Program-made: the position numbers and the translations under genes | The notes under the pieces: generated by a model | Told to the model about the DNA's origin: nothing | What the model saw: the letters and a program-made list of their open reading frames with translations, nothing else | Database searches by the model: none | Shown here: piece by piece, positions 1 through 64,000 of the stretch | Layout: every line of letters begins with the position of its first letter | Position numbering within the stretch: position 1 is the stretch's first letter | NCBI GenBank assembly: GCA_028718225.1 | Contig: JAQUMI010000002.1 | Coordinates: 16 to 64,015, forward strand | Source of the DNA: Candidatus Omnitrophota bacterium | Lineage (GTDB): Bacteria; Omnitrophota; Gorgyraeia; Gygaellales; Profunditerraquicolaceae | Direction of reading: 5' to 3' | Length of the DNA: 64,000 nucleotides

Positions 1-243
1 GGCGACTTAAGTTCTCGACGGGCAAAGATAATTTCACTTGCACAGCGCCTTAACCTGCGTACCATCAGGGCGAACATTCCGTTAGCTGAGGTTTTTAACT
101 ATGCCACTATATTAAGATCCTTGACACAAGGCCGTGCATCCTATACAATGGAGCCTTCGTTTTACAGCGAAGTGCCTGCACATATAGCAGAAAAAATTAT
201 AACAGGGTTTGCTGCCACAGGTTCGACCAGAAAAAGTTTTTAA
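1..243 (+). CDS. fusA: Elongation factor G, C-terminal fragment (5' end lies outside the window)
   Basis: Frame 1 is open from the window edge to TAA at 241-243. The translation [10 protein letters not shown]...[24 protein letters not shown] looks like the EF-G C-terminus. It sits directly upstream of tuf, as in the str operon. Confidence 0.85.
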
Positions 244-260
244 TAAAAACAGGAGGAAAA

Positions 261-1466
261 ATGGCTAAAGAAAAGTTTGTCAGGAGTAAGCCACACGTAA
301 ATATCGGAACTATCGGGCACATTGATCACGGCAAAACTACCTTGACCGCTGCTATTGTTAATATCTTGGCTAAGATGGGCAGGGCAACGGCAAAGGCATA
401 TGCTGATATCGCCAAGGGTGGAACAGTAAGAGACGATACCAAGACCGTTACTATTTCTGTTGCTCACGTGGAATACGAATCGGATTCCCGCCATTACGCA
501 CATATTGACTGTCCGGGCCATGCCGATTATATCAAGAATATGATTACCGGCGCAGCGCAGATGGATGGCGCCATATTGGTAGTTTCCGCAGCTGACGGCC
601 CTATGCCCCAAACGAGGGAGCATATTCTTTTGGCCAGGCAGGTTAATGTCCCTTCTATGGTCGTGTTTTTAAACAAAGTTGATCTGGTTACGGATAATGA
701 ACTCTTGGATCTGGTGGAAATGGAAGTCCGAGAGCTTCTTACTAAATACGGATATCCGGGAGATAAGACTCCGATTATCCGCGGCAGCGCATCTAAAGCT
801 ATGGCTGCGGCAAATGACCCTAACAGCGCTGACTGTAAACCGATTTTAGATTTGATCAAGGCTTGCGATGAGTTTATCCCCCTTCCGACTAGAGATCTGG
901 ATAAACCGCTATTGATGGCAGTGGAAGACGTATTCAGCATCGAGGGTAGAGGCACGGTGGCCACCGGAAGAATAGAGCGAGGCAAGGTAAAGTTAAGCGA
1001 AGAAGTTGAGATTATCGGTTTAAGGCCCGAAGTAAAGAAATCGGTAGTTACCGGAATAGAAATGTTCCGCAAACTGCTTGATGAAGGTCAGGCTGGCGAT
1101 AATGTCGGCTTGTTATTAAGGGGCGTGGAAAAGAATGATATTGAACGCGGTATGGTTATTGCCGCTCCTAAGTCTATCACCCCTCATACGAAGTTCAAGG
1201 CTCAGGTCTATATTCTGACCAAAGAGGAAGGCGGAAGGCACACGCCGTTTTTTAAAGGCTACCGGCCGCAGTTCTATTTCCGCACCACCGATGTTACCGG
1301 GAATGTTACCCTCCCTACTGGCGTAGAAATGGTTATGCCGGGAGATAACGTCAATCTGGAAGTAGAATTAATTACGCCTATCGCTATGGAAAAAGAATCG
1401 CGCTTTGCTATCCGCGAAGGCGGCCATACCGTAGGTGCAGGAGTAGTTACGGAGATTATCGCTTAA
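261..1466 (+). CDS. tuf: Elongation factor Tu
   Basis: 401 aa with [20 protein letters not shown] and a C-terminal [23 protein letters not shown]. By eye it is collinear with E. coli EF-Tu except for the switch-I segment (see findings). An AGGAGG lies upstream. Confidence 0.97.
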
Positions 1467-1470
1467 AGAT

Positions 1471-1782
1471 ATGTCAGGCACACAGCAAAAGATACGCATA
1501 AAACTAAAAGCTTATGATCATCGCCTCTTGGACCAGGCGGTCCTGGAGATCGTTGAGACGGTAAAACGCACCGGCGCTAAAATCGCCGGGCCGGTTCCGC
1601 TGCCAACCAGGCGCGAAATCTATACGGTACTACGCTCTCCGGTTATTGATAAGAAGTCGCGCGAGCAGTTTGATTTGTCCACGCATAAACGGCTTATCGA
1701 TATATTTGAACCGACGGCCAAAACGATAGATTCATTAAGGAAGCTAAACTTGCCCGCAGGGGTAGATGTTGAGATAAAATGA
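1471..1782 (+). CDS. rpsJ: 30S ribosomal protein S10
   Basis: 103 aa with [14 protein letters not shown], typical of S10. It is the first gene of a canonical S10-operon order. Confidence 0.95.
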
Positions 1783-2441
1783 CCGGTATATTAGGCAAAA
1801 AAATAGGTATGACCCAGATTTTTGCTGATGACGGCTCATTCGTGAGCGTCACCGCTATCGAGGCCGGGCCCTGCCCGGTATTAGCGGTAAAGGAAAAAAA
1901 TGTCCAGTTGGGGTTTGACTTAGCGGATGAGAAACGGCTGAAAAAACCGGTAGCGGGATATTTCAAAAAATTGAACATACCCGGACGCAAGCTGGTTAAA
2001 GAGTTAAATAAGGATGCGGCTAAAGAGTATAAAATAGGCGAAGAGCTTAAGGTGGATATTTTTACCCCGGGGGATTTTGTTGATGTCACGGGAGTTTCTA
2101 TCGGCAAGGGGTTCCAGGGCGGTATGAAGCGCTGGCATTGGCACGGCGGGCCAATGACGCATGGTTCGACATCGCGTCGCCGGGCCGGTTCTGTCGGTTC
2201 AAGTACTACGCCCGGAAGAGTGTGGAAAGGGCACCATATGCCCGGCCACATGGGGGCTAAGCAGGTGACCACTCAGAATTTAAAGGTAATGCGGATAGAC
2301 GTGGAAAATAATATTCTTTTGGTCAAGGGCGCTGTCCCCGGGCATAAAAATACTTACGTTGTTGTCAAGAAAGCTGTGAAAAAAACAGCTAAAGCGGCTT
2401 CTTCGGCAAAGAGCGCAGCCGCAAAAGAGAAGAAAAAATAA
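1779..2441 (+). CDS. rplC: 50S ribosomal protein L3
   Basis: 220 aa with GMTQIF near the N-terminus. The start overlaps the rpsJ stop (ATGA). Confidence 0.95.
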
Positions 2442-2444
2442 TAA

Positions 2445-3098
2445 ATGGAAGCTATAACCTTACCTATATATAATGCGGCAGGCAAAGAAGTAGATAGCGT
2501 AAAGCTGAACCCGGCAGTCTTTGACGGCATAATTAACTCTGAGGCTTTATATCAGGCAGTTATTGCCTACCGGGCTAACCAGAGAAAAGGCCTGGCTGCC
2601 ACTAAAACAAGAGGCGAGGTATCCGGAGGCGGCAAAAAACCCTGGAAACAGAAAGGCACTGGCCGCGCGCGCGTAGGCTCAACCCGTTCGCCTTTATGGC
2701 GCCACGGCGGCGTAACCTTTGGTCCGCATCCGAGAGATTTTTCGTATACCCTTCCGGACAAGATAAAAAAAGTGGCTCTAAAATCCGGCCTGAATGCCAA
2801 GGTAAAAGAAAATAATTTAATTGTTTTGGATGAATTTAAGCTGGAGAACATTAAAACTAAAGACGCGCTCAGGATATTCACGCATCTTAAGGTGGCCGGC
2901 GCCAAAAACAGAAAAGCTTTATCCACGCTTTTATTGTTAGATAAGGCCGCAGAGAACGCAAAGTTAGCTTTAAGGAATATCGGTTTCTTAAGGTTTAATT
3001 TGGCTTCGGACACGCATGTTTACGAAGTTATGAGCCATAAAAAAGTAATTATTACCAAAGACGGTTTAAACCAGTTGACTAAAAGGTTAGGTAAATGA
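2445..3098 (+). CDS. rplD: 50S ribosomal protein L4
   Basis: 217 aa with KPWKQKGTGRAR. Operon position after rplC. Confidence 0.95.
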   Translation: MEAITLPIYNAAGKEVDSVKLNPAVFDGIINSEALYQAVIAYRANQRKGLAATKTRGEVSGGGKKPWKQKGTGRARVGSTRSPLWRHGGVTFGPHPRDFSYTLPDKIKKVALKSGLNAKVKENNLIVLDEFKLENIKTKDALRIFTHLKVAGAKNRKALSTLLLLDKAAENAKLALRNIGFLRFNLASDTHVYEVMSHKKVIITKDGLNQLTKRLGK

Positions 3099-3373
3099 AT
3101 TATTCGCAAGATATCATCAAATCTTTAATGCGCACGGAGAAGTCAACACAGTATGAACCGGACGCTAAGTATCTTTTTCTGGTCGGCATCAAGGCGAATA
3201 AAATCCAGATTAAACATGCGGTAGAGCAGCTTTATAAAGTTAAGGTTAAAGATGTAAATACCTTTGTTTCCGCGGGGAAGTTAAAGCGGGTGCGCCACCA
3301 GTTAGGCAGGACCCCCGAAACTAAAAAAGCGGTAGTGACTTTACAGGCAGGACAGAAAATAGAGGTAGCTTAA
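3095..3373 (+). CDS. rplW: 50S ribosomal protein L23
   Basis: 92 aa. Operon position between rplD and rplB. Overlaps the rplD stop. Confidence 0.9.
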
Positions 3374-3378
3374 AAGAG

Positions 3379-4215
3379 ATGGGACTTAAATACTTTAAAC
3401 CAACAACACCTTCGCGCAGGCATATGACGGGTGCGGATTTTCTGGAAATAACTAAGAATACGCCGGAAAAGCGCCTGTTGCGTCCTTTAAAGAAAAGCGG
3501 CGGCAGGAATTCCTACGGGAGAATTACCTCCAGGCACCGCGGCGGCGGGCATAAGAGGATGTTAAGGGTTATCGATTTTAAACGGGATATTTTTGACCTG
3601 CCGGCTAAGATTATCGCTATTGAATATGACCCTAACCGTTCATCGCGTATCGCCTTGCTCGAATATCCGAATAAAGAAAGAAGGTATATATTGGCGCCGG
3701 TAGGCCTGAATGTAGGGCAAAGCGTTATTTCCAGCAATCAGAAAGACGTGGAGATACAGACCGGTAACTGCCTGCTCTTAAGGCATATACCTTCGGGGAC
3801 ACTTATTCATAATGTAGAATTAAGCAAGGGCCGGGGCGGACAGATTGTGCGTTCTGCCGGTTCCAGCGCGCAGATTATGGCTAAAGAAGGAAATTTTGCC
3901 CATATTAAACTTCCTTCCGGCGAGGTAAGACTAATCAGCCTGGATTGTCATGCTACTGTCGGCCAGGTTGGAAATGTAGAGCACGAAGCGCTTTATTTGG
4001 GTAAGGCCGGCAGAAACAGGTGGCTGGGTGTAAAACCGCAGTCAAGAGGTTTAGTTATGAACCCGGTAGACCATCCGCATGGCGGAGGTGAAGGAAAATC
4101 CGGACAGGGCAACCCGCATCCGGTGACTCCCTGGGGTAAGCCGACCAAGGGCTACCGGACCAGAAAACCGAATCGGTATTCTAATAAGTTTGTTGTTAAA
4201 AGAAGGAAACCATAA
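3379..4215 (+). CDS. rplB: 50S ribosomal protein L2
   Basis: 278 aa with the RGGGHKR and HPHGGGEG motifs. Confidence 0.97.
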
Positions 4216-4502
4216 TGCCGCGTTCACTCAAAAAAGGACCTTTTGTCGAGGAAAGATTGTTAAGGAAAGTCGATCAGCAGCGCAAGTCCGGCACGCGCCA
4301 GGCAATCAAGACCTGGTCCAGAAGTTCAACGGTAATACCGGATTTCGTTGGTTTGACTTTTGCCGTGCACGACGGTAAAAAACATGTTCCGGTTTTTGTA
4401 ACCGAGAATATGGTTGGCCATAAATTAGGAGAATTCGCTCCCAGCCGCATATTCAGGAAGCATGGCGGCGTAAAGGCCAAAAAGGCATTAGAGAAGACAT
4501 AA
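4215..4502 (+). CDS. rpsS: 30S ribosomal protein S19
   Basis: 95 aa with [26 protein letters not shown] overlap with rplB. Confidence 0.96.
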
Positions 4503-4503
4503 G

Positions 4504-4842
4504 ATGATCGCTAAAGCTGAAGGAAAATTTTTAAGGGTTTCTCCGGGAAAGGTCCGGCTGGTTTTAGACCTTATCCGCGGGAAAGACGCATCCAGGGCCC
4601 AGGCGATACTTTTAAACATAAACAAACGGCCCAAGGAGCACCTGGTTAAGATTTTAAAATCCGCTGTTGCTAATGCCAAGGTTAAAGGGTTCAACCTTGA
4701 ACAGCTCTATGTATCAAAGGCCATTTGTAACCCGGGGCCGAGCTGGAAAAGGTTTAAAGCAGCGGCGTTCGGCAGGGCCCAGCCGATCTTAAAACGCACG
4801 GCGCATATAAAAATAGAATTAGATTTAAAATCGGGAGAATAA
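4504..4842 (+). CDS. rplV: 50S ribosomal protein L22
   Basis: 112 aa. Operon position between rpsS and rpsC. Confidence 0.92.
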   Translation: MIAKAEGKFLRVSPGKVRLVLDLIRGKDASRAQAILLNINKRPKEHLVKILKSAVANAKVKGFNLEQLYVSKAICNPGPSWKRFKAAAFGRAQPILKRTAHIKIELDLKSGE

Positions 4843-4845
4843 TAA

Positions 4846-5538
4846 ATGGGACAAAAGGTTAATCCGTTAATTTTGAGAATAGGTTTTATCCGGAACTGGC
4901 ATTCCCGCTGGTTTGCCGGACACAAGGATTACCCTAAGTTCATTTATCAGGATTATAATATCCGCAAGTTTATCAAAAAAAGATTTAAGCAGGCTGCGGT
5001 CTCTAAGATTGTTATTGAGAGATTGGCGGATAAATTAAGGATCCGTATATTCAGCGCGCGGCCCGGGATTATCATCGGCAGGCATGGCGCGGACATCGAG
5101 CGCTTAAGGGAAGATCTAAACAGTATGATCAATCAAGAGATGGCCATCGATATTGAAGAGGTTAAGAATCCGCAGCAAGATGCGCAATTGGTTGCGGAAA
5201 ATGTCGCTTTCCAGATGGAAAAGAGAGTAGCTTTTCGGCGCGCGGTAAAACGCGCTATGGAGCAATCTATAAATGCCGGAGTAAAAGGGATACGTGTCTG
5301 CTGCGCCGGCCGGCTTAACGGTGCGGAAATGTCCCGCACCGAAACTTATAAGCAGGGTAAGGTGCCTTTACAGACTTTACGCGCGGATATAGATTATGGT
5401 TTTGCCGAGAGCCTTACTACCTACGGGCTTATCGGTGTCAAGGTTTGGATTTATAAAGGCGACATACTGGAAAAGAAAGTTATATCGGAAATTGAGGCAA
5501 CTCAGGCGGAAGCCAAGGCTAAGGAGGAGATAAAATAA
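4846..5538 (+). CDS. rpsC: 30S ribosomal protein S3
   Basis: 230 aa with the MGQKVNP start and a KH-domain region. Confidence 0.96.
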
Positions 5539-5539
5539 G

Positions 5540-5956
5540 ATGCCTCTTATGCCCAAGAGAGTAAAATACCGTAAATTACAGAAGGGACAGCGCAGGGGTA
5601 TTGCGACTAGCGGGGCGGATTTGGCTTTCGGCGAATTCGGGTTAAAGAGCCTGGATAACGGCTGGTTAAAGAATACCCAGATCGAAGCTTGCCGCGTCAT
5701 TATTGCCCGCCAGCTGCATAAGGGCGGTAAACTTTGGATCAGGGTCTTTCCGGATAAGTCTATCACTAAAAAACCGGCGGAAGTACGCATGGGTAAGGGT
5801 AAGGGAGACCTGGACCATTGGGTCGCCGTAGTTAAAAGAGGCAGGATACTATTGGAATTGGGCGGCGTGCCCGAAGAGTATGCCCGTCAGTGTTTTAGGC
5901 TGGTAGCTTATAAATTGCCGCTCCGGACTAAATTTATCAGCCGCTTGCAGAGGTAA
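5540..5956 (+). CDS. rplP: 50S ribosomal protein L16
   Basis: 138 aa with the RMGKGKG motif. Confidence 0.96.
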
Positions 5957-5958
5957 AA

Positions 5959-6162
5959 ATGGCTAAAAGACTAAAAGCTAAAGAATTGGTGGGATTATCG
6001 AGAAGTGAGTTGCTGGATAAGGAAAAGGCCCTAAAAGAGGAACTTTTCAATTTAAACGGTCAACGTTATTCCGGCAGAGTGGAAAAACCGCACAGGTTTT
6101 CCCTGGTTAAAAGGGAATTAAGCGTGGTCGCCACCGTATTAAATACAAAGAAAGAAAAATAA
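5959..6162 (+). CDS. rpmC: 50S ribosomal protein L29
   Basis: 67 aa. Operon position between rplP and rpsQ. Confidence 0.9.
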   Translation: MAKRLKAKELVGLSRSELLDKEKALKEELFNLNGQRYSGRVEKPHRFSLVKRELSVVATVLNTKKEK

Positions 6163-6164
6163 AA

Positions 6165-6446
6165 ATGGGCAAAAGAAAACAATTTATCGGCACTGTAGTA
6201 AGTGATAAGATGCAAAAAACAGTTACCGTGCGCGTGATGCAAATAAGTAAACACACGAAGTATTCCCGGGTAGACAGGAGTTACAATAAGTTTAAAGCGC
6301 ATGACGAAAAGGGGATGGCTAAATTGGGAGATACGGTGCGCATAGAAGAAACCCGGCCCATCTCCAAGGATAAGCGTTTTCGGGTCCTGGATGTCGTTAA
6401 AAAGCTTCCGGGGGCGGAAAAAATAGAAATTAAAGAGGAAATTTAA
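6165..6446 (+). CDS. rpsQ: 30S ribosomal protein S17
   Basis: 93 aa. GTVVSDKMQKTVTV is typical of S17. Confidence 0.93.
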   Translation: MGKRKQFIGTVVSDKMQKTVTVRVMQISKHTKYSRVDRSYNKFKAHDEKGMAKLGDTVRIEETRPISKDKRFRVLDVVKKLPGAEKIEIKEEI

Positions 6447-6447
6447 A

Positions 6448-6816
6448 ATGATCCAGTTACGTTCAATATTAAGCGTCGCGGATAATACCGGAGCAAAACG
6501 GGCATCCCTTATTGCAGTCCTGGGTAAGAAAAACTGTCCGAATGCCCAGATCGGCGATGTAGTTAATGTGAATATAAAAGAGTCTTCTCCCGATGCGACG
6601 ATAAAAAAAGGGGAAAAGGCCAAGGCGGTTATCGTCAGGACTAAACAGCCGATCAGGCGCCCCGATGGTTCGGTATTGAGGTTTGACCGGAATGCCGTGG
6701 TGTTTATTGATAATCAGTCTAATCCCCGCGGTACGCGCGTGTTTGGTCCGGTAGCGCGTGAATTAAGGGACAGAAATTTTTCCAAAATCATTTCTTTGGC
6801 TCCCGAGGTCATTTAA
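6448..6816 (+). CDS. rplN: 50S ribosomal protein L14
   Basis: 122 aa with the MIQ...VADNTGAK start. Confidence 0.96.
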   Translation: MIQLRSILSVADNTGAKRASLIAVLGKKNCPNAQIGDVVNVNIKESSPDATIKKGEKAKAVIVRTKQPIRRPDGSVLRFDRNAVVFIDNQSNPRGTRVFGPVARELRDRNFSKIISLAPEVI

Positions 6817-6817
6817 A

Positions 6818-7129
6818 ATGCAAAAAATAAGAAAAAACGATATAGTCCAGGCGGTAAAAGGGAAAGATAAAGGAAAAAAGGGCAAGGTAATCCAGGTAAT
6901 TTCTGCCTCTGGCCGCGCGCTGGTAGAAGGCCTGAATTTAGCCAAGAAACATAAGCGCCAGACGCGCCAGGAGCAAAAAGGCGGGATTGTTTCAATTGAA
7001 ATGCCTATTGCCCTTGCCAATATTATGCTGGTCTGCAAACATTGTAACCGGCCGAGCAGAGCGGGCTTTTCTATTTTAAAAGACGGCACAAAGATAAGGA
7101 TCTGTAAAATTTGTAAAGAGGCAATATAA
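6818..7129 (+). CDS. rplX: 50S ribosomal protein L24 (with a C-terminal CxxC...CxxC)
   Basis: 103 aa with a KOW-like N-terminus (DIVQAVKGKDKGKKGKV). Operon position after rplN. Confidence 0.92.
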   Translation: MQKIRKNDIVQAVKGKDKGKKGKVIQVISASGRALVEGLNLAKKHKRQTRQEQKGGIVSIEMPIALANIMLVCKHCNRPSRAGFSILKDGTKIRICKICKEAI

Positions 7130-7132
7130 AAG

Positions 7133-7696
7133 ATGGAAAAAATAGTCCCAAGGTTACTGGAAAAATATAGAAAAGAAATAGCCCCGCAGATGGTCCAGGA
7201 CTTGAAACTCAAAAATAAGATGGCTGTGCCGCGCCTGGAAAAAATAGTGGTAAATATGGGCGTGGGTGAAGCCTTGCAGGATGTAAAGGTCCTGGAAAAG
7301 GCAATGGAAGAGTTAGCGGCAATTACCGGGCAAAGGCCGATTATGCGCCGCGCTAAAAAAGCCATTTCTAATTTTAAAGTCCGGGAAGGCGCGCCTATAG
7401 GCTGCAAGGTTACTTTGCGCCGGGCAATGATGTATGAGTTTATGGACCGCCTGCTGAATATCGCTTTACCGCGTATCCGCGATTTCCGGGGCGTTTCGAT
7501 CAAGGCCTTTGATAAGGCGGGAAATTATACTCTGGGCCTTAGCGAGCAGGGGATATTTCCGGAAATTGAATATGATAAATTGACCCGGACGCAAGGTATG
7601 GATATAACGTTCGTAATCAGAAACGTAAAATCAAAGGAACAGGCCTTTCTTATGCTGAAATTATTTGGCATGCCCTTTAAAACCGATAAGGATTAG
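7133..7696 (+). CDS. rplE: 50S ribosomal protein L5
   Basis: 187 aa. Operon position; [13 protein letters not shown] is typical of L5. Confidence 0.95.
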
Positions 7697-7707
7697 ACAA
7701 TAAAGTT

Positions 7708-7893
7708 ATGGCTAAAAATTCACAGATAGCAAGATGGAAAAGGTCGCCTAAGTTCTCAACGCGTAAATATAACCGTTGCGCCATTTGCGGCAGGAGCGGA
7801 GGGTATTTGCGCAGATTCCAGTTGTGCCGCATATGCTTTAGAGAACTGGCCTGGCAGGGCTTAATCCCGGGCGTCAAAAAAGCCAGCTGGTAG
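7708..7893 (+). CDS. rpsN: 30S ribosomal protein S14, short zinc-ribbon (type Z) form
   Basis: 61 aa with CAICGR...CRICFRELA (CxxC..CxxC). Confidence 0.93.
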
Positions 7894-7936
7894 GAGAGCT
7901 TTTTAGATAAAATATAAGGAGAATTAGGGGGGGTAA

Positions 7937-8332
7937 ATGTCGAGGACCGATTTAATAGCCGATTGTTTTACGATCATACGTAATGCCATTATGACCAGAA
8001 AGGACAGCGTGGATGTCCCGGCTTCCAATACCATAAAATCTATTATGGAAATCCTGAAAAGAGAAAGTTATGTAGATAATTTTAAACTGATTGAGGACAA
8101 AAAACAGGGATTGGTGCGCATTTATTTAAAATATATTGCCGGAAAATCCGCGATCAGGAATATAAAACGTATTTCGCGGCCGGGTCTGCGTTTATATGTA
8201 AGGCATAAAAAAGTGCCGGTAGTCTTAAGAGGCAAGGGCCTGGCGATTATTTCTACTTCCGGCGGTATCATGACCGATAAGGATGCCCGCGAAAAAGGCT
8301 TAGGCGGGGAGGTTATCGGTTACATCTGGTAA
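7937..8332 (+). CDS. rpsH: 30S ribosomal protein S8
   Basis: 131 aa. Operon position; the C-terminal GGEVIGYIW is typical of S8. Confidence 0.94.
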   Translation: MSRTDLIADCFTIIRNAIMTRKDSVDVPASNTIKSIMEILKRESYVDNFKLIEDKKQGLVRIYLKYIAGKSAIRNIKRISRPGLRLYVRHKKVPVVLRGKGLAIISTSGGIMTDKDAREKGLGGEVIGYIW

Positions 8333-8340
8333 GGAAAATT

Positions 8341-8892
8341 ATGTCTAGGATAGGAAAAAAAATTATTGTTGTTCCCAAGGATGTCAAGGTTGAAGTAAAG
8401 GATCGCGTTGTTTCGGTAGAGGGAGCTAAGGGCAAATTAAATATGTGCCTTTCTCCCCGGATTGACCTGGAAATAAAAGATGGCCAGATCCTGGTCAAGC
8501 GGGTGGCGGATACCAAAATGGACAAGTCGCTTCACGGGCTATCCCGCGCCCTGATAGTTAATATGATTAAGGGCGTAACCGAAGGTTATGTCAGAGAGCT
8601 TGAAATAATCGGAGTAGGTTTTAAGGCCGCGGTGCAGGGAAGTAGCTTGAATATGAGTTTAGGGTTTTCTCATCCCGTAAACTTTCAGATACCGCCAGGG
8701 ATAACCATAGAAACACCTAAGCCTACGCAGATAGTCGTAAGGGGCATTGATAAACAGTTGATCGGCAAGGTATCTACCGAGATACGTTCGATTTTTCCTC
8801 CCGAACCATATAAGGGAAAAGGTATACGTTTTGCGGGCGAATACGTAAAGAAAAAAGTAGGTAAAGCCCAGGCAACCAGTGGTGGAAAATAA
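8341..8892 (+). CDS. rplF: 50S ribosomal protein L6
   Basis: 183 aa with the MSRIGKK start. Operon position. Confidence 0.94.
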   Translation: MSRIGKKIIVVPKDVKVEVKDRVVSVEGAKGKLNMCLSPRIDLEIKDGQILVKRVADTKMDKSLHGLSRALIVNMIKGVTEGYVRELEIIGVGFKAAVQGSSLNMSLGFSHPVNFQIPPGITIETPKPTQIVVRGIDKQLIGKVSTEIRSIFPPEPYKGKGIRFAGEYVKKKVGKAQATSGGK

Positions 8893-8894
8893 AA

Positions 8895-9254
8895 ATGAAT
8901 AAAAAAGAACTCTCCAGGTTAAAGAGGCACCGCCGGATCAAGATGAAAATGCAGGGCTCAAAAGACAGACCGCGCCTGGTAGTCAAGCGCAGTTTAAATA
9001 ACCTTTCCGCCCAGATTATTGACGATACCGAAAATAAGGTATTGTTTTCATACTCAACGGCAAGCAAGGAATTTAAACAAAAGGCAGCCGGTATCGGCAA
9101 CGTAAAATCCGCTCAAGTTTTCGGTGAGGCTTTTTCCAGGCTGGCCAAAGAGAAGGGGATCAGTAAGATCATATTTGATCGGGCAGGCTATTTATATCAC
9201 GGCAGGATAAAGGAATTTGCCGAATCTTTGAGAAAAGGCGGAATGGAGTTTTAA
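8895..9254 (+). CDS. rplR: 50S ribosomal protein L18
   Basis: 119 aa. Operon position; C-terminal [17 protein letters not shown]. Confidence 0.93.
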
Positions 9255-9257
9255 CCT

Positions 9258-9713
9258 ATGCGCGAATTAAACATCGAACAACAACCGGAATTAATTGAAA
9301 AGGTAATTACGATAAACCGGGTAACTAAAGTTACCAAGGGCGGTAAAAAACTACATTTTAGCGCCCTGGTTGTCGTCGGCGACACTAAAGGCAGAGTAGG
9401 TTTTGCCCTGGATAAAGCGAATGAAGTTGCCGATGCTATACGCAAATCCTTAACTAAGGCCAAAAAAAGCCTTTTCAGGGTGAAGCTGGAAGGTTCAACC
9501 ATACCGCATGAAATTATCGGGGAATACGGGGCGGCTAAAGTTATGCTTAAGCCTGCTTCCGAAGGTACGGGCGTAATTGCCGCCGGCCCGGTGCGCGCGA
9601 TATGCGAGGCAGCAGGGATAAAAGATATCCTGACCAAGTGCCTTAAATCTAATAATCCTATTAATGTTATTAAGGCCACGGTTGCAGGTCTTAAAGGCCT
9701 TAAAGGTAATTAA
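9258..9713 (+). CDS. rpsE: 30S ribosomal protein S5
   Basis: 151 aa with [24 protein letters not shown]. Confidence 0.95.
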
Positions 9714-9715
9714 AG

Positions 9716-10213
9716 ATGAAAAGTAAAAATTCCGTAAAAACCAGGCAGGCAGAGTCTATAAAACAACAGGTAGGCCTGTTTAATCTAAGGGCGCCCGCTG
9801 GAAGCCATAAGCGGAGAAAATATCTGGGCAGGGGTTCTAGTTCCGGTCATGGCAAGACTTCTACCCGGGGAAGCAAGGGCCAGACTTCCCGCGCCGGAAG
9901 GCATTTTTATTTAGGTTTTGAAGGAGGCCAGTCTCCGCTAATCCGCAAGATGCCTAAGCGCGGGTTTGCCAGTATCTTCAGAAAAGAATACCAGATTATA
10001 AATTTAGCAAACCTTGCGAAGTTAAAAGAAGCTACGATTAACCCGGAAGTTTTGGCGCTTAAGGGATTAATTAAAGATAAAACTAAGTTAATCAAAGTGC
10101 TTGGGCGGGGAGAAATTAAAAAAGCGGTTACGATCCAGGCCCACGCATTTTCTAAAAAAGCCGCTGAAGAAATTAAAAAGTCGGGTGGCACCGTAGAAGT
10201 GATCAATGTTTAG
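9716..10213 (+). CDS. rplO: 50S ribosomal protein L15 (about 20 aa N-terminal extension)
   Basis: 165 aa with GRGSSSGHGKTSTRGSKGQ. It follows rpsE directly, with no rpmD between them. Confidence 0.92.
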   Translation: MKSKNSVKTRQAESIKQQVGLFNLRAPAGSHKRRKYLGRGSSSGHGKTSTRGSKGQTSRAGRHFYLGFEGGQSPLIRKMPKRGFASIFRKEYQIINLANLAKLKEATINPEVLALKGLIKDKTKLIKVLGRGEIKKAVTIQAHAFSKKAAEEIKKSGGTVEVINV

Positions 10214-11552
10214 CGCGCTGGTTAATTCGTTTAAGATACCGGATTTAAAGAGGCGCCTAATTATTACCGGGGCCTTAATCGCGGTATACCGGATAGGCTG
10301 TTACATACCTACTCCCGGAATAGACGGGGCAGCGCTAGCTGAGTTTTTTAACCGCCTGGCTAAGAGCCAAGGCGGCACGATCTTTGGCATAATCAATATG
10401 TTTTCCGGTGGAGCAATGGAAAAGCTGACTATATTTGCCCTGGGGATTATGCCTTACATATCCTCATCGATTATTATGCAGCTTTTAACTGCGGTTATCC
10501 CGGCTTTAGAAAAAATGGCCAAAGAGGGAAAAGCCGGTTATGAAAAAATAAATCAGCTTACGCGGTATGGCACGGTAGCCCTGGCTTTAATCCAGTCGTA
10601 TTTTATCGCTCTTTGGCTGGAGAATCCTGCGCGTTTTGAAGGCTTGCGGATAGTCATGCACCCGGGATGGAATTTTCGCATAATCACGGTCTTAACCCTG
10701 ACTACCGGAACAATTTTTATTATGTGGTTGGGCGAACAGATCCAGGAGAGGGGCATCGGTAACGGTATATCTTTAATAATTACCGCAGGCATTATTTCCA
10801 GGATTCCGGCAGCCATGCACCAATTGTTCGTCCTGGTTTCGCCTTTTGACGCAGCTCGGCGCCAGATCCAGCCGCTTACGCTGATAATTATGGCTGTTTT
10901 TTTAGTCGGTGTGGTTTTTGCGGTAATCATGATTACCCAGGGGCAGAGAAAAATCCCCGTGCAGTATGCTCGCAGGATTGTGGGAAGGAAGATCTACGGA
11001 GGACAGTCAACCTATATCCCTTTAAAAGTAGATACTTCCGGAGTCATCGCGATTATTTTTGCCCAGTCGATTATATTGTTTCCGGCGACCCTGGCTTCTT
11101 TTATTCCTAACCCGGGCTTTCAGAGGTTAGCCGAGAGCTTAATCCGCGGCCACCTGCTTTATACTTTTGTTTATGGGCTCTTAATTATGTTCTTTTGTTA
11201 TTTTTATACCGCTATCGTATTCAATCCCCAGGATCTCTCGGAAAATATGAAGAAATACGGAGGATTTATCCCGGGGATAAGGCCGGGAGCTCCCACGGCG
11301 GAGTTTTTAGATTACGTAATGACCAGGATTACTTTAGCCGGAGCGGTTTTTATCGTCTTTATTGCTATATTCCCGGACTTTATTATGGCCTGGCTTAAAG
11401 TGCCGTACCTGGTGGCTTCTTTTTTCGGAGGGACGGGTATATTGATTATCGTCGGAGTTATGCTGGATACATTGAAACAAATTGAGTCGCACCTGTTAAC
11501 GCACCATTACGAAGGCTTTATTAAAGGCAGTCATATCAAGGGAAGAAGATGA
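10206..11552 (+). CDS. secY: Preprotein translocase subunit SecY
   Basis: 448 aa, multi-TM, at the canonical position after rplO. Confidence 0.96.
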   Translation: MFSALVNSFKIPDLKRRLIITGALIAVYRIGCYIPTPGIDGAALAEFFNRLAKSQGGTIFGIINMFSGGAMEKLTIFALGIMPYISSSIIMQLLTAVIPALEKMAKEGKAGYEKINQLTRYGTVALALIQSYFIALWLENPARFEGLRIVMHPGWNFRIITVLTLTTGTIFIMWLGEQIQERGIGNGISLIITAGIISRIPAAMHQLFVLVSPFDAARRQIQPLTLIIMAVFLVGVVFAVIMITQGQRKIPVQYARRIVGRKIYGGQSTYIPLKVDTSGVIAIIFAQSIILFPATLASFIPNPGFQRLAESLIRGHLLYTFVYGLLIMFFCYFYTAIVFNPQDLSENMKKYGGFIPGIRPGAPTAEFLDYVMTRITLAGAVFIVFIAIFPDFIMAWLKVPYLVASFFGGTGILIIVGVMLDTLKQIESHLLTHHYEGFIKGSHIKGRR

Positions 11553-12217
11553 TGCGGATTGTTTTATTGGGGCCGCCGGGTGCGGGCAAGGGGACACAAG
11601 CCAAAAGATTAGCCGAACGTTTAAACCTGGCGCATATTTCTACCGGAGATATCTTAAGACAGAATGTTAAGGACGGTACGGCTTTGGGCAAAGAGGCTAA
11701 AGATTTTATGGAGCGCGGGCTTCTGGTCCCGGATGAGCTAATGAGCAAAATGCTCCTGGAAAGATTTTCTCAAAGCGATATAAGGGATGGTTTTATCCTG
11801 GATGGTTATCCGCGTAATTTGGCTCAAGCCGAAACCCTGGAGAATATCTTCAAGCAAAAAAATATCGAAATAGATATGGTCGTCTACCTTGATTCCAGCG
11901 ATAAGGTGATTATTCAAAGGCTCAGCGGCCGCCTGGTCTGCAATACCTGCGGGGCTAATTTTCATAGCACGAATATGCCCCCTAAAGAAAAAGGTATTTG
12001 CGATAAATGCGGCGGGACGCTCTTTCAGAGGACCGATGACAAGGAAGAGACAATCAGGAAACGCCTGGAAGTCTACAAAGGAGAGGTTTTGGGCCTGATA
12101 AAATATTACCAGGATAAAAAGAAATTATATCGCTTGGCGGCTGACGGCGAGGCAGATACGGTTCTTGATGAAATAATTGCTCTTACAAAGAAATTGCATG
12201 GTTCCTTTAAAGTCTGA
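11549..12217 (+). CDS. adk: Adenylate kinase (zinc-lid type)
   Basis: 222 aa with the GPPGAGKGTQA P-loop and a CNTCG...CDKCGG lid. Confidence 0.96.
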   Translation: MMRIVLLGPPGAGKGTQAKRLAERLNLAHISTGDILRQNVKDGTALGKEAKDFMERGLLVPDELMSKMLLERFSQSDIRDGFILDGYPRNLAQAETLENIFKQKNIEIDMVVYLDSSDKVIIQRLSGRLVCNTCGANFHSTNMPPKEKGICDKCGGTLFQRTDDKEETIRKRLEVYKGEVLGLIKYYQDKKKLYRLAADGEADTVLDEIIALTKKLHGSFKV

Positions 12218-12941
12218 GCAAGACCTTCAGATAATTAGGCAGTCCGCGCAGATTTTAACTAAGGTTATGCGTAGGCTCAGCAAGGTTATCCGGGAGGGCG
12301 TCTTGACCCGCGAGATTGATGCTCTGGCTGAAGAATTAATCCTCAAGGAGAATGCCCTGCCGGCTTTTAAAGGGTACAAAGGTTTTCCGGCAACGGTCTG
12401 CACTTCCGTGAATGAAGAGATCGTGCACGGTATCCCCTCAGAGAGAAGATTAAAAAGCGGGGATATCATAGGTTTAGATTTAGGAGTAAAATATAACGGT
12501 TATTTCTCAGATGCGGCAGTTACCCTGCCAATAGGTATAATTCCGGCAAAGGTAAAAAAGCTTATTCAGGTTACGCGCCAGGCTTTAGCCGAAGGCATAA
12601 AAGAAGCAAAACCGGGGAATCATCTTTTAGATATTTCGGCAGCCATCCAGCGTTATGTTGAAAAAAATGGTTTTTCCGTCGTACGGCAATTTGTCGGGCA
12701 TGGCATAGGAACCAGCCTGCACGAGGAACCGGAGATACCTAATTTCGGCCAGCCCCATCAAGGACTGCTCTTAGAGAAAGGGATGGTCCTGGCTATTGAA
12801 CCGATGGTCAACCTGGGAGGCTGGGAAGCTGAAATTTTAGATAACGGCTGGACCGCGGTAACCAGGGACGGGCTGCCTTCGGCGCATTTTGAACATACGG
12901 TAGCCGTAACCGAAAAAGGGCCGGAGATTTTAACCGAATAG
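12198..12941 (+). CDS. map: Methionine aminopeptidase type I
   Basis: The track ORF starts at TTG 12177. I prefer ATG 12198 (MVPLKSEQDLQIIR...), which matches usual MAP N-termini. HGIGTSLHEEP and EHT metal ligands are present. Confidence 0.9.
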   Translation: MVPLKSEQDLQIIRQSAQILTKVMRRLSKVIREGVLTREIDALAEELILKENALPAFKGYKGFPATVCTSVNEEIVHGIPSERRLKSGDIIGLDLGVKYNGYFSDAAVTLPIGIIPAKVKKLIQVTRQALAEGIKEAKPGNHLLDISAAIQRYVEKNGFSVVRQFVGHGIGTSLHEEPEIPNFGQPHQGLLLEKGMVLAIEPMVNLGGWEAEILDNGWTAVTRDGLPSAHFEHTVAVTEKGPEILTE

Positions 12942-12944
12942 ATT

Positions 12945-13163
12945 ATGCCTAAAGAAGAACTGATTGAAACCGAAGGAAAAATAATCGAAGCGCTGCCTAA
13001 CGCCATGTTTAAGGTAGAACTGGCAAACGGCCATGTCGTGCTGGCGCATGTGTCAGGGAAGATGCGCATGAATTTTATAAGGATTTTACCGGGAGATAAA
13101 GTGAAATTAGAGCTTTCTCCTTATGACTTAAACAGAGGAAGGATAACATTCAGGGTTAAATAA
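12945..13163 (+). CDS. infA: Translation initiation factor IF-1
   Basis: 72 aa with [25 protein letters not shown]. Confidence 0.96.
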
Positions 13164-13164
13164 A

Positions 13165-13278
13165 ATGAAAGTAAAAGCTTCGGTGAGAAGGATTTGCGAT
13201 AAATGCAAAATTGTAAGAAGGGCCAGGGTAGTAAGGGTAATTTGTTCTAACCCCAAACATAAGCAGAGACAGGGCTAA
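13165..13278 (+). CDS. rpmJ: 50S ribosomal protein L36 (zinc form)
   Basis: Not in the ORF track because it is shorter than 60 aa. ATG 13165 to TAA 13276-13278 encodes [37 protein letters not shown], at the canonical infA-rpmJ-rpsM position. Confidence 0.93.
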
Positions 13279-13292
13279 AAAGGAGAAGTATA

Positions 13293-13700
13293 ATGCCAAG
13301 GGTGCTGGGTGTAGATATACCTAAAGAAAAAAGAATCGAAATATCTTTAACTTACCTCTACGGTATGGGCAGGGCGTTATCCAATAAAATCCTTAAAGAT
13401 ATAAATATAGACCCCGCTAAGCGCGCTAAAGATTTAAGCGAAGAAGAAGTCGCGCGGATTACCAATACTTTGCAAAAAGGCGGGCTTAAGCTGGAAGGGG
13501 ATTTGCGCCGCGATATATCCCAGAATATTAAAAGATTAATGGATATCGGTTCATGGCGGGGCTCAAGGCATAAGAAGGGTCTTCCGGCCAGGGGCCAGCG
13601 TACGCGGACCAATGCCCGGACCAGGAAGGGCCCGCGCAGAGGTAATATGGCTATCGTCAAGAAAGCAGAACCGGCGAAAGCATCAAAACCTGCTAAATAA
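13293..13700 (+). CDS. rpsM: 30S ribosomal protein S13
   Basis: 135 aa with the [10 protein letters not shown] start. Confidence 0.95.
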
Positions 13701-13722
13701 AAATACAGAAAGAGGGAATTAA

Positions 13723-14112
13723 ATGGCGACCAAGGAAAGAGCAAAGAAAAAAAAGATAGCCAGGGGCATAAGTTCGGGCATTGCCCATATTCAGGCCAGT
13801 TTTAATAATACTATAATTACCATTACCGATAAGCAGGGTAATGTTCTGGTTTGGTCAGCTCCGGGAATCGTAGGCTATAGCGGGTCTAAAAAATCTACGC
13901 CTTTTGCCGCCCAGATAGCTGCCTCGGATGCGGCGCGGAAAGCTAAAGAGGTCGGCATTAAAGACGTAGAAGTGCGTGTAAAGGGACCGGGTTTTGGCCG
14001 GGAGAGCGCCATCAGGGCGCTACAGGCTTCAGGCCTGATTATCACTTTGATTAAAGATGTGACTCCTATCCCGCATAACGGTTGTCGTCCGAAGAAGAAA
14101 AGGAGAGTGTAA
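13723..14112 (+). CDS. rpsK: 30S ribosomal protein S11
   Basis: 129 aa with [18 protein letters not shown] and a C-terminal [13 protein letters not shown]. Confidence 0.96.
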
Positions 14113-14115
14113 TTT

Positions 14116-14751
14116 ATGGCACGGTATATTGATGCAGTTTGCAGGTTGTGCCGCAGGCAGGGAGAGAAGCTTTTCCTGAAAGGCACAAAGTGCACGACAG
14201 AAAAATGCCCGGCTTCCAGAAGAGCCTATCCGCCTGGGCAGCACGGCCAGGGAGGCAAAAGACGAAGCAAGCTTTCTAATTACGGGTTGCAGTTAAAGGA
14301 AAAACAAAAAGTAAAAAGAATCTACGGGGTCCTGGAGAAACAATTCCGGCGCTATTTTAAGATTGCTTCGAAAAGCAAGGGTGTCACCGGAAAGGTCCTC
14401 CTGCAATTATTGGAGCGCCGGCTGGATAACGTAATTTTTCGTTTAGGTTTAGGCCTTTCCAGGGCGCAGGCCAGGCAGTTAGTGCGCCATAATTTAATCA
14501 CGGTCAATGCGCGCCGGGTAAATATACCTTCCTATCTGGTAACCGGAGGAGATCTTATTCAGGTCAAAGCTAAAGAAAAGGCGTTGAATAAGATAAAAGA
14601 TATTCTGGAGCAATCCAAGGAGAGGAGCGTTCCCAGCTGGCTGGAATTTAACACCACTGGTTTAAGCGGTAAGGTTTTAAGGTTACCGGAAAAAGACGAC
14701 ATTCAACAGCCTATACAAGAGCAGTTGATTGTAGAATTATATTCTAAATAA
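14116..14751 (+). CDS. rpsD: 30S ribosomal protein S4
   Basis: 211 aa with the MARY...CRLCRR start and an S4 RNA-binding domain. Confidence 0.95.
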
Positions 14752-14786
14752 TAGAGAGTTTGCACTCATTCAAGGAGGAATAATAG

Positions 14787-15779
14787 ATGGGTATAAAATG
14801 GAGAGATTTTCAGTTACCAAAAAGATTAGAGTGTGAGGAGGCTACTTACACTAGTACCTACGGTAAGTTTTCCGCGGCACCCTTTGAGAGGGGTTACGGG
14901 GTTACGCTGGGTAACTCCTTAAGAAGAGTTTTGTTTTCCTCGATAGAGGGAAGTGCGGTAACCAGCGTTAAAATTTCAGGGGTACAGCACGAATTTTCTG
15001 CTATACCGGGAGTCTTGGAGGATATTCCCGAGATCATCCTGAACATTAAGAGCCTGGTTTTGAATTCACATTCAAAAATTCCTAAGACCATCTACATTAA
15101 AGCTAATTCCAAGGGAGAGGTAAAGGCTAAGGATATTGAAGGCGATGAAACTATTGAGATCATCAATCCGGAATTGCATATCGCTACCTTGACCAAAGAT
15201 ACCAAATTGAATATTGAAATGGGTGTTTCCCGCGGCCAGGGTTATGTTCCCGCAGAGTTAAGCAAGAAAGAAGATAAGGCAATAGGCGTTATTCCGATTG
15301 ATGCCATATTTACTCCTATAAAAAAAGTTAATTTCTTTGTGGAGAATACCCGCGTCGGACAGCGTACGGATTACGATAAATTAATCCTGGAAATATTCAC
15401 TAACGGCGCGATCAGCCCTAAAGACGCGTTGTTATACGCCTCCAATATACTCCAGAGGCACCTGGATATATTTGTTAATTTCGGTCAGCTTCCCGAGGAT
15501 ATAGTGGAAGAAGAGTTAGAAATGACCAAGGAAGAAGTATCGCTGTATGAAAAACTAAGGCTCCCTATATCGGAGCTGGAGTTGTCCGTGCGCAGTTCTA
15601 ATTGCTTAAGAGAAGCGGGAATCAAGATAATCGCGGATTTAGTTAAGAAGACCGAAGAGGATATGCTGGATTTCAAAAACTTCGGTAAAAAGTCATTAAC
15701 CGAGATAAAGGAGTTAATGATGGGCATGGGATTAACCTTAGGCATGCAGATTGACTCCAAAAAAATAAAAAAGGCTTAA
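14787..15779 (+). CDS. rpoA: DNA-directed RNA polymerase subunit alpha
   Basis: 330 aa with GVTLGNSLRRVLFSSIEG and a C-terminal domain (ELSVRSSNCLREAGI). Confidence 0.96.
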   Translation: MGIKWRDFQLPKRLECEEATYTSTYGKFSAAPFERGYGVTLGNSLRRVLFSSIEGSAVTSVKISGVQHEFSAIPGVLEDIPEIILNIKSLVLNSHSKIPKTIYIKANSKGEVKAKDIEGDETIEIINPELHIATLTKDTKLNIEMGVSRGQGYVPAELSKKEDKAIGVIPIDAIFTPIKKVNFFVENTRVGQRTDYDKLILEIFTNGAISPKDALLYASNILQRHLDIFVNFGQLPEDIVEEELEMTKEEVSLYEKLRLPISELELSVRSSNCLREAGIKIIADLVKKTEEDMLDFKNFGKKSLTEIKELMMGMGLTLGMQIDSKKIKKA

Positions 15780-15782
15780 AAT

Positions 15783-16358
15783 ATGCGACATAAAAAGAAA
15801 AGGCTGCAACTAAACCGTTTTACCAGTTGGCAGGATGCCACAATTAAGAGCTTAGCCAGGAGTTTACTGATCTATGAGACTATGCGGACTACGCTGCACC
15901 GGGCCAAGGCAGTCAGGCCCTTGGCTGAAAAACTCATTTCCCTGGCAAAGGCGAATACCTTAAGCGCAAAAAGAGAGGCTTTCGGAATTTTAGGCGACCA
16001 TAAATTGGTGGCTTTGCTTTTTAACGAAATCGGCCCGCGTTTCGCTAAAAGAGCCAGCGGCTACACCCGAGTTATCAATTTAGCCAGGCGCAGGGGTGAT
16101 GATGCTCAGGTAGTGATTTTTGAGCTTACTGAGCAAAAGCCCAAGGTAAAAAAAGCCAAAAAAGCAAAAGGGGCAAAAGGCGAGAAAATAGAAAAGGCCG
16201 CCGGAGAGCTCCCTGAGCCGGAGACTCAAGAGAAGCAGGCCGAAAAGCCGCGCGAGGCAGCAGCGGTTAAAGAAAGGGCTCCGCAAAGCAAAAAACCTTC
16301 CAAGAAGTTCCTCGGCGGGATAAGGGGTATTTTTAAGAAAGAAAGGGACTCGCTATAA
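15783..16358 (+). CDS. rplQ: 50S ribosomal protein L17 with a Lys/Glu-rich C-terminal tail
   Basis: 191 aa. The L17 core MRHKKKRLQLNR... spans about the first 120 aa, followed by roughly 70 aa of low-complexity tail. Confidence 0.92.
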   Translation: MRHKKKRLQLNRFTSWQDATIKSLARSLLIYETMRTTLHRAKAVRPLAEKLISLAKANTLSAKREAFGILGDHKLVALLFNEIGPRFAKRASGYTRVINLARRRGDDAQVVIFELTEQKPKVKKAKKAKGAKGEKIEKAAGELPEPETQEKQAEKPREAAAVKERAPQSKKPSKKFLGGIRGIFKKERDSL

Positions 16359-16373
16359 AGCTATTTTTTTCCT

Positions 16374-17549
16374 ATGCACATAGATACGGGGTTAGCCAGG
16401 CGCTTAAAAAATGTAAAACCTTCATCAACCCTCGCAATCACCTCTAAGGCTAAAAAATTAAAATCCGAAGGGTTTGATATAATAACCCTGGCCGCAGGCG
16501 AACCGGATTTTGACACCCCAGATTTCGTAAAGAGCGCCGCGATTGAAGCGATAAATTCCGGCTTTACCAAGTATACCCCTACCACAGGCATCCCGGATTT
16601 AAAGAAACTAATCTGCGAAAAATTCAAAAAAGACAATTCCCTGGAATATGCGCCTTCACAGATTGTTGTTTCCTGCGGGGCCAAGCACAGTATATTCAAC
16701 GCGCTTTTTGTCTTAATCAACCCCAAAGACGAGGTACTTATTCCTTCCCCTTACTGGGTAAGTTATCCTGAGATGGTTAATCTCTGCGAGGGTATTCCCC
16801 GGTTTATCCAAACTTCGCCCGGGAATAATTTTAAAATAACTCCCCGGGAACTATCCAGGAATATCAGCGCAAAGTCAAAAGTCCTTATTTTAAACACTCC
16901 GGCGAATCCGACGGGCTGCGTATATACGCAAGAGGAATTGAATCAGATTTCGGAAATCTGTGTAAAAAATAAGCTTCTCGTTATCAGCGATGAGATCTAT
17001 GAAAAACTTATTTATGACGGATTAAAGCATCTCTCCCTAGGGAGCTTAAATAAAGAAATCTCTGATTTGACGATTACCGTGAACGGTTTCTCCAAAAGTT
17101 TTTCCATGACCGGCTGGCGTTTAGGTTATTTAGGCGCTCCTGGCGCTATAGCGGAAGCGATTTCGCGCCTGCAGGACCACTCAACCTCTAACCCTAATTC
17201 TATCTCCCAGAAGGCTGGAATAGCCGCGCTCGGCGCTCCGGAGAGCTTCTACCAAAAAATCCGCCAGCAGTTTCAGGAAAGAAGGGATTATTGTATTGCC
17301 AGGCTTAAGGCCATGCCTAAAATAACGCCGGTAGTTCCCCAAGGGGCTTTCTATATTTTTTGTGATATATCCAAAACAAAGCTGGGCGCCATGGAATTCG
17401 CCAGGCAGTTGTTAGAAAAGAAATACTTGAGTGTTATTCCTGGAGACGGTTTTGGGGCGGACCATTATATCCGTATAAGCTTTGCTGCCAGCCAGGATAG
17501 CCTTAAAAAGGGGATGGATAGGCTGGAGGAGTGGTTAAAAGATGGGTAA
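16374..17549 (+). CDS. Class I PLP-dependent aminotransferase (aspartate aminotransferase-like)
   Basis: 391 aa with GEPDFDTP, NPTG and the PLP-lysine context FSKSFSMTGWRLGY. Confidence 0.85.
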   Translation: MHIDTGLARRLKNVKPSSTLAITSKAKKLKSEGFDIITLAAGEPDFDTPDFVKSAAIEAINSGFTKYTPTTGIPDLKKLICEKFKKDNSLEYAPSQIVVSCGAKHSIFNALFVLINPKDEVLIPSPYWVSYPEMVNLCEGIPRFIQTSPGNNFKITPRELSRNISAKSKVLILNTPANPTGCVYTQEELNQISEICVKNKLLVISDEIYEKLIYDGLKHLSLGSLNKEISDLTITVNGFSKSFSMTGWRLGYLGAPGAIAEAISRLQDHSTSNPNSISQKAGIAALGAPESFYQKIRQQFQERRDYCIARLKAMPKITPVVPQGAFYIFCDISKTKLGAMEFARQLLEKKYLSVIPGDGFGADHYIRISFAASQDSLKKGMDRLEEWLKDG

Positions 17550-18795
17550 AACGATAGCTGAAAAGATACTGAGTGCGCATGCCGGAAAAGAATTGAAGGC
17601 CGGCGATTTTGCCGTATGCAAAGTCGATTTTACCTTTGGCCAGGACGGAACAAGCGCGATTATCATTGACCGGATCAAAGAATTGGGAGTAAAACAGTTA
17701 AAAACTGATTTTTGCATGGTGATTGACCATAGCGCGCCTTCTCCAAGCGAAGGGGTCTCGCGAGTGCATAAAAAAATGCATAATTTTGCCAAGGAATTTA
17801 GGCAGCGGATTTTTGATATAGGCTGCGGCGTATGCCACCAGGTAATCCCGGAGTCGGGGAAGGCTTTAGCCGGCAATTTAATCCTGGGAGCAGATTCACA
17901 TACCTGCACCTATGGTGCTTTAGGTGTTTTTTCCACAGGCGTGGGCTCGACAGACCTGGCCATTGCCCTGGCCACAGGCAAAAATTGGTTCAAGGTGCCG
18001 GAAACTTTTAAGATTGTCGTAAAAGGAAAAGTTCCTAAAGGCATATTTGCTAAAGATATCATCCTGGATATTATCGGAAAAGTGGGCGCTGACGGAGCGA
18101 CTTACAAGGCAATTGAATTTTGCGGCCCGGTAATCGAGAAGATGGATATGGACGGCCGTTTGACCATGTGTAATATGGTAGTAGAGATGGGCGCCAAATG
18201 CGGATTTATGCCGCAGGATAAAACTACTTTTGCCTGGCTAAAATCCCGGAGTGTAAGGCGCAGTGTAATTAAGCCCGTAAGCGCAGATAAAGATGCCGAG
18301 TATGAAAAAATCCTGGAAATCGATATATCCAAGCTTAAAAGCCAGGTCTCTCTGCCGCATAGCGTAGACAAGGTAAGGCCGGCGGTAGAATTAAGTACGC
18401 TAAAGATTAATGAAGCATTTTTAGGTACCTGCACAAACGGAAGGTTGCAAGATTTAAAAATAGCTGCTAAAATACTTAAAGGCAGAAGAGTGGCTCCGGG
18501 CGTAAAACTTATTATCGCCCCCAGTTCGCGTTTGATTTTACTGGAAGCCATAAAGTTAAAATTGATCAATATTTTTGTCGAGGCGGGCGGGATAATCCTG
18601 GCTCCGGGATGCGGGCCTTGCGTGGGCACGCACAACGGTATACCCGCGGATGGAGAAGTAGTTATCTCTACCGCCAACAGGAATTTTAAAGGCAGGATGG
18701 GCAATCCCAGCGCCTTTATATACCTGGCTTCTCCGGCAACTGTGGCCGCCTCAGCAGTTAAGGGGTATATTACAGATCCGAAGAGCTTTATTTAA
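17542..18795 (+). CDS. Aconitase-family dehydratase large subunit (archaeal-type LeuC/HacA; substrate unassigned)
   Basis: 417 aa with GADSHTCTYGALG and the Fe-S cysteines in LGTCTNGR and PGCGPCVG. Confidence 0.85.
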   Translation: MGKTIAEKILSAHAGKELKAGDFAVCKVDFTFGQDGTSAIIIDRIKELGVKQLKTDFCMVIDHSAPSPSEGVSRVHKKMHNFAKEFRQRIFDIGCGVCHQVIPESGKALAGNLILGADSHTCTYGALGVFSTGVGSTDLAIALATGKNWFKVPETFKIVVKGKVPKGIFAKDIILDIIGKVGADGATYKAIEFCGPVIEKMDMDGRLTMCNMVVEMGAKCGFMPQDKTTFAWLKSRSVRRSVIKPVSADKDAEYEKILEIDISKLKSQVSLPHSVDKVRPAVELSTLKINEAFLGTCTNGRLQDLKIAAKILKGRRVAPGVKLIIAPSSRLILLEAIKLKLINIFVEAGGIILAPGCGPCVGTHNGIPADGEVVISTANRNFKGRMGNPSAFIYLASPATVAASAVKGYITDPKSFI

Positions 18796-18862
18796 TAATT
18801 ATGAGTTGCGCCCGACCTGATCAAAATTGCGTCGGTGTGCCCTTGTGGGCTAGGAGGTAATA

Positions 18863-19909
18863 ATGGAGATAAGGGAATTGCTTCTGATGTGTATTGAGAA
18901 GAACGCCTCGGATTTACATATAACCGAAAGTGAGCCTCCTATTTTACGTATTGACGGTTCGCTTAAGCGCACGAACCTTCCCGCGCTGGATAAGCATGAG
19001 CTGAAGAAGATGATTTATGGCATACTGAACAATTCTCAAAAAGAGGTTTTTGAAAGAGAGCTGGAGCTGGACTTTTCTCTCGCCCTTCCGGATTTAGACA
19101 GGTTCCGGACAAATATCCATATGCAAAAGGGTGCACCGGAAGGGGCATTCCGGCGTGTGCCGTTGGAAATACCTACGGTTGAAAAATTGGGACTTCCGCA
19201 GATTATCAGCGACCTGGCGCGTAAGCCTAACGGCTTAGTTTTGGTCACCGGGCCTACCGGTATGGGTAAGACTACGACCCTGGCTACAATGATTGACTTG
19301 ATTAATAAAGAGAGAGAATGTTTGATTATGTGCATAGAAGACCCGATCGAATTTGTCTTTAAGAATAATAAGAGTATTATCAAGCAAAGAGAGGTTTATT
19401 CTGATACGCGTTCTTTTGCCGCGGCCCTGATGCACACGTTGCGCCAGGACCCCAACGTCATTGTAGTCGGTGAAATGCGTGATCTGGAAACTATTTCTAC
19501 AGCCCTTACTGCTGCAGAAACCGGGCACTTGGTTTTAGCTACTTTGCATACTCCGGATGCGCCCCAGACTATTGAAAGAATTATCGATGTCTTTCCTCCG
19601 CATCAACAACAACAGGTAAAATTGCAGCTGGCTGATTGCCTGCAGGGGGTAGTTTCGCAACTATTACTCCCGCATGCTTCAGGCAAAGGCAGGGTCCTGG
19701 CTACAGAAATAATGATCGGTACTTCGGGGATAAGAAACCTTATCCGCGAACAGGAGATTGAACAGATCCCCACGCTCATGCAAACAGGCTCGCAATACGG
19801 AATGAAGACTATGGATAAATGCTTAAAAGAGCTGACCCAAAGGGGCGATATTACCCTGGATGTTGCGCTCTCTAAAGCTAAAAACGCGGATGAATTCAGG
19901 CAACTATGA
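18863..19909 (+). CDS. pilT: Type IV pilus retraction ATPase PilT
   Basis: 348 aa with Walker A GPTGMGKTT, IEDPIEF, GEMRD, ATLHT and the GIRNLIRE motif. AGGAGG SD upstream. Confidence 0.9.
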   Translation: MEIRELLLMCIEKNASDLHITESEPPILRIDGSLKRTNLPALDKHELKKMIYGILNNSQKEVFERELELDFSLALPDLDRFRTNIHMQKGAPEGAFRRVPLEIPTVEKLGLPQIISDLARKPNGLVLVTGPTGMGKTTTLATMIDLINKERECLIMCIEDPIEFVFKNNKSIIKQREVYSDTRSFAAALMHTLRQDPNVIVVGEMRDLETISTALTAAETGHLVLATLHTPDAPQTIERIIDVFPPHQQQQVKLQLADCLQGVVSQLLLPHASGKGRVLATEIMIGTSGIRNLIREQEIEQIPTLMQTGSQYGMKTMDKCLKELTQRGDITLDVALSKAKNADEFRQL

Positions 19910-20406
19910 AATTAATCGGCCAGGCTTTAAAATTAGGCGATAATATCAATACGGATTTTATTATTTCGGGAAGGTATAAGTTCGCCATTACCGATATGAA
20001 AGAACTGGCCAAGCATATTATGGAGGATATTGATCCCGGATTTGCGGCAAAGATAAAGCCGGGTAAATCTATGATTGTTGCCGGTAATAATTTCGGTATG
20101 GGGTCCTCGCGCGAACAGGCGCCCCTGGTCATAAAGGAAGCCGGGATTGTGGCGGTATTGGCTAAGAGCTTCGCGCGTATTTTCTACCGGAATGCGTTTA
20201 ATATCGGGCTAGCCTTGATCGAGACAGATACGGATAAAATCGGCGAGAACGATCTGCTCGAGATAGACCTGGATAAAGGGATTGTCAGAAATACGTCAAA
20301 AAATATTGACCTTATCTTAAAGCCATTCCCCAAATTTATGCAGGAGCTGCTTAAGGAAGGCGGTATAATAAACTATTACCGTAAACACGGAGAGTTGAAA
20401 GTTTAA
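19906..20406 (+). CDS. Aconitase-family dehydratase small subunit (LeuD/HacB type)
   Basis: 166 aa with [14 protein letters not shown] and the swivel-domain motif [14 protein letters not shown]. The start overlaps the pilT stop. Confidence 0.85.
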
Positions 20407-20407
20407 A

Positions 20408-21496
20408 ATGACACACAAAGTAACCTTAATTCCCGGCGATGGCATCGGCCTTGAGGTAAGCCTGGCCGCCAAAAGATGTATCGAGGCAACTGGAGTAAAA
20501 ATAGAGTGGGAAGAGGCCCTGGCCGGAAGTTTGGCGCTGGAAAAAACCGGTGAATTATTGCCTAAAAGTACACTGGATTCCCTGAGAAAAAACAAAGTAG
20601 CCTTGAAAGGCCCGATCATTACCCCGATAGGCGGAGGTTTTCGTTCGGTTAATGTCGGCATCCGGCAGGCCTTAGGCCTTTATGCCTGCGTGCGGCCGGC
20701 AAAAACATACCCGGGAGTAAAAAGCCTGTATAAAGATATTGACCTGGTGATTATTCGCGAGAACAGCGAAGACCTCTACGCGGGAATAGAATTTGAAGAG
20801 GGAAAGCCAGCGACAAATAAACTTATCCAGGAAATAGAAAAATCCAGCCAAAAAAAGATCCGGCCGGATTCCGGTATTTCTATCAAGCCCATTTCTAAGA
20901 CTGCTTCCGAAAGGATAGTCAGATTTGCTTTTGAATATGCTCTAAAGCATGGCCGTAAAAAAGTCACTCTCGTGCATAAGGCGAATATTATGAAATTTAC
21001 CGATGGACTGTTCTTAAAAAGCGGCCGCGAAGTCGCCAAGGATTATGCCGGAAAAATCAGTTTTAGTGAAGCCATAGTTGATAATATGTGTATGCAACTG
21101 GTGCAGAAACCGCACCTTTATGACGTTCTAGTCCTGCCCAATCTTTACGGAGATATACTCTCAGACTTGTGCGCCGGGCTTATCGGAGGGCTGGGGATTG
21201 CCCCGGGTGCCAATATCGGAGATGGCCTGGCAGTATTTGAAGCGGTGCACGGCTCGGCGCCAAAATATAAAGGCTTAAATAAAGTAAACCCCAGCGCGAT
21301 GATCTTGTCGGGCGTGCTTATGCTGGAGTATCTCAAAGAAGAAAAGGCCAGCTTGGCGCTGGAAAATGCAGTTAAGTCAGTCATTGCCGAAGGCCGGTAT
21401 GTCACCTACGATTTTAAATCCGATCCTAACGATCCTCATGCAGTCGGCACGCAAGAAATGGCTGACGCGATTATTCAGAAAATAAAAAATAAATAG
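20408..21496 (+). CDS. icd: Isocitrate dehydrogenase-like beta-decarboxylating dehydrogenase
   Basis: 362 aa. [31 protein letters not shown] closely mirrors the E. coli Icd substrate loop [31 protein letters not shown], including the Ser/Asn equivalents. Confidence 0.7.
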
Positions 21497-21516
21497 GGCG
21501 GTTTTTTAGGAGCAAA

Positions 21517-22437
21517 ATGAAAATAAGCATTATCGGTGCAGGAAATGTCGGTGCTTTAAGCGCTATGCGTATCGCGCAGTATAATTTAGGCGATATCTTT
21601 CTGGTAGACATAGCCAGGGGGCTGGCCAGGGGTAAGTCTTTGGATTTAGCCGATGCCCAGGCAGCATTGGGGTTCGATTATAATATTCAGGGATCCGATG
21701 ATATTAGCAGCATAAAGGACTCCGATATAGTGGTGATTACTGCTGGCCTGGCCCGCAAACCCGGAATGACCCGCGAAGAACTCCTTACCAAAAATAGCCA
21801 GATTTTAAAAGATGTCTGCGTAAATATAAAGGAATTGGCCCCTCAAGCCGTCGTAATAGTAGTGACTAATCCGCTGGATTTGATGACTTATTTGGCATTA
21901 AAGACAACCGGTTTTGCCAAGAATAAGGTACTGGGTATGGGCAGCAGCCTGGACAGCTCAAGATTAGCTAACCTTATTGCGCGGGAATTAAAGCTGTCAG
22001 CTACTAGCGTAGAAACAATGGTAATCGGAGCGCATGGCGAGGGGATGCTACCTTTAGCCAGGCACACTAAAATAAAAGGGGTAAGCCTGGAAGAATTTTT
22101 AAGTGACGAGAAAATGGAAAGCCTAACCAAGGAGACTATCGGCAGGGGAGCCGAGATTGTCGCTTTATTAGGCAGCGGAAGCGCTTTTTTTGCGCCGTCT
22201 GCCGCAGTTGCACAAATGGTTAAAATTATCGCCAAGGACGAAAAGAAAATTGCCGGGGCCTGCGCTTACCTGGACGGAGAGTACGGTATTAAAGATATCT
22301 GCCTAGGCGTACCGTGCCGCCTGGGCAGGACCGGTATTGAAAAAATTATCGAACTGGATTTAACCGCTAAAGAGAAAAAAGAATTGCTCTGTTCAGCTGA
22401 TTCTATCCGCAATTTATTAAAACAGCTATCTTTTTAA
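21517..22437 (+). CDS. mdh: Malate dehydrogenase (LDH-like family)
   Basis: 306 aa with the GAGNVG Rossmann motif. GLARKPGMTR carries Arg at the MDH/LDH discriminating position. Catalytic His in IGAHG. Confidence 0.88.
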   Translation: MKISIIGAGNVGALSAMRIAQYNLGDIFLVDIARGLARGKSLDLADAQAALGFDYNIQGSDDISSIKDSDIVVITAGLARKPGMTREELLTKNSQILKDVCVNIKELAPQAVVIVVTNPLDLMTYLALKTTGFAKNKVLGMGSSLDSSRLANLIARELKLSATSVETMVIGAHGEGMLPLARHTKIKGVSLEEFLSDEKMESLTKETIGRGAEIVALLGSGSAFFAPSAAVAQMVKIIAKDEKKIAGACAYLDGEYGIKDICLGVPCRLGRTGIEKIIELDLTAKEKKELLCSADSIRNLLKQLSF

Positions 22438-22440
22438 TTT

Positions 22441-23730
22441 ATGTACGATTTAGCCATAATCGGCGCGGGTTGGGCAGGTTTTAACGCTTGTTTAAAAGCA
22501 AAGCAGCTAGGCCTTAAGGCTGTTCTTATCGATAAATCGTTTCTTGGCGGTACCTGCCTTAACCTGGGATGCATACCTACCAAAACACTTATCCAATCCG
22601 CAAAGGTATTTAACCTGGTTAAGAAATCTTCGGATTTTGGCATTAACGTTTCTGGCGCTGCAATTGATTTTCCTAAAATACAGGAGAGAAAAGACAAGCT
22701 AATTCAGCAGTTGCGTAGCGGCATGCAGCAGATGCTCAAGGGCCTTGATTACCTAAACGGCCAGGCCCGGCTCGTCTCCAGCCAGGAAATCAGGGTTTTA
22801 GAAAAAACTATCCGGGCCAGGAATATCCTTATTGCTACAGGCTCTAAGCCATACGAGCTTGCCCAATTTAAATTTGACGCTAAAAAAATCCTCTCCAGTA
22901 ATGAAATAATTTCCTTAAAAGAAGTCCCCGGTTCGCTTTTGATAATCGGCGGCGGAGTTATCGGTTGTGAATTTGCCGGGCTTTTTTCCCATCTAGGCAC
23001 AAAAGTAACTCTCGTAGAAAAAATGCCCCAGCTTCTCCCCGGGGAAGACAGGGAAGTAGCTAAAAGAATAGAAACAGCGTTTAAAAAAAAGGGGATCAAG
23101 GTAAATACTGCTACCGACGCTGCGGTTTTTAATTTGGCTGATTTTGATATTGTCTTAGTTTGCGTGGGAAGGAAAGCGCAAATTGAGAATTTAGGCCTGG
23201 AGGAAGCGGGGGTAAATTTAGATCAAGGCGCTATTGCGGTTGATGATTACCTAAAAACGAGTATAAATAATATTTACGCAGCCGGGGATTGCACCGCTAA
23301 AATAATGCTTGCCCACTTTGCCAGTTATCAGGGGATAAGCGCCGTTTGCAACCTGGCCTACCCGGATAAACATAAGGCCGCCGCTTCGCCTTGCGTCCCT
23401 AGTTGTATTTTTACGGACCCTGAAATCGCCTCTGTTGGCCTGAGCGAAGATAAGGCCCGCTTGTCCGGACGGCATATAACTATCCACAGGTTTGATTTTC
23501 TGGGCAGCGGCATGGCGCGTATCCTGGGCGAAACAGAAGGGTTGATTAAGATAATTTCCGATGCTAAGACTGGCGTAGTTTTAGGCGCCGCGATTATCGG
23601 ACCAAGGGCGACCGAATTAATCGGGATTTTCACCCTGGCTCTAGCGCGCTGCTTGAGCATTCAAGACCTGCGGGAAACCATATTTGCCCACCCAACTCTT
23701 TCAGAATCAATAACCGAAGCAATAAGATAA
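22441..23730 (+). CDS. lpdA: Dihydrolipoyl dehydrogenase (E3) family flavoprotein disulfide reductase
   Basis: 429 aa with GAGWAG, the redox disulfide GGTCLNLGCIPTK and a C-terminal HPTLSE dyad. Confidence 0.8.
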   Translation: MYDLAIIGAGWAGFNACLKAKQLGLKAVLIDKSFLGGTCLNLGCIPTKTLIQSAKVFNLVKKSSDFGINVSGAAIDFPKIQERKDKLIQQLRSGMQQMLKGLDYLNGQARLVSSQEIRVLEKTIRARNILIATGSKPYELAQFKFDAKKILSSNEIISLKEVPGSLLIIGGGVIGCEFAGLFSHLGTKVTLVEKMPQLLPGEDREVAKRIETAFKKKGIKVNTATDAAVFNLADFDIVLVCVGRKAQIENLGLEEAGVNLDQGAIAVDDYLKTSINNIYAAGDCTAKIMLAHFASYQGISAVCNLAYPDKHKAAASPCVPSCIFTDPEIASVGLSEDKARLSGRHITIHRFDFLGSGMARILGETEGLIKIISDAKTGVVLGAAIIGPRATELIGIFTLALARCLSIQDLRETIFAHPTLSESITEAIR

Positions 23731-23735
23731 AAACT

Positions 23736-24392
23736 ATGCCTTTAAAAGTCACTGACCTTGGCTTAGTGGATTTTCAAGACGCCCGGGTGCGACAGAAGGA
23801 ATTATTCCGGGAAGTAGAAGCCGGGCTCTGGGACGCCGGATTAATCGTCTGCCGGCATTATCCTGCGATTACCGTCAGCCGGCGCTCAAGTAGGAATAAC
23901 ATCCTGGTTTCTCAGGAAGAACTCAAAAATAAAGGCATTAGTCTCTATGAGGTTGAGCGCGGAGGGGACGTTACCTACCATGGCCCCGGGCAGCTTATCG
24001 CTTATCCGGTATTCAATTTAAATTATTTTAAAAAGGATATCCACTGGTTTATAAGGTATCTTGAAGGCCTGATCATCCGCTGCCTGGATGAATCCGGAGT
24101 GAAAGGAGAAAGAGCCCCCGGGCTAACCGGTGTTTGGGCCGGCCGGTTAAAAATAGCTTCTATCGGGATCGCGGTCAGAAAGTGGATTACTTTTTACGGA
24201 TTAAGCATAAACATTAAAAACAATGATCTGGCCAATTTTTCCTTGATTAGGCCCTGCGGTATGGATATAATGGTTACATCGATGGAATCCGAAACCGGCG
24301 GAGTTGTTCAAGCTGAGGAAGTTAAGCAGAATCTGGTAAGTTTATTTAAGGACTCTTCCGGTTTCTTCAACCGGGATCGGCCCAGGAGATAA
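23736..24392 (+). CDS. lipB: Octanoyltransferase LipB
   Basis: 218 aa with RGGDVTYHGPGQL and a catalytic-Cys region (PCGM). Confidence 0.88.
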   Translation: MPLKVTDLGLVDFQDARVRQKELFREVEAGLWDAGLIVCRHYPAITVSRRSSRNNILVSQEELKNKGISLYEVERGGDVTYHGPGQLIAYPVFNLNYFKKDIHWFIRYLEGLIIRCLDESGVKGERAPGLTGVWAGRLKIASIGIAVRKWITFYGLSINIKNNDLANFSLIRPCGMDIMVTSMESETGGVVQAEEVKQNLVSLFKDSSGFFNRDRPRR

Positions 24393-24398
24393 AAAGCA

Positions 24399-24635
24399 AT
24401 GGTAAAAATAATTTTGCCGCAATTAAGCGAAGGCATCCAAAAAGCCACGGTCTCCTACTGGTATTTTAAAATAGGAGACCAGGTCAAGGAAAAAGATGAC
24501 CTGGTAGAGCTTACTACGGATAAAGCCACTTTTAACCTGCCCAGCCCTTGTCCAGGGATACTTACGGAAATTTCGGCCTTGGAAGGCTCGACGGTAAACG
24601 TAGGGGATAGTTTAGGTTTGATCCAGGAGAGCTAA
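24399..24635 (+). CDS. Free-standing lipoyl-attachment domain protein
   Basis: 78 aa. PQLSEGIQKATV...VELTTDKATFNLPSPCPG matches an E2-type lipoyl domain with the TDKA lipoyl-lysine motif. No catalytic domain follows. Confidence 0.8.
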   Translation: MVKIILPQLSEGIQKATVSYWYFKIGDQVKEKDDLVELTTDKATFNLPSPCPGILTEISALEGSTVNVGDSLGLIQES

Positions 24636-24656
24636 AAAATAAAAGGGCGCGCCTAA

Positions 24657-25823
24657 ATGGCTATTGATTTTAAAAAAGAATTAGAAACTGCCGCACGCAA
24701 CATGATTTTCGTGCATGACCCGGACTTGCTTATCAAGATAATCGTGCGGATGGTGGTTGATAAAGTGCAGGTTGAGCACGCCAGCATACTCATGTATAAA
24801 CCGGACCGTCAGGCGTATGTGCTCACTGTTTCCGGAGGATCGCTGGCAAAAAAAATACCTATCGGCCTGGCTGGTTTTGACAAAGATGATTCCCTGATCC
24901 GTTTTTTCAGGGAGCGCGGCAGCCGGCTCTTATTTAACAGCGATGTTCTTACTCTGGAGGGCGCACAGGCCTACCTGAAAACAGGTCAGGCTAAAGAACG
25001 CCTGAAGCATCTTTTGGCAGACGTACTCTATCAGATGAAGATGCTGGAAACGGTAACTTGCATACCAAGCTATTTCAGGGATGAGTTGTTGGGCGTATTA
25101 CTGTTGGGCAGAAAGAAAAACGGAAAAAGGTTCCTGCGGGGAGAGCTGGATTTTTTTGAGGCCCTGGCTTCCAATATGTCTATGGCGATAAGAAACGCCA
25201 ATCTTTTCAAGGAGCTTAAATCCGAACTGGATAAAAAGCACCAGCTTTTTATGCGCACAACTATTGCTTTGGTTGCTGCCATAGAAGCGAAAGATAATTA
25301 TACGCACGGGCACACTACCCGGGTGACTAACTTAAGCCTGGAAATCGCTAAGAGGCTCTCCCGGAAGAATAAGAAGGTCTGGGACAACAAATTTATTGAA
25401 AAACTCCATATTGCCAGCCTGCTTCATGATATCGGCAAAATCGGCGTCCCCGAACATATACTTAATAAAAGAGGGGCCTTGACTATAGGCGAAAGGAACA
25501 AAATCAAAGAACATCCTTTAATCGGGGTAACCATTCTTAAACCTATAAAAGAATTAGAGCAGGCTTTAGTCGGAATAAAATATCACCATGAGCGGCCGGA
25601 TGGCCGGGGGTATCCGGAGGGCTTAAAAGGCGACCAGATCCCTCTGGTTGCTTCTATTATATCGGTAGCTGACTCTTTTGACGCTATGACTACGGATAGG
25701 CCGTACCGAGCGGCCCTGTATAAAAATGAAGCTATAAATGAAATCCGGAAATTGAGTAACCTGCAATTTAATCCCCGCGTAACCGAAGCATTTCTGGAAT
25801 TATGCCAGGAAGGTAAACTCTAA
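24657..25823 (+). CDS. GAF-like sensor / HD-GYP c-di-GMP phosphodiesterase
   Basis: 388 aa with HGHTTRV, HDIGKIGVP and HHERPDGRGYP (the HD-GYP signature). The N-terminal roughly 190 aa are GAF-like. Confidence 0.82.
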   Translation: MAIDFKKELETAARNMIFVHDPDLLIKIIVRMVVDKVQVEHASILMYKPDRQAYVLTVSGGSLAKKIPIGLAGFDKDDSLIRFFRERGSRLLFNSDVLTLEGAQAYLKTGQAKERLKHLLADVLYQMKMLETVTCIPSYFRDELLGVLLLGRKKNGKRFLRGELDFFEALASNMSMAIRNANLFKELKSELDKKHQLFMRTTIALVAAIEAKDNYTHGHTTRVTNLSLEIAKRLSRKNKKVWDNKFIEKLHIASLLHDIGKIGVPEHILNKRGALTIGERNKIKEHPLIGVTILKPIKELEQALVGIKYHHERPDGRGYPEGLKGDQIPLVASIISVADSFDAMTTDRPYRAALYKNEAINEIRKLSNLQFNPRVTEAFLELCQEGKL

Positions 25824-25826
25824 AAA

Positions 25827-26951
25827 ATGCTCCCTAAACGCATAGTTTTAATGTACATTTCAGAAGTCTCCGGCCATCATAATGCGACCTTGGCTATTGA
25901 GAAAGCCATCAGGATATTGGCTCCTCAGGCCGAAATTTCAAATATCAATGCTTTTAATTACACCAATCCTGTCGCTGAAAAAATAGTGAATAGCGTTTAT
26001 ATGGGTATAATCAAAGTTGCCCCTAAAATCTGGGATTACCTCTACGATAACCCTAAAATAGTAAAGAAGATAGAAAGAGCTAAACAGAATATCAATAAAG
26101 CCAATTCTCCAAAACTAAAAAAACTGTTTGAACGGCTCAGGCCCGAGGTGGTTGTCTGCACCCAGGCGTTTCCCTGCGGCATGGTCGCCGGCTATAAAAA
26201 GACCTACCGGGCAGACCTTCCGTTAATCGCGGTATTAACGGATTATGTCCCGCATTCCTATTGGATTTATGACGCGGTAGATTGCTATATTACTCCGTCG
26301 GACGAGGTCTCTTCGCGTTTAATCAAAAAAGGCGTGCCAGCTCAAAAAATAAAGTCGCTGGGCATTCCGTTTGACCCTAAATTCAATACGGCTTTAGATA
26401 AAAACAATATTTTTTCCAAGTATAAGCTATCACCCGGTCTTGCCACCATATTGATTATGGGGGGAGGCCAGGGGTTAGGGCCGATAAAAACCATCGTTAA
26501 ATCCTTAGAAAAAGTCAACAGGGATATCCAGGAAATTATCGTGACTGGGACTAATAAAAAGCTGCATAATTCCTTAAGACGCAAAATAAAAAAGTATAAA
26601 AAGAAAATAGTAGTCTTTGGCTACGCGCAGAATATCAACGAATTAATGGCCATCGCGGATATAGTTGTCAGTAAGCCTGGCGGAGTAACTACTTCCGAGG
26701 TACTTAGCCTGGGCAAGCCCATGATTATCATTAAGCCTTTGCCCGGGCAGGAAGCCAGTAACACGGCCTATCTTACGCAAAAAGAAGCAGCGCTGGAAAT
26801 TAAAGAGCCGGATAAGATAAACCTGGTTATAGAAGACCTTTTAAGAAACCACCAGAAATTAAAACACCTAAGCTCCTGCGCAAAGCGAATCAGTAAGCCC
26901 AATGCCAGTATGGATATCGCCAGGCTTCTGTTAGAAAGCCGCAATGGTTAA
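25827..26951 (+). CDS. GT28-family diacylglycerol glycosyltransferase (MGDG synthase / UgtP-like)
   Basis: 374 aa. The N-terminal SGHHNATLAIEKAI and the C-terminal SKPGGVTTSEVL are typical of the MGDG_synth plus Glyco_tran_28_C architecture. Confidence 0.7.
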   Translation: MLPKRIVLMYISEVSGHHNATLAIEKAIRILAPQAEISNINAFNYTNPVAEKIVNSVYMGIIKVAPKIWDYLYDNPKIVKKIERAKQNINKANSPKLKKLFERLRPEVVVCTQAFPCGMVAGYKKTYRADLPLIAVLTDYVPHSYWIYDAVDCYITPSDEVSSRLIKKGVPAQKIKSLGIPFDPKFNTALDKNNIFSKYKLSPGLATILIMGGGQGLGPIKTIVKSLEKVNRDIQEIIVTGTNKKLHNSLRRKIKKYKKKIVVFGYAQNINELMAIADIVVSKPGGVTTSEVLSLGKPMIIIKPLPGQEASNTAYLTQKEAALEIKEPDKINLVIEDLLRNHQKLKHLSSCAKRISKPNASMDIARLLLESRNG

Positions 26952-27801
26952 CTATTTTCTTTACCGGGTTGTTCAAAAGGTCGCTTTAAGCCTGCCGTTA
27001 AAAACAGCCTACAGCCTGGCTGTATTTATATCTACCTTATATGCCGCCTTTGCCTTCAGAGACCGCAAGGCAGTTACTAAAAACCTGCGGGTAATCTTTC
27101 CGGAAAAGCCTCTTGGCGAAATTAGAAAAATCCGGAAAGAGTTATTCCATAATTTTGCCAAGTACCTCATAGATTTTTTTCGTTTTGACAAACTGGATAA
27201 GGAATACATTGAGAAGAATATCCGCTTAATAGACCTGCACCATTATGATGAGTGCCTCTCCGAGGGTAAGGGTGCAATAGTGGTAACTGCGCACCTGGGG
27301 AACTGGGAATTAGGAGGGGTAGTGATTGCGATGCTGGGGTATCCATTTTTAACAGTTGCCCTGCCGCATAAATCTAAAAATGTAAATGCGCTTTTTAACG
27401 GCCGGAGAGAAAGTAAGGGTGTAAAAGTCCTTCCGTTGGGCAACGCGGCAAAGGGATGCCTGAAGGCCTTAAAGAGAAATGAGCTGATAGCGTTGGTAGG
27501 TGACCGGGACTTTGGAGGTAACGGAATAGTCCTGGATTTTTTCGGCAAGCCGACAATTTTTCCCATTGGCCCGGCTGTTTTTTCTTTGAAGACAAAGGCT
27601 AAAATCGTACCCGGATTTATGCTCAGAAATAAAGATGACAGTTTTTCCCTGATTATCAATAAGCCGCTTGATTTTACGCCTTCCGGGGATGAACAAAAGG
27701 ATTTAAAGGAGATTATTAGCAGTTATAAGGTTATTTTTGAAGATTATATCCGGCGCTATCCGGAACAATGGTATATGTTCAGGAGGTTTTGGAAAGAATG
27801 A
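26944..27801 (+). CDS. LpxL/HtrB-family lipid acyltransferase
   Basis: 285 aa with the TAHLGNWELGG catalytic motif and the C-terminal YPEQWYMFRRFW typical of the family. Confidence 0.75.
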   Translation: MVNYFLYRVVQKVALSLPLKTAYSLAVFISTLYAAFAFRDRKAVTKNLRVIFPEKPLGEIRKIRKELFHNFAKYLIDFFRFDKLDKEYIEKNIRLIDLHHYDECLSEGKGAIVVTAHLGNWELGGVVIAMLGYPFLTVALPHKSKNVNALFNGRRESKGVKVLPLGNAAKGCLKALKRNELIALVGDRDFGGNGIVLDFFGKPTIFPIGPAVFSLKTKAKIVPGFMLRNKDDSFSLIINKPLDFTPSGDEQKDLKEIISSYKVIFEDYIRRYPEQWYMFRRFWKE

Positions 27802-28460
27802 AAACCTGTATTATTATCCCCGCGCATAATGAATCCAGGGAGATAGCCAGGCTGGTCAAGGAGATTAAGGGACAGAGCCCGGACGTTCTGGTAATTGATG
27901 ACGGGTCGACGGATAATACCGCGGAAATCGCTTCTGAGTCAGGAGCGGTAGTCCTAAGGAACCAATCTAATGAAGGTAAGGGGTCCTGTTTAAGGAAGGG
28001 CTTTGCTTACGCTTTAACACACAACTTTGACGCCGCAGTTACTATGGATGGCGATGGCCAGCATCTGCCCCAGGATTTAAAATTATTCATCACTTCAGCC
28101 AGTGTCTCTGAAAGCGGTATACTTATAGGCAACCGGATGCTGCAAACCAAAAACATGCCTTTAGTGCGCCTGCTTACCAATAGATTTATGTCCTGGTTAA
28201 TATCTCGGTTATGCAAGCAAGATATTCCGGATACGCAATGCGGTTTTCGGCTGATAAAAAGGCAGGTCCTGGAAAGAATAGAACTAAAGACAGCTAAATT
28301 TGAAATAGAGACGGAAATATTGCTTAAGGCCAGCCGTAGCGGCTTTAAGATTGATTCAATCCCGATCACCACTGTTTACCGGGGGGAAAAAAGCCGGATT
28401 AATCCCCTGATAGATACTTTGCGATTTTTGAAATTCATAATAAAGACGGATAATAAATAA
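27798..28460 (+). CDS. GT2-family glycosyltransferase (polyprenol-phosphate sugar transferase-like)
   Basis: The track ORF starts at 27768. I prefer ATG 27798 (MKTCIIIPAHNES), which makes an ATGA overlap with the upstream stop. DDGSTD and DGDGQH motifs are present. Confidence 0.8.
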   Translation: MKTCIIIPAHNESREIARLVKEIKGQSPDVLVIDDGSTDNTAEIASESGAVVLRNQSNEGKGSCLRKGFAYALTHNFDAAVTMDGDGQHLPQDLKLFITSASVSESGILIGNRMLQTKNMPLVRLLTNRFMSWLISRLCKQDIPDTQCGFRLIKRQVLERIELKTAKFEIETEILLKASRSGFKIDSIPITTVYRGEKSRINPLIDTLRFLKFIIKTDNK

Positions 28461-28473
28461 ACGGAGTGCTGCA

Positions 28474-28977
28474 TTGATCCAGGTATATACGGGTAATGGA
28501 AAAGGTAAAACCACAGCCGCGCTGGGCCTGGCCCTAAGGGCCGCTGGCGCAGGATTTAAGGTATATCTGGGCCAGTTTTTAAAAAAGGGGCATTACAGCG
28601 AAATTGCTTCTCTGAAAAAGCTCAAGAATATCAAAGTTGAGCAGTTCGGGGTAACCTATTTTACGCGCTGCGCTCTTCAGAGAAAAGACGTGGAATTGGC
28701 TAAAAAAGGATTAACCGCGGCAAAAAGAGCTATTAATAGCCGGCGCTACGCGCTGATCGTGCTGGATGAAATAAACGTTGCCTTAAGGCTGGGGCTTTTA
28801 AGCTTACCCGCAGTCCTTGCCGTGATAAAGAAAACCCCCAAGAAGATAGAGCTAGTCCTTACCGGCCGCTCGGCACACCCCGCCATCATAAAAATCGCGG
28901 ATTTAGTCAGCGAGGTAAAAGAGAGGAAACATTATTATAAGAAAAGCGTGAAGGCAAGAAAAGGCATTGAATTTTAA
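28474..28977 (+). CDS. cobO: Cob(I)alamin/cob(I)yrinic acid a,c-diamide adenosyltransferase (CobO/BtuR type)
   Basis: 167 aa with a TTG start. IQVYTGNGKGKTTAALGLALRAAGAG and ALIVLDEIN are typical. Confidence 0.88.
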   Translation: MIQVYTGNGKGKTTAALGLALRAAGAGFKVYLGQFLKKGHYSEIASLKKLKNIKVEQFGVTYFTRCALQRKDVELAKKGLTAAKRAINSRRYALIVLDEINVALRLGLLSLPAVLAVIKKTPKKIELVLTGRSAHPAIIKIADLVSEVKERKHYYKKSVKARKGIEF

Positions 28978-28998
28978 GCTTTGTAATTTTGTAACTTA

Positions 28999-29007
28999 TG
29001 CTAAAAT
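28999..29007 (+). promoter_or_regulatory. Extended -10 promoter element TGcTAAAAT for pilin gene 1
   Basis: TG at 28999-29000 and TAAAAT at 29002-29007. The ATG at 29016 lies only 8 nt downstream, with no SD in between. Confidence 0.45.
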
Positions 29008-29015
29008 AATACTGG

Positions 29016-29423
29016 ATGTATAAATATGGTTTCACCCTTATAGAACTTATCATCGTAGTCATCATCGTGGCTATCCTTGCCCTAGTTGCCATCCCCAGAT
29101 ACTATGCCAATGTAGCTAAAGCACAGAAATCCCAGGTTTATAGCAACCTTAATAACATAATACAGGCAGCCAGGGCTTATTACGCAGTTAAAGGCGCTTG
29201 GCCTGCACAGGATGTTTTTCCTATTACCGTAACTATTGACGGAGATACCATATATAATGTAGCTAATCCCGACCCAAATTATACGTTTTGGCATTATTAC
29301 CATACCTCCGTCACTTGTGCATCTAGAGGTGTATATGGAACGTATGCCTATAAACAACCCGGTAATACCTGCGAGTATGGACTTTGTACGGATGCCTATA
29401 CCTGGGGAACCTGTACACCGTAG
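29016..29423 (+). CDS. Type IV pilin-like protein (prepilin with an N-terminal methylation motif), paralog 1
   Basis: 135 aa. MYKYG/FTLIELIIVVIIVAILALVAIPRY shows class III signal features (Gly-1, Phe+1, Glu+5). Four Cys in the C-terminal half; ends in TCTP. Confidence 0.85.
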   Translation: MYKYGFTLIELIIVVIIVAILALVAIPRYYANVAKAQKSQVYSNLNNIIQAARAYYAVKGAWPAQDVFPITVTIDGDTIYNVANPDPNYTFWHYYHTSVTCASRGVYGTYAYKQPGNTCEYGLCTDAYTWGTCTP

Positions 29424-29490
29424 ATAAGAACATAAATCAGCCAGGCATGGTTCTTAAGTCAATCTTAAAACGTCTTCTGAAAAAATTTAG

Positions 29491-29518
29491 TTGACAAATC
29501 TTACCGGAGTGTTAAAGT
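29491..29518 (+). promoter_or_regulatory. Putative sigma70-type promoter of the B12 riboswitch operon
   Basis: TTGACA at 29491-29496, a 16-nt spacer, then TAAAGT at 29513-29518, about 17 nt upstream of the riboswitch P1. Confidence 0.45.
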
Positions 29519-29534
29519 AAAAAAGACAACTTAA

Positions 29535-29730
29535 TTATAGGTTAGGGAAATCAGTAAGCCCCAAGGATATGTTTTGGCTTGCGTTAGCCAAAGCCATAAG
29601 CCTAAAAGGCCAAAGCTGATGCGGTCCCGCCGCTGTAACGGGCAAGTAATGCTTACAAAAAGCCACTGGTTGAAAAGACTGGGAAGGCCGTAAGAGAAAT
29701 AAGCCCTAAAGCCAGAAGACCTGCCTATAA
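29535..29730 (+). promoter_or_regulatory. Cobalamin riboswitch aptamer (long form with GCCACUG/GGGAAGGC extension)
   Basis: P1 TTATAGG (29535-41) pairs with CCTATAA (29724-30). Also present: AGGGAAATCAG..., GGTCCCGCCGCTGTAA, GCCACTGG...CTGGGAAGGC and the B12 box GCCAGAAGACCTGCC (29711-25). It lies upstream of btuFCD-cob genes. Confidence 0.85.
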
Positions 29731-29773
29731 AAAGATACGCCTCGTGGAATGGGCCAGAGCTATATTTGGGTGC

Positions 29774-29809
29774 AACCCGCCAGAAATTAACCGGCGGGTT
29801 TTTATTTTT
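29774..29809 (+). terminator. Riboswitch expression-platform intrinsic terminator
   Basis: AACCCGCC (29774-81) pairs with GGCGGGTT (29793-800) across an 11-nt loop. TTTATTTTT follows and runs directly into the btuF ATG at 29810. Confidence 0.7.
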
Positions 29810-30646
29810 ATGGCTAAGAAAATAATATTAATCCTGGTTTTTGTTTTTTTTATCCTCTCCAGCGCGCAAGCCGCGTCAAGGTACATATCCCTTGCGCCTT
29901 CAACTACCGAAATACTTTTTGCCTTAGGGCTGGGAGAGGATATTGTAGGAGTAAGTTCCTACTGTAACTATCCTCCGGAAACTAAAAATAAGGCTAAAGT
30001 CGGCGATTTCAGCCATCCGAATATAGAAAAGATAATCTCTTTAAGGCCGGATTATGTTTTTTGCACCGGTTTAGAGCAGGCACCGGTTATTGAAGAATTA
30101 AAATATTTGAAATTCAATACCTACATAGCTGATCCCGCGGATACGGAAGAATTATTCAAGACTATTACGGATATAGGAGCAATTACCCATAGGGAAAAAG
30201 AGGCGTCAGCCTTAATCAGAAAGATGAAAGACGATATTGTGCAGATCGAGGCGGATATCAAGGTTATCCCCCAGGCAAAGAGAGTGAAAGTTTTTGTAGA
30301 GATATGGCATGAACCGCTGATGACCGCCGGGAGAGGCTCAATTATCGATGAGGTCATTACCCTGGCAGGAGGTATCAATATTGCGCACGATGTCAAAAGA
30401 CCCTATTGTAATTTCAGCGCAGAGAAAGTGGTCAGGTTGGACCCGCAGGTCATTATTTTAGCTTATATGGACAGGGAGTCTCCGTTAAAATTGGTTGAAG
30501 GACGTTTTGGCTGGGCTAATATTTCCGCGGTAAAGAATAGAAGGGTCTTTAATGACATTGACCCGGAACTCTTGCTAAGGCCTACGCCCCGGATAACTGA
30601 AGGTTTGAAAAAACTTTATAAGAAATTATATCCCGTCAATGAATGA
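29810..30646 (+). CDS. btuF: Periplasmic corrinoid-binding protein of an ABC importer (BtuF-like)
   Basis: The track ORF begins at GTG 29744, inside the riboswitch platform. I prefer ATG 29810, which gives the signal peptide MAKKIILILVFVFFILSSAQA/A. Family-8 SBP fold features are present. The B12 assignment rests on the riboswitch and cob-gene context. Confidence 0.78.
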   Translation: MAKKIILILVFVFFILSSAQAASRYISLAPSTTEILFALGLGEDIVGVSSYCNYPPETKNKAKVGDFSHPNIEKIISLRPDYVFCTGLEQAPVIEELKYLKFNTYIADPADTEELFKTITDIGAITHREKEASALIRKMKDDIVQIEADIKVIPQAKRVKVFVEIWHEPLMTAGRGSIIDEVITLAGGINIAHDVKRPYCNFSAEKVVRLDPQVIILAYMDRESPLKLVEGRFGWANISAVKNRRVFNDIDPELLLRPTPRITEGLKKLYKKLYPVNE

Positions 30647-31601
30647 ACATCTAAAGAAAAAATTACTGGTTTTATTTTTACTGTTGGGTATCGCGGTAGT
30701 TTTCGGCCTGGCCCAAGGCTCAGTGCATATCCCCCTGAACAGCCTTTTGCTCAAAGATAACCAGGTAATCTTTAATATGCGTTTACTCAGGATTTTGGCG
30801 GCTATCCTGGTGGGAAGCGGCCTGGCCGCCGCGGGAATAGTCCTGCAGGCAATCTTAAGAAATCCTTTGGCCGAACCGTATTTGTTGGGTACTTCCAGCG
30901 GCGCAGGCCTGGCAGCGGTAATCGCCGTGATTCTGGGCGTTTCAAGGATTTATATGCCTCTGGCGGCATTCCTGGGTGCAGTAGCCAGTATTATTTTAGT
31001 TTACAGCCTGGCCAGTGAAAGGAAAAAAATAGCAGACAGGTCTTTAATTCTTTCCGGAGTGATTGTTTCTATAGCTTTTTCCTCAATAATAGTTTTTCTG
31101 GTTTCTTTGTTCGGCAATCAAGCCCTGCATGAAATGAATTGGTGGCTGTGGGGCTCCTTGCAGGTTTATGACTGGCAGCTTGTTCTCCTGGTTGCCCTAC
31201 CGGTTGCCTTAGGGATAGGCGTGATTTATCTTTTTGCCCAGGACCTAAACGCGATTCAACTAGGGGAAGAGGAGGCCATCCATCTGGGGATAGATACCCA
31301 GAACGTTAAAAATATTTTAATCATTGTTACCGCATTAATTACTGCCAGTCTTATCTGTATCTGCGGGATAATCGGATTTGTAGGCTTGATTGTGCCGCAT
31401 ATGATGCGCCAGGTTGTGGGTTCGAACCATAAGGCGCTCATTCCGGTCACCTGCCTGGCAGCGGCGATATTTATGGTAATTTGCGATATTGTTTCGCGTA
31501 CTCTTTTTGCTCCGGTAGAGATACCTATTGGAGTAATTACCGCGATAATCGGTGCGCCCATCTTTATTATTTTATTAAAGCGCGGACAGAAGGTTCAATG
31601 A
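30639..31601 (+). CDS. btuC: FecCD-family ABC permease (BtuC-like)
   Basis: 320 aa, multi-TM, with the C-terminal VGxITAxIGAPxFIxLL typical of FecCD/BtuC. Confidence 0.8.
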   Translation: MNEHLKKKLLVLFLLLGIAVVFGLAQGSVHIPLNSLLLKDNQVIFNMRLLRILAAILVGSGLAAAGIVLQAILRNPLAEPYLLGTSSGAGLAAVIAVILGVSRIYMPLAAFLGAVASIILVYSLASERKKIADRSLILSGVIVSIAFSSIIVFLVSLFGNQALHEMNWWLWGSLQVYDWQLVLLVALPVALGIGVIYLFAQDLNAIQLGEEEAIHLGIDTQNVKNILIIVTALITASLICICGIIGFVGLIVPHMMRQVVGSNHKALIPVTCLAAAIFMVICDIVSRTLFAPVEIPIGVITAIIGAPIFIILLKRGQKVQ

Positions 31602-32386
31602 AACCATTGCTAAGGATCGCTAATTTAAGCGCCGGCTACTCCGGCGAAGATATCATTAGGGGCGTATCTTTGGAGATTAATGCCGGCGATTTCATCGGAA
31701 TTATCGGGCCGAATGGCTCAGGCAAAACCACGCTTTTAAGGCTGTGCTCTAAGGTCCTGCGTCCCCGTAAGGGAAAAATTTATTTTGATAATAAGGATAT
31801 CTTCGCTATGGATTTAAAGGGGTTTTGCCGCAAGGTAGCCTTTGTTTCCCAGGACATCTCTACCGGTTTTTCATTCAGCGTAATGGAGCTGGCCCTAATG
31901 GGAAGGATTCCGCATTTAAAGAGGCTGCAATTTGAAACCCGAAAAGATATCGAAATCTGCGAGAAGGCGCTCGCCTTAACCGATTCTTTGGGCTTAAAGG
32001 AAAAAATAGTTAACGAACTAAGCGCAGGTGAACGCCAGCGGGCAATTATTTCCCGGGCCTTGGCCCAGGAGCCGGTACTTTTATTGCTGGATGAACCGAC
32101 AGCGCACCTGGATATCGGCCACCAGATTCAAGTGATGGATTTACTTAAAAAACTCAACCATCAGAATAACCTGACTATTATTATGATCCTGCACGATTTA
32201 AACCTTGCCAGCGCCTATTGTAACCGCATTTGCCTGCTGGATAACGGAAATATATTTAAAGAAGGCCAGGCCGAAGACGTGCTTACTTATAAAAATATAG
32301 AAGCGGTGTATAAAACAGTTGTTTTGGTGAATACTAATCCGGTTACTAAAAGGCCGAATGTAGTTTTAGTGCCGAAAGAAATATGA
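31598..32386 (+). CDS. btuD: ABC transporter ATPase (BtuD-like)
   Basis: The track ORF starts at 31481 inside btuC. I prefer ATG 31598 (MKPLLRIANLS), an ATGA overlap with the btuC stop. Walker A GPNGSGKTT, the LSAGERQR signature and LLLLDEP are present. Confidence 0.8.
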   Translation: MKPLLRIANLSAGYSGEDIIRGVSLEINAGDFIGIIGPNGSGKTTLLRLCSKVLRPRKGKIYFDNKDIFAMDLKGFCRKVAFVSQDISTGFSFSVMELALMGRIPHLKRLQFETRKDIEICEKALALTDSLGLKEKIVNELSAGERQRAIISRALAQEPVLLLLDEPTAHLDIGHQIQVMDLLKKLNHQNNLTIIMILHDLNLASAYCNRICLLDNGNIFKEGQAEDVLTYKNIEAVYKTVVLVNTNPVTKRPNVVLVPKEI

Positions 32387-32967
32387 AAGTCACGCGCCTT
32401 ACCTTAATCCGCCACGGCTTAACGCAGTGGAATAAGCTGGGCCGTTATTGCGGCCGCAAAGATGTGGCTTTAAGTAAAGAGGGAAGAGCGCAAGCGCAAT
32501 GTTTAGCTAAGCAGCTAAAGGCTGCCAGGTTTGACAAGGTTTATTCCAGCGATAGGAAACGCAGCCTCCAGACCGCCCGCATAGTATTTAAAAAAGCTAA
32601 AATTATCCGGGCATCTTCGTTAAGAGAGCTTGATTTCGGGGTTCTGGAAGGATTACGCCATAATGAAATCATGGAGAAATATCCGTCTGTTTATAGACGG
32701 TGGCTTAATGATCCGTACCGGGATTGTATCCCCGGGGCTGAACCTATGCGCGGGTTTAAACGGAGGGTTAAGCTGGGCCTGGAAAAGATTATCCGCTTAA
32801 ATGCGGGAAAAAATTTGGCAATTGTTTGCCATGGAGGAGTAATCGGCATATTCATCAGCAGTATATTAAAAAAAAAGAATTTCTGGCGCTATATTCCGAA
32901 AACGGCAAGCTTGACCATAATTGAATGTACGGGAGGCATCTTTAAGATCAAGGAGAGGAATGGGTAA
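32383..32967 (+). CDS. cobC: Histidine-phosphatase family protein, alpha-ribazole phosphatase (CobC-like)
   Basis: 194 aa with the RHG motif (LIRHGLTQWN) and CHGGVI. Sits in the cob operon. Confidence 0.75.
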   Translation: MKVTRLTLIRHGLTQWNKLGRYCGRKDVALSKEGRAQAQCLAKQLKAARFDKVYSSDRKRSLQTARIVFKKAKIIRASSLRELDFGVLEGLRHNEIMEKYPSVYRRWLNDPYRDCIPGAEPMRGFKRRVKLGLEKIIRLNAGKNLAIVCHGGVIGIFISSILKKKNFWRYIPKTASLTIIECTGGIFKIKERNG

Positions 32968-33478
32968 GATAACTTTAGTCCTGGGGGGAGTAAGGAGCGG
33001 AAAGAGCGCTTATGCTTTAAGCCTGGCAGGTAAAAAGAAAAAGGTAGCTTTTATCGCTACCGGTGAGGGACTAGACAAGGAGATGCGCGAACGTATCCTG
33101 AAGCATCAAAAAACCAGGCCGAAGGATTGGGAAACTTTCGAGGAGCCAAGGGATTTGACGGCTTTAATAGCCAGGATCGGAGACGATTATGATTGTATTA
33201 TCGTTGATTGCCTGACTCTTTTAATTTCCAACCTTATTTTGGCTAAGGATAAGGAAAAAGCTATTCGGGGAAAATGCGCAGCCTGGCTATTGCAGCTAGA
33301 AAAGAAAAAAGCAAAGATAATCCTGGTGGCTAACGAAGTGGGTTTAGGGCTAGTCCCGCTAACTAAATTGGGGAGGGATTTCCGCGATATCGCCGGAAGA
33401 ATAAACCAGTTAGCGGCGCAGGAAGCCCAGGAGGTTTACTTGCTTGCCGCAGGAATACCGTTAAAGATAAAGGGGTGA
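32960..33478 (+). CDS. cobU: Adenosylcobinamide kinase / adenosylcobinamide-phosphate guanylyltransferase
   Basis: I prefer ATG 32960 (MGKITLVLGGVRSGKSAYA), with the GGxRSGKS P-loop. It overlaps the cobC stop by 8 nt. Confidence 0.85.
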   Translation: MGKITLVLGGVRSGKSAYALSLAGKKKKVAFIATGEGLDKEMRERILKHQKTRPKDWETFEEPRDLTALIARIGDDYDCIIVDCLTLLISNLILAKDKEKAIRGKCAAWLLQLEKKKAKIILVANEVGLGLVPLTKLGRDFRDIAGRINQLAAQEAQEVYLLAAGIPLKIKG

Positions 33479-33484
33479 ATTTAA

Positions 33485-34546
33485 ATGGAGAGGATAAGCA
33501 AAATAGCTAAGAGTATCTGCGCAATAGATGGAGCTATGCTGGAGAGGGCCCAAAACAGGCTGGATAATTTAACCAAGCCTTTAGGAAGTCTGGGCCGGCT
33601 CGAGGAATTAGCCAAACAAATCTGCGGGATTAGCGCAAGTGAAAACCCCCTATTGAAAAATAAGGTTATTTTTACGCTGGCGGCGGACCATGGCGTAACC
33701 GAAGAAGGCGTCAGCCCCTACCCGCAAGAGGTGACTGCTCAAATGGTCTATAATTTTCTTTCCGGCGGTGCGGGGATAAATATTTTAGCCGGGCATGTCG
33801 GGGCCAGGGTAGTAGTAGCGGACGTCGGAGTCAGTATCGACCTTAAGCCTGATTCAAGGCTGGTAGACAGAAAAATAAATTACGGGACAAAAAATATGGC
33901 TCGCGGGGCGGCAATGACTAAGGATGAAGCGCTAAAGTCAATTTGCGCCGGAATAGAAATATTTGAGAACGAATATAAAAAAGGCATTGATATCGCCGGA
34001 ACGGGAGAGATGGGAATAGGCAATACTACCGCAGCCAGCGCCATAACCGCCTGTTTTACTAAAAGGCCTGTCGAGGAGATAACCGGCAGGGGTGCCGGCC
34101 TGGACGATAAAGGCCTGAATAATAAAATAACTGTAATCAAAAAATCTTTGTCCGCGAATAATCCCGATCCGCTCGAGGCGATTGATGTATTGGCCAAAGT
34201 CGGCGGTTTCGAGATCGGCGGGCTCGCCGGAATAATTTTAGCGGCGGCGGCAAATAAAGTCCCCGTAGTCATTGACGGTTTTATTTCCGGGGCAGCCGCA
34301 TTAATCGCTTATCATATTGAGCCAAAAGTCAAGGATTACATGATTGCCAGCCATTGCTCGGTAGAAGGCGGGCATAAAATAATTTTAGAATTTTTGGGGT
34401 TAAAACCGCTCTTGGACCTGAATTTAAGGCTCGGAGAAGGGACCGGCGCTGCTTTAGGCATAGGGCTGGCTGATGCTGCGCTAAAAATTTTAACTCAGAT
34501 GGCTACTTTTAAAAGCGCGAATGTTTCGGAGAAGAAAAATGAATAG
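33485..34546 (+). CDS. cobT: Nicotinate-nucleotide--dimethylbenzimidazole phosphoribosyltransferase
   Basis: 353 aa with GEMGIGNTT and LGEGTGAA. Confidence 0.9.
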   Translation: MERISKIAKSICAIDGAMLERAQNRLDNLTKPLGSLGRLEELAKQICGISASENPLLKNKVIFTLAADHGVTEEGVSPYPQEVTAQMVYNFLSGGAGINILAGHVGARVVVADVGVSIDLKPDSRLVDRKINYGTKNMARGAAMTKDEALKSICAGIEIFENEYKKGIDIAGTGEMGIGNTTAASAITACFTKRPVEEITGRGAGLDDKGLNNKITVIKKSLSANNPDPLEAIDVLAKVGGFEIGGLAGIILAAAANKVPVVIDGFISGAAALIAYHIEPKVKDYMIASHCSVEGGHKIILEFLGLKPLLDLNLRLGEGTGAALGIGLADAALKILTQMATFKSANVSEKKNE

Positions 34547-35270
34547 TTTTTTCTTAGCCCTCCAGTTCCTGACAGTTATCCCGTTAAAAATAAAAGGGGT
34601 AACTGAGGAAAAACTGGCCAGGGCAACGCTATATTTTCCTTTAGTCGGCTTACTCATCGGCCTGGTCCTGGCGCAGATAAATTTGGGTTTATTTATCCTG
34701 AATTTTCCCTCTCTTGCAATAAGCATAATTTTAATCGTCTTTTTGGTCGGCCTGACTGGCGGCCTGCACCTGGACGGCCTTTCTGACAGCGCAGATGCTT
34801 TTTTAAGCGGCCGGTCCAAAGAAGAAATGCTTAATATTATGCGCGACCCGCACACCGGAGTAATGGGCGTTTTAAGCATTATCTGCGCTATTCTTTTAAA
34901 AATTGGCTTACTGTATTCTCTGCCTACTCCGGCAAGGACGAGCGCGTTACTGCTGATGTGTGTTTTAAGCCGCTGGTCAGCGGTACTGGCGATGTTTGCG
35001 TTTGCCTATGCCAGGCAAGAGGGAAAAGCCGGGGTTTTTATCCGGGGGATAACCCCGAAGATTTTCCTCGTTTCCTTAATCTCGGCTTTTATATTTGCGT
35101 TGGTTATCTGGCAGCTTAAGGGATTAATCGCGTTAGCTATCGTAAGCGGCTGCGCTTATCTGTCCGGCAGCTTTACCAACAGAAGAATAGGCGGGATAAC
35201 CGGAGACACGCTGGGAGCAACAATAGAACTAACAGAAATAGCTGTTCTGTTAATTTTTTGTATTTTATAA
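34539..35270 (+). CDS. cobS: Adenosylcobinamide-GDP ribazoletransferase (cobalamin synthase)
   Basis: I prefer ATG 34539 (MNSFFLALQFLTVIP). Multi-TM with the HLDGLSD and GGITGD motifs. Confidence 0.88.
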   Translation: MNSFFLALQFLTVIPLKIKGVTEEKLARATLYFPLVGLLIGLVLAQINLGLFILNFPSLAISIILIVFLVGLTGGLHLDGLSDSADAFLSGRSKEEMLNIMRDPHTGVMGVLSIICAILLKIGLLYSLPTPARTSALLLMCVLSRWSAVLAMFAFAYARQEGKAGVFIRGITPKIFLVSLISAFIFALVIWQLKGLIALAIVSGCAYLSGSFTNRRIGGITGDTLGATIELTEIAVLLIFCIL

Positions 35271-35281
35271 AAAGGAGCTGT

Positions 35282-35956
35282 ATGGACGCGCTAAAGGCAA
35301 TATCATCGTGGAGCGGAGGAAAAGACAGTTGTTTGGCTTGTTATAAGGCAATGCAGCAGGGTTATGATGTAAAATTGCTCTTGAATTTTGTTTCGCGGGA
35401 ATCCAAGCGCGGGTGTTTCCACGGAATTGAAAGCAGACTGCTTAAGTTTCAGGCGGATTTAGTCGGAGTGCCCCTGGTACAGCGGGAAGTCAGCCCGGAT
35501 ATGCAGAAATACGAAGCAGAATTCAAAACTGCGGTTACCGAGCTAAGGGGCAGCGATATCGGCTCAATGGTCTTTGGCGATATCTACCTCCTGGAGCACG
35601 AAAGCTGGATTGAGCGGGTCTGCGGGGATTTAAAAATTAATCCTATAGAGCCGCTTTGGAATAATACTCCGGAAAATATTATTGCCGAGTTTTTAAAAGC
35701 GGGGTTTAAAGCAATTATTGTCAGCTGCAAGGCAGATATAATGGGCAAGGAATTTCTCGGCTGTTATATTGATCAAGGTTTGGTTGAGGAATTGAGAAAA
35801 AGAGGCATCTGCCCCTGCGGGGAGAAAGGAGAATTCCATACTTTAGTGGTTGATGGGCCCATATTCAGCCGGCCGATTAAAATTTTAAAGGCTGAACCAA
35901 TAATCAAGGAAAGTTTTTGGAAACACTGGTTCTTGGATATTAAAGAATACGCTTAA
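35282..35956 (+). CDS. PP-loop ATP pyrophosphatase of the Dph6 / MJ0570 (DUF71) family; function unknown in bacteria
   Basis: I prefer ATG 35282, preceded by AAGGAG. It carries the SWSGGKDS PP-loop and GEKGEFHTLVVDGPIF, typical of the diphthine-ammonia-ligase-like family. It is the last gene of the riboswitch-controlled cob operon. Confidence 0.75.
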   Translation: MDALKAISSWSGGKDSCLACYKAMQQGYDVKLLLNFVSRESKRGCFHGIESRLLKFQADLVGVPLVQREVSPDMQKYEAEFKTAVTELRGSDIGSMVFGDIYLLEHESWIERVCGDLKINPIEPLWNNTPENIIAEFLKAGFKAIIVSCKADIMGKEFLGCYIDQGLVEELRKRGICPCGEKGEFHTLVVDGPIFSRPIKILKAEPIIKESFWKHWFLDIKEYA

Positions 35957-35970
35957 AACTTCTTTAAGGA

Positions 35971-36108
35971 TACAAAACCGGATAGGTGAAGGAAGTCCTG
36001 GTGAGAACCCAGGCGCTGTCGCGCAACGGTAATATTGGCAATAAGCTAATTAGCCCGGTCGATCGCTTATTATCAGGTAAGTACTCTCGCCAGAAGGGAA
36101 AGGATTGT
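35971..36108 (+). promoter_or_regulatory. Second cobalamin riboswitch-like element (short architecture)
   Basis: GGTGAAGGAAGTCCTGGTGAGAACCCAGGCGCTGTCGCGCAACGGTAA matches the conserved Cbl core. A B12-box-like CGCCAGAAGG lies at 36089-36098. There is no GCCACUG/GGGAAGGC module and no terminator. The 3' end abuts the btuB ATG. Confidence 0.6.
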
Positions 36109-37956
36109 ATGAAAAATACTACTAGGAGATTAATTATTGCAGGGTTATTGCTTTGTGCCCTGCCGGGTATTGCCAAGGCAGAAGATGTTGATTTGGATAA
36201 AATAGTCGTTACTCCCTCCAGGATAGAAGAATCCTCCGCAGATGTCGGCCGCACAGTTGACGTAATTACCTCCAGGGATATGGAAAGAAGCGGGGCGCAA
36301 AATTTAGCCGATGCCCTTACTGAACTTACTTCCGTTGAGATAAGTAATTATGGCGGGCCGGGCACAGACAAAAACATAAGAATGCGCGGTTCAACTGCCA
36401 GCCAGGTATTGGTTTTAATGGACGGTCGGCCAATAAATAACCCGCGTGACGGCCAGGCAGACTTGTCTGCTGTCCCCTTAGATAATATATCCCGGGTTGA
36501 AGTTATGCATGGCCCGGGCTCAAGCCTTTACGGAAGTTCAGCAATGGGAGGTGTGGTCAATATCATTACCCGGCAACCGCCTAAAGAAGGGCAGAAAACC
36601 GAGCTTTACTCTAGTTTCGGCACTGCCCGGACTTACATAGAACGCCTCTCACATGGAGCAAGAATATCCAATTTCGGATATCTCATCAGCGGAAAATACC
36701 AGAGTTCAGCGGGTTTTCGTTCCAATTCTGCTCTTAACGCCTCAGATTGTAACCTTAAGCTGGATTATGATTTCAATAGCCAGAATAATATAAAACTAAA
36801 TTCAGGATTCTATAAAAGCAAACTAGGCACACCGGGTCCGATAACTGCGCCTGACCCGGATGATAAACAAAATACCTTGAAGCGTTTTTTTGATTTTAAC
36901 TGGAATTTTAAACCAGATGAGCAAACAGGTATGTCAGCTAGGGTTTATCAGAATTACGACCGTTTGGAATTCCTAGAGAATTCTTCCGACGGATGGAATT
37001 CCGACAATCAAAAAGATATACATACCACTACCGTTAGAGGTATAGATTTGCAGTTTGATAAACAGTTGTTAGATGTTTATAGGATAGTATGCGGATTAAA
37101 TTATGTGAAAAATATGAATGATAGCACCACTAGCGCAAAACATGAATATAATGTGACTTCAGGTTATTTAGAAAACCGCCTAGATTTATTTGATAATAAA
37201 CTAAACATTAATCTTAGTGCGCGCCTTGATGATTATTCTAATTTTGATATGGAAATTAACCCCAGCCTAGACTTTCTGTATAAACTTAACGAGGTTATAA
37301 AATTTCATGGTTTAATTAGTCGCTCTTACCGAGTTCCTACTTTTAATGATCTATACTGGCCTAATGCAGATGGCATGATAGGTAATCCTAATCTGAAGCC
37401 TGAAAAAGGAGTAACCGGAGAGTTGGGCGTTGAAACAAAAGTCAATAAATATTTTACATCAGGGTTAACTTATTTTTGTAGCGATTATAAACAGCTTATA
37501 CAGTGGTCTTACAACCCAACTACTATGATGACGCAGCCAGAAAATATTAGTTCTGCTGTAATTAACGGTATAGAATTTGAAAATAAAATATTTATTTCAG
37601 ATAAGATTGACCTTAATCTTAATTATACTTATCTGATGGCCAGGGACGAAGATACTCATAAGTATCTTGTTTACCAACCGAAAAATAAGCTAGATGCTTG
37701 CTTGAAATATCATGACTATAATGGATTGACAGTCGAATTAAAAGGCCAATTTACAGGGATAAGGTTTGCCGACGCTAATAATAACGACAAGGTCAAAAGT
37801 TTTTTTGTCTTAGGGCTTAGCGTATCAAAAAAAATCAAACCCGGTTTAACCTGCTTCGCCTACATTGATAACCTTTTAAACCGTAAATATCAGGTTATGC
37901 AGGGTTATCCGATGCCGGGTTTTTCTTTTACCGGCGGCTTGAAGGCTGAATTTTGA
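36109..37956 (+). CDS. btuB: TonB-dependent outer-membrane receptor (BtuB-like)
   Basis: The track ORF starts at GTG 35986 inside the riboswitch. I prefer ATG 36109, which gives the signal peptide MKNTTRRLIIAGLLLCALPGIAKA. Also present: the TonB box DKIVVTPSR, a plug domain and the terminal aromatic residue ...LKAEF. Confidence 0.82.
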   Translation: MKNTTRRLIIAGLLLCALPGIAKAEDVDLDKIVVTPSRIEESSADVGRTVDVITSRDMERSGAQNLADALTELTSVEISNYGGPGTDKNIRMRGSTASQVLVLMDGRPINNPRDGQADLSAVPLDNISRVEVMHGPGSSLYGSSAMGGVVNIITRQPPKEGQKTELYSSFGTARTYIERLSHGARISNFGYLISGKYQSSAGFRSNSALNASDCNLKLDYDFNSQNNIKLNSGFYKSKLGTPGPITAPDPDDKQNTLKRFFDFNWNFKPDEQTGMSARVYQNYDRLEFLENSSDGWNSDNQKDIHTTTVRGIDLQFDKQLLDVYRIVCGLNYVKNMNDSTTSAKHEYNVTSGYLENRLDLFDNKLNINLSARLDDYSNFDMEINPSLDFLYKLNEVIKFHGLISRSYRVPTFNDLYWPNADGMIGNPNLKPEKGVTGELGVETKVNKYFTSGLTYFCSDYKQLIQWSYNPTTMMTQPENISSAVINGIEFENKIFISDKIDLNLNYTYLMARDEDTHKYLVYQPKNKLDACLKYHDYNGLTVELKGQFTGIRFADANNNDKVKSFFVLGLSVSKKIKPGLTCFAYIDNLLNRKYQVMQGYPMPGFSFTGGLKAEF

Positions 37957-37966
37957 AAGTAGACTA

Positions 37967-38034
37967 AAAGGGGACGGTTTTATCTTTTTCTAGTTGTATT
38001 ATTGAAAAATAGAACCGTCCCCTTTATTTTCCTT
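37967..38034 (+). terminator. Rho-independent terminator after btuB
   Basis: AAAGGGGACGGTT (37967-79) pairs with AACCGTCCCCTTT (38013-25), with an inner TTTTTC/GAAAAA helix, followed by ATTTTCCTTTT. Confidence 0.75.
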
Positions 38035-38051
38035 TTCTAAAAACAAATTTA

Positions 38052-38060
38052 TGTTAAGAT
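38052..38060 (+). promoter_or_regulatory. Extended -10 promoter element TGtTAAGAT for the tonB-like gene
   Basis: The hexamer at 38055-38060 puts the predicted +1 at about 38067, the A of the ATG. There is no SD. Confidence 0.45.
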
Positions 38061-38066
38061 AAAACC

Positions 38067-38753
38067 ATGTTCACTAATCGCACACTTAAACTGGCTTTTT
38101 TGGTTTCCCTGGCATTGCACACAACTGTAATGTTTCAGAATCCGGGGTATATATTTTTCCCTTCTACGGGAAAAAGCCAGAAAATAGAAGTAAATTATAT
38201 TAAACCGCTAAAAGCAATAAAAACGGAAACCAAAAAAACCAGCCTTAGCCGGAATGAACCGTTCCTGAAATTGCCGGCAAAGATTAGTATGGATAAAAGG
38301 ACTCCCCCGCCGTTTGTAAACAGGGAGGAGGCCTCTAAAGCCGCTTTGCAGGTAATGCCTAAAGAGCCTATCTTTGACAAGCCCGCTGGGCTGCTTAAAC
38401 CGGATACCATCGCGATCAAAAAAAAGATTACTCTTCCGGCGGTAGCTTTGGAAAAAATCACCAATCCTTCCTATATAAGCTACTATCAGGTTGTACGCGA
38501 AAAGATCCGCCGGTCAGCCTACCAGAACTATAACCGCAATGAAACAGGGGAAGTCTACATTACTTTTATCATCTCGGATGCGGGATACCTCAAAGGCGTA
38601 CGTTTAGTAGAAGAGAAGTCGCGGGCAACGCCTTACCTGAAGAATATTGCTTTAGCCAGCGTAAAAAACGCTTCTCCTTTTCCGCGTTTCCCCAAAGAAT
38701 TAGACTACTTTCAACTCTCCTTTAACGTAGTCATCTCTTTTGAAGTAGAATAA
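38067..38753 (+). CDS. tonB: TonB-like energy transducer
   Basis: 228 aa. N-terminal TM with an SxxxH motif (SLALH), a Pro/Lys-rich linker, and a C-terminal domain (GEVYITFIISDAGYLKGVRLV...ASPFPRFP) resembling TonB_C. Confidence 0.6.
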   Translation: MFTNRTLKLAFLVSLALHTTVMFQNPGYIFFPSTGKSQKIEVNYIKPLKAIKTETKKTSLSRNEPFLKLPAKISMDKRTPPPFVNREEASKAALQVMPKEPIFDKPAGLLKPDTIAIKKKITLPAVALEKITNPSYISYYQVVREKIRRSAYQNYNRNETGEVYITFIISDAGYLKGVRLVEEKSRATPYLKNIALASVKNASPFPRFPKELDYFQLSFNVVISFEVE

Positions 38754-38773
38754 ACGATAACCCTATAAAATAC

Positions 38774-38802
38774 TTGATTTTATGTCTATTTAAAGATATA
38801 AT
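38774..38802 (+). promoter_or_regulatory. Putative sigma70 promoter for ftsH
   Basis: TTGATT (38774-79), a 17-nt spacer, TATAAT (38797-802). An AAGGAAAGG SD precedes ATG 38840. Confidence 0.55.
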
Positions 38803-38839
38803 TAAATTTCTATAAATGTTGCTAAAGGAAAGGTAAACC

Positions 38840-40672
38840 ATGGCAAAGAAAAATGTCTTTAAACGTTCACCGTTTGGCTGGATTCTGGCAATAATCATCT
38901 TTTTTATCCTGATAAATTCTTTCAATGTCCCGATGAGCGGGATGCCTAAAGAGGTATCTTACGGGGCATTTTTCGCTATCCTGAAGAATAACCCGGAAAA
39001 AATTAAAACCGTAACCAAGGTGGAGAATATCCTCCAGGGTGAATTTACGGATAACTCCAAGTTCCTGGTTAATATTCCGGATAATGATACGGAGCTGCTT
39101 AGCCTTATGCGCCAAAACGTCAAATCTTTTGATGTCAAGCCTCCGCGCACATTCTGGACATCCCTAATTTTTAATCTGGGCCCCATCTTTCTTTTAATAT
39201 TTTTCTGGTGGATGATGGCTGCCCGCGGAGAGCAATTAGGCAATAAGATTATGACTTTCGGTAAAGTTGCCCCTAAAGTCCACGCCGGAGCGGAAAAAGT
39301 TACTTTTAACGATGTTGCGGGCGTAGATGAAGCCAAGGAAGAACTTAAAGAAGTTATTGAATTCTTAAAAGACCCTAAGAGATTCCAGAAGTTAGGGGGG
39401 AAAATCCCTAAAGGCGTTTTGCTCGTCGGGCCGCCGGGTTGCGGAAAGACACTGATTGCTAAAGCCGTAGCCGGGGAGGCGGGAGTCCCGTTTTTTTCTA
39501 TCAGCGGTTCGGACTTCGTGGAGATGTTTGTAGGCGTAGGCGCATCCCGCGTACGCGATCTATTTGAACAGGGCAGGCGCGCTGCCAAAACTACCGGCAA
39601 CAAGGGTGCGATTATTTTTATCGATGAAATAGATGCGGTCGGGCGCTTGCGTTTTTCCGGTATCGGCGGAGGCCATGACGAACGCGAGCAGACATTAAAT
39701 GCACTCCTGGTTGAAATGGACGGGTTTAATGCCATGCAGGGGCTCATTCTCATTGCCGCGACCAACCGGCCGGATACACTTGATCCGGCATTAATGCGGC
39801 CGGGAAGGTTTGACCGCAACATTATCGTGAGCTTACCGGATATTAAAGGCCGGGAAGAGATACTCAAAGTGCACACGCGTAAGATTAAACTTGCCCCGAA
39901 TGTCGATTTAAACGCAATCGCCGCGCAAAGCCCCGGGTTTTCCGGAGCTGACCTGGCTAACCTTTGCAATGAGGCAGCCCTATTGGCTGCCCGGAATGCA
40001 AAAGAGGCGGTTGAGGAAATTGACTTTGATAAATCCGTAGAGAGGGTTTTGATGGGGCCGGAAAAGAAAAGCCACATTATGTCTAAAAAAGAGAAAGAGA
40101 TTACCTCGCTTCATGAATCAGGGCATGCGCTGTTATCTTTGCTTTTACCGGAAGTTAACCCGTTAAAAAAGGTTTCGGTTATTCCGCGAGGATTAGCCGG
40201 AGGGTATACCTTTACCCCGCCCTTAGAAGACAGGCATTACTGGACAAAAAAGGAACTAATATCTGAAATTGCCATGATGCTGGGGGGCCGCGCTTCCGAA
40301 GAGCTGAATTTAAAAGAAGTAACCACGGGCGCGCAGAATGATCTAGAAATGGCTACCGGGATGGCCCGGCGTATGGTTACGCAATTCGGCATGTCGGAAA
40401 AGTTGGGGCATATAACCCTGGGCCGCCGGGAAGGCCTGGTTTTCTTGGGCAAGGATATTATGGAAGAAAAAAATTACAGTGAAGAGACAGCCCGGCTCAT
40501 CGATGAAGAAGTCAGGCGCATCATTGAAGAAGCTTATTTAAAAGCAAAAAGCCTGTTAGAGCAAAATTTAGATAAATTAAAAATCCTCTCTAACGCTCTC
40601 CTGGAAAAAGAAGTCTTAAGCGGAGCAGAAGTAAAGAAGTTGCTGGGAATAGAAAAAAATGACCTTGCCTAA
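38840..40672 (+). CDS. ftsH: ATP-dependent zinc metalloprotease FtsH
   Basis: 610 aa with Walker A GPPGCGKT, the AAA SRH region and the zinc site HESGHAL. Confidence 0.97.
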
Positions 40673-41864
40673 ACCTAAGGGTATGCGCATTTTAAGCGCA
40701 ACAAAGGAAAAAGATTTAAAGCAGGTTATGCAAGATATCCAGGTTGACCCCTACGGAATCAAGATTATGCTGCCTAAAGCTCAGGGGTATATTTTAAAAA
40801 TCAATGCCTTAAATAATATATCCGCCAATATCCTCAAGCAGGAGATGCTTTCCTTGGGGGGTGATGTGGCGGTTAGCCGCAATGCCTTAACCGGTAAAGC
40901 CAGAAAAACGGATTGTTTAATTATGGGCAACCTTGCTCAATTGGGCAGCTTGAGCAATAAATTACATAAGCAGCCATTTGGCCTGGAGAGGCTGGCTAGA
41001 GATTTGAGCCTGGCTCTAAAAAATTACCGGCGGGAAAATCTTACCCTGGACCTGGGCAGGCATAGGCTTTGCCTGGGAGCACGTTCGCATATAATGGGCA
41101 TTGTTAATGTTACTCCGGATTCGTTCAGCGGAGACGGATTTGGCGATAAACGCAAAGCCGTTGAATACGCCGAGAAGCTGGTCCGGGACGGCGCGGATAT
41201 CCTGGACGTGGGAGGCGAATCTTCCCGCCCGGGCGCAAAACCGGTTTCGGTCAAAGTAGAACTCTTAAGGACCATACCCGTAATTAAGGCCCTGGTCAGA
41301 AAAATCAAAGTGCCTGTATCGGTAGATACCTGCAAGGCAGAAGTTGCCCGTCAGGCTTTGGATAACGGCGCGAGTTTAGTTAATGACATAACCGGATTAA
41401 AAAATATAAAAATAGCCAAAATTGCCAGCCGTTATAAGGCCGGGGTAGTGATTATGCATATGCGGGGTAACCCGCGTTCAATGCAAAAAAAACCTCAATA
41501 CCTGTGTTTAATCGATGAAATTATTGCCTACTTAGCCGAAGCTATAGATAGAGGAGTGGCAGCCGGAATAGCTAAAGAAAAAATTATTATTGATCCGGGT
41601 ATTGGTTTTGGCAAAACCCTGGAGCATAATCTGGAAATATTAAAGAGACTAAGAGAGTTTAAGGTTTTTGGCTTACCGATTCTATCCGGGACTTCGCGTA
41701 AGGCATTTATCGGTAAAATACTGAATGCCCCACCGGAGAAGAGGATTTTTGGTACGCTAGCCTCCTGTGTTGTAGCGAGTGAGAATGGAGCGGATATTGT
41801 CAGGGTCCACGATGTGAAAGCGGTAAAACAGGCTTTACTAATTAAAGACAGGATAAGGGAATGA
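40659..41864 (+). CDS. folP: Dihydropteroate synthase with an uncharacterised N-terminal extension of about 120-135 aa
   Basis: 401 aa. The DHPS core begins near IMGIVNVTPDSFSGDG (about aa 145); DVGGESSRPG and GTSRKAF are present. Confidence 0.88.
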   Translation: MTLPKPKGMRILSATKEKDLKQVMQDIQVDPYGIKIMLPKAQGYILKINALNNISANILKQEMLSLGGDVAVSRNALTGKARKTDCLIMGNLAQLGSLSNKLHKQPFGLERLARDLSLALKNYRRENLTLDLGRHRLCLGARSHIMGIVNVTPDSFSGDGFGDKRKAVEYAEKLVRDGADILDVGGESSRPGAKPVSVKVELLRTIPVIKALVRKIKVPVSVDTCKAEVARQALDNGASLVNDITGLKNIKIAKIASRYKAGVVIMHMRGNPRSMQKKPQYLCLIDEIIAYLAEAIDRGVAAGIAKEKIIIDPGIGFGKTLEHNLEILKRLREFKVFGLPILSGTSRKAFIGKILNAPPEKRIFGTLASCVVASENGADIVRVHDVKAVKQALLIKDRIRE

Positions 41865-42622
41865 ATTTGGCCGATATTTTTTTCCATTGGAAAGCTATAA
41901 TTGAAATACTAATTTTATGGTTTGTACTTTACCAGGTGATGCTTTTTTTTGAAGGTACGCGCGCCATCCAGGTTGTACGCGGAATAGCGCTTATCCTGGT
42001 CGCCTTTTTCTTTTTTCAAAAGCTGGGCCTGGAAAGATTAGACTGGCTGTTCAGAAACTTTTTCGCTACTTCGGTTATCGCCCTATTGATCATCTTCCAT
42101 CCCGAAATAAGACAGGGCCTGGCCCGGCTGGGCCAGCGTAATATCTTTGTAAGCGCTATGGACGAGGAAGAATTGGACCAGATGCTTAAAGAAATATGCA
42201 AGGCCGTCGAGAGCCTTTCCGGTTATAAAATTGGTGCCTTGATTGCCGTAGAGATGAATGATTCGCTCTCGGGATACGTAGAAAGCGGCGTGCTTATCGA
42301 TTCTAAAATTTCTTCAGAATTAATTCAGGCAATATTCACGCCCAACAATCCGTTGCATGACGGCGGATTGATTATCCAGCACGGCAGGATTACCAGTGCC
42401 GGAGCGCTTTTTCCGCTTGTGCAAAGGCTCGATATTGACCGTATATTTGGGACGCGCCACCGGGCCGCTTTGGGGCTGAGCGAAGAGACCGACGCGCTTA
42501 TAATTGTAGTTTCTGAGGAAAGACAGGACATCTCTCTGGTTTACCGGGGAAAATTACATTCTAATTTAAACCACGAAAATTTATTCCTGCAGGCTAAAGA
42601 AATAATCAAGGCGAGGAAATAA
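41861..42622 (+). CDS. cdaA: Diadenylate cyclase CdaA (DisA_N domain, membrane-anchored)
   Basis: 253 aa with three N-terminal TM segments, HDGGLII and GTRHRAALGLSEETDA. Confidence 0.9.
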   Translation: MNLADIFFHWKAIIEILILWFVLYQVMLFFEGTRAIQVVRGIALILVAFFFFQKLGLERLDWLFRNFFATSVIALLIIFHPEIRQGLARLGQRNIFVSAMDEEELDQMLKEICKAVESLSGYKIGALIAVEMNDSLSGYVESGVLIDSKISSELIQAIFTPNNPLHDGGLIIQHGRITSAGALFPLVQRLDIDRIFGTRHRAALGLSEETDALIIVVSEERQDISLVYRGKLHSNLNHENLFLQAKEIIKARK

Positions 42623-42623
42623 A

Positions 42624-42761
42624 ATGGCTAAGAAAAAACCGGATATTTTTTACAGGATCCTGCATATATTCACCTGTCATCCCTGGCTTAAGCTTATATC
42701 TTTGGTCCTGGCGGTGATTGTCTGGCTTTATATAAAAGAAGAGATGTTTATCGCACAATGA
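42624..42761 (+). CDS. 46-aa single-TM protein resembling only the N-terminal anchor of CdaR/YbbR
   Basis: Not in the ORF track. ATG 42624 to TGA 42759-61 encodes MAKKKPDIFYRILHIFTCHPWLKLISLVLAVIVWLYIKEEMFIAQ, in the position cdaR normally occupies after cdaA. Confidence 0.5.
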   Translation: MAKKKPDIFYRILHIFTCHPWLKLISLVLAVIVWLYIKEEMFIAQ

Positions 42762-42765
42762 AATT

Positions 42766-43476
42766 ATGCGTTTAGGCGTAAATATAGACCATATCGCTAC
42801 TTTAAGGCAAGCCCGGGGAGGACTAGAACCTGAACCGGTTTTTGGCGCATTAATAGCAGAGGCCGCCGGGGCGGATGCGATTGTCGCACACTTAAGGGAA
42901 GACCAAAGGCATATCAAGGATAAGGATATTTTTTTACTAAAAGAAGTAGTCAATACGCGGTTTAACCTGGAAATGTCTATTGCACCCGAAATTATAAGAG
43001 TTGCCTCCAAGATTAAGCCTGACCAGGCAACTTTAGTGCCTGAGAGAAGGCGGGAGCTGACTACGGAAGGCGGTTTAAATGTTGTGAAAAAGCAGAAAAA
43101 AATAGGGCAAGCCGTGAAAAAATTAGAAACAGCGGGTATTGAGGTAAGCTTATTTATTGATCCTAATAAAAATCAAATTCGCGCGGCTAAAAAAACCGGC
43201 GCCAGGTTTATTGAATTGCATACCGGTGCTTATGCTAATGCCCGGACTAAGGCCGAAGAGAATAAGCGCGTTACTGAGTTGAAATCAGCGGTTGTTTTTG
43301 CCAGGGGTATCGGCCTTAGGGTTTTTGCCGGGCATGGCCTAAACTATAATAATGTCAGCAGGATAGCTGCGCTAAAAGAGATCGAGGAATTGAATATTGG
43401 CCATGCAATAATTTCCCGCGCGGTATTCTCAGGGCTCGGCCGGGCAGTAGGGGAAATGAAGGATTTAATTAAATAA
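42766..43476 (+). CDS. pdxJ: Pyridoxine 5'-phosphate synthase
   Basis: 236 aa with LGVNIDHIATLRQARG, HLREDQRHI and ELHTG. Confidence 0.95.
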   Translation: MRLGVNIDHIATLRQARGGLEPEPVFGALIAEAAGADAIVAHLREDQRHIKDKDIFLLKEVVNTRFNLEMSIAPEIIRVASKIKPDQATLVPERRRELTTEGGLNVVKKQKKIGQAVKKLETAGIEVSLFIDPNKNQIRAAKKTGARFIELHTGAYANARTKAEENKRVTELKSAVVFARGIGLRVFAGHGLNYNNVSRIAALKEIEELNIGHAIISRAVFSGLGRAVGEMKDLIK

Positions 43477-43477
43477 A

Positions 43478-43834
43478 ATGATCCTGGGAACGGGAGTAGA
43501 TATAACTGAGGTTAGCCGCATAAAAAAAGCAGCTGAAAAATGGGGCGAGGCTTTTTTAAACCGCGTGTTTACCGATGAAGAGTTGGTCAATGCCAAACTG
43601 CGGCCAAGCTTATACCAGCATCTTGCCGGGAGGTTTGCCGCTAAAGAAGCCGTATTTAAGGCCTTGGGCGAGGCGGATTTAAACTGGAAGGATATCGAGA
43701 TATTAAATGACCCGGAAGGCAAGCCCTGCTGTAAATTCTTAAACGCAAAAGGTAAAGGAAAAGATGTAATTGTTTCTATTTCCCATGTAAAAAATTATGC
43801 GGTTGCTAACGCGATTATTACCAAGAAAAACTAA
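43478..43834 (+). CDS. acpS: Holo-[acyl-carrier-protein] synthase
   Basis: 118 aa with the ILGTGVDITEV start and FAAKEAVFKALG. Confidence 0.93.
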   Translation: MILGTGVDITEVSRIKKAAEKWGEAFLNRVFTDEELVNAKLRPSLYQHLAGRFAAKEAVFKALGEADLNWKDIEILNDPEGKPCCKFLNAKGKGKDVIVSISHVKNYAVANAIITKKN

Positions 43835-44642
43835 CAGCAATAAGAATGATTTCGGTCATATTTTTATTTTAGCCGGCTCCCGGCCTTATTCGGGAGCAGC
43901 TGTCCTTTGCGCGGCAGGAGCTATGCGTTCAGGGGCAGGACTGGTGACCCTGGGGATCCCCAAGGGGCTAAATACTGCTTTAATCAAAATAAAACCTATG
44001 GAAGTTATGACCTTGCCCTTGCCGGAGACAACCAGTGGTTCTCTGAGTATCAGGGCTTATAGTAAGATAAAAGATTTTAGCCGGAAAATTGATATACTGG
44101 TTATTGGCCCGGGCTTAAGCAGGGAGAGTTCCACGCAAAGCTTAGCGCGTAAGATAATCCGTAAGCTAGCCAGGCCGATGGTCATTGACGCCGACGGCTT
44201 AAACGCCCTGTCCGGGCATTTGCAATACTTAAAAGACGGCATGGTCATCACCCCGCATCCGGGAGAAATGGCCCGTCTTTTAGGGACTAGCATAACAGAA
44301 GTACAACGGGAGAGAAAAACAATTACCGTAAATTTTTCCAGGCGTTATAAAATAACCCTGGTTTTAAAAGGGCATAATACGCTGGTAGGCGATAAAAAAG
44401 GTAATTTATATGTTAACCCGACTGGTAATCCCGGAATGGCTACCGCCGGCAGCGGAGATGTTTTGACCGGTATGATTGCCGCATTCCTGGCCCAAGGATT
44501 GGATAGTTTTAACGCTGCTAAACTTGCGGTATATGTGCACGGATTAGCCGGCGACTTAGCCGCCAGGGAAAAAACGCAAATTTCCTTGATTGCCTCGGAT
44601 ATTATTGATAAAATCCCAGAGGCAATAAAAAAGTGTAATTAA
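43797..44642 (+). CDS. nnrD: ADP/ATP-dependent NAD(P)H-hydrate dehydratase (NnrD domain only)
   Basis: 281 aa with KNDFGHIFILAGS..YSGAAVLCA and a C-terminal GSGDVLTGMIAAFLAQG. The only in-frame ATG overlaps acpS by 38 nt. Confidence 0.85.
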   Translation: MRLLTRLLPRKTNSNKNDFGHIFILAGSRPYSGAAVLCAAGAMRSGAGLVTLGIPKGLNTALIKIKPMEVMTLPLPETTSGSLSIRAYSKIKDFSRKIDILVIGPGLSRESSTQSLARKIIRKLARPMVIDADGLNALSGHLQYLKDGMVITPHPGEMARLLGTSITEVQRERKTITVNFSRRYKITLVLKGHNTLVGDKKGNLYVNPTGNPGMATAGSGDVLTGMIAAFLAQGLDSFNAAKLAVYVHGLAGDLAAREKTQISLIASDIIDKIPEAIKKCN

Positions 44643-44643
44643 T

Positions 44644-44716
44644 GCCGGCGTAGCTCAGTTGGTAGAGCGTCTGTTTTGTAAACAGATGGTCGGGGGTTCG
44701 ATTCCTCTCGCCGGCT
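44644..44716 (+). tRNA. tRNA-Thr (anticodon UGU)
   Basis: Hand-folded cloverleaf with acceptor GCCGGCG/CGCCGGC, anticodon arm TCTGT-TTTGTAA-ACAGA and T-loop TTCGATT. 73 nt, no encoded CCA. Starts 1 nt after the nnrD stop. Confidence 0.9.
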
Positions 44717-44733
44717 TTTAAAGGTAAATGAAC

Positions 44734-44816
44734 GGGTAGGTACCCAAGTGGCCAAAGGGGGCAGACTGTAAATCTGCTGCACTTGTGCTTCAGAGGTTCG
44801 AATCCTCTCCTGCCCA
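44734..44816 (+). tRNA. tRNA-Tyr (anticodon GUA), long variable arm
   Basis: Acceptor GGGTAGG/CCTGCCC (one G-U pair), anticodon arm GCAGA-CTGTAAA-TCTGC, T-loop TTCGAAT. 83 nt. Confidence 0.88.
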
Positions 44817-44905
44817 ATTAAATTTTCCGGCAAGGAAAATTAAATAACACTGAGTGAGCATTGCGAGGCGACAAGCCGAGCAGCGAAGGAAGTGCCTAGA
44901 GCGAT

Positions 44906-44976
44906 GCGGGAGTAGTTCAGTGGTAGAACAATAGCCTTCCAAGCTATATATGGGGGTTCGATTCCCCTCTCCCGCT
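44906..44976 (+). tRNA. tRNA-Gly (anticodon UCC)
   Basis: Acceptor GCGGGAG/CTCCCGC, anticodon arm ATAGC-CTTCCAA-GCTAT, T-loop TTCGATT. 71 nt. Confidence 0.9.
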
Positions 44977-45008
44977 TTAAAAAAAGAAAGGACAGCGAGA
45001 AGATTCAT

Positions 45009-45758
45009 ATGAGCGAAGAATTATTAAAACCGGTTTTTGTGGACGCCTTTGATCTGGATGATGCCTGGTTTCAATGCCTCTCCGAAATACTTGAGCACGG
45101 CCATGTCTATACCATAACCAGGGGCAGTTATGAAGGTCAGAAGCGCCTGGAGTTTGATTTTGCGGCTGTGCGGGTAAAAAAACCCGGCCACCAGATCATT
45201 CCGATAATCCCAGAAGGAATGTCTATTCCGGCACCTACGGATATGGATTATATCCAAGGGTATTTAAGCTACCTGCTTACCGGCGCCAAGACCGAAACCG
45301 AAGATTATACTTATGGTGAAAGGCTGGTTGACCCTAAGGTCAGGCTTAAGCAAAATATAGACGGCAAAGATATGACCAAAGAGTTACCGCTTGATGTCAA
45401 CCAGATAGAAGAGGTAATTAAACTTTATAAAGAGAAAGGTTTCGGGACAAACCAGGCAGTGATGGAAATCGGTATGCCTTCAGATATAAAATTAATTGAT
45501 CCGCCCTGCCTTAGGCTTATTGATACCAGGGTGCGTTATGGTAAACTGCATTTTATTTTATATTTTCGCTCCTGGGACCTTTGGGGAGGTTTCCCTTCCA
45601 ATCTCGGAGGTCTGCAGTTAGTTAAACAATATATGGCCGAAGAAATTGGGGTAGATGACGGCGAAATCATCGCCGTAAGCAAAGGTTTGCATCTTTATGA
45701 TTATGCCTGGGATTTGGCTAAACTGAGGACCAATAAACTTAACCTGGCTATCAAATAA
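45009..45758 (+). CDS. Thymidylate synthase-fold enzyme, divergent (methanogen/archaeal-type ThyA-like)
   Basis: 249 aa. DPPCLRLIDTRVRYGKLHFILYFRSWDLWGGFPSNLGGLQL...GLHLYDY aligns with ThyA LPPCH...GKL...YQRSxDxxLGxPFNI...HLY, including the catalytic Cys, the Arg-Ser, the Asp, the Asn and His/Tyr. Confidence 0.7.
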   Translation: MSEELLKPVFVDAFDLDDAWFQCLSEILEHGHVYTITRGSYEGQKRLEFDFAAVRVKKPGHQIIPIIPEGMSIPAPTDMDYIQGYLSYLLTGAKTETEDYTYGERLVDPKVRLKQNIDGKDMTKELPLDVNQIEEVIKLYKEKGFGTNQAVMEIGMPSDIKLIDPPCLRLIDTRVRYGKLHFILYFRSWDLWGGFPSNLGGLQLVKQYMAEEIGVDDGEIIAVSKGLHLYDYAWDLAKLRTNKLNLAIK

Positions 45759-45759
45759 T

Positions 45760-46143
45760 ATGGAAAATATACCCGGACCCGAAGAGCGCAGAGAATCCGC
45801 CAGGTTTGACTATGCTACTCCTTTAGCTTATAAGGTATGTAAAAAAGAAACTCTGAGCAAATTACTTACAGGCTATACTTCTAATATCAGTACTGCGGGA
45901 CTTCTTTGTAATTTCCGGGAAACAGTCAATCCGGAAGATGTACTTTGGCTTTCTTTTGATCGGGGGGTATTAAGCGTCTGCGCAGAGCTGGAAAAGAGGG
46001 TTTTTATCTATCAAAACGGCATCATCGGCAAGGTAGTCCGGGTTGAGCCAAAGGGTTATGATAATTATGATGTAGGGATAAAGTTTCTTACTCGCGAAGA
46101 GCAAAATTTTGTTAAACAGTCCTTAGGAGAAGATGAAAAATAA
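45760..46143 (+). CDS. Stand-alone PilZ domain protein (c-di-GMP receptor), copy 1
   Basis: 127 aa with RRESAR (RRxxxR) and NISTAG ([D/N]xSxxG). Confidence 0.8.
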   Translation: MENIPGPEERRESARFDYATPLAYKVCKKETLSKLLTGYTSNISTAGLLCNFRETVNPEDVLWLSFDRGVLSVCAELEKRVFIYQNGIIGKVVRVEPKGYDNYDVGIKFLTREEQNFVKQSLGEDEK

Positions 46144-47155
46144 ACCGGATATAGTTATTTTGGGCGACGGGGGATGGGGCACGACCTTAAGCGTGCTTCT
46201 TGCGCGTAAAGGATTCTCGGTGACTATCTGGGGGGCCTTTGCCGAAAATATTGCCTATATGGATAAAAAGAGGGAAAACAAAAAATTCCTGCCCGGAATT
46301 AAAATACCTAAAGAAATAACTTTAACCAGCAACCTAAAGGGAGCTCTGCAAAATAAAGACCTGGTAGTTTTAGCGGTCCCTTCGCAATATATGCGTTCAG
46401 TTCTAAGGAAGGCCTCTAAGCTGGATTATCCGCGTCAGGCAATATATTTAAGCGTGACCAAGGGGATAGAAATGGGCACGTTAAAGCGGGTCTCCGAGGT
46501 AATCCAAACTGAACTGGGCGCTGTAAAATTAGCGGTGCTTTCCGGGCCGACTATCGCCCACGAAGTTGCCAAAGGAACGCCTACGGTTGCGGTAGTTGCT
46601 TCGCCTGACCGAAAAACAAACAAATTTTTGCAGGATATTTTCATGACGGGCAGGTTCAGGATATATACTAACACGGATGTTGTCGGCGTAGAGTTAGGGG
46701 GAAGCCTGAAAAATATCATTGCTATTGCCTGCGGGATCTCTGACGGTCTGGGTTTCGGAGCAAATACTAAAGCTGCGATCCTGGCGCGCGGCTTAGCTGA
46801 GATTTCCAGGTTAGGCGCTGCTATGGGCGCCGGAAGCAGGACTTTTAGCGGAATAAGCGGTTTAGGCGATTTAGTGACCACTTGTATCAGCCCGCTCAGC
46901 AGAAACAGGTTCCTCGGGGAAGAAATTGGCAAAGGCAAAACCTTAAAACAGATCTATGCTGAAATGCAAACCCCTGCCTGCCGGCAGGCAGGGGTTGCCG
47001 AGGGGGTACCCACAGCAAAATCTGCCTATGGTTTAAGTTTAAAGTATAGAGTAGATATGCCCATCACCAGGGAAGTCTATAACGTACTTTATAAAAATAA
47101 GCCCGCGCTTAAGGCATTTAAAGATTTGATGGCTCGGGAAAAAAAAGAAGAGTAG
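46133..47155 (+). CDS. gpsA: NAD(P)H-dependent glycerol-3-phosphate dehydrogenase
   Basis: 340 aa with GDGGWGT, GPTIAHEVA, LKNIIAIACG and VAEGVPTAKS. Contains a 7-aa insertion encoded by a palindrome. Confidence 0.93.
   Translation: MKNKPDIVILGDGGWGTTLSVLLARKGFSVTIWGAFAENIAYMDKKRENKKFLPGIKIPKEITLTSNLKGALQNKDLVVLAVPSQYMRSVLRKASKLDYPRQAIYLSVTKGIEMGTLKRVSEVIQTELGAVKLAVLSGPTIAHEVAKGTPTVAVVASPDRKTNKFLQDIFMTGRFRIYTNTDVVGVELGGSLKNIIAIACGISDGLGFGANTKAAILARGLAEISRLGAAMGAGSRTFSGISGLGDLVTTCISPLSRNRFLGEEIGKGKTLKQIYAEMQTPACRQAGVAEGVPTAKSAYGLSLKYRVDMPITREVYNVLYKNKPALKAFKDLMAREKKEE
46969..46996. repeat. 28-bp perfect GC-rich palindrome inside gpsA
   Basis: AACCCCTGCCTGCC|GGCAGGCAGGGGTT is an exact reverse complement about its centre. 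It is in frame and encodes part of QTPACRQAGV. Confidence 0.95.
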
Positions 47156-47162
47156 AATAATA

Positions 47163-47237
47163 CGGGGCGTGGCTCAGTTTGGCTAGAGCGCTTGAATGGG
47201 GTTCAAGAGGTCACAGGTTCAAGTCCTGTCGCCCCGA
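47163..47237 (+). tRNA. tRNA-Pro (anticodon GGG)
   Basis: Acceptor CGGGGCG/CGCCCCG, anticodon arm CTTGA-ATGGGGT-TCAAG, T-loop TTCAAGT. 75 nt, lying 7 nt after the gpsA stop. Confidence 0.88.
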
Positions 47238-47248
47238 ATAAATTTGGC

Positions 47249-47650
47249 ATGGAAGATAAAAACAACAAACAGGAAAAAAGAAGCGTCAAACGCATCCAAA
47301 AGTCGCTGATTATTCAATTTTCAGTTGACTCCGGTGACCCCCTGACCCGGAAGTGGGATGTTTCTTCCATAAGGGATATCAGCGAGAAAGGCGTGAGTTT
47401 CCTGGCCAGCGGGAAAATTGCTTTAGGAGACCTCCTGCAAATGCTTATCAAAATACCACTTAGGCCTTTTGAATGGTTTGAAGTCAGCGGTAAAGTAGTA
47501 GCTAGGGAAGAACCCAAAATAAAAAGAGAGGATAACGATTTTAATGTTTCTGTCGTGAGGGTGATTTTTACAGACTTAAAAGAAGAGCAAAAAATGTTGA
47601 TCCGAGAATATATTGCCTGGTGCTTGTTAAAAGACGGAGGTAAAAAATGA
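47249..47650 (+). CDS. Stand-alone PilZ domain protein, copy 2
   Basis: The track ORF (TTG 47192) runs through tRNA-Pro. I prefer ATG 47249 (MEDKNNKQEKRSVKR...). It carries KRSVKR (RxxxR) and DISEKG (DxSxxG). Confidence 0.75.
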   Translation: MEDKNNKQEKRSVKRIQKSLIIQFSVDSGDPLTRKWDVSSIRDISEKGVSFLASGKIALGDLLQMLIKIPLRPFEWFEVSGKVVAREEPKIKREDNDFNVSVVRVIFTDLKEEQKMLIREYIAWCLLKDGGKK

Positions 47651-48009
47651 GTTATGCCGGCCCGGAAAGAAGGAGCCATCCCAGGGTCATGGGGCGTTTT
47701 ATCGTATCTTACCGCATAATGAATGAAATTGATAGTATGGATATAAGCCAGACCAAAAATATCAGTATGGGCGGGATGCTCCTGACTACTAACAGGAATT
47801 TTGAGCCCGGAGTAAATCTTGCGCTGGAGATCAGGCTTCCTTTTGATCCGCACCCCATCATGCTTATCGGTAAAGTCCTGGAATCCCGCGAAATAATGCA
47901 GGATATGATTTACGATACGCGGATCGAATTCCTGGCGGTTGATGAAAAACATAAAAAAATCATCGGTGAAACCGTAGGTTACTACGTAAAGAAAGAAAAG
48001 GACGAATAA
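47647..48009 (+). CDS. Stand-alone PilZ domain protein, copy 3
   Basis: 120 aa with RRSHPR (RRxxxR) and NISMGG (NxSxxG). ATGA overlap with copy 2 and TAATG overlap with hom. Confidence 0.8.
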   Translation: MSYAGPERRSHPRVMGRFIVSYRIMNEIDSMDISQTKNISMGGMLLTTNRNFEPGVNLALEIRLPFDPHPIMLIGKVLESREIMQDMIYDTRIEFLAVDEKHKKIIGETVGYYVKKEKDE

Positions 48010-49304
48010 TGAAAAGAATTAATGCGGGTTTAATCGGGTTTGGTAATGTCGGTTCGGGGATAATAAAGATCCTGCGGGACAGGAAAGCATTGCTCAGTGA
48101 AAAAACCGGCCTGGAAATAAACGTCAAAAGAGTTTGCGATCAGGATATCGTTTCCAAGCGCAATGTCAGCTTAGACAAAGCGATGCTTACCCGGGATGCC
48201 CGGGGACTCCTTAATGACCCGCAGATAGATATTTTAATTGAATTGATCGGAGGCATACACCCGGCCAAGGAGTTTATCATTGAAGCCTTAAAGAAAGGAA
48301 AACATGTCGTTACCGCCAATAAGGCGCTTCTTGCGCTGCACGGGCAAGAATTATTTACCGAGGCAGCTGACCGGGGCAAGAGTATTTATTTTGAGGCATC
48401 TGTCGGCGCAGGCATACCAATTATCAAATCTTTACGCGAAGGATTAGTCGCTAACAGGTTTAACGGTATTTTAGGCATTGTCAACGGGACCTCCAACTAT
48501 ATTTTATCCTCGATGTCTAAAAATAATTGTAGTTTTCAGGAGGCCCTTAAGGAAGCCCGGGCAAAGGGTTTTGCGGAAAAAGACCCGACTCTGGATATAG
48601 AAGGGATGGATTCGGCCCATAAATTAATCCTGCTTACTTATCTGGCGTTTGGCAGGTTTGTGGAATTAAAAGACGTATTTATCGAAGGGATTTCGCGTAT
48701 TTCCCTGGCGGACGTGAATTATGCCAAGGAAATGGGTTTTGAAATAAAGTTACTGGCTATCGCTAAAAAAGAAGGTTCGGATTTAGAAATAAGAGTGCAC
48801 CCCACGCTTGTCCCCCAGGATCATCTATTGTCTTCAGTTGACGGCGTGTTCAATGCTATTTATGTTTCCACTGATTTGGCGGGGAATTTGTTGTTCTACG
48901 GTCCGGGTGCTGGACAGTCATCCGCAGCTTCGGCTGTAGTTTCGGATTTAGTAGATTTGACCCAGGATATTAAGGCCGGTTTCTTCCGGCCTACCTTAAA
49001 AATCGTAGCGGATAAGACCGTCAAAAAGATACGCAAGATCGATGATTTTGAAAGCCGCTATTATATCCGCTTTATGGCGCGGGACTTATCGGGCGTGCTG
49101 GCCAGGATATCCGGCGTATTGGCTAAATTCGGTATCAGTATTGCCTCGGTTACCCAGAAAGAGCGCAGCAAAACCCAGCTTGTCCCGATAGTCATGCTCA
49201 TACATGAAGCCAGGGAGAAGAACATGCGCGATGCTTTAAGTATAATCGACCGGTTGGAAGCAATAAAAGAAAAATCCGTAGCCATCAGGATGGAGGAAGC
49301 GTGA
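48009..49304 (+). CDS. hom: Homoserine dehydrogenase (with a C-terminal ACT domain)
   Basis: 431 aa with [15 protein letters not shown] and [11 protein letters not shown]-like ([11 protein letters not shown]). Confidence 0.93.
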
Positions 49305-50362
49305 AATACCAGGGGATAATTGACAGATATAGAAAGCATCTTCCGGTTACAGAGAAAACACCGGTAATCACCCTAAACGAAGGGAATACTCCTTTAATTT
49401 ATTCCGGGCATTTAAGCAGGCTTTTAGGAAACGGCTTTGAAGTTTATCTAAAATATGAGGGCCTTAATCCTACCGGGTCTTTTAAGGACAGGGGTATGAC
49501 TATGGCTATATCCAAAGCCTGCGAGGAAGGCTCAAGCGCGGTAATCTGCGCTTCAACCGGAAATACTTCTGCTTCGGCAGCTGCCTATGCCGCCAAGGCA
49601 GGCATCAGATGTATTGTGCTTATACCCAGCGGGGCGGTTGCTTTAGGTAAATTAAGCCAGGCGTTGATACACGGCGCGCAGGTTTTAGCGGTAAAAGGAA
49701 ATTTTGACGACGCTTTGAATTTAGTGCGGGAGATTACTGCTCGATACCCGATCACTCTGGTAAACTCACTTAATCCTTACCGTATTGAAGGCCAGAAAAC
49801 CGCGAGTTTTGAAATTTGCGATTTTTTAGGCGAACCCCCGGACTTACAAATTATGCCCGTAGGTAATGCCGGTAATATTACCGCGTACTGGAAAGGATAT
49901 AAAGAATACTATAAAGCGGGTATATCTAAAAAATTACCGAAGATGCTGGGCTTTCAAGCTCAGGGCGCTGCCCCCATTGTCAGGGGCCATCCGATAAAAA
50001 ACCCCGAAACGCTCGCTACCGCTATCCGTATCGGTAATCCGGCGAGTTGGAAACAAGCGGAAGAAGCCAGAGATGAATCCGGCGGCCTGATTGATATGGT
50101 TTCGGATGATGAAATCCTGCAGGCTTATAAAATGCTGGCTGCCGGCGATGGAGTATTCGTTGAACCGGCCTCGGCGGCATCGATTGCCGGATTAATCAAA
50201 CTCAATAAAAACGGTTACTTTGAAAACACGGGGCCGGTAAAAATAACCTGCATATTAACCGGGCACGGATTAAAAGACCCGGACAGGGCAATAAAAAGTA
50301 TAAAAAAGCCAAAATTAATCAAGCCTGAGATAAGGGCTTTACTCAAAGAGATTGGCTACTAA
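49301..50362 (+). CDS. thrC: Threonine synthase
   Basis: 353 aa with a GTG start overlapping the hom stop. The PLP-lysine context is [10 protein letters not shown]. Confidence 0.92.
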
Positions 50363-50987
50363 CCTAAGCGGCAAAAGAGTTTTAATCACAGCCGGGCCGA
50401 CCTGGGTCCCTTTAGACGGAGCCAGGGTAATCAGTAACACCGCCAGCGGCGAAACCGGTACTTTATTAGCACAAACATTGGCGCAGAAGGGCGCCAGGGT
50501 TACGCTTCTGCTTGGGCCGGTCAAGGCCGGTTATAAAAATAATTCAGTAAGGGTTATAAATTTTAAATTCTTTAACGAGCTGCGCTCTTTGTTAAAAAAT
50601 GAGCTTGAGAAAAAACGCTATGCTATCATAATCCATTCTGCCGCGGTTGCGGATTATGCGCCAAGCGGCCCGGACCAACGCGGTAAGATAAGCTCCGGGC
50701 TTAAGGCCTTAAGGCTGAATCTTAAGCCCACCCCTAAAATAATTGATTCTCTGCGTAAGACAAACCCGGATTCTTTTTTAATCGGATTTAAGTTTGAGCC
50801 GGACCTAGAAAGAGATGAGCTAATCGGGAGAGCAAACCGCCTGTTAAAGAGAGCCGGTTTAGATTTGGTAGTAGCTAACAGCCTGTGCAAAAAAAAATAT
50901 ACCGCCTATTTGATAGGCGCGAAAAAACATTCTGGCCCATTTTTCTCCAAAAAAAGTATGGTTAACAACCTGGTCAGGCTAATATGA
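50352..50987 (+). CDS. coaB: Stand-alone CoaB-like protein (phosphopantothenate--cysteine ligase family, no CoaC domain)
   Basis: 211 aa with a TTG start. [36 protein letters not shown] and LVVANS align with the E. coli Dfp CoaB half. SSGKMG is replaced by ASGETG. Confidence 0.6.
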
Positions 50988-52186
50988 AATACATTGTTTT
51001 AGTTTGCGACGGAATGAGTGACTATCCCCTTCAGGAATTAGGTGAACGCACGCCCCTGGAGGCGGCAAAAACCCCAAACCTGGATTTCATTGCCAGGCAC
51101 GGCAGGCTGGGCCGGGTAAGGACCGTACCTGCTGGCTTTATTCCGGGTTCAGACGTAGCCCAAATGAGTATTTTTGGCTATGATCCTAAAAAATATTACA
51201 GCGGCAGAGGGCCGCTGGAGGCTGCCAACCTGGGCGTAGAACTGGAAGACGACGATGTGGCTTTTCGCTGTAACCTCGTGACTGCTTTTGCGGACACGCT
51301 TACGGATTACAGCGCCGGGCATATCAGCACGAAAGAAGCGACAATCCTGGTTAAGTTTATTGACCAGCATTTAGGGACCAACCGCATTAAATTTTATCCC
51401 GGCGTAAGCTACCGGCACCTGATGGTAATTAAGCGCGGCGCGGAAGAACACCTTGAGGCTCTCCGCTGCCTGGCACCGCATGATATCACAGGCAAAAATA
51501 TTGCCAAAAACTTACCTAAAGGGGACGGTGCGGATATCCTGATCAAGCTCATGGAAGAATCGCGTAATATTTTAGTCAAACATGAAATAAACCTGGTCCG
51601 CATTGACTTAAAAGAAAATCCGGCAAATATGATTTGGCTCTGGGGCCAGGGGAAAAAACCGGCGATGCCGAAATTCAATGATAAGTATAATTTAACCGGC
51701 AGCGTTATTTCGGCCGTAGACCTAATTAAAGGTCTAGGCAGGCTCCTGGGTCTGGAAGTCATTAATGTCCCCGGGGCAACGGGTTATTACGACACTGACT
51801 ATAAAGCAAAAGCCCGGGCTGCGGTAAAGTTACTGGAAAAGGATGATTTTGTATTCGTGCATGTTGAAGCGGCTGATGAGGCAGGTCACAATGGGGATCT
51901 AAGGGAAAAAATTATCGCCATTGAAAGATTTGACCAGCTGGTCTTAGGCACTATATTAAAAGCGTTTAAGGGAAAACGTAATTTAAGGATTCTAGTCCTG
52001 CCGGACCATGCTACTCCGGTTGCGCTCAAGACCCATACCGCCGACCCCGTGCCTTTCGGCATATTCGGACAGGATATTATTGCCAGAGGATTTTTAAATT
52101 ACAGCGAAAAAGAAGCCCAAAAATCCGATCTTTACTTTGATCAAGGCTATGAGTTAATGGATTATTTCATCAAAGACACGGGTTAA
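50984..52186 (+). CDS. Archaeal-type cofactor-independent phosphoglycerate mutase family protein (ApgM-like; candidate non-orthologous homoserine kinase)
   Basis: 400 aa with [15 protein letters not shown] and FVHVEAADEAGHNGD, metal-site motifs of the alkaline-phosphatase superfamily. ATGA-coupled to the CoaB-like gene within the thr operon. Confidence 0.7.
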   Translation: MKYIVLVCDGMSDYPLQELGERTPLEAAKTPNLDFIARHGRLGRVRTVPAGFIPGSDVAQMSIFGYDPKKYYSGRGPLEAANLGVELEDDDVAFRCNLVTAFADTLTDYSAGHISTKEATILVKFIDQHLGTNRIKFYPGVSYRHLMVIKRGAEEHLEALRCLAPHDITGKNIAKNLPKGDGADILIKLMEESRNILVKHEINLVRIDLKENPANMIWLWGQGKKPAMPKFNDKYNLTGSVISAVDLIKGLGRLLGLEVINVPGATGYYDTDYKAKARAAVKLLEKDDFVFVHVEAADEAGHNGDLREKIIAIERFDQLVLGTILKAFKGKRNLRILVLPDHATPVALKTHTADPVPFGIFGQDIIARGFLNYSEKEAQKSDLYFDQGYELMDYFIKDTG

Positions 52187-52210
52187 TTTTTTTAAGGAGA
52201 GAAATAAAAA

Positions 52211-53431
52211 ATGGGCAAGCAGTTGATTGTGCAGAAATTTGGCGGTTCTTCGGTGGCCGATGTCGAAAGAATACAGTGCGTAGCCCAGAGAGTGGCCAGC
52301 TATCGAAAAAAAGGGCATGACCTGGTAGTTGTCGTCTCGGCTTTAGGCGATACAACCGATGAATTGATTGAACTGGCGGATAAAATAAACCCCGAGCCCT
52401 CTGAGCGCGAGATGGACATGCTATTGTCTACGGGAGAACAGATTTCAGTCGCGCTTTTGGCCATGGCTATTCATAAACTAGGTTTTGAAGCCATATCTTT
52501 TACCGGAGCCCAGGTGGGCATTATTACCGATACCAGCCATACCCGCGCCAGGATCATCAAGATAAATGCCGATAAGATTAAAGAAGCCTTAAAGCAGGGG
52601 AAAATCGTTATTGTCGCCGGTTTTCAGGGCGTGACCCTGAATCAGGATATTACCACTTTAGGCCGCGGCGGCTCGGACCTCACTGCCGTTGCCCTGGCTA
52701 AAGAACTAAGGGCAGATGCCTGCGAAATTTACACCGACGTAAGAGGCATTTATACCACTGACCCGAGGATTGAGCCCAGGGCAAAAAAGATAGAAGCGCT
52801 TACCTATGATGAGATGTTGGAGATGGCTTCCCTCGGCGCTCAGGTAATGCAGGCGCGCTCCATTGAGGTGGCTAAAAAATTTGACGTCCCAATACATGTA
52901 CGCTCAAGTTTCGAAAACGCAACCGGAACTTTGATTATCAAGGAGGTTAAAAATATGGAAGATGTGGTAGTTTCAGCCATAACCTTAAATAAAGGAGAAT
53001 CTAAGATTACTGTTTGCGATGTCCCTGACCGCCCCGGGGTGGCTGCCAGGATATTCAACGAACTGGCATCTTGCGGGGTAAGCGTAGATATGATCGTGCA
53101 GAACGTCAGCCACCTGCGTTCGACGGACATATCTTTTACCGTCAGCAAGGCCGCCTCGCCCAAGACGCTCAAAATAACCAAAAAAGTGTCCAAGGGCATC
53201 GGCGCGGGTGAAGTTTTGGAAGATAACGCTATAGCCCGTGTTTCTATCGTCGGCGTAGGTATGAAATCTCATCCGGGCGTAGCCGCCAAGATGTTTGAAG
53301 TCTTGGCCGATAAAAAAATCAATATTGAGATGATATCTACTTCCGAAATAAGTATATCCTGTATAATTCAAAAAAAGTTTGCTGAAACAGCGCTAAAATC
53401 GCTGCATGAAAAATTCGGGTTAGGAAAATAA
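52211..53431 (+). CDS. lysC: Aspartate kinase (two C-terminal ACT domains)
   Basis: 406 aa with VQKFGGSSV, LGRGGSD and TDVRGIYTTDPR. Confidence 0.94.
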   Translation: MGKQLIVQKFGGSSVADVERIQCVAQRVASYRKKGHDLVVVVSALGDTTDELIELADKINPEPSEREMDMLLSTGEQISVALLAMAIHKLGFEAISFTGAQVGIITDTSHTRARIIKINADKIKEALKQGKIVIVAGFQGVTLNQDITTLGRGGSDLTAVALAKELRADACEIYTDVRGIYTTDPRIEPRAKKIEALTYDEMLEMASLGAQVMQARSIEVAKKFDVPIHVRSSFENATGTLIIKEVKNMEDVVVSAITLNKGESKITVCDVPDRPGVAARIFNELASCGVSVDMIVQNVSHLRSTDISFTVSKAASPKTLKITKKVSKGIGAGEVLEDNAIARVSIVGVGMKSHPGVAAKMFEVLADKKINIEMISTSEISISCIIQKKFAETALKSLHEKFGLGK

Positions 53432-53442
53432 AGAGGTTGAAT

Positions 53443-55014
53443 ATGCCTAAAGTAAAACTCTATGATACGACTTTACGCGACGGTGCCCAAGGCGAAGGCA
53501 TCTCTTATTCTGTAATGGACAAGGTAAGTATTGCCAAGGAGCTGGATAGGCTGGGCATTCAGTATATCGAAGGAGGCTGGCCCGGCTCAAACCCCAAAGA
53601 CATGGAGTTTTACCTAAAGATGTCCAAGCTCAAGCTCAGGAATAGTCAGCTTACCGCTTTTAGTATGACGCGGCGCTTAAATACCCGGGCGAGTCTTGAT
53701 GCGAATATAAAATCCCTGGTGAAATCCCAGGCTAAAATCATCACTATTGTGGGAAAAACCTGGGATTTACACGTTACCGATGTTTTAAAGGCGTCGCTTG
53801 GCGAAAACCTGGAAATGATCAACGATACGGTTAGCTTTTTGGCTTCTAAAGGTTTAACCGTTTTTTACGATGCCGAACATTTCTTTGATGCCTACAAATC
53901 CAATAAGGATTACGCCTTAAAGACTCTGCTTGCCGCGCAGGATGCCGGGGCAAGGACGATCTGCCTTTGCGATACTAACGGCGGGGCATTAACTTCTGAA
54001 GTTTTTCGGATCGTCGCAGAAGTAAGAGACAAGATTAAGGTTAGTTTAGGGATTCATTGCCATAATGATGCTGACCTGGCAGTGGCCAATTCCCTGGCTG
54101 CGGTGGAAGCGGGGGCGGATATGGTCCAGGGGACGATTAACGGCATCGGCGAGCGCTGCGGAAACGCGGATTTAATCCCAATTATTGCCAACCTGAAATT
54201 AAAAATGGGCATTGACTGCCTTGCGGATGATAAATTGAAGGAATTGACCCATGTTTCACATTTCGTGAGCGAGATCAGCAATATGAAGCAACGCGCGGAC
54301 CAACCCTACACAGGGGGATCCAGCTTCGCGCATAAGGGCGGGATGCATATTAATGCAATCATGAAAAACCCCAAGACTTACGAGCATATTGATCCGGCCC
54401 TTGTTGGTAACCACCGCCGGATCCTGGTTTCCGAGTTGGCCGGCAAAACAGGGGTTTTAGTCCGGGCCAGAGAATTAGAGCTGGATTTGAACAAGGGAGA
54501 TGCTAAGGCCAAAAAAATCCTGAAATTGATCCAAAGGCTGGAGCATGAAGGATACCACTTTGAGGCAGCCGAAGCCTCTTTTGAGCTTTTAATGAAGCGT
54601 GCGTTCAAAAAGTATAAGAAATTTTTTGACTTGGAAGGCTTCCGCGTGGTCATTGAAAAGAAAACCAATAACAAGGTTACTACTGAAGCGATCATCCGGC
54701 TTAAGGTCAAGGGAGTAAAAGAGCATACTGCCGCAGACGGCGACGGCCCGGTCAACGCCCTGGATAATGCCTTGCGTAAGGCCTTAAAAGATTTTTACCC
54801 TACGCTCGCTAAAATGCACTTATCCGACTTCAAGGTGCGCGTATTGGATGAAAAAGCCGGGACAGCCAGCCCGGTAAGGGTCTTAATCCAATCTCAGGAC
54901 GAACGGGATTCCTGGAATACTATCGGTGTCTCCGAAAACATCATCGAAGCCAGCTGGCAGGCGCTGGTTGACAGCGTAGAATACAAACTTTTAAAAGATA
55001 ACCTGAAATGCTAG
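53443..55014 (+). CDS. cimA: Citramalate synthase-type member of the LeuA family
   Basis: I prefer ATG 53443, which lies 6 nt after AAGAGG; the track begins at TTG 53437. LYDTTLRDGAQ, IEGGWPGSNPKD and HCHND are present. The roughly 525-aa length and these motifs resemble the CimA/LeuA-related clade. Confidence 0.7.
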   Translation: MPKVKLYDTTLRDGAQGEGISYSVMDKVSIAKELDRLGIQYIEGGWPGSNPKDMEFYLKMSKLKLRNSQLTAFSMTRRLNTRASLDANIKSLVKSQAKIITIVGKTWDLHVTDVLKASLGENLEMINDTVSFLASKGLTVFYDAEHFFDAYKSNKDYALKTLLAAQDAGARTICLCDTNGGALTSEVFRIVAEVRDKIKVSLGIHCHNDADLAVANSLAAVEAGADMVQGTINGIGERCGNADLIPIIANLKLKMGIDCLADDKLKELTHVSHFVSEISNMKQRADQPYTGGSSFAHKGGMHINAIMKNPKTYEHIDPALVGNHRRILVSELAGKTGVLVRARELELDLNKGDAKAKKILKLIQRLEHEGYHFEAAEASFELLMKRAFKKYKKFFDLEGFRVVIEKKTNNKVTTEAIIRLKVKGVKEHTAADGDGPVNALDNALRKALKDFYPTLAKMHLSDFKVRVLDEKAGTASPVRVLIQSQDERDSWNTIGVSENIIEASWQALVDSVEYKLLKDNLKC

Positions 55015-57665
55015 ATGAAATTCCTAAACAGTATAACCCCAAAGATACCGAAGACAAGTGGTATAAGTTTTGGGAAGAGAATAATTTATTCAGCGCAAAA
55101 GTAAACCCGGGTAAAAAACCCTACACCATAGTCATCCCTCCGCCCAATGTAACCGGCATTTTACATATGGGCCATGCCTTAAATAATACTATCCAGGATA
55201 TACTCATCCGTTACCAGCGCATGAAGGGCCTAGAGGCACTCTGGATGCCCGGGACTGACCACGCCGGGATTGCCACACAAAATGTAGTTGAAAAAACAAT
55301 TGCGAAAGAAGGGTTAAAACGCCAGGACTTAGGCCGGGAAAAATTTATTGAACGCGTATGGGCCTGGAAAAAACAATATGGTTCAACGATAATCCGCCAG
55401 CTTAAAAAGCTGGGAGCATCCTGCGATTGGGAACGCGAACGCTTTACGATGGACAAGGAGTATTCCGAAGCAGTAAAAGATGCTTTCGTTGTGCTTTGGG
55501 AAAAAGGATTGATCTACCAGGACGATAAAATTATTAACTGGTGCCCACGCTGCCAGACTGCGCTCTCGGATGAAGAAGCGCCTCACCGCGAACTCCAAAG
55601 TAACCTTTATTACCTGAAATACCCTTTTAAGGACAATCCCGATGGATTTATAGTGGTAGCGACTACCCGTCCGGAGACCATGCTCGGGGACACGGCGGTT
55701 GCGGTCAACCCCAAAGATAAACGTTATAAAAAACTTGTCGGGAAAACCTTGATCTTACCCCTGGTCAACCGCGAAATAAAAATTATTACCGATGTAGTAG
55801 TGGATATGAAATTCGGGACCGGCGCAGTCAAGGTAACTCCCAGCCATGACCCTAATGACTATGCCTTGGGCAAAAAACACCGGTTGGGGTTCATCAACGT
55901 AATAGCCCCCGACGGTAAAATGAATAAAAATGCCGGGGATTATAAGGATATGGACAGGTTCGAGGCCAGGGAAGTAATCCTGGAGGATCTAAAGGAAAAA
56001 AGATTGTTGGAAAAAGTTGAGCCGCATTCCTTATCCGCCGGGCATTGTTACCGCTGCCACACCATTATCGAACCGTATCTTTCCAGGCAGTGGTTTGTCA
56101 GAATGGAATCTTTAGCTAAGCCGGCGATTGAAGCAGTTAAAAAAGGCAGAATTAAATTCCACCCTGCTCGCTGGGCTAAGGTCTATCTTAACTGGATGGA
56201 AAATATCCGGGACTGGTGTATTTCCCGGCAAATCTGGTGGGGCCACCGTATCCCAATATGGTACTGTTTAGATTGTAAAAATGCCGCTATGGCGAGCGCG
56301 GAAAAACCGGTAAAGTGCATTAAATGCGGTTCTACCGATATTAAACAGGATGAAGACGTCTTGGATACCTGGTTTTCTTCCTGGCTCTGGCCCTTTGCCA
56401 CTTTTAAGAATAAAGAAGACCGGCAGTATTTCTATCCCACCTCAAGCCTGGTTACCGCTCCGGAAATAATATTTTTCTGGGTAGCCAGGATGATCATGGC
56501 GGGCCTGGAATTCCAGAATGATATTCCCTTTAAGGATGTCTATATCCACGGCACAGTGCGTGATGTTGAAGGAAAAAAGATGTCCAAATCTTTAGGAAAT
56601 ATTATTGACCCCTTAGAGATCATTAATGAATACGGCGCGGATGCTTTGCGCTATAGCCTTATCGCGATAACCGCGCAGGGCCAGGACGTATATTTATCCA
56701 AAGAGAGGTTTGAACAGGGCAGGAACTTTGCTAATAAGATCTGGAACGCTTCCCGGTTTATTTTGATGAATTTAGAAAACGCGGGGCAGTCCCCTTCGGG
56801 GACAGTCCCGGCGAGGACTGACTTATGCGTATTTTTTAAAAAGGAAGAGTTAAACCTAGCTAACCGCTGGATTTTAAGCAGATTTTATTCTACGCTTAAA
56901 GGTGTAGGGAAAAACCTGGAGCGTTACCAGTTCAATGAAGCGGCAAGTTTGCTCTACGGATTTTTCTGGCATGAGTTTTGCGACTGGTACCTGGAGATAA
57001 TCAAGGCGGATATACAAAATCCCCATAACCAGATGGTGATGTATAAAATACTGGAAAAATCTTTAAGGGCCATGCATCCTTTTATGCCTTTTATTACCGA
57101 AGAGCTTTGGCAGAGGCTTTTCCACGAAGGAAATTCAATTATGGTTCAATCTTGGCCGCACCTCCAGGAGGATATCATTGACCTAAGAAGCGAAAAAATC
57201 ATGTCTGAAGTTTTAGAGATTATTACCGGCATCAGGAACATGCGTTTAGAATTAGATATTCTGCCCCATGCGGATAATATCGCGGCGAAGGTCTTTACTG
57301 CAAATAAGCATAAACGAGAAGTGCTGGAAAATTTTAGCGGGCAGATTAAATCCCTGGCCAGGTTAAAACAACTCACTATCTTAAGCGAATATAAACGCGT
57401 TTCCGGAGAATTTGCCAGCGTGGTAAAGGATACGCATATTGTTATACCCCTTTCGGGAGTAATTGACCTGAAAAAACATAAAGAAAAGATAACTACTAAA
57501 ATCAAGAAAGCCGAGGCCGAAATAAACACAAAAGAAAAAATGCTCGGAGATAAGAATTTTTTAAAAAGAGCTCCTGGTGAAATTGTGGAAAAAGAAAAAG
57601 AGAAATTAAAGAACCTAAAAGAACAGATACAAAAACTAAAAGGAGTGTATGATGCCCTTAAATAA
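55008..57665 (+). CDS. valS: Valine--tRNA ligase
   Basis: 885 aa with the HIGH motif (LHMGHA), KMSKS and a C-terminal coiled coil. Confidence 0.97.
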   Translation: MLDEIPKQYNPKDTEDKWYKFWEENNLFSAKVNPGKKPYTIVIPPPNVTGILHMGHALNNTIQDILIRYQRMKGLEALWMPGTDHAGIATQNVVEKTIAKEGLKRQDLGREKFIERVWAWKKQYGSTIIRQLKKLGASCDWERERFTMDKEYSEAVKDAFVVLWEKGLIYQDDKIINWCPRCQTALSDEEAPHRELQSNLYYLKYPFKDNPDGFIVVATTRPETMLGDTAVAVNPKDKRYKKLVGKTLILPLVNREIKIITDVVVDMKFGTGAVKVTPSHDPNDYALGKKHRLGFINVIAPDGKMNKNAGDYKDMDRFEAREVILEDLKEKRLLEKVEPHSLSAGHCYRCHTIIEPYLSRQWFVRMESLAKPAIEAVKKGRIKFHPARWAKVYLNWMENIRDWCISRQIWWGHRIPIWYCLDCKNAAMASAEKPVKCIKCGSTDIKQDEDVLDTWFSSWLWPFATFKNKEDRQYFYPTSSLVTAPEIIFFWVARMIMAGLEFQNDIPFKDVYIHGTVRDVEGKKMSKSLGNIIDPLEIINEYGADALRYSLIAITAQGQDVYLSKERFEQGRNFANKIWNASRFILMNLENAGQSPSGTVPARTDLCVFFKKEELNLANRWILSRFYSTLKGVGKNLERYQFNEAASLLYGFFWHEFCDWYLEIIKADIQNPHNQMVMYKILEKSLRAMHPFMPFITEELWQRLFHEGNSIMVQSWPHLQEDIIDLRSEKIMSEVLEIITGIRNMRLELDILPHADNIAAKVFTANKHKREVLENFSGQIKSLARLKQLTILSEYKRVSGEFASVVKDTHIVIPLSGVIDLKKHKEKITTKIKKAEAEINTKEKMLGDKNFLKRAPGEIVEKEKEKLKNLKEQIQKLKGVYDALK

Positions 57666-58533
57666 GCATTTTCTTTCTATGGGCGAGCCCAAGCTTGACC
57701 AGGAAAAATTAGATTATATTGTTCGCCACGCTTTAATCGAAGATATCGGCAGGGGAGATATCACTACGCAACTGACTATCCCCAAAGATAAAACAATCAC
57801 TGCCCATATCCTAGTCAAGGAAAAAGCGGTTATCTGCGGAATTGATGTAGCTAAAAATGTCTTTAAAGCAATTGATTCTGCAATTATATTCAAGCCTATG
57901 GTTGAAGAGGGCGAAGTCGTTAAGCCGGGTAAAGTGATTGCCCGGATTTCGGGAAAAGCCACCAGTATTTTGAGCTCAGAGAGGGTCGCCCTTAACCTAT
58001 TAAGCATGCTTTCGGGGATTGCCACCAAGACCCGGGAATACGTGGAACAGATTGAGCCTTACAAAACTAAAATTACCGATACCCGTAAGACGCTCCCCGG
58101 ATTAAGGGAATTGCAAAAATATGCCGTACGGGTCGGCGGGGGGCATAACCACCGCATGGGGCTGGATGAAATGATCTTAATGAAGGATAACCATATTAAG
58201 GTTACTGAGGGCTATGAAAAATTACCCAGCGTGCCTAAAGGTTTTAAAATTGAAATAGAAGTCCAGAATCTGGATGAATTCCGGCACGCGCTCTACTTTA
58301 AGCCGGATGTAATCATGCTGGACAATATGAGCCTGGAAGATATAAAAGAGGCGATAAAAATCCGTAATAATACTGAATTCAAGAGCCACCATGGCCCAAC
58401 TATGCTGGAAGCCAGCGGAGGAGTTGATTTTGATTCCGTAAAAAAGATTGCCGCTACGGGAGTGGATATTATATCTATCGGCGAATTGACCCATTCGGTT
58501 AAAGCCGTAGATATGAGTCTAGAGGTTAAGTAA
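57649..58533 (+). CDS. nadC: Nicotinate-nucleotide pyrophosphorylase (quinolinate phosphoribosyltransferase)
   Basis: ALIEDIGRGDITT, TRKTLPGLR and HRMGLDE are present. The start is uncertain: ATG 57649, 57652 or 57679. Confidence 0.9.
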   Translation: MMPLNKHFLSMGEPKLDQEKLDYIVRHALIEDIGRGDITTQLTIPKDKTITAHILVKEKAVICGIDVAKNVFKAIDSAIIFKPMVEEGEVVKPGKVIARISGKATSILSSERVALNLLSMLSGIATKTREYVEQIEPYKTKITDTRKTLPGLRELQKYAVRVGGGHNHRMGLDEMILMKDNHIKVTEGYEKLPSVPKGFKIEIEVQNLDEFRHALYFKPDVIMLDNMSLEDIKEAIKIRNNTEFKSHHGPTMLEASGGVDFDSVKKIAATGVDIISIGELTHSVKAVDMSLEVK

Positions 58534-58534
58534 G

Positions 58535-60491
<1,957 letters not shown>

Positions 60492-60508
<17 letters not shown>

Positions 60509-61235
60509 TGTAGGCAACACTAATATCGCATTTGGAATATTTTCCGGGAAGAATGAAATTATCCAGACCTTTAATATCCCTACCGGAAATTATACCCTGA
60601 ATAAATTAAGGAGAAGCCTGCGCAAATCCAAAATTCATAATGCTATAATCTGCAGCGTTGTCCCTAAGGTAAGCCGAAAGATAGAAAAAGATTTAAGGAA
60701 TTTTTTAGGCAGGCAGCCTTATATTATAGGTAAGCATATCCGCGTCCCCGTAAAAAACTTATACCGGAGTCCTCAAGCTGTCGGGCAGGACCGCCTGGTC
60801 AATGCCTACGCCGGAATTAGGCTCTACGGTGCGCCGCTGGTAGTTGTTGATTTTGGTACCGCAGTTACTTTTGATGCCATATCCAAAAAAAAAGAATACC
60901 TCGGGGGGATGATCCTGCCAGGGTTAGGCATTTCTTTAGAGGCCTTAAACCAGCGCACCGCCCTGTTACCTAAAATCGAGCTAGAGGAGCCCAAAACGTT
61001 TATCGGGCGGGATACCAAGAACAGCATGCTTAGCGGGGTTGTCTATGGATTTAGCGCTTTAACTGACAGCTTGCTAGCGCGCATAAAGGATAAGCTGGGT
61101 AAAGGAACAAAGGCTATCGGCACCGGAGGCAATATCGGCTTAATTTCCAAATATTGCCAGGTTATGGACGGCAAAGATACCCGGCTGACCCTTAAGGGAT
61201 TGTATATGCTTTTTCTCCAGCAAAAAAATACTTGA
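60492..61235 (+). CDS. coaX: Type III pantothenate kinase
   Basis: 247 aa with MLLAVDVGNTN and VVDFGTAVTFD. Confidence 0.92.
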
Positions 61236-61259
61236 CAAGATTTTTTTTTAAATTATAAT
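61232..61259 (+). promoter_or_regulatory. Sigma70-type promoter of groESL
   Basis: TTGACA (61232-37), a 16-nt T-rich spacer, TATAAT (61254-59). The -35 element overlaps the coaX stop. Confidence 0.65.
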
Positions 61260-61285
61260 TAGCACTCTTGAGGAATAAGTGCTAA
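61259..61285 (+). promoter_or_regulatory. CIRCE operator (HrcA binding site)
   Basis: TTAGCACTC-N9-AAGTGCTAA against the consensus TTAGCACTC-N9-GAGTGCTAA (one mismatch), immediately downstream of the -10 element. Confidence 0.88.
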
Positions 61286-61314
61286 TATAAACCAATTTAA
61301 GGGAGGTGGTAAGT

Positions 61315-61605
61315 ATGGATATTAAACCATTGGGAGATCGCGTTGTAGTTAAGCCTTTGGAAGCAGAGGCTAAGACAAAAGGCGGAATAGTCCTGCCGGA
61401 TACGGCAAAAGAAAAACCGCAAGAGGGAAAGGTTGTAGCAGTAGGTAAGGGTAAAGTTTTAGAGAATGGGACAATTTCAACTCCGGAAGTCAAGGTAGGC
61501 GACAAGGTATTATACGGAAAATATTCCGGTAATGAAATCACTACCAAAGAAGGTGAAGAATTACTGATTATGCGCGAAGAAGATATCTTAGCGATAATAA
61601 AATAA
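61315..61605 (+). CDS. groES: Co-chaperonin GroES
   Basis: The track starts at GTG 61306. I prefer ATG 61315 ([14 protein letters not shown]), 8 nt after GGGAGG. Confidence 0.95.
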
Positions 61606-61660
61606 GACACCCGGCCTTATTAGAATGGCCGGTGTTGTTTCTGTAAACAAGGAGGGTTTG

Positions 61661-63325
<1,665 letters not shown>

Positions 63326-63350
63326 TCCCAAACGCTAATACGAAGTAACT

Positions 63351-63386
63351 AAGGGCGGGAATTGAAAAATTCCCGCCCTTTTTTAT
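63351..63386 (+). terminator. Rho-independent terminator after groEL
   Basis: AAGGGCGGGAATT-GAAA-AATTCCCGCCCTT, a perfect 13-bp stem, followed by TTTTAT. Confidence 0.9.
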
Positions 63387-63407
63387 ATTCATAACCTCCT
63401 TAATCTG

Positions 63408-63416
63408 TGTTAAAAT
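63408..63416 (+). promoter_or_regulatory. Extended -10 promoter element TGtTAAAAT for pilin gene 2
   Basis: TG at 63408-09 and TAAAAT at 63411-16. The ATG at 63426 is 9 nt downstream, with no SD in between. Confidence 0.45.
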
Positions 63417-63425
63417 AAAAATAAA

Positions 63426-63842
63426 ATGAAACAAGGAAATAAAGCCTTTACCTTAATTGAACTCATCATTGTCGTAGTAATTATCGGTATCCTCGCCCTG
63501 GTCGCCATCCCGCGCTACTTCGCCAATGTAACCAAGGCCCAAAAAAACGCAGTATACGCTAATTTAAATACCATAGCCCGCGCAGAAATGGCCTATTATG
63601 CAGCTTATGGTAGTTATCTCGCCTACGGCGCTTGGCCCATTCAAGTAATTATTGATGGAGATACTATTGTAGACCTGGATAACCCCACTAACGCAAATTG
63701 GGAGTATACTGTGGGCCTGGCGGGTGATAGCTGCGTCGCACCTGACCGGACAGTAGCGGTGGCCTATAAACAACCGGACAATAGCTGCTACTACGCACTT
63801 TGTGTAGTAAGCGGTGCTTCTTATCAAACTTGCACTCCCTAA
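63426..63842 (+). CDS. Type IV pilin-like protein, paralog 2
   Basis: 138 aa. MKQGNKA/FTLIELIIVVVIIGILALVAIPRY, four Cys, ends in TCTP. Collinear with the pilin at 29016-29423. Confidence 0.85.
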   Translation: MKQGNKAFTLIELIIVVVIIGILALVAIPRYFANVTKAQKNAVYANLNTIARAEMAYYAAYGSYLAYGAWPIQVIIDGDTIVDLDNPTNANWEYTVGLAGDSCVAPDRTVAVAYKQPDNSCYYALCVVSGASYQTCTP

Positions 63843-63871
63843 TCTAAAAAACTCCTGCTTGAAAATAATCA

Positions 63872-63900
63872 TTGACAAATTGGCTTACGAGGTGTAAAAT
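63872..63900 (+). promoter_or_regulatory. Sigma70-type promoter for the gene starting at the window edge
   Basis: TTGACA (63872-77), a 17-nt spacer ending in TG, TAAAAT (63895-900). Downstream, AGAGGAGAG precedes an ATG at 63994, where the window ends. Confidence 0.6.
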
Positions 63901-64000
63901 TTTATATCCTTTCGCTAAAACTATTCAAAAAAGAGGAAAAAATTCGTAACTTATTGTTAAATAATAACTTATATATTAGAGGAGAGATCTAAAATGGCAG

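Follow-up and report, generated by a model that had tools for sequence, protein, structure and literature searches.

pilT between the two subunit genes of a dehydratase in a housekeeping gene run of Omnitrophota

The window, that is, the whole 64,000-nucleotide stretch of Candidatus Omnitrophota DNA analyzed here, carries a complete pilT gene between the large- and small-subunit genes of a LeuCD/HacAB-type dehydratase. The genes and features of the locus are as follows.

13723-14112, plus strand: rpsK, alpha-operon tail
14116-14751, plus strand: rpsD, alpha-operon tail
14787-15779, plus strand: rpoA, alpha-operon tail
15783-16358, plus strand: rplQ, alpha-operon end
16374-17549, plus strand: AAT, aspartate-aminotransferase-family PLP enzyme (Pfam Aminotran_1_2, E = 1e-76)
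17542-18795, plus strand: large subunit, archaeal-type LeuC/HacA [4Fe-4S] hydro-lyase of the aconitase superfamily (family scores, cysteines)
18796-18862, plus strand: 67-nt spacer between the large subunit and pilT
18863-19909, plus strand: pilT, intact, predicted type IVa pilus retraction ATPase of the PilT/PilU family (TIGR01420, structure alignment)
19906-19909, plus strand: ATGA overlap of the pilT stop TGA and the small-subunit start ATG
19906-20406, plus strand: small subunit, LeuD/HacB type (TIGR02087, GSSRE)
20408-21496, plus strand: ICDH, isocitrate/isopropylmalate-dehydrogenase family (top models isocitrate dehydrogenase, all below cutoffs)
21517-22437, plus strand: malate dehydrogenase, MDH (NF004863, 394 bits, cutoff 283)
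22441-23730, plus strand: dihydrolipoyl dehydrogenase, Lpd
23736-24392, plus strand: LipB
24399-24635, plus strand: small lipoyl-domain protein

The four alpha-operon genes were assigned from translation, tblastn synteny, and Pfam searches on homologous loci, and the last three genes from family matches and synteny. The alpha-operon tail (13723 to 16358) lies immediately upstream of the AAT-dehydratase-pilT run on the same strand and is itself preceded by an EF-Tu/S10...SecY/Map/S13 run. AAT, which matched NF041091 with 433 bits, under the equivalog cutoff, starts 15 nt past rplQ, and its end overlaps the large-subunit start by 8 nt. From EF-Tu and the ribosomal genes through SecY, rpoA, rplQ, AAT, large subunit, pilT, small subunit, ICDH, MDH, Lpd, and LipB, all genes lie on the same strand a few bases apart, and the Lpd-LipB-lipoyl-domain block (22441 to 24635) is the conserved downstream part of the same run by tblastn synteny in homologous loci. 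The large subunit, pilT, and small subunit proved intact, as an earlier sequence-only reading had reported. Two minus-strand ORFs (6066-6623 and 6763-7503) had no family matches, are probably shadows of plus-strand genes for small ribosomal proteins, and were set aside.

The large subunit (417 aa) scored above cutoff with NF001614 (545.8 bits, cutoff 385), the hacA_fam model TIGR01343 (530.7 bits, cutoff 385.7), and TIGR02086 (530.7 bits, cutoff 410.15). Its cluster ligands C297, C357, and C360 and the DSHT motif were invariant in an alignment of eight divergent homologs, and the matches listed in protein searches were all from Omnitrophota, with 69% identity or more. The small subunit (166 aa) matched TIGR02087 (188.1 bits, cutoff 108.95) and carries the substrate-binding motif GSSRE, as GMGSSREQA. 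Its substrate-recognition loop, ISGRYKFAI, is lineage-specific, identical in loci with and without pilT, and one residue longer than, and unlike, the YLVY-type (IPMI) and YLRT-type (homoaconitase, M. jannaschii) loops. The equivalog level for LeuCD/HacAB was not reached with TIGR02083 (474 versus 611), NF040615 (466 versus 550), TIGR02084 (187 versus 246), or NF040625 (181 versus 230). These scores, and a loop that matches neither enzyme, do not support a strict assignment as either 3-isopropylmalate isomerase (LeuCD) or homoaconitase (HacAB). The neighboring ICDH and MDH genes suggest an aconitase-like use, and a citramalate synthase gene at 53437-55014 suggests a use in the citramalate/isopropylmalate route.

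PilT (348 aa) matched TIGR01420 over model positions 2-343 of 343 (463.2 bits, cutoff 319.1) and aligned end to end with the Geobacter PilT structures 5zfq and 6ojx (E about 1e-110). The Walker A, Walker B, and His-box regions (GPTGMGKTT, VVGEMRD, and TGHLVLATLHT) match 5zfq, as does GIRNLIRE, its counterpart of the PilT-type AIRNLIRE helix. Most Omnitrophota PilT orthologs have Walker A as GPTG[M/V]GKTT, and the strict xIRNLIRE pattern was matched in 60 of 88, the other 28 giving no match to it. By family, the protein is predicted to be the retraction ATPase of a type IVa pilus machine. Within the operon, only RpoA is more conserved: PilT has a median identity of 79.6% (69 loci) against 72.5% for the large subunit, which it exceeded in 98% of paired loci. 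Elsewhere in the window, two pilin-like N_methyl ORFs (29016-29423 and 63426-63842), one PilZ ORF (45760-46143), and no pilB/C/M-Q-type gene were found among the ORFs examined; the earlier count of two orphan pilins apart from other pilus machinery held, and of its three PilZ genes, one was located. Of 141 Velamenicoccia genomes, 135 have type IVa pilus genes, and Candidatus Velamenicoccus archaeovorus expresses them (PMC10066038).

The spacer ahead of pilT opens with a second in-frame stop, TAA (18796-18798), and bears AGGAGG at 18852-18857, 5 nt ahead of the pilT ATG, so that the 67-nt gap, the pilT-specific AGGAGG, and the ATGA overlap at 19906-19909 all stand as first described. The ATGA geometry would suit termination-reinitiation coupling of the small subunit to pilT. 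Such coupling, as proposed before, agrees with the window and with the 4-nt overlap in 41 of 72 loci (57%), among them the very divergent L026, L030, and L033, but it does not hold as a universal rule, the other 43% having no overlap and gaps of up to 257 nt. In loci without pilT, a 4-nt overlap at the large/small junction was present in 6 of 16. The spacer from the large subunit to pilT ranges from 3 to 263 nt (median, 20 nt; 84 loci), is not conserved in length, and is 25 nt or shorter in 48 of the 84. The terminator scan found no terminator-like site or hairpin at either pilT junction, and the promoter scan found nothing at the junctions, with a modest excess of promoter-like sites (20 versus 12.8 ± 3.5 in shuffles). 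Because the 67-nt spacer folds no better than shuffles (z = 0.11) and its length varies among loci, no conserved RNA element is suggested there.

Another 84 loci, defined by a large subunit immediately followed by pilT, share the order rpoA-rplQ-AAT-large-pilT-small-ICDH-MDH-LPD, a recurrence far beyond chance. The order was traced to Gygaellales, Velamenicoccales, and Duberdicusellales, i.e., at least three orders, with identities down to 62% for PilT and 54% for the large subunit. The closed genome of V. archaeovorus (NZ_CP019384.1) and CP070837.1 carry it, the exact window PilT protein with the same gene order occurs in two separately deposited NCBI assemblies, the exact large-subunit protein on three contigs, and the identical locus of a relative on 22 contigs (JGI, ENA, and NCBI). 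A chimeric join in assembly or binning, for which only the a priori oddity of the order speaks, is refuted by the same junctions in separately deposited short-read assemblies, closed genomes, and 84 loci from different studies and habitats. The locus L011, named after the MAG GWA2_41_15, was not relied on as a representative of Gorgyraeales; its PilT was matched only in Hainich assemblies. In literature searches that paired pilT with Omnitrophota or isopropylmalate dehydratase, no account of such a gene order turned up.

Four locus states were observed: interrupted (A), pilT-only (B), uninterrupted, and pilT plus small subunit (D). In the pilT-only clade (L022-L025 and L028), the order is AAT-pilT-ICDH, with pilT in place and both subunit genes gone from the locus; it is monophyletic with 100% bootstrap and nested among the interrupted lineages under midpoint rooting. 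The uninterrupted operons (L148-L152, L155, L157, and L160-L167) have adjacent, overlapping subunit genes without pilT and belong to the order 2-01-FULL-45-10 (e.g., GCA_001804165.1 and GCA_028715645.1), otherwise with the same operon. The contig of L031 carries pilT and the small subunit, with no large subunit in the 1.1 kb upstream and 6 kb downstream that it covers, and in L032, pilT lies outside the operon with a pilU-like paralog adjoining.

Recent horizontal acquisition of pilT by the window organism, or its arrival as a mobile cassette, would accord with its strong Shine-Dalgarno sequence and 67-nt spacer, but it is refuted by synteny, orthologs occupying the same slot across orders. 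The GC content (0.464), GC3 (0.499), and codon usage of pilT are native and inside the range of its neighbors, the search for direct and inverted repeats at its borders returned short chance matches only, and the PilTs encoded in the operon in states A and B group as a single clade with 95% bootstrap. The earlier impression that atypical composition and flanking repeats are missing was thereby borne out, and relatives, with the interrupted order common to 84 loci, do not universally have adjacent subunit genes. An old insertion fixed in the genome had been suggested, and the order shared by at least three orders supports its age, with native composition. The interrupted arrangement is real, old, and under purifying selection.

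Expression of the locus could be followed in the cultured relative V. archaeovorus, in which pilT and both subunit genes are expressed. The transcript levels (TPM) are 11.5 for AAT, 20.6 for the large subunit, 35.1 for PilT, 19.7 for the small subunit, and 23.0 for ICDH (PMC12583861, Tables S1/S2). The value for pilT is about 1.7 times those of both flanking subunit genes, and the three lie within about two-fold, a similarity that falls short of proving a single large-pilT-small transcript. Given this excess and a gap of 145 nt ahead of pilT in this genome, the locus may have an internal promoter or mRNA segments of differing stability. In the proteome, riBAQ values of PilT were 808/261/1139 ppm versus 1860/1067/2786 ppm for RpoA, and PilT was 4 to 13 times more abundant than either dehydratase subunit. 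Both subunits were detected although their genes are separated, and in two of three fractions their levels differed by no more than about two-fold, so that the premise that the subunit genes must adjoin for stoichiometry was too strong.

The most probable reading, to which we assign a probability of roughly 0.7, is that pilT has long resided in a housekeeping super-operon of Gorgyraeia (formerly Koll11), coexpressed with its neighbors and not functionally tied to the dehydratase. Transcription of pilT would occur by read-through from the upstream genes, because the gap is mostly too short for a promoter of its own, and translation would be efficient from its strong ribosome-binding site. The small-subunit gene, itself weakly signaled, would be translationally coupled to the pilT stop in about half of the lineages and, in the uninterrupted relatives, to the large-subunit stop instead. 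The slot may give the retraction ATPase steady, high, growth-linked expression in bacteria that rely on type IV pili for attachment or predation, with no biochemical link between PilT and the dehydratase presumed. The order may persist because rearrangement would disturb a tightly packed, coupled operon. The position of pilT between the subunit genes is real, and probably a benign quirk of the operon.

An adaptive linkage, in which pilus retraction is co-regulated with the TCA/amino-acid branch, or pilT translation gates the small subunit, so that metabolism and predatory attachment are coordinated, appears unlikely. It draws on the conservation of the order across orders at PilT identities down to 62%, the ATGA overlap in 57% of junctions, divergent loci included, the pairing that pilT and the small subunit keep in L031 away from the operon, and the high level of PilT in V. 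archaeovorus, a predator. It counts against the long-term-resident reading that gene order tends to decay fast where functions are unrelated, and its conservation across orders could reflect selection for the linkage itself, unexplained by hitch-hiking; L031 hints that the junction is unusually sticky. However, pilT keeps its slot in the pilT-only clade after both subunit genes are gone and a sister lineage lacks pilT in what is otherwise the same operon, so each can do without the other; 43% of the pilT/small junctions do not overlap, protein levels of PilT and the subunits are 4- to 13-fold apart, and the literature search found no PilT-dehydratase link. On the first two of these grounds, the suggestion of a deliberate coexpression of pilus retraction with carbon flux finds no support as a functional link. 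Still more doubtful is a selected expression socket, in which the motor sits in a growth-rate-controlled super-operon, assembly of the holo-dehydratase depends on pilT translation via ATGA, and attachment and retraction are coordinated with the 2-oxoglutarate/amino-acid supply in tiny epibiotic or predatory bacteria; if true, such selection would have left its mark in the recurrent togetherness of pilT and the small subunit in states A and D.

That the interrupted order goes back to the ancestor of the whole class, and that 2-01-FULL-45-10 and L134 lost pilT secondarily by precise removal or relocation, as opposed to an insertion of pilT once the uninterrupted lineage had diverged, stands somewhat below even odds. 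In the RpoA+AAT tree, the uninterrupted loci group with the interrupted L029/L030 (95% bootstrap), and the interrupted L026/L033 fall on the opposite side of the midpoint root, but this tree has no outgroup, and a single insertion also fits its topology if the root lies on the uninterrupted branch. The non-operon pilT of L032 grouped with L029/L030 in the first PilT tree, but it is basal in the outgroup-rooted one, whose deep nodes have 38-64% support. L134, a close relative (large subunit 74% identical) without pilT, has a 127-nt spacer with two REP-like hairpins there, but it is a 1.8-kb contig with a coverage of about 2. Since other bacteria normally have leuC-leuD-type genes side by side, adjacency has to be the primitive condition at some depth.

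The locus can be set beside known systems. The enzyme families are those of adjacent leuC-leuD/hacA-hacB pairs, including the uninterrupted 2-01-FULL-45-10 operon, which shares the loop ISGRYKF and the flanks SecY, rpoA, rplQ, AAT, ICDH, MDH, Lpd, and LipB, on to MGDG synthase and Lip_A_acyltrans (lipid A acyltransferase); in the window, by contrast, a complete pilT lies between, and the small-subunit start overlaps the pilT stop, not the large-subunit stop. The M. jannaschii LeuC/LeuD and HacA/HacB genes are at dispersed loci. Arabidopsis IPMI is encoded by one large- and three small-subunit genes (PMC7308503). These heterodimers work without adjacent genes, whereas the Omnitrophota subunits share one operon with one unrelated gene between them. 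The Omnitrophota order is identical to the S10-spc-alpha super-operons (...secY-adk-map-infA-rpsM-rpsK-rpsD-rpoA-rplQ) up to rplQ, but the near-gapless same-strand run goes on into aminotransferase, dehydratase, pilT, ICDH, MDH, and lipoate genes. In model type IVa pilus bacteria, pilT, often with pilU, is away from pilB/pilC and pilMNOPQ. The window PilT is orthologous, about 58% identical to the Geobacter PilT structures (estimated from the alignment), and likewise unlinked from pilus assembly genes, but it lies inside a ribosomal-protein/TCA operon, not alone or beside pilU.

The pilT-split dehydratase locus reveals no new molecular system. Its four states provide a clean synteny marker for a large portion of the phylum Omnitrophota that is uncultured. 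The locus is also a natural experiment on the rewiring of translational coupling once a foreign gene has come to separate the two genes of an obligate heterodimer. These putative predators express their retraction ATPase within a housekeeping gene run, and its molar level in V. archaeovorus, about 0.25-0.4 of RpoA, fits a constitutive need for pilus dynamics.

The three genes are arranged on one strand as follows:

17542-18795, large subunit of a LeuCD/HacAB-type dehydratase, 417 aa (NF001614, 546 bits versus 385; TIGR01343, 531 bits versus 386)
18863-19909, pilT, retraction ATPase gene, 348 aa (TIGR01420, 463 bits, cutoff 319)
19906-20406, small subunit of the dehydratase, 166 aa (TIGR02087, 188 bits versus 109; GSSRE present)

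With scores well above the cutoffs, the large subunit is assigned by sequence to the archaeal-type LeuC/HacA family, and its three iron-sulfur cysteines and DSHT motif were invariant in an alignment with eight divergent homologs. The middle gene is classified as a bona fide PilT, aligning over its full length with solved Geobacter PilT structures (E ~1e-110), with the Walker A, Walker B, and His-box regions and GIRNLIRE all matched. The open reading frame (ORF) boundaries proposed in the sequence-only reading were reproduced exactly, as were its 67-nt spacer upstream of pilT, the AGGAGG (18852-18857), and the ATGA at 19906-19909, in which the stop codon of pilT overlaps the start of the small subunit. 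Folding of the spacer in the window gave nothing significant, and no terminator-like sites were found at the large-subunit/pilT or pilT/small-subunit junctions.

The trio is embedded in a long, almost gapless same-strand gene run that begins with EF-Tu, S10 ... L16 ... S8, L6 ... SecY, Map, S13, S11, S4, RpoA, and L17, continues with an aspartate-aminotransferase-family enzyme (AAT), the large subunit, pilT, and the small subunit, then an isocitrate-dehydrogenase-like enzyme (ICDH), malate dehydrogenase (MDH), dihydrolipoyl dehydrogenase, LipB, and a lipoyl-domain protein, and ends with an HD-GYP protein, an MGDG-synthase-like glycosyltransferase, and a lipid A acyltransferase. No structured RNA was found within the operon. 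Pilus assembly genes were absent elsewhere among the window ORFs examined, as had been claimed from the sequence; of the two pilins and three PilZ genes counted at that time, two pilin-like ORFs and a single PilZ ORF were recovered. Four uninterrupted relatives (L163-L166) have a lipA-like radical-SAM gene separating lipB from the lipoyl-domain gene; the window, compared over 23736-25823, has none there, and a GAF/HD-GYP protein gene (24657-25823) follows the lipoyl-domain gene.

Relatives were collected by scanning species-representative genomes with PilT and metagenome contigs with the large-subunit alignment, and the window proteins were mapped onto every locus from both scans, which distinguished four states. 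In state A (84 loci), pilT immediately follows the large subunit, with identities ranging down to 62% for PilT and 54% for the large subunit; its members include CP070837.1 and the closed genome of "Candidatus Velamenicoccus archaeovorus" LiM. In state B (five loci, L022-L025 and L028), pilT directly follows AAT with gaps of 15 to 69 nt, and the locus contains neither subunit gene, since ICDH or LipB comes next wherever the sequence continues. OY759724.1 is a closed genome in this pilT-only state. State C comprises 16 loci of the same operon in which the small subunit directly follows the large subunit without pilT, with a 4-nt overlap in 6 of the 16, confirmed by gene calls in GCA_028715645.1 and GCA_001804165.1. 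The synteny comparison called for by the sequence-only reading thus gave the interrupted order in 84 loci and the uninterrupted order in 16. State D is one contig, L031, in which pilT and the small subunit occur in an unrelated neighborhood followed by HU, HisRS, and PFK; no large-subunit gene was found in the 1.1 kb before the pair or the 6 kb after it. Either the small subunit is an orphan or the large subunit is encoded elsewhere in that genome. The two genes (1149-2733) overlap there by 35 nt, and CNNM transporters also lie downstream. Copies of pilT outside the operon adjoin a pilU-like paralog in three loci (L032, L034, and L035), and none of the non-Omnitrophota PilT loci (identity ≤59%) had this gene context.

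Among the cluster proteins of state A, PilT was second in conservation only to RpoA: median identities to the window proteins were 82.8% (RpoA), 79.6% (PilT), 76.8% (small subunit), 76.4% (ICDH), 72.5% (large subunit), and 66.4% (AAT). The gap before pilT had a median of 20 nt (range, 3 to 263; ≤25 nt in 48/84). At the pilT/small-subunit junction, 41 of 72 loci share a 4-nt overlap and 53 have a spacing of ≤10 nt, the gap reaching up to 257 nt. Translation of the small subunit would be re-coupled to pilT in roughly half of the lineages. The Walker A motif reads GPTG[M/V]GKTT in 75 of 85 Omnitrophota PilT orthologs and GPTGSGKST in the aligned Geobacter structure.

A chimeric join was refuted by the identical PilT protein in the same gene order in two separately deposited NCBI MAG assemblies. 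Recent acquisition of pilT, whose signs would have been atypical composition or flanking repeats, was likewise refuted, as its GC, GC3, and codon usage fall inside the range of the neighboring genes and no flanking repeats were found.

Loci were placed taxonomically with the table of genomes in Seymour et al. 2023. State A loci belong to Gygaellales (GCA_002774445.1 and GCA_011620275.1), Velamenicoccales (LiM), and Duberdicusellales (B7_G16), and state C loci to family 2-01-FULL-45-10; in GTDB R232, these groups are all orders of class Gorgyraeia, to which 41 of the Omnitrophota orders are assigned. In a bootstrapped neighbor-joining tree of RpoA and AAT, state B was monophyletic (100%) and nested among state A under midpoint rooting, which, given that rooting, implies that both subunit genes were probably lost secondarily while pilT stayed in place. 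State C grouped with the state A loci L029/L030 (95%). A single insertion may have placed pilT between neighboring subunit genes, or the 2-01-FULL-45-10 lineage may have excised it later; the RpoA and AAT tree has no outgroup, and the outgroup-rooted PilT tree supported only the clade of states A and B (95%), its deep nodes being weak. A close relative, L134 (1.8-kb contig, coverage ~2), also lacks pilT. Its 127-nt large/small spacer (1516-1642) contains two GC-rich palindromes, CCCTCTCCCCTAAAGGGGGAGAGGG and CTTCTCCCCCTTTAGGGGGAGAAG, resembling REP elements as REP-like hairpins.

Expression was examined in V. archaeovorus (CP019384.1, locus at about 749.6 to 753.8 kb), in which a 145-nt spacer precedes pilT. 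Its proteins were matched by exact-sequence look-up to QAT16813 through QAT16820; the large subunit was assigned by position to CDS 635 (QAT18000).

Transcript (TPM) and protein (riBAQ ppm; 10kS cells / 100S aggregates / 100S cells) levels in V. archaeovorus, from the per-gene table of PMC12583861
RpoA: 37.9; 1860 / 1067 / 2786
L17: 36.7; 339 / 102 / 373
AAT: 11.5; 156 / 59 / 214
Large subunit: 20.6; 98 / 39 / 91
PilT: 35.1; 808 / 261 / 1139
Small subunit: 19.7; 202 / 21 / 219
ICDH: 23.0; 151 / 47 / 174
MDH: 16.5; 315 / 88 / 220

All eight genes were expressed, the transcripts of the trio within about two-fold of each other, and both dehydratase subunits accumulated as protein although pilT separates their genes. 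PilT protein reached 4 to 13 times the level of either subunit. It stood at ~0.25 to 0.4 of the RpoA riBAQ level, unusually high for a retraction ATPase. The large-subunit accession (L027, 4593-5855, CP019384.1) is out of series, lying between QAT16815 and QAT16816. Exact look-up of the 420-aa ORF that begins at the first ATG found no entry in the protein collection, so the deposited start codon is probably a different one.

The dehydratase scores did not reach equivalog level for either LeuCD or HacAB. Essentially all Omnitrophota small-subunit loci, interrupted and uninterrupted, carry the recognition loop ISGRYKF[A/S]I (19951-19977), which contains a lysine, is one residue longer than the loops of Methanocaldococcus jannaschii HacB (YLRT) and LeuD (YLVY), and is unlike both these and that of the Pyrococcus horikoshii small subunit (YNLT). 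This loop has a described role in specificity (PMC7308503). The Omnitrophota form may mark a lineage-specific substrate preference. The adjacent ICDH, MDH, and aminotransferase genes point to an aconitase-like reaction within the "horseshoe" TCA that PMC10066038 describes for the phylum. Isoleucine synthesis may be an additional or alternative role of the enzyme, as the LeuCD-type isomerase that the citramalate route requires: a confident citramalate synthase (53437-55014; TIGR00977, 743 bits, cutoff 450) adjoins homoserine dehydrogenase, a threonine-synthase-like PLP enzyme, phosphoglycerate mutase, and aspartate kinase (48009-53431). The role of the enzyme makes no difference to the gene-order finding.

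Elsewhere in the window, a cobalamin riboswitch (29522-29742, 86 bits) precedes the genes for a BtuF-like binding protein and a FecCD permease, near the salvage genes CobO (28474-28977) and CobU/CobT/CobS (32921-35270). A 781-nt unannotated stretch (31602-32382) separates the permease from a histidine-phosphatase gene, and a TonB-dependent receptor is encoded at 35986-37956. Genes for tRNA-Thr(TGT), tRNA-Tyr(GTA), and tRNA-Gly(TCC) cluster at 44644-44976, with a separate tRNA-Pro(GGG) at 47163-47237.

The linkage between pilT and the dehydratase could, less probably, be adaptive, as the depth of its conservation and the pilT/small-subunit pair in L031 would favor, but in states B and C each partner persists without the other. 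Of the two explanations first offered from the sequence, an old insertion fixed in the genome was supported as to its age, and a functional tie between pilus retraction and carbon flux was not supported, the partners being separable. Literature searches found no prior description of this arrangement; all components come from known families, arranged in a conserved operon architecture. On balance, the evidence best supports pilT as a long-established member of a housekeeping super-operon, co-expressed with the dehydratase and not functionally tied to it.

Follow-up and report, generated by a model that had tools for sequence, protein, structure and literature searches.

A DUF71-B12 PP-loop ATPase gene in a predicted riboswitch-controlled corrinoid uptake operon of an Omnitrophota bacterium, and its recurrent linkage to B12 genes

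Genes and regulatory elements of the locus

The window analysed here is a stretch of 64,000 nucleotides from a Candidatus Omnitrophota assembly, and the features surrounding the DUF71 gene are listed in Table 1. The open reading frame runs on the plus strand from an ATG at 35282 to a TAA at 35954-35956 and, as had been read in the preliminary description of this DNA, it has an AAGGAG Shine-Dalgarno sequence of its own. The same description put the start 12 nt after the cobS stop codon; this codon occupies positions 35268-35270 and the gap is 11 nt. From btuF through the DUF71 gene, the eight genes either overlap by 4-26 nt or are separated by gaps of at most 11 nt, and translational coupling of the DUF71 gene to cobS is firmly predicted.

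The cobalamin riboswitch previously placed at 29535 was recovered by the RF00174 model, with its start at 29522. All genes from this riboswitch to the DUF71 gene share one strand, neither a terminator nor a gene of the other strand comes between them, and the Pfam matches and spacing agree with the btuFCD-cobC-cobU-cobT-cobS unit in which the gene was first placed. The DUF71 gene is a member of a predicted B12-riboswitch-controlled operon for corrinoid uptake and nucleotide-loop assembly. The best promoter-like match of the region lies just before the aptamer, and the total of sigma-70-like sites in the region scan that included it was not above that of shuffled sequences. A pilin-like ORF separates cobO from riboswitch 1. 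Neither cbiZ nor cbiB was found near the operon in the 64-kb window.

No plus-strand terminator-like site was found between the DUF71 gene and btuB (positions 35900-36110), and in the relatives L003-L005, which are 78% identical, the DUF71 and btuB reading frames overlap by 4 nt at stop and start, without any intergenic element. Because of these two observations the status of last gene of the operon, which had been claimed for the DUF71 gene, is not established, and it could just as well lie inside a unit that continues into btuB. The gene encoding the possible TonB-like protein is also kept 3' of btuB in relatives.

In the window itself, a second cobalamin riboswitch had been proposed in front of btuB. 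The element at this position scored below the gathering threshold of RF01482 and was absent from the matches of the whole-window Rfam gathering scan. It is conserved in four Omnitrophota relatives (L001, L006, L008 and L009; 61-93% protein identity), and compensatory changes were present in 14 of its 32 predicted pairs (4-5 Omnitrophota relatives), with a near-invariant core and one variable insert. Because of the conserved core and the compensatory pairs, and despite the sub-threshold score, the element is probably a short B12-class aptamer. The earlier proposal is confirmed only in part, with conservation and compensatory changes in its favour and a model score below the threshold.

Table 1. 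Features of the corrinoid uptake and salvage region (positions within the window)
Feature	Position	Strand	Basis
cobO/btuR, ATP:corrinoid adenosyltransferase	28474..28977	+	PF02572, E=1.2e-59; 5' of the riboswitch-headed unit and not part of it
Best sigma-70-like promoter match in the region	29491..29518	+	10/12 hexamer matches with TG; consensus match only, directly 5' of riboswitch 1
Cobalamin riboswitch aptamer (riboswitch 1)	29522..29742	+	RF00174, 86 bits (gathering score 31.5), E=8.3e-20
btuF-like periplasmic binding protein	29813..30646	+	PF01497 Peripla_BP_2, E=3e-32
btuC-like permease	30639..31601	+	PF01032 FecCD, E=4e-88
btuD-like ABC ATPase	31598..32386	+	PF00005 ABC_tran, E=1.7e-28
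cobC-like alpha-ribazole phosphatase (histidine phosphatase family)	32383..32967	+	PF00300 His_Phos_1, E=1.9e-52
cobU, cobinamide kinase/cobinamide-phosphate guanylyltransferase	32960..33478	+	PF02283, E=4.6e-58
cobT, lower-ligand phosphoribosyltransferase	33485..34546	+	PF02277 DBI_PRT, E=1.1e-135
cobS, cobalamin-5'-phosphate synthase	34521..35270	+	PF02654, E=1.6e-54
Shine-Dalgarno sequence AAGGAG	35272-35277	+	4 nt 5' of the DUF71 ATG, read from sequence
DUF71-B12 subgroup PP-loop ATP pyrophosphatase, Dph6 paralogue, 224 aa	35282..35956	+	PF01902, GEKGEFH, AlphaFold2 model
AdoCbl-riboswitch-like element	35964..36109	+	RF01482, 40.3 bits, gathering score 50 not reached; E=5e-6 when 501 nt were searched
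btuB-like TonB-dependent outer-membrane receptor	36109..37956	+	PF07715 Plug and PF00593
Possible TonB-like protein, weak match	38067..38753	+	PF03544 TonB_C, E=8e-4, below cut-off

Family membership and active site of the encoded protein

The protein matched the Pfam profile PF01902 (Diphthami_syn_2) over 217 of 219 profile positions (E=7.1e-55, 186 bits). Its PP-loop, SWSGGKDS, comprises residues 9-16, and residues 180-195 read GEKGEFHTLVVDGPIF, in agreement with the 224-aa PP-loop protein with a Dph6/DUF71 block that had been recognised from the sequence. In an alignment with Pyrococcus furiosus PF0828, H186 of the window protein stood opposite E188, and Y77 opposite E78, so that the E188-to-H signature takes the form GEKGEFH.

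An exhaustive search with HMMER, covering 1.84 billion cluster representatives, yielded 4084 matches at E<=1e-3. Among the best 150 of these, ExGE[FY]H was present in 119 of the 120 representatives of 50% clusters that covered the motif. Conservation was assessed by aligning 71 diverse relatives (32-53% identity). Positions conserved at 90% or more were the PP-loop SGGKD, H47, Q57, Y77, G99-D100, W109 and P124-L125-W126 and, in the C-terminal part, G160, G180, E181, G183, E184, H186, T187, G192-P193 and F195, with an equivalent of H186 in 70 of the 71 relatives. The ATP-binding residues were all kept, and the predicted ATP-pyrophosphatase active site is clearly intact in the window protein. 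A protein identical to the window product is on record for a Candidatus Omnitrophica/Omnitrophota MAG. More than 100 further proteins with 78-94% identity, whose length is 224 aa or differs from this by a few residues only, occur in Omnitrophota metagenome assemblies, which indicates that the gene is under purifying selection.

An AlphaFold2 model built on the alignment of relatives had a pLDDT of 96.2 and a pTM of 0.93. When compared with 3rk1 and 2d13, two archaeal Dph6 structures with bound ATP, it gave TM scores of 0.82-0.87 at 27-28% sequence identity; the archaeal Dph6 proteins PH1257 and PF0828 were its only close solved neighbours, and this structure comparison found no solved structure of any DUF71-B12 member.

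Two further sources of functional information were considered and set aside. A thiol chemistry involving the cysteine of the 'PCGE' motif was rejected, as only 50 of the 71 relatives have C179 and 55 have C114, so that neither is an essential catalytic residue. Domain fusions were equally uninformative, since the extra parts seen in longer homologues (DUF4116 repeats, GNAT, a CWC domain rich in cysteine, or a second DUF71 domain in tandem) have no relation to B12.

The window protein belongs to a subgroup that has been described before. The DUF71/COG2102 family was divided into two groups by de Crécy-Lagard, Forouhar, Brochier-Armanet, Tong and Hunt (Biol Direct 2012, 7:32; PMC3541065). The first is Dph6 proper, of archaea and eukaryotes, and the second, 'DUF71-B12', includes all bacterial members as well as the second copies of some archaea. 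The latter was delimited by two features, gene clusters shared with btuFCD and cbiB and the change of the Dph6 motif EGGE/DxE188 to ENGEF/YH188, B12 transporter genes being neighbours in 75 of 102 cases and cbiB in 18 of 102, and it was assigned to a SEED subsystem (PMC3541065). Like the DUF71-B12 example PF0295, the window protein has the same domain and PP-loop and has ExGE[F/Y]H in place of EGGE/DxE188, and its gene, in a bacterial host, clusters with btuFCD and nucleotide-loop salvage genes. There is no essential difference; the third residue of its motif departs from the consensus (K instead of N), and its host phylum, Omnitrophota, was not represented in the 2012 set. The gene is therefore genuine, and its product, which has both the family domain and the DUF71-B12 signature, is a further member of a published subgroup whose link with B12 has been known since 2012; the preliminary description saw here the best candidate for an undescribed function, and a claim that the association is undescribed is not supported.

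Most database records of such proteins bear the name diphthine--ammonia ligase (EC 6.3.1.14), as do the source annotations, and TIGR03679 (Dph6_archaeal) was the best NCBIfam match of the window protein. The score of this match was 146.3 bits, against a cut-off of 197.3. Dph6 (yeast YLR143W; PF0828/PH1257; PDB 3rjz, 3rk1 and 2d13) shares the fold, the ATP-binding PP-loop and the GxGE core with the window protein. In contrast, the catalytic-site residue E188 is replaced by H186 and E78 by tyrosine; both acidic residues, which lie near the modelled diphthine site of Dph6, are thus lost, and the predicted EF-2 contact residues differ. The context of Dph6 is translation, whereas that of the window gene is B12, and the window organism has no diphthamide pathway, its host phylum being bacterial and bacteria having neither diphthamide nor dph genes (PMC3541065). 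The earlier statement that diphthine is not available as a substrate in bacteria is in line with these results, and the identity as a genuine diphthine-ammonia ligase is effectively refuted.

Gene neighbourhoods in other genomes

An independent census of neighbouring genes started from a search with the peptide pattern GExGE[YF]HT[FLV]V, in which each GTDB species was represented by one genome. This species-representative scan confirmed at least 599 stretches with the DUF71-B12 motif, the best 80 of which, mostly from MAGs, formed the census set (58 bacterial and 22 archaeal loci). Single-sequence tblastn with the window proteins missed archaeal and divergent neighbours and was replaced by ORF calling and clustering, with matching of the cluster representatives to Pfam and NCBIfam. 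The bacterial loci among these 80 came from Omnitrophota, Atribacterota, Planctomycetota, Lentisphaerota, Chloroflexota/Dehalococcoidia, Nitrospirota, Desulfobacterota, Clostridia and Bacteroidota, and the archaeal loci from Bathyarchaeia, ANME and Methanosarcinales. All counts in the next two paragraphs refer to the best 80 of at least 599 loci.

Genes for B12 transport were the most frequent within 5 kb of the DUF71 gene (BtuD in 28 loci, BtuF in 21, BtuC in 19 and BtuB in 16). Nucleotide-loop and related functions were also found at this distance, with CobS in 18 loci, CobT in 14, CobU in 13, CobC in 12, a CobD-like protein in 12, CobO in 11, CbiB in 10, CbiP in 6, archaeal CobT in 5, CobY in 4 and a CobZ-like protein in 4; an asparagine-synthetase-like protein was encoded in 12. 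These neighbours were nearly all co-stranded with the DUF71 gene. At least one same-strand B12 transport or salvage gene was present within 5 kb in 44 of the 58 bacterial loci, and at least three different ones in 26 of the 58, while only a few percent of random genes would be expected to lie within 5 kb of a B12 gene, as estimated from general knowledge of genome organisation. In archaea, where annotation was less sensitive and many contigs were short, B12 neighbours were found in only 5 of the 22 loci. B12 genes made up 32% of the nearby genes at up to 1 kb and only 3-4% at a distance of 8-10 kb. The linkage of the DUF71 gene to B12 genes recurs widely across phyla, and it is kept across at least eight of them despite shuffled gene order. 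The linkage to cob and btu genes in other genomes, a count of which the preliminary description had put forward as a check, is reproduced in this set.

The most frequent direct partners of the DUF71 gene were btuF, btuB and the asparagine-synthetase-like gene. The last of these encodes a second PP-loop protein that lacks the glutaminase part, and was adjacent to the DUF71 gene in 9 of the 12 loci that had it within 5 kb. Cobyric acid synthase CbiP was noted in seven salvage strings without other de novo genes, and in two further Dehalococcoidales loci the genes next to the DUF71 gene encoded CobO and an ECF transporter that has a DUF4430 domain. CbiB directly adjoined the DUF71 gene in L046 and L054.

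The neighbourhoods also bear on the activation of a lower-ligand or linker precursor, which had been suggested as an alternative function. The DUF71 gene adjoins the cobT and cobS region in the window, and an archaeal cobT gene is next door in several archaeal loci. The commonest neighbours, however, are instead btuF, btuB and the asparagine-synthetase-like gene, and transport-only strings without cobT, cobS or cobU were found (L042, L032, L073 and L075), the string of L080 likewise being without these nucleotide-loop genes. This alternative is weakened accordingly and is considered very improbable.

Rfam scans covered 40 of the bacterial loci (593 kb) and left out the other 18 bacterial loci and the 22 archaeal loci of the 80. 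Cobalamin riboswitches were matched 24 times, in 20 of the 40 loci. In 18 of the 40, an RF00174 aptamer was located upstream on the same strand, heading a co-directional string that included the DUF71 gene; the position of DUF71 genes downstream of Rfam Cobalamin matches, which had also been proposed as a check, thus recurs in other genomes. Several of the riboswitch-negative loci are contigs that end just upstream of the string. In L039 and L071, an aptamer follows the DUF71 gene directly and precedes btuB, as in the window.

Discussion

A role of the window protein in the salvage of corrinoids is highly probable. Its reaction can be proposed more tentatively. To our knowledge, all N-type PP-loop enzymes characterised so far activate a carboxyl or carbonyl oxygen by adenylation before they make a C-N or C-S bond. 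By analogy with these enzymes, the window protein would bind ATP and adenylate a carboxylate oxygen with release of PPi, the acceptor being a carboxylate that is free on a side chain of the imported corrinoid. Attack of a nitrogen nucleophile, in the simplest case ammonia, on the acyl-adenylate would then restore or complete an amide, and incompletely amidated or deamidated corrinoids could be made usable right after import. Adenylation and amidation of a corrinoid carboxylate is the reading preferred here, although as a specific mechanism it is proposed with more reserve than confidence.

The imported corrinoid itself is suggested as the substrate because the gene is also present in transport-only strings and because BtuF and BtuB are its tightest partners. 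The existence of strings without nucleotide-loop genes likewise argues for an action on the imported corrinoid over the activation of a lower ligand or linker. An amidation theme in the neighbourhood is indicated by the adjacent asparagine-synthetase-like PP-loop protein and by CbiP in salvage strings. The reaction type proposed for the window protein, an ATP-dependent amidation of corrin carboxylates, is that of CbiP/CobQ and CbiA/CobB; these enzymes differ in that they combine a dethiobiotin-synthetase-like ATPase with a glutaminase domain, form acyl-phosphate intermediates and use glutamine. The change of E188 to H was taken by the authors of the 2012 study as a sign of a changed reaction (PMC3541065). 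The loss of both E78 and E188 would also fit an exchange of the cationic trimethylammonium substrate for another carboxylate, with the chemistry unchanged.

The authors' own proposal was a role equivalent to that of CbiZ in the salvage of pseudo-B12, with the reaction left open (PMC3541065). The DUF71-B12 protein would then substitute for CbiZ by converting adenosyl-pseudo-B12 to cobyric acid, or by providing another entry for pseudo-B12, with rebuilding via CbiB, CobU/CobY, CobS and CobT. This proposal was supported by a strict anticorrelation between DUF71-B12 and CbiZ in bacteria and by the finding that nearly all CbiB-encoding genomes have one or the other (PMC3541065). The census is in part concordant, as CbiB was encoded within 5 kb in 10 of the best 80 of at least 599 loci, including the two in which it is adjacent, and as no CbiZ-like cluster recurred among the annotated census neighbours. 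CbiZ, the proposed functional counterpart, has a similar genomic niche beside btu and cbiB genes. However, CbiZ, an adenosylcobinamide/pseudo-B12 amidohydrolase, is an ATP-independent hydrolase of unrelated fold and chemistry, whereas the window protein is an ATP pyrophosphatase; PP-loop enzymes spend ATP on building C-N or C-S bonds and do not hydrolyse amides, and the ATP-binding residues are fully kept. Moreover, in many strings, that of the window included, CobU is used and neither cbiB nor cobD is present, and the gene is also found in transport-only strings. A substitution for CbiZ is therefore regarded as unlikely. The re-amidation of imported corrinoids, first suggested in the preliminary description, is plausible and is distinct from this published hypothesis.

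A third possibility is that the f-propionate of cobyric acid is adenylated and coupled to aminopropanol or its phosphate, giving cobinamide for the CobU kinase, so that the protein would be a soluble aid to the membrane-bound CbiB, or a substitute for it. The conversion of a carboxylate to an amide is the native chemistry of the family, the operon is shared with CobU, whose kinase activity serves cobinamide salvage, and CbiB and CobD co-occur in 10-12 of the best 80 of at least 599 loci. Such an activity would nevertheless be redundant wherever CbiB adjoins, and the window string has no cobD to supply aminopropanol, which makes this possibility quite improbable.

The subgroup is perhaps not specific for corrinoids, since proteins with the histidine signature were also found outside a B12 context, in Atribacterota (L011 and L012), in Chitinophagaceae (L070 and L085) and as paralogues in Dehalococcoidia (L045 and L057). 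Several DUF71 paralogues have also been described in some genomes. The substrate might accordingly be another small molecule or a protein, with the operon position reflecting gene-order drift or an indirect link. A linkage that persists in at least eight phyla under shuffled gene order, usually with translational coupling and riboswitch control, speaks against this, and a non-corrinoid substrate is given as small a probability as the coupling to aminopropanol. The preferred order is thus a corrinoid-carboxylate amidoligase first and a CbiZ substitute next, followed by an aminopropanol ligase and a non-corrinoid substrate on the same level.

In the most specific form of the proposal, DUF71-B12 would be a repair amidoligase dependent on ATP and ammonia that re-amidates imported corrinoids, in many lineages together with the adjacent asparagine-synthetase-like protein. 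This full version is speculative and is held with considerable doubt.

In a review of 2016 the entry for DUF71-B12 was 'function unknown, B12 salvage', and the subgroup was unmentioned in the 2020 paper on CbiR remodelling. No later report of an activity, structure or mutant was found in the full-text literature, a scope outside which most subscription journals lie. The word 'riboswitch' does not occur in the 2012 article, and riboswitch control was not analysed there (PMC3541065). What is new here is this predicted control, the confirmation of the linkage in a set consisting mostly of MAGs, and the recurrent asparagine-synthetase-like partner, with the presence of CbiP in several salvage strings as a further side observation.

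The label 'diphthine--ammonia ligase', carried by most records of the window protein and its close relatives, is almost certainly wrong for a bacterium. The census reveals no new kind of system. The locus carries a widespread gene, with at least 599 motif-bearing stretches, for which the B12 prediction is 14 years old, and the census offers handles for experiments in the riboswitch control, the recurrent second PP-loop partner and the co-location with CbiP. If the repair function were true, DUF71-B12 would be the first dedicated damage-repair or completion enzyme of the B12 cofactor family, which would explain its placement next to transporters in salvaging organisms. The reaction, once known, would close a gap in the models of corrinoid salvage and cross-feeding that are used for predicting B12 dependence in microbial communities.

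An asparagine synthetase-like neighbour of DUF71-B12

At the eight census loci tabulated below, the gene for DUF71-B12 (the Dph6-paralogue subgroup of PF01902) was adjoined on its upstream side by a gene for a protein of about 310 aa. Of the two halves of asparagine synthetase B, this protein corresponded to the PP-loop synthetase (PF00733, E=4e-43); it had an SGG[LIV]D[ST] motif, was without the glutaminase domain and reached no NCBIfam cut-off. The gene was frequently translationally coupled to DUF71-B12, and was present in strings headed by a cobalamin riboswitch, such as BtuB-AsnSl-DUF71-BtuF. It was absent from the window. The only AsnB-DUF71 link mentioned in the paper that defined DUF71-B12 (PMC3541065) is a fusion of the two in a few archaea.

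Fusions of the DUF71 domain were also recorded, the partners being DUF4116 repeats, a GNAT acetyltransferase, a Cys-rich CWC domain or a tandem second DUF71. In the giant protein of this set, kinase, HAD and DIT1 domains accompanied the DUF4116 repeats.

Genomic context of DUF71-B12

The short AdoCbl-class riboswitch-like element located 5' of btuB in the window scored below the Rfam gathering score. It was retained, with compensatory pairs, in Omnitrophota relatives. In the more distant relatives L003-L005 the element was absent, and DUF71-B12 and btuB were joined by a 4-nt overlap. Elsewhere in the window, an ORF for a pilin-like protein was placed between cobO and the first riboswitch. The c-di-GMP-I and glycine riboswitches at two census loci have no relation to the DUF71-B12 finding.

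No B12 genes were found near six homologues with the H signature (ExGE[FY]H), so this motif alone does not guarantee a B12 role. The Atribacterota homologues shared 53-54% identity with the window protein; those of Chitinophagaceae were preceded by an RNase H-like gene, and the Dehalococcoidia paralogues by aldehyde-oxidoreductase-like genes.

At two Dehalococcoidales loci, the genes beside DUF71-B12 encoded a DUF4430 protein and three ECF components (T, S and a fused double ATPase), with CobO additionally present in L029. This set looks like an ECF-type corrinoid importer replacing BtuFCD.

A radical SAM/SPASM gene was recurrent in the same B12 salvage strings, where its neighbour was either DUF71-B12 or the asparagine synthetase-like gene; its product matched the TIGR04163 'rSAM_cobopep' CbpB model (up to 687 bits). 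Cobyric acid synthase (CobQ/CbiP; NF001989, 629 bits) was encoded within salvage/transport strings at seven loci, and none of these strings held any further gene for de novo corrin-ring synthesis, which suggests amidation of imported, incompletely amidated corrinoids by such salvagers.

Features of the window and of homologue loci (L-numbers, coordinates internal to each locus; P-numbers, homologous proteins)
Feature	Location	Remark
Asn-synthetase-like gene	L060:9055-9990
Asn-synthetase-like gene	L073:9075-10004
Asn-synthetase-like gene	L080:7997-8929
Asn-synthetase-like gene	L067:2892-3875
Asn-synthetase-like gene	L035:8845-9801
Asn-synthetase-like gene	L061:7219-8196
Asn-synthetase-like gene	L027:9013-9978
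Asn-synthetase-like gene	L037:6832-7896
Riboswitch-like element	window 35964-36109	5' of btuB
135-aa ORF, type IV pilin-like N-terminal methylation motif	window 29016-29423	PF07963
Four tRNA genes	window 44644-44976 (three, clustered), 47163-47237 (one)	Rfam RF00005
c-di-GMP-I riboswitches (L075, L011) and glycine riboswitch (L011)	L075:9507-9594; L011:4796-4882 and 17757-17903
ECF/DUF4430 gene set beside DUF71-B12	L029:3363-7624; L021:6521-9868	Dehalococcoidales
Radical SAM/SPASM CbpB-like gene	L034:1461-2855; L013:6339-7697; also L046, L054, L075, L079	TIGR04163
CobQ/CbiP	L058:1256-2785; also L033, L043, L046, L054, L075, L077	NF001989
H-signature homologue without B12 neighbours	L011:9968-10678; L012:9941-10675	Atribacterota
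H-signature homologue without B12 neighbours	L070:9965-10633; L085:4430-5080	Chitinophagaceae
H-signature homologue without B12 neighbours	L045; L057	Dehalococcoidia paralogues
DUF71-domain fusion proteins	P0126 (2455 aa), P0207 (523 aa), P0230 (386 aa), P0267 (308 aa), P0125 (458 aa)

Follow-up and report, generated by a model that had tools for sequence, protein, structure and literature searches.

Canonical PilZ receptors in a conserved metabolic gene context in Omnitrophota

The window analyzed here, a 64-kb stretch of DNA from a Candidatus Omnitrophota MAG, encodes three ordinary PilZ receptors in a conserved metabolic context that has not been described before. Their genes lie beside gpsA and hom, a placement that is kept across the phylum, sometimes with the genes fused, and that hints at control of basic metabolism by the signal. 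The known roles of PilZ receptors lie mainly in motility, pili and exopolysaccharide synthesis, and to our knowledge next to nothing has been described of PilZ proteins directly controlling core biosynthetic enzymes. Our search of the literature found neither a link between PilZ proteins and homoserine dehydrogenase nor a PilZ-GpsA fusion. The Omnitrophota have not been cultured; their cells are often ultra-small and may depend on hosts. A phylum-wide link of c-di-GMP receptors to lipid-backbone and threonine genes would, if true, offer a testable idea of how lifestyle signals are coupled to growth, and PilZ control of primary metabolism would be a previously undescribed branch of c-di-GMP output.

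Three canonical PilZ proteins and their signaling context

PilZ1 (127 aa, 45760..46143), PilZ2 (133 aa, 47249..47650) and PilZ3 (120 aa, 47647..48009) are encoded on the plus strand and match the Pfam family PF07238 (PilZ) with 32.4, 37.5 and 34.9 bits, respectively, all above the gathering cut-off of 22.5 bits. The matches span positions 1–92, 2–101 and 1–97 of the 102-position profile. Both motifs that define canonical PilZ proteins, RxxxR and [D/N]hSxxG (10.1101/814665), are present in each translation: RESAR (within RRESAR) and NISTAG in PilZ1, RSVKR (KRSVKR) and DISEKG in PilZ2, and RSHPR (RRSHPR) and NISMGG in PilZ3, with h being I in all three. An earlier interpretation of the window, here called the sequence-only reading, had described three canonical stand-alone PilZ proteins with both halves of the c-di-GMP signature and had proposed the PF07238 search as a check; coordinates, scores and motifs all agree with it. 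Judged by their sequences, the three ORFs are canonical stand-alone single-domain PilZ proteins. A custom PilZ HMM found no further PilZ ORF in the window, and searches of Pfam and NCBIfam gave neither PilZN nor YcgR matches for the three proteins. The name "YcgR" carried by homologs is an automatic JGI label. A 212-aa minus-strand ORF over PilZ2 and PilZ3 (47314..47952) was rejected as a shadow ORF, since it has no Pfam match and both plus-strand ORFs have conserved orthologs.

The three proteins are only 22–26% identical to each other (23% for PilZ2 and PilZ3). They are therefore not recent duplicates, as had already been proposed. Each represents an ortholog family of its own, and all three families are old. 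Alignment of 30 PilZ1 orthologs showed that R11, R15, S44 and G47 are invariant (30/30), and likewise C27 and C50. The motif scan detected both motifs in 29 of the 30, the sole exception being a frameshift fragment. For PilZ2, RxxxR was found in 18/19 orthologs and both motifs together in 16/19, while PilZ3 orthologs contain RxxxR in 45/45 cases and NxSxxG in 38/45; in the other 7/45 G or C takes the place of the motif serine. AF2 predicts for PilZ3 (pLDDT 72.6) a beta-barrel with a C-terminal helix (residues 100–119) and five strands of at least three residues (19–25, 43–48, 57–63, 71–84 and 88–97), where the canonical fold has a barrel of six strands and one long helix behind it. The top Foldseek matches of this model are the PilZ structures MotI (5vx6, the best match), XCC6012, BcsA and Alg44, all with weak E-values of at least 4.5e-3; XAC1133 and PilB-PilZ complexes rank low. 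The predicted structure of PilZ1 (pLDDT 53.7) was too poor for a fold search.

A GAF and HD-GYP gene at 24657..25823 (plus strand; HD_5 120.9 bits, GAF) contains the HD and HHERPDGRGYP motifs, as expected from the HD-GYP protein noted earlier at this position. It encodes a candidate c-di-GMP phosphodiesterase that is not linked to the PilZ genes, and its presence suggests that the cell uses c-di-GMP. Neither GGDEF nor EAL domains were found among about 53 window proteins (every gene called beyond 16.4 kb, and two that lie before this point), in accordance with the previous remark that the window holds no cyclase. GGDEF domains have been reported in giant proteins of Omnitrophota (10.1101/2023.11.21.568195). 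CdaA, a c-di-AMP cyclase, is encoded nearby. In some relatives a fourth PilZ-like ORF, without the motif serine and under the Pfam cut-off, is located between apgM and lysC.

These data bear on whether the proteins could be degenerate or re-purposed PilZ folds that do not bind c-di-GMP, like XAC1133 and PA2960 of Xanthomonas and Pseudomonas, and that serve as constitutive structural partners or respond to another ligand. The serine replacements in seven PilZ3 orthologs and the fourth ORF would fit such a reading, as would the lack of a diguanylate cyclase among the scanned proteins and the proximity of CdaA. However, the two motifs are preserved in all three window proteins and hardly vary among their orthologs, PilZ proteins known not to bind are devoid of them (10.1101/814665), an HD-GYP gene is present and GGDEF domains have been reported for the phylum. 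We regard loss of binding as highly improbable; family membership and motifs predict that the three proteins very probably bind c-di-GMP.

The sequence-only reading had further assembled the PilZ, HD-GYP, pilT and pilin genes into a c-di-GMP/pilus output layer. The pilT-like gene (18863..19909), flanked by leuC-like and leuD-like genes, is 26 kb away from the PilZ genes, and pilin-like genes start at 29016 and 63426. Together with the HD-GYP gene they are scattered 16–27 kb off, amid unrelated housekeeping genes. No pilus genes were detected within 16 kb of the PilZ genes, the window showed no flagellar genes, and no link between PilZ genes and pili was found in it. Because the genes are so dispersed, a clustered module was rejected, and the output layer reduces to mere co-occurrence within 64 kb.

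Gene layout and conserved placement of the PilZ genes

All features that follow are on the plus strand. A cluster of tRNA-Thr(TGT), tRNA-Tyr(GTA) and tRNA-Gly(TCC) genes (44644..44976; ARAGORN, Rfam) precedes, as in most related loci, a gene for an atypical thymidylate-synthase-like protein (thyA-like, 45009..45758; Pfam Thymidylat_synt, 40 bits). Its best NCBIfam match, TIGR03283, reaches 100.9 bits and is below the cut-off of 174.55, and its identity across relatives is 78–100%. The thyA-like stop codon ends at 45758 and the PilZ1 ATG follows at 45760, leaving a 1-nt spacer. PilZ1 overlaps by 11 nt (46133–46143) with gpsA (46133..47155), which encodes NAD(P)H-dependent glycerol-3-phosphate dehydrogenase (NAD_Gly3P_dh_N 160 bits, NAD_Gly3P_dh_C 178 bits). 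Between the gpsA stop at 47155 and the PilZ2 ATG at 47249 we found a tRNA-Pro(GGG) gene (47163..47237; ARAGORN; Rfam 62.9 bits) that had been overlooked, spaced 7 nt from gpsA and 11 nt from PilZ2. It marks the boundary between the gpsA unit and that of PilZ2, PilZ3 and hom. PilZ2 and PilZ3 are two ORFs, read in different frames, that overlap by ATGA (47647–47650), and PilZ3 overlaps hom by TAATG (1 nt, at 48009).

The gene hom (48009..49304) encodes homoserine dehydrogenase with a C-terminal ACT domain (Homoserine_dh 208 bits, NAD_binding_3, ACT). It is followed by an ORF for threonine synthase of the PALP family (thrC, 49301..50362; PALP match on the identical gene in one related locus, L081), which adjoins hom in all Omnitrophota loci. 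Downstream are a coaB-like gene for a phosphopantothenate-cysteine ligase domain protein (50352..50987; Pfam DFP 140.5 bits, NCBIfam coaBC and coaB matches under their cut-offs), an apgM-family gene proposed to encode an alternative homoserine kinase (50984..52186; TIGR02535 553.8 bits, cut-off 446.3; PRK04200 565 bits) and lysC for aspartate kinase with ACT domains (52211..53431; AA_kinase 186.9 bits, ACT). The four junctions of the PilZ genes and the identities of their neighbors (gpsA, hom, thrC, the CoaB-like gene and the apgM-like gene) were thus correctly given by the sequence-only reading.

Two of its claims about the layout had to be revised. The PilZ genes had been viewed as specially threaded into operons by overlapping start and stop codons. 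Nearly the entire 64 kb is on one strand, about 95% of it is coding and the median intergenic gap is 3 nt; of the 75 same-strand gene pairs, 25 overlap and another 28 have gaps of 0–10 nt, so that 53/75 pairs (71%) are separated by 10 nt or less. Overlap and abutment are the usual state in this window and were rejected as a sign of special coupling. The tight spacing gives no support to the explanation proposed below. In addition, PilZ2 and PilZ3 had been placed inside an operon. Since tRNA-Pro precedes PilZ2, PilZ2-PilZ3 are the first cistrons, heading a unit of hom, thrC, coaB, the proposed homoserine kinase and lysC. Counts from promoter and terminator scans equaled the shuffled expectation and so carry no information.

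We then consider placement across relatives. In hom-anchored searches, 46 of the 56 Omnitrophota loci that could be assessed had a PilZ gene directly upstream of hom. They reach down to a Hom identity of about 51%, and the gap was 5 nt or less in 30 of these 46. No PilZ gene was found in this position in 23 Desulfobacterota and Nitrospirota loci (0/23). Among PilZ3-anchored metagenome loci with sufficient room, hom was the next gene in 72/72. Twelve PilZ3 loci that had been flagged as lacking hom proved to be a sorting artefact: stop-to-stop ORFs run over tRNA-Pro, and hom follows in each of them. PilZ1 is located upstream of gpsA in 28/44 assessable loci, PilZ1-anchored contigs display the same gene order, and PilZ1 stays with gpsA in three loci where the thyA-like gene is missing (L014, L018 and L026). 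The tRNA-Pro gene keeps its position in nearly all gpsA-containing Omnitrophota loci, with L063 as the exception. Uniqueness to this assembly, which had been named as grounds for doubting the arrangement, does not apply: PilZ-hom and PilZ-gpsA adjacency is widespread in Omnitrophota. We are highly confident that the PilZ placement is conserved and that the genes are co-expressed.

Ten Omnitrophota loci possess hom without an upstream PilZ gene, and gpsA occurs without PilZ1 in 16/44, with plsY-gpsA replacing the arrangement in distant clades. The existence of such loci indicates that the enzymes do not need the PilZ proteins.

Proposed partners and alternative explanations

Our explanation is that the PilZ receptors are fixed cistrons of two conserved units and dock onto partners translated from the transcript they share, for which we see close to an even chance, if a little short of it. 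The first unit would comprise (tRNA-Thr/Tyr/Gly)-thyA-like-PilZ1-gpsA and the second (tRNA-Pro)-PilZ2-PilZ3-hom-thrC-coaB-proposed homoserine kinase-lysC. Each unit is probably co-transcribed, because the 11 nt between tRNA-Pro and PilZ2 and the 7 nt between gpsA and tRNA-Pro leave no room for a promoter, and the overlapping junctions may couple translation. PilZ2 and PilZ3 may act as a two-barrel pair. When bound to c-di-GMP, PilZ1 would dock onto GpsA, and PilZ2/PilZ3 onto Hom or another aspartate-pathway enzyme, which would tie the supply of glycerol-3-phosphate and threonine to the level of the second messenger. That PilZ1 acts on GpsA is put forward tentatively, and action of PilZ2/3 on threonine-pathway enzymes appears rather unlikely. 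In its fullest form, the proposal would have dedicated PilZ adaptors place primary metabolism of Omnitrophota under direct c-di-GMP control, with PilZ1 as an allosteric partner of GpsA in providing glycerol-3-phosphate for membrane lipids, and with a PilZ2/PilZ3 two-barrel module, partner of the ACT-domain proteins Hom and LysC, made in fixed proportion from one tRNA-led transcript; this we consider somewhat doubtful.

Gene fusions and divergence rates also count in favor of the proposal. An in-frame PilZ1::GpsA fusion of 466 aa (P0241, locus L026) is present on 3 contigs, and a second one of 463 aa (P0242, locus L085), from a different MAG, is 77% identical to it. These are the only two such fusion clusters among the best 120 of 7871 GpsA-containing matches. 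PilZ2::PilZ3 fusions were also detected, one of 231 aa on at least 10 contigs (P0361) and one of 239 aa (P0364); the motifs are retained in each half, and both genes are directly upstream of hom. No PilZ-Hom fusion was found in the top 150 representatives, the longest of which has 293 aa. PilZ3 and PilZ1 evolve slowly. PilZ3 is about 70% identical where Hom is about 74%, and 55–58% where Hom is 55–57% (one distant clade), dropping to 32–36% in other distant clades; it is conserved about as well as Hom and better than CoaB. PilZ2 is fast-evolving and patchy in its presence, with only 27–37% identity where Hom has 71–74%.

The placement could instead be inherited synteny and nothing else. The proteins would then be real c-di-GMP adaptors acting on other targets, such as type IV pilus ATPases or proteins of chemotaxis or secretion, and a long, compact, co-directional housekeeping block would have been retained, perhaps for steady expression behind tRNA genes. 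In two sampled relatives, collinearity extends over more than 20 kb (tilS-ftsH-folP-cdaA-pdxJ-acpS-...-lysC-leuA-valS), so PilZ adjacency may simply be inherited. The single-strand, 3-nt-gap organization of the window points the same way, as does the interleaving of unrelated functions, such as pilT amid leuC-like and leuD-like genes and coaB within the threonine genes. The gpsA-tRNA-Pro-hom adjacency is kept even in loci without PilZ genes (L029, L036, L040, L041 and L075), and we know of no functional link between gpsA and hom, conserved neighbors as they are. Moreover, stand-alone PilZ proteins usually target motility or secretion partners (10.1101/814665). Against this, the PilZ1::GpsA fusion has survived 23% amino-acid divergence with its motifs intact, PilZ3 orthologs were never found away from hom (72/72) and are about as conserved as Hom itself, and the PilZ slots persist while accessory genes come and go freely in other slots of the block. 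We take inherited synteny to be a substantial possibility, though well below an even chance. If it holds, what is left is a compact genome with three PilZ genes of the ordinary kind.

Action on nucleic acids was also considered, in which a c-di-GMP-bound PilZ protein binds DNA or RNA of its own unit and sets how strongly gpsA or the threonine genes are expressed. The precedent is PlzA of Borrelia burgdorferi, a member of the PilZ family whose binding to the glpFKD promoter and 5' UTR depends on c-di-GMP (PMC9915621). PilZ2 and PilZ3 are the leading cistrons of their unit and, as the P0361 and P0364 fusions illustrate, resemble a two-domain PilZ protein. PlzA combines PilZN3 and PilZ domains, however, while the window proteins are canonical single barrels without a recognizable DNA-binding domain in Pfam or NCBIfam. 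An Rfam search of 42–55 kb for riboswitches, leaders or other RNA elements found only four tRNAs, and the PilZ1::GpsA fusion better matches action at the protein level. We hold such regulation to be very unlikely. For the docking proposal, experimental handles are available in the two natural fusions, in dozens of paired orthologs for co-evolution analysis and in three small soluble proteins that are likely easy to express.

Comparison with known PilZ systems

The window proteins resemble stand-alone adaptors such as Pseudomonas aeruginosa MapZ (PA4608) in having a single domain of about 120 aa, an RxxxR as well as a [D/N]hSxxG motif and, in the model of PilZ3, a predicted barrel followed by one C-terminal helix. 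By analogy with MapZ-type adaptors, c-di-GMP-dependent docking onto a partner protein would be expected. Unlike the genes of such adaptors, those in the window have their fixed place beside gpsA and hom, and not beside genes for chemotaxis, pili or flagella. Sequence searches against solved structures gave no match below E = 0.68, which sets the proteins apart from the PilZ structures solved so far.

PilZ-PilZ tandems have been described, mostly in alphaproteobacteria (10.1101/814665), for example Bll4394 and Blr5568 of Bradyrhizobium and SMc00999 of Sinorhizobium. PilZ2 and PilZ3 are similar in being adjacent through ATGA and, in P0361 and P0364, part of one polypeptide. In the window itself they differ from these tandems as separate genes with 23% identity, whereas the fused relatives do fit. 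The best structural match of PilZ3, 5vx6, belongs to the two-barrel type of MotI. However, the YcgR/MotI flagellar brake, in which a PilZN-type domain precedes a C-terminal PilZ domain and which belongs to flagellated organisms, differs from the window proteins, which are single-domain, 120–133 aa long, devoid of PilZN and without flagellar context. They also differ from the type IV pilus PilZ proteins (PA2960/XAC1133, partner of PilB-FimX), which have no c-di-GMP-binding motifs, attach to the N-terminus of PilB and belong to the pilus assembly system, in their intact motifs and in having no pilus genes within 16 kb.

With PlzA they share a tie between a PilZ-family receptor and glycerol/glycerol-3-phosphate metabolism, for which PlzA is a precedent (PMC9915621). 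PlzA is nevertheless a two-domain PilZN3-PilZ nucleic-acid-binding regulator, neither beside nor fused to gpsA, and the kinship is that of the domain family only. The PilZ1::GpsA proteins of relatives (P0241 and P0242) are comparable to BcsA cellulose synthase and Alg44, since a canonical PilZ domain is joined to an enzyme; in BcsA the logic is allosteric control by c-di-GMP. In contrast to BcsA and Alg44, PilZ1 and gpsA are separate overlapping genes in the window, and in the fusions the PilZ domain is N-terminal and its partner is not a membrane exopolysaccharide synthase but a soluble NAD(P)H dehydrogenase that serves to make the lipid backbone.

Three PilZ genes in two units behind tRNA genes

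Three canonical PilZ genes are present in the window, all on the + strand. PilZ1 (45760-46143, 127 aa), PilZ2 (47249-47650, 133 aa) and PilZ3 (47647-48009, 120 aa) scored 32.4, 37.5 and 34.9 bits, respectively, against the Pfam PilZ model (PF07238), which has a curated cut-off of 22.5 bits, so that the ORFs called PilZ in the sequence-only reading are real members of this family. The canonical motifs are RxxxR and [D/N]hSxxG, where h is hydrophobic (10.1101/814665). Both halves are present as that reading had quoted them in PilZ1 (RRESAR/NISTAG), PilZ2 (KRSVKR/DISEKG) and PilZ3 (RRSHPR/NISMGG), with isoleucine as h in each. Since pairwise identity among the three proteins is only 22–26%, they are not recent duplicates, which had also been proposed. 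An AlphaFold2 model of PilZ3 (pLDDT 72.6) displays a beta-barrel followed by a C-terminal helix, and its top PDB matches are PilZ structures with weak E-values; the quality of the PilZ1 model was too low for use. No further PilZ ORF was found in the window with a PilZ HMM made from orthologs. A 212-aa ORF on the opposite strand (47314-47952), antisense to PilZ2 and PilZ3, has no Pfam match and is most likely a shadow ORF.

The DNA confirmed the four quoted junctions exactly: a 1-nt spacer between the stop codon of the thyA-like gene and PilZ1, an 11-nt overlap of PilZ1 with gpsA, which encodes the NAD(P)H-dependent glycerol-3-phosphate dehydrogenase, and overlaps of ATGA between PilZ2 and PilZ3 and of TAATG between PilZ3 and the homoserine dehydrogenase gene hom. 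Overlooked earlier were the tRNA genes. A tRNA-Pro(GGG) gene (47163-47237) lies 7 nt past the gpsA stop codon and 11 nt ahead of the PilZ2 ATG, and 32 nt separate the thyA-like gene from the end of the tRNA-Thr/Tyr/Gly cluster in front of it. Thus, the genes fall into two units, each just behind tRNA genes: thyA-like–PilZ1–gpsA and PilZ2–PilZ3–hom–thrC–coaB–apgM-like–lysC. The spacers of 7 and 11 nt around tRNA-Pro leave no space for a separate promoter. The tRNAs and the enzyme genes would be co-transcribed with the PilZ genes, and translation may be coupled at the overlapping junctions.

The product of the apgM-like gene (50984-52186) scores 553.8 bits against NCBIfam TIGR02535, 'proposed homoserine kinase', above the cut-off of 446.3. 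The second unit is therefore essentially a threonine operon with two PilZ genes at its head and coaB interleaved; hom-thrC-...-lysC looks like a complete threonine operon with a non-canonical kinase. Adjacency of hom and apgM also occurs in Desulfobacterota loci (L050-L069). In the first unit, the thyA-like protein (45009-45758) retains 78–100% identity across loci where Hom drops to 52%. None of the NCBIfam thymidylate synthase models gives it a score above its cut-off; the highest is 100.9 bits (cut-off 174.55), with the methanogen-type TIGR03283.

The tight coupling of the PilZ genes to metabolic genes had been considered unusual, but it is ordinary for this DNA. Among 78 + strand genes obtained by mechanical ORF calling, 75 adjacent pairs have no intervening tRNA; 25 of these overlap and 28 are 0–10 nt apart. 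Gaps have a median of 3 nt, and coding sequence fills about 95% of the window. As an example of interleaved functions, the gene of an aconitase/LeuC-like large subunit (17542-18795) is separated from that of a LeuD-like small subunit (19906-20406) by one for a PilT/PilU-family ATPase (18863-19909; TIGR01420, 463 bits), which shares 4 nt with the LeuD-like gene. Because close spacing and interleaved unrelated functions are found throughout the window, overlap by itself is uninformative.

Conservation of PilZ placement across Omnitrophota

The window stems from a Candidatus Omnitrophota MAG: the closest relatives of Hom belong to Omnitrophota, and a sequence identical to PilZ3 is present in GCA_028711525.1. 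We fetched 80 loci with Hom as the anchor, which introduces no bias towards PilZ; for annotation we used phmmer, an iterated PilZ HMM and ARAGORN. Of the 57 Omnitrophota loci in this set 56 were assessable, and in 46 of them hom is immediately preceded by a PilZ gene, down to a Hom identity of about 51%. The gap is at most 5 nt in 30 of the 46, based on start-codon estimates, and Pfam confirmed the most distant cases (L030, L032, L033, L038, L063). All 23 loci outside Omnitrophota, from Desulfobacterota, Nitrospirota and similar phyla, lack a PilZ gene in this position. PilZ3 also served as the anchor for 80 metagenome loci; 72 of these extend 300 nt or more past it, and in every one hom is the next gene. 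For gpsA, 44 loci could be assessed, of which 28 have PilZ1 upstream, and PilZ1 stays beside gpsA in loci without the thyA-like gene. The arrangement is thus not unique to this assembly, and PilZ placement is conserved across the phylum. The association of PilZ with metabolic genes is a solid observation, and its context is more conserved than the sequence-only reading could tell.

The main rival explanation is that the positions are merely inherited inside a very stable, compact block. Contigs anchored on PilZ1 keep the gene order within a block (tilS-ftsH-folP-cdaA-pdxJ-acpS-...-lysC-leuA-valS) that is collinear over more than 20 kb in two sampled relatives. The position of tRNA-Pro is kept in nearly all related Omnitrophota loci, and the adjacency of gpsA and hom, a pair with no known functional link, is conserved too. 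Some lineages also dispense with the PilZ genes: between tRNA-Pro and hom, relatives have zero to three of them. Ten Omnitrophota loci have no PilZ before hom, five with bare gpsA-tRNA-Pro-hom and five with another upstream context; in L029, L036, L040 and L041 hom starts 21–94 nt past tRNA-Pro, and in L075 a 747-nt gap contains a 215-aa ORF. Distant clades have plsY-gpsA in place of PilZ1-gpsA. In addition, small homologs of pilZ occur commonly in Omnitrophota, downstream of giant genes for instance (10.1101/2023.11.21.568195).

Several neighbouring variants were recorded in the same loci. An overlapping PlsY-like gene (GSGNxGATN motif, recognized by eye) precedes gpsA in L036, L038, L043, L061, L065 and L066, replacing thyA-like–PilZ1; plsY-gpsA is a classical lipid pairing. 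In L040, a distant Omnitrophota locus, a different PilZ protein occupies the slot just upstream of gpsA (3163-4527); its 454 residues comprise an AMIN domain and, at the C terminus, a canonical PilZ domain (34.7 bits). Four relatives carry a fourth PilZ-like ORF between apgM and lysC (L014 10246-10626; L018 12419-12748; L024 10211-10627; L025 4764-5204). This ORF is degenerate, with a second motif D[ND]I[NT]xxG that has no serine; its score is under the Pfam cut-off in three relatives and no higher than 19.7 bits in the remaining one.

Natural fusions and sequence constraint

PilZ fusions occur naturally in relatives. In locus L026 (3968-5437) PilZ1 and gpsA share one reading frame, and the 466-aa product (P0241) is encoded on three contigs of separate origin. 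A second PilZ1::GpsA fusion of 463 aa (P0242; L085 2415-3806), 77% identical to the first, lies in the same context in a different MAG (GCA_030018895.1). Both fusions keep the PilZ motifs intact and have tyrosine in place of PilZ1 C74. Searched with a profile, a set of 1.84 billion representative proteins yielded several tandem PilZ proteins of 230–240 aa. Two of them, P0361 (231 aa, at least 10 contigs) and P0364 (239 aa), combine a PilZ2-like N-terminal half with a PilZ3-like C-terminal half, each retaining RxxxR and [D/N]xSxxG, and hom directly follows their genes within the same syntenic block (L166 266-985; L167 4001-4696; L168; L169). No PilZ-Hom fusion was seen among the top 150 representatives. 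The fusions are the strongest hints that PilZ1 may work with GpsA and PilZ2 with PilZ3, which would then act as a pair.

Ortholog comparison revealed different degrees of constraint. In PilZ1, R11, R15, S44 and G47 are invariant in 30 of 30 orthologs, and identity is 56–65% where Hom has 72–75%. Its cysteines, unusual for a PilZ barrel, are conserved as well (C27 and C50 in 30/30, C74 in 27/30) and could form a redox or metal site. PilZ2 diverges fast (27–37% identity where Hom has 71–74%), with both motifs in 16 of 19 orthologs. The slow divergence of PilZ3 is close to that of Hom (about 70% where Hom has about 74%; 55–58% versus 55–57% in one distant clade), with values down to 32–36% in other distant clades; for most of this span its conservation exceeds that of CoaB and resembles that of GpsA. 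RxxxR is present in 45 of 45 PilZ3 orthologs and NxSxxG in 38; the others, L004, L009, L013, L021, L022, L027 and L031, have glycine or cysteine instead of serine (e.g. NIGMGG, NLCLGG), with the rest of the protein highly conserved. Judged from these alignments, PilZ3 and PilZ1 are under strong purifying selection. PilZ folds that do not bind c-di-GMP are a less likely explanation.

Cyclic dinucleotide genes and comparison with known PilZ systems

The gene at 24657, earlier read as an HD-GYP phosphodiesterase, codes for GAF and HD-GYP domains, and its product has the HD and HHERPDGRGYP motifs. Neither a GGDEF nor an EAL domain was found in about 53 window proteins (all called genes from 16.4 kb on plus two upstream), in agreement with the earlier statement that there is no cyclase. 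The proposed c-di-GMP/pilus output layer was not borne out: pilT and two pilin-like genes, the latter recognized by the N_methyl motif only, lie 16–27 kb from the PilZ genes amid unrelated genes, and joint presence within 64 kb is the sole tie. The conserved block folP-cdaA-pdxJ-acpS contains, 3 kb upstream of the tRNA cluster, a gene for a CdaA-type diadenylate cyclase (41861-42622; DAC domain 130 bits, CdaA_N transmembrane region), which makes it probable that c-di-AMP is used in this lineage as well.

Control of the adjoining metabolic enzymes is a putative function of the PilZ proteins, which may dock onto GpsA and aspartate-pathway enzymes in a c-di-GMP-dependent manner. Nucleic-acid-binding regulation, for which the PilZ regulator PlzA provides a precedent (PMC9915621), appears less likely. 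In the literature searched we found no description of the conserved PilZ-hom and PilZ-gpsA linkage, of a PilZ slot directly behind tRNA-Pro or of a PilZ::GpsA fusion. The PilZ-PilZ tandem architecture has been described already (10.1101/814665), and PilZ1, PilZ2 and PilZ3 are new members of an established family that already carry the NCBI label 'PilZ domain-containing protein'.
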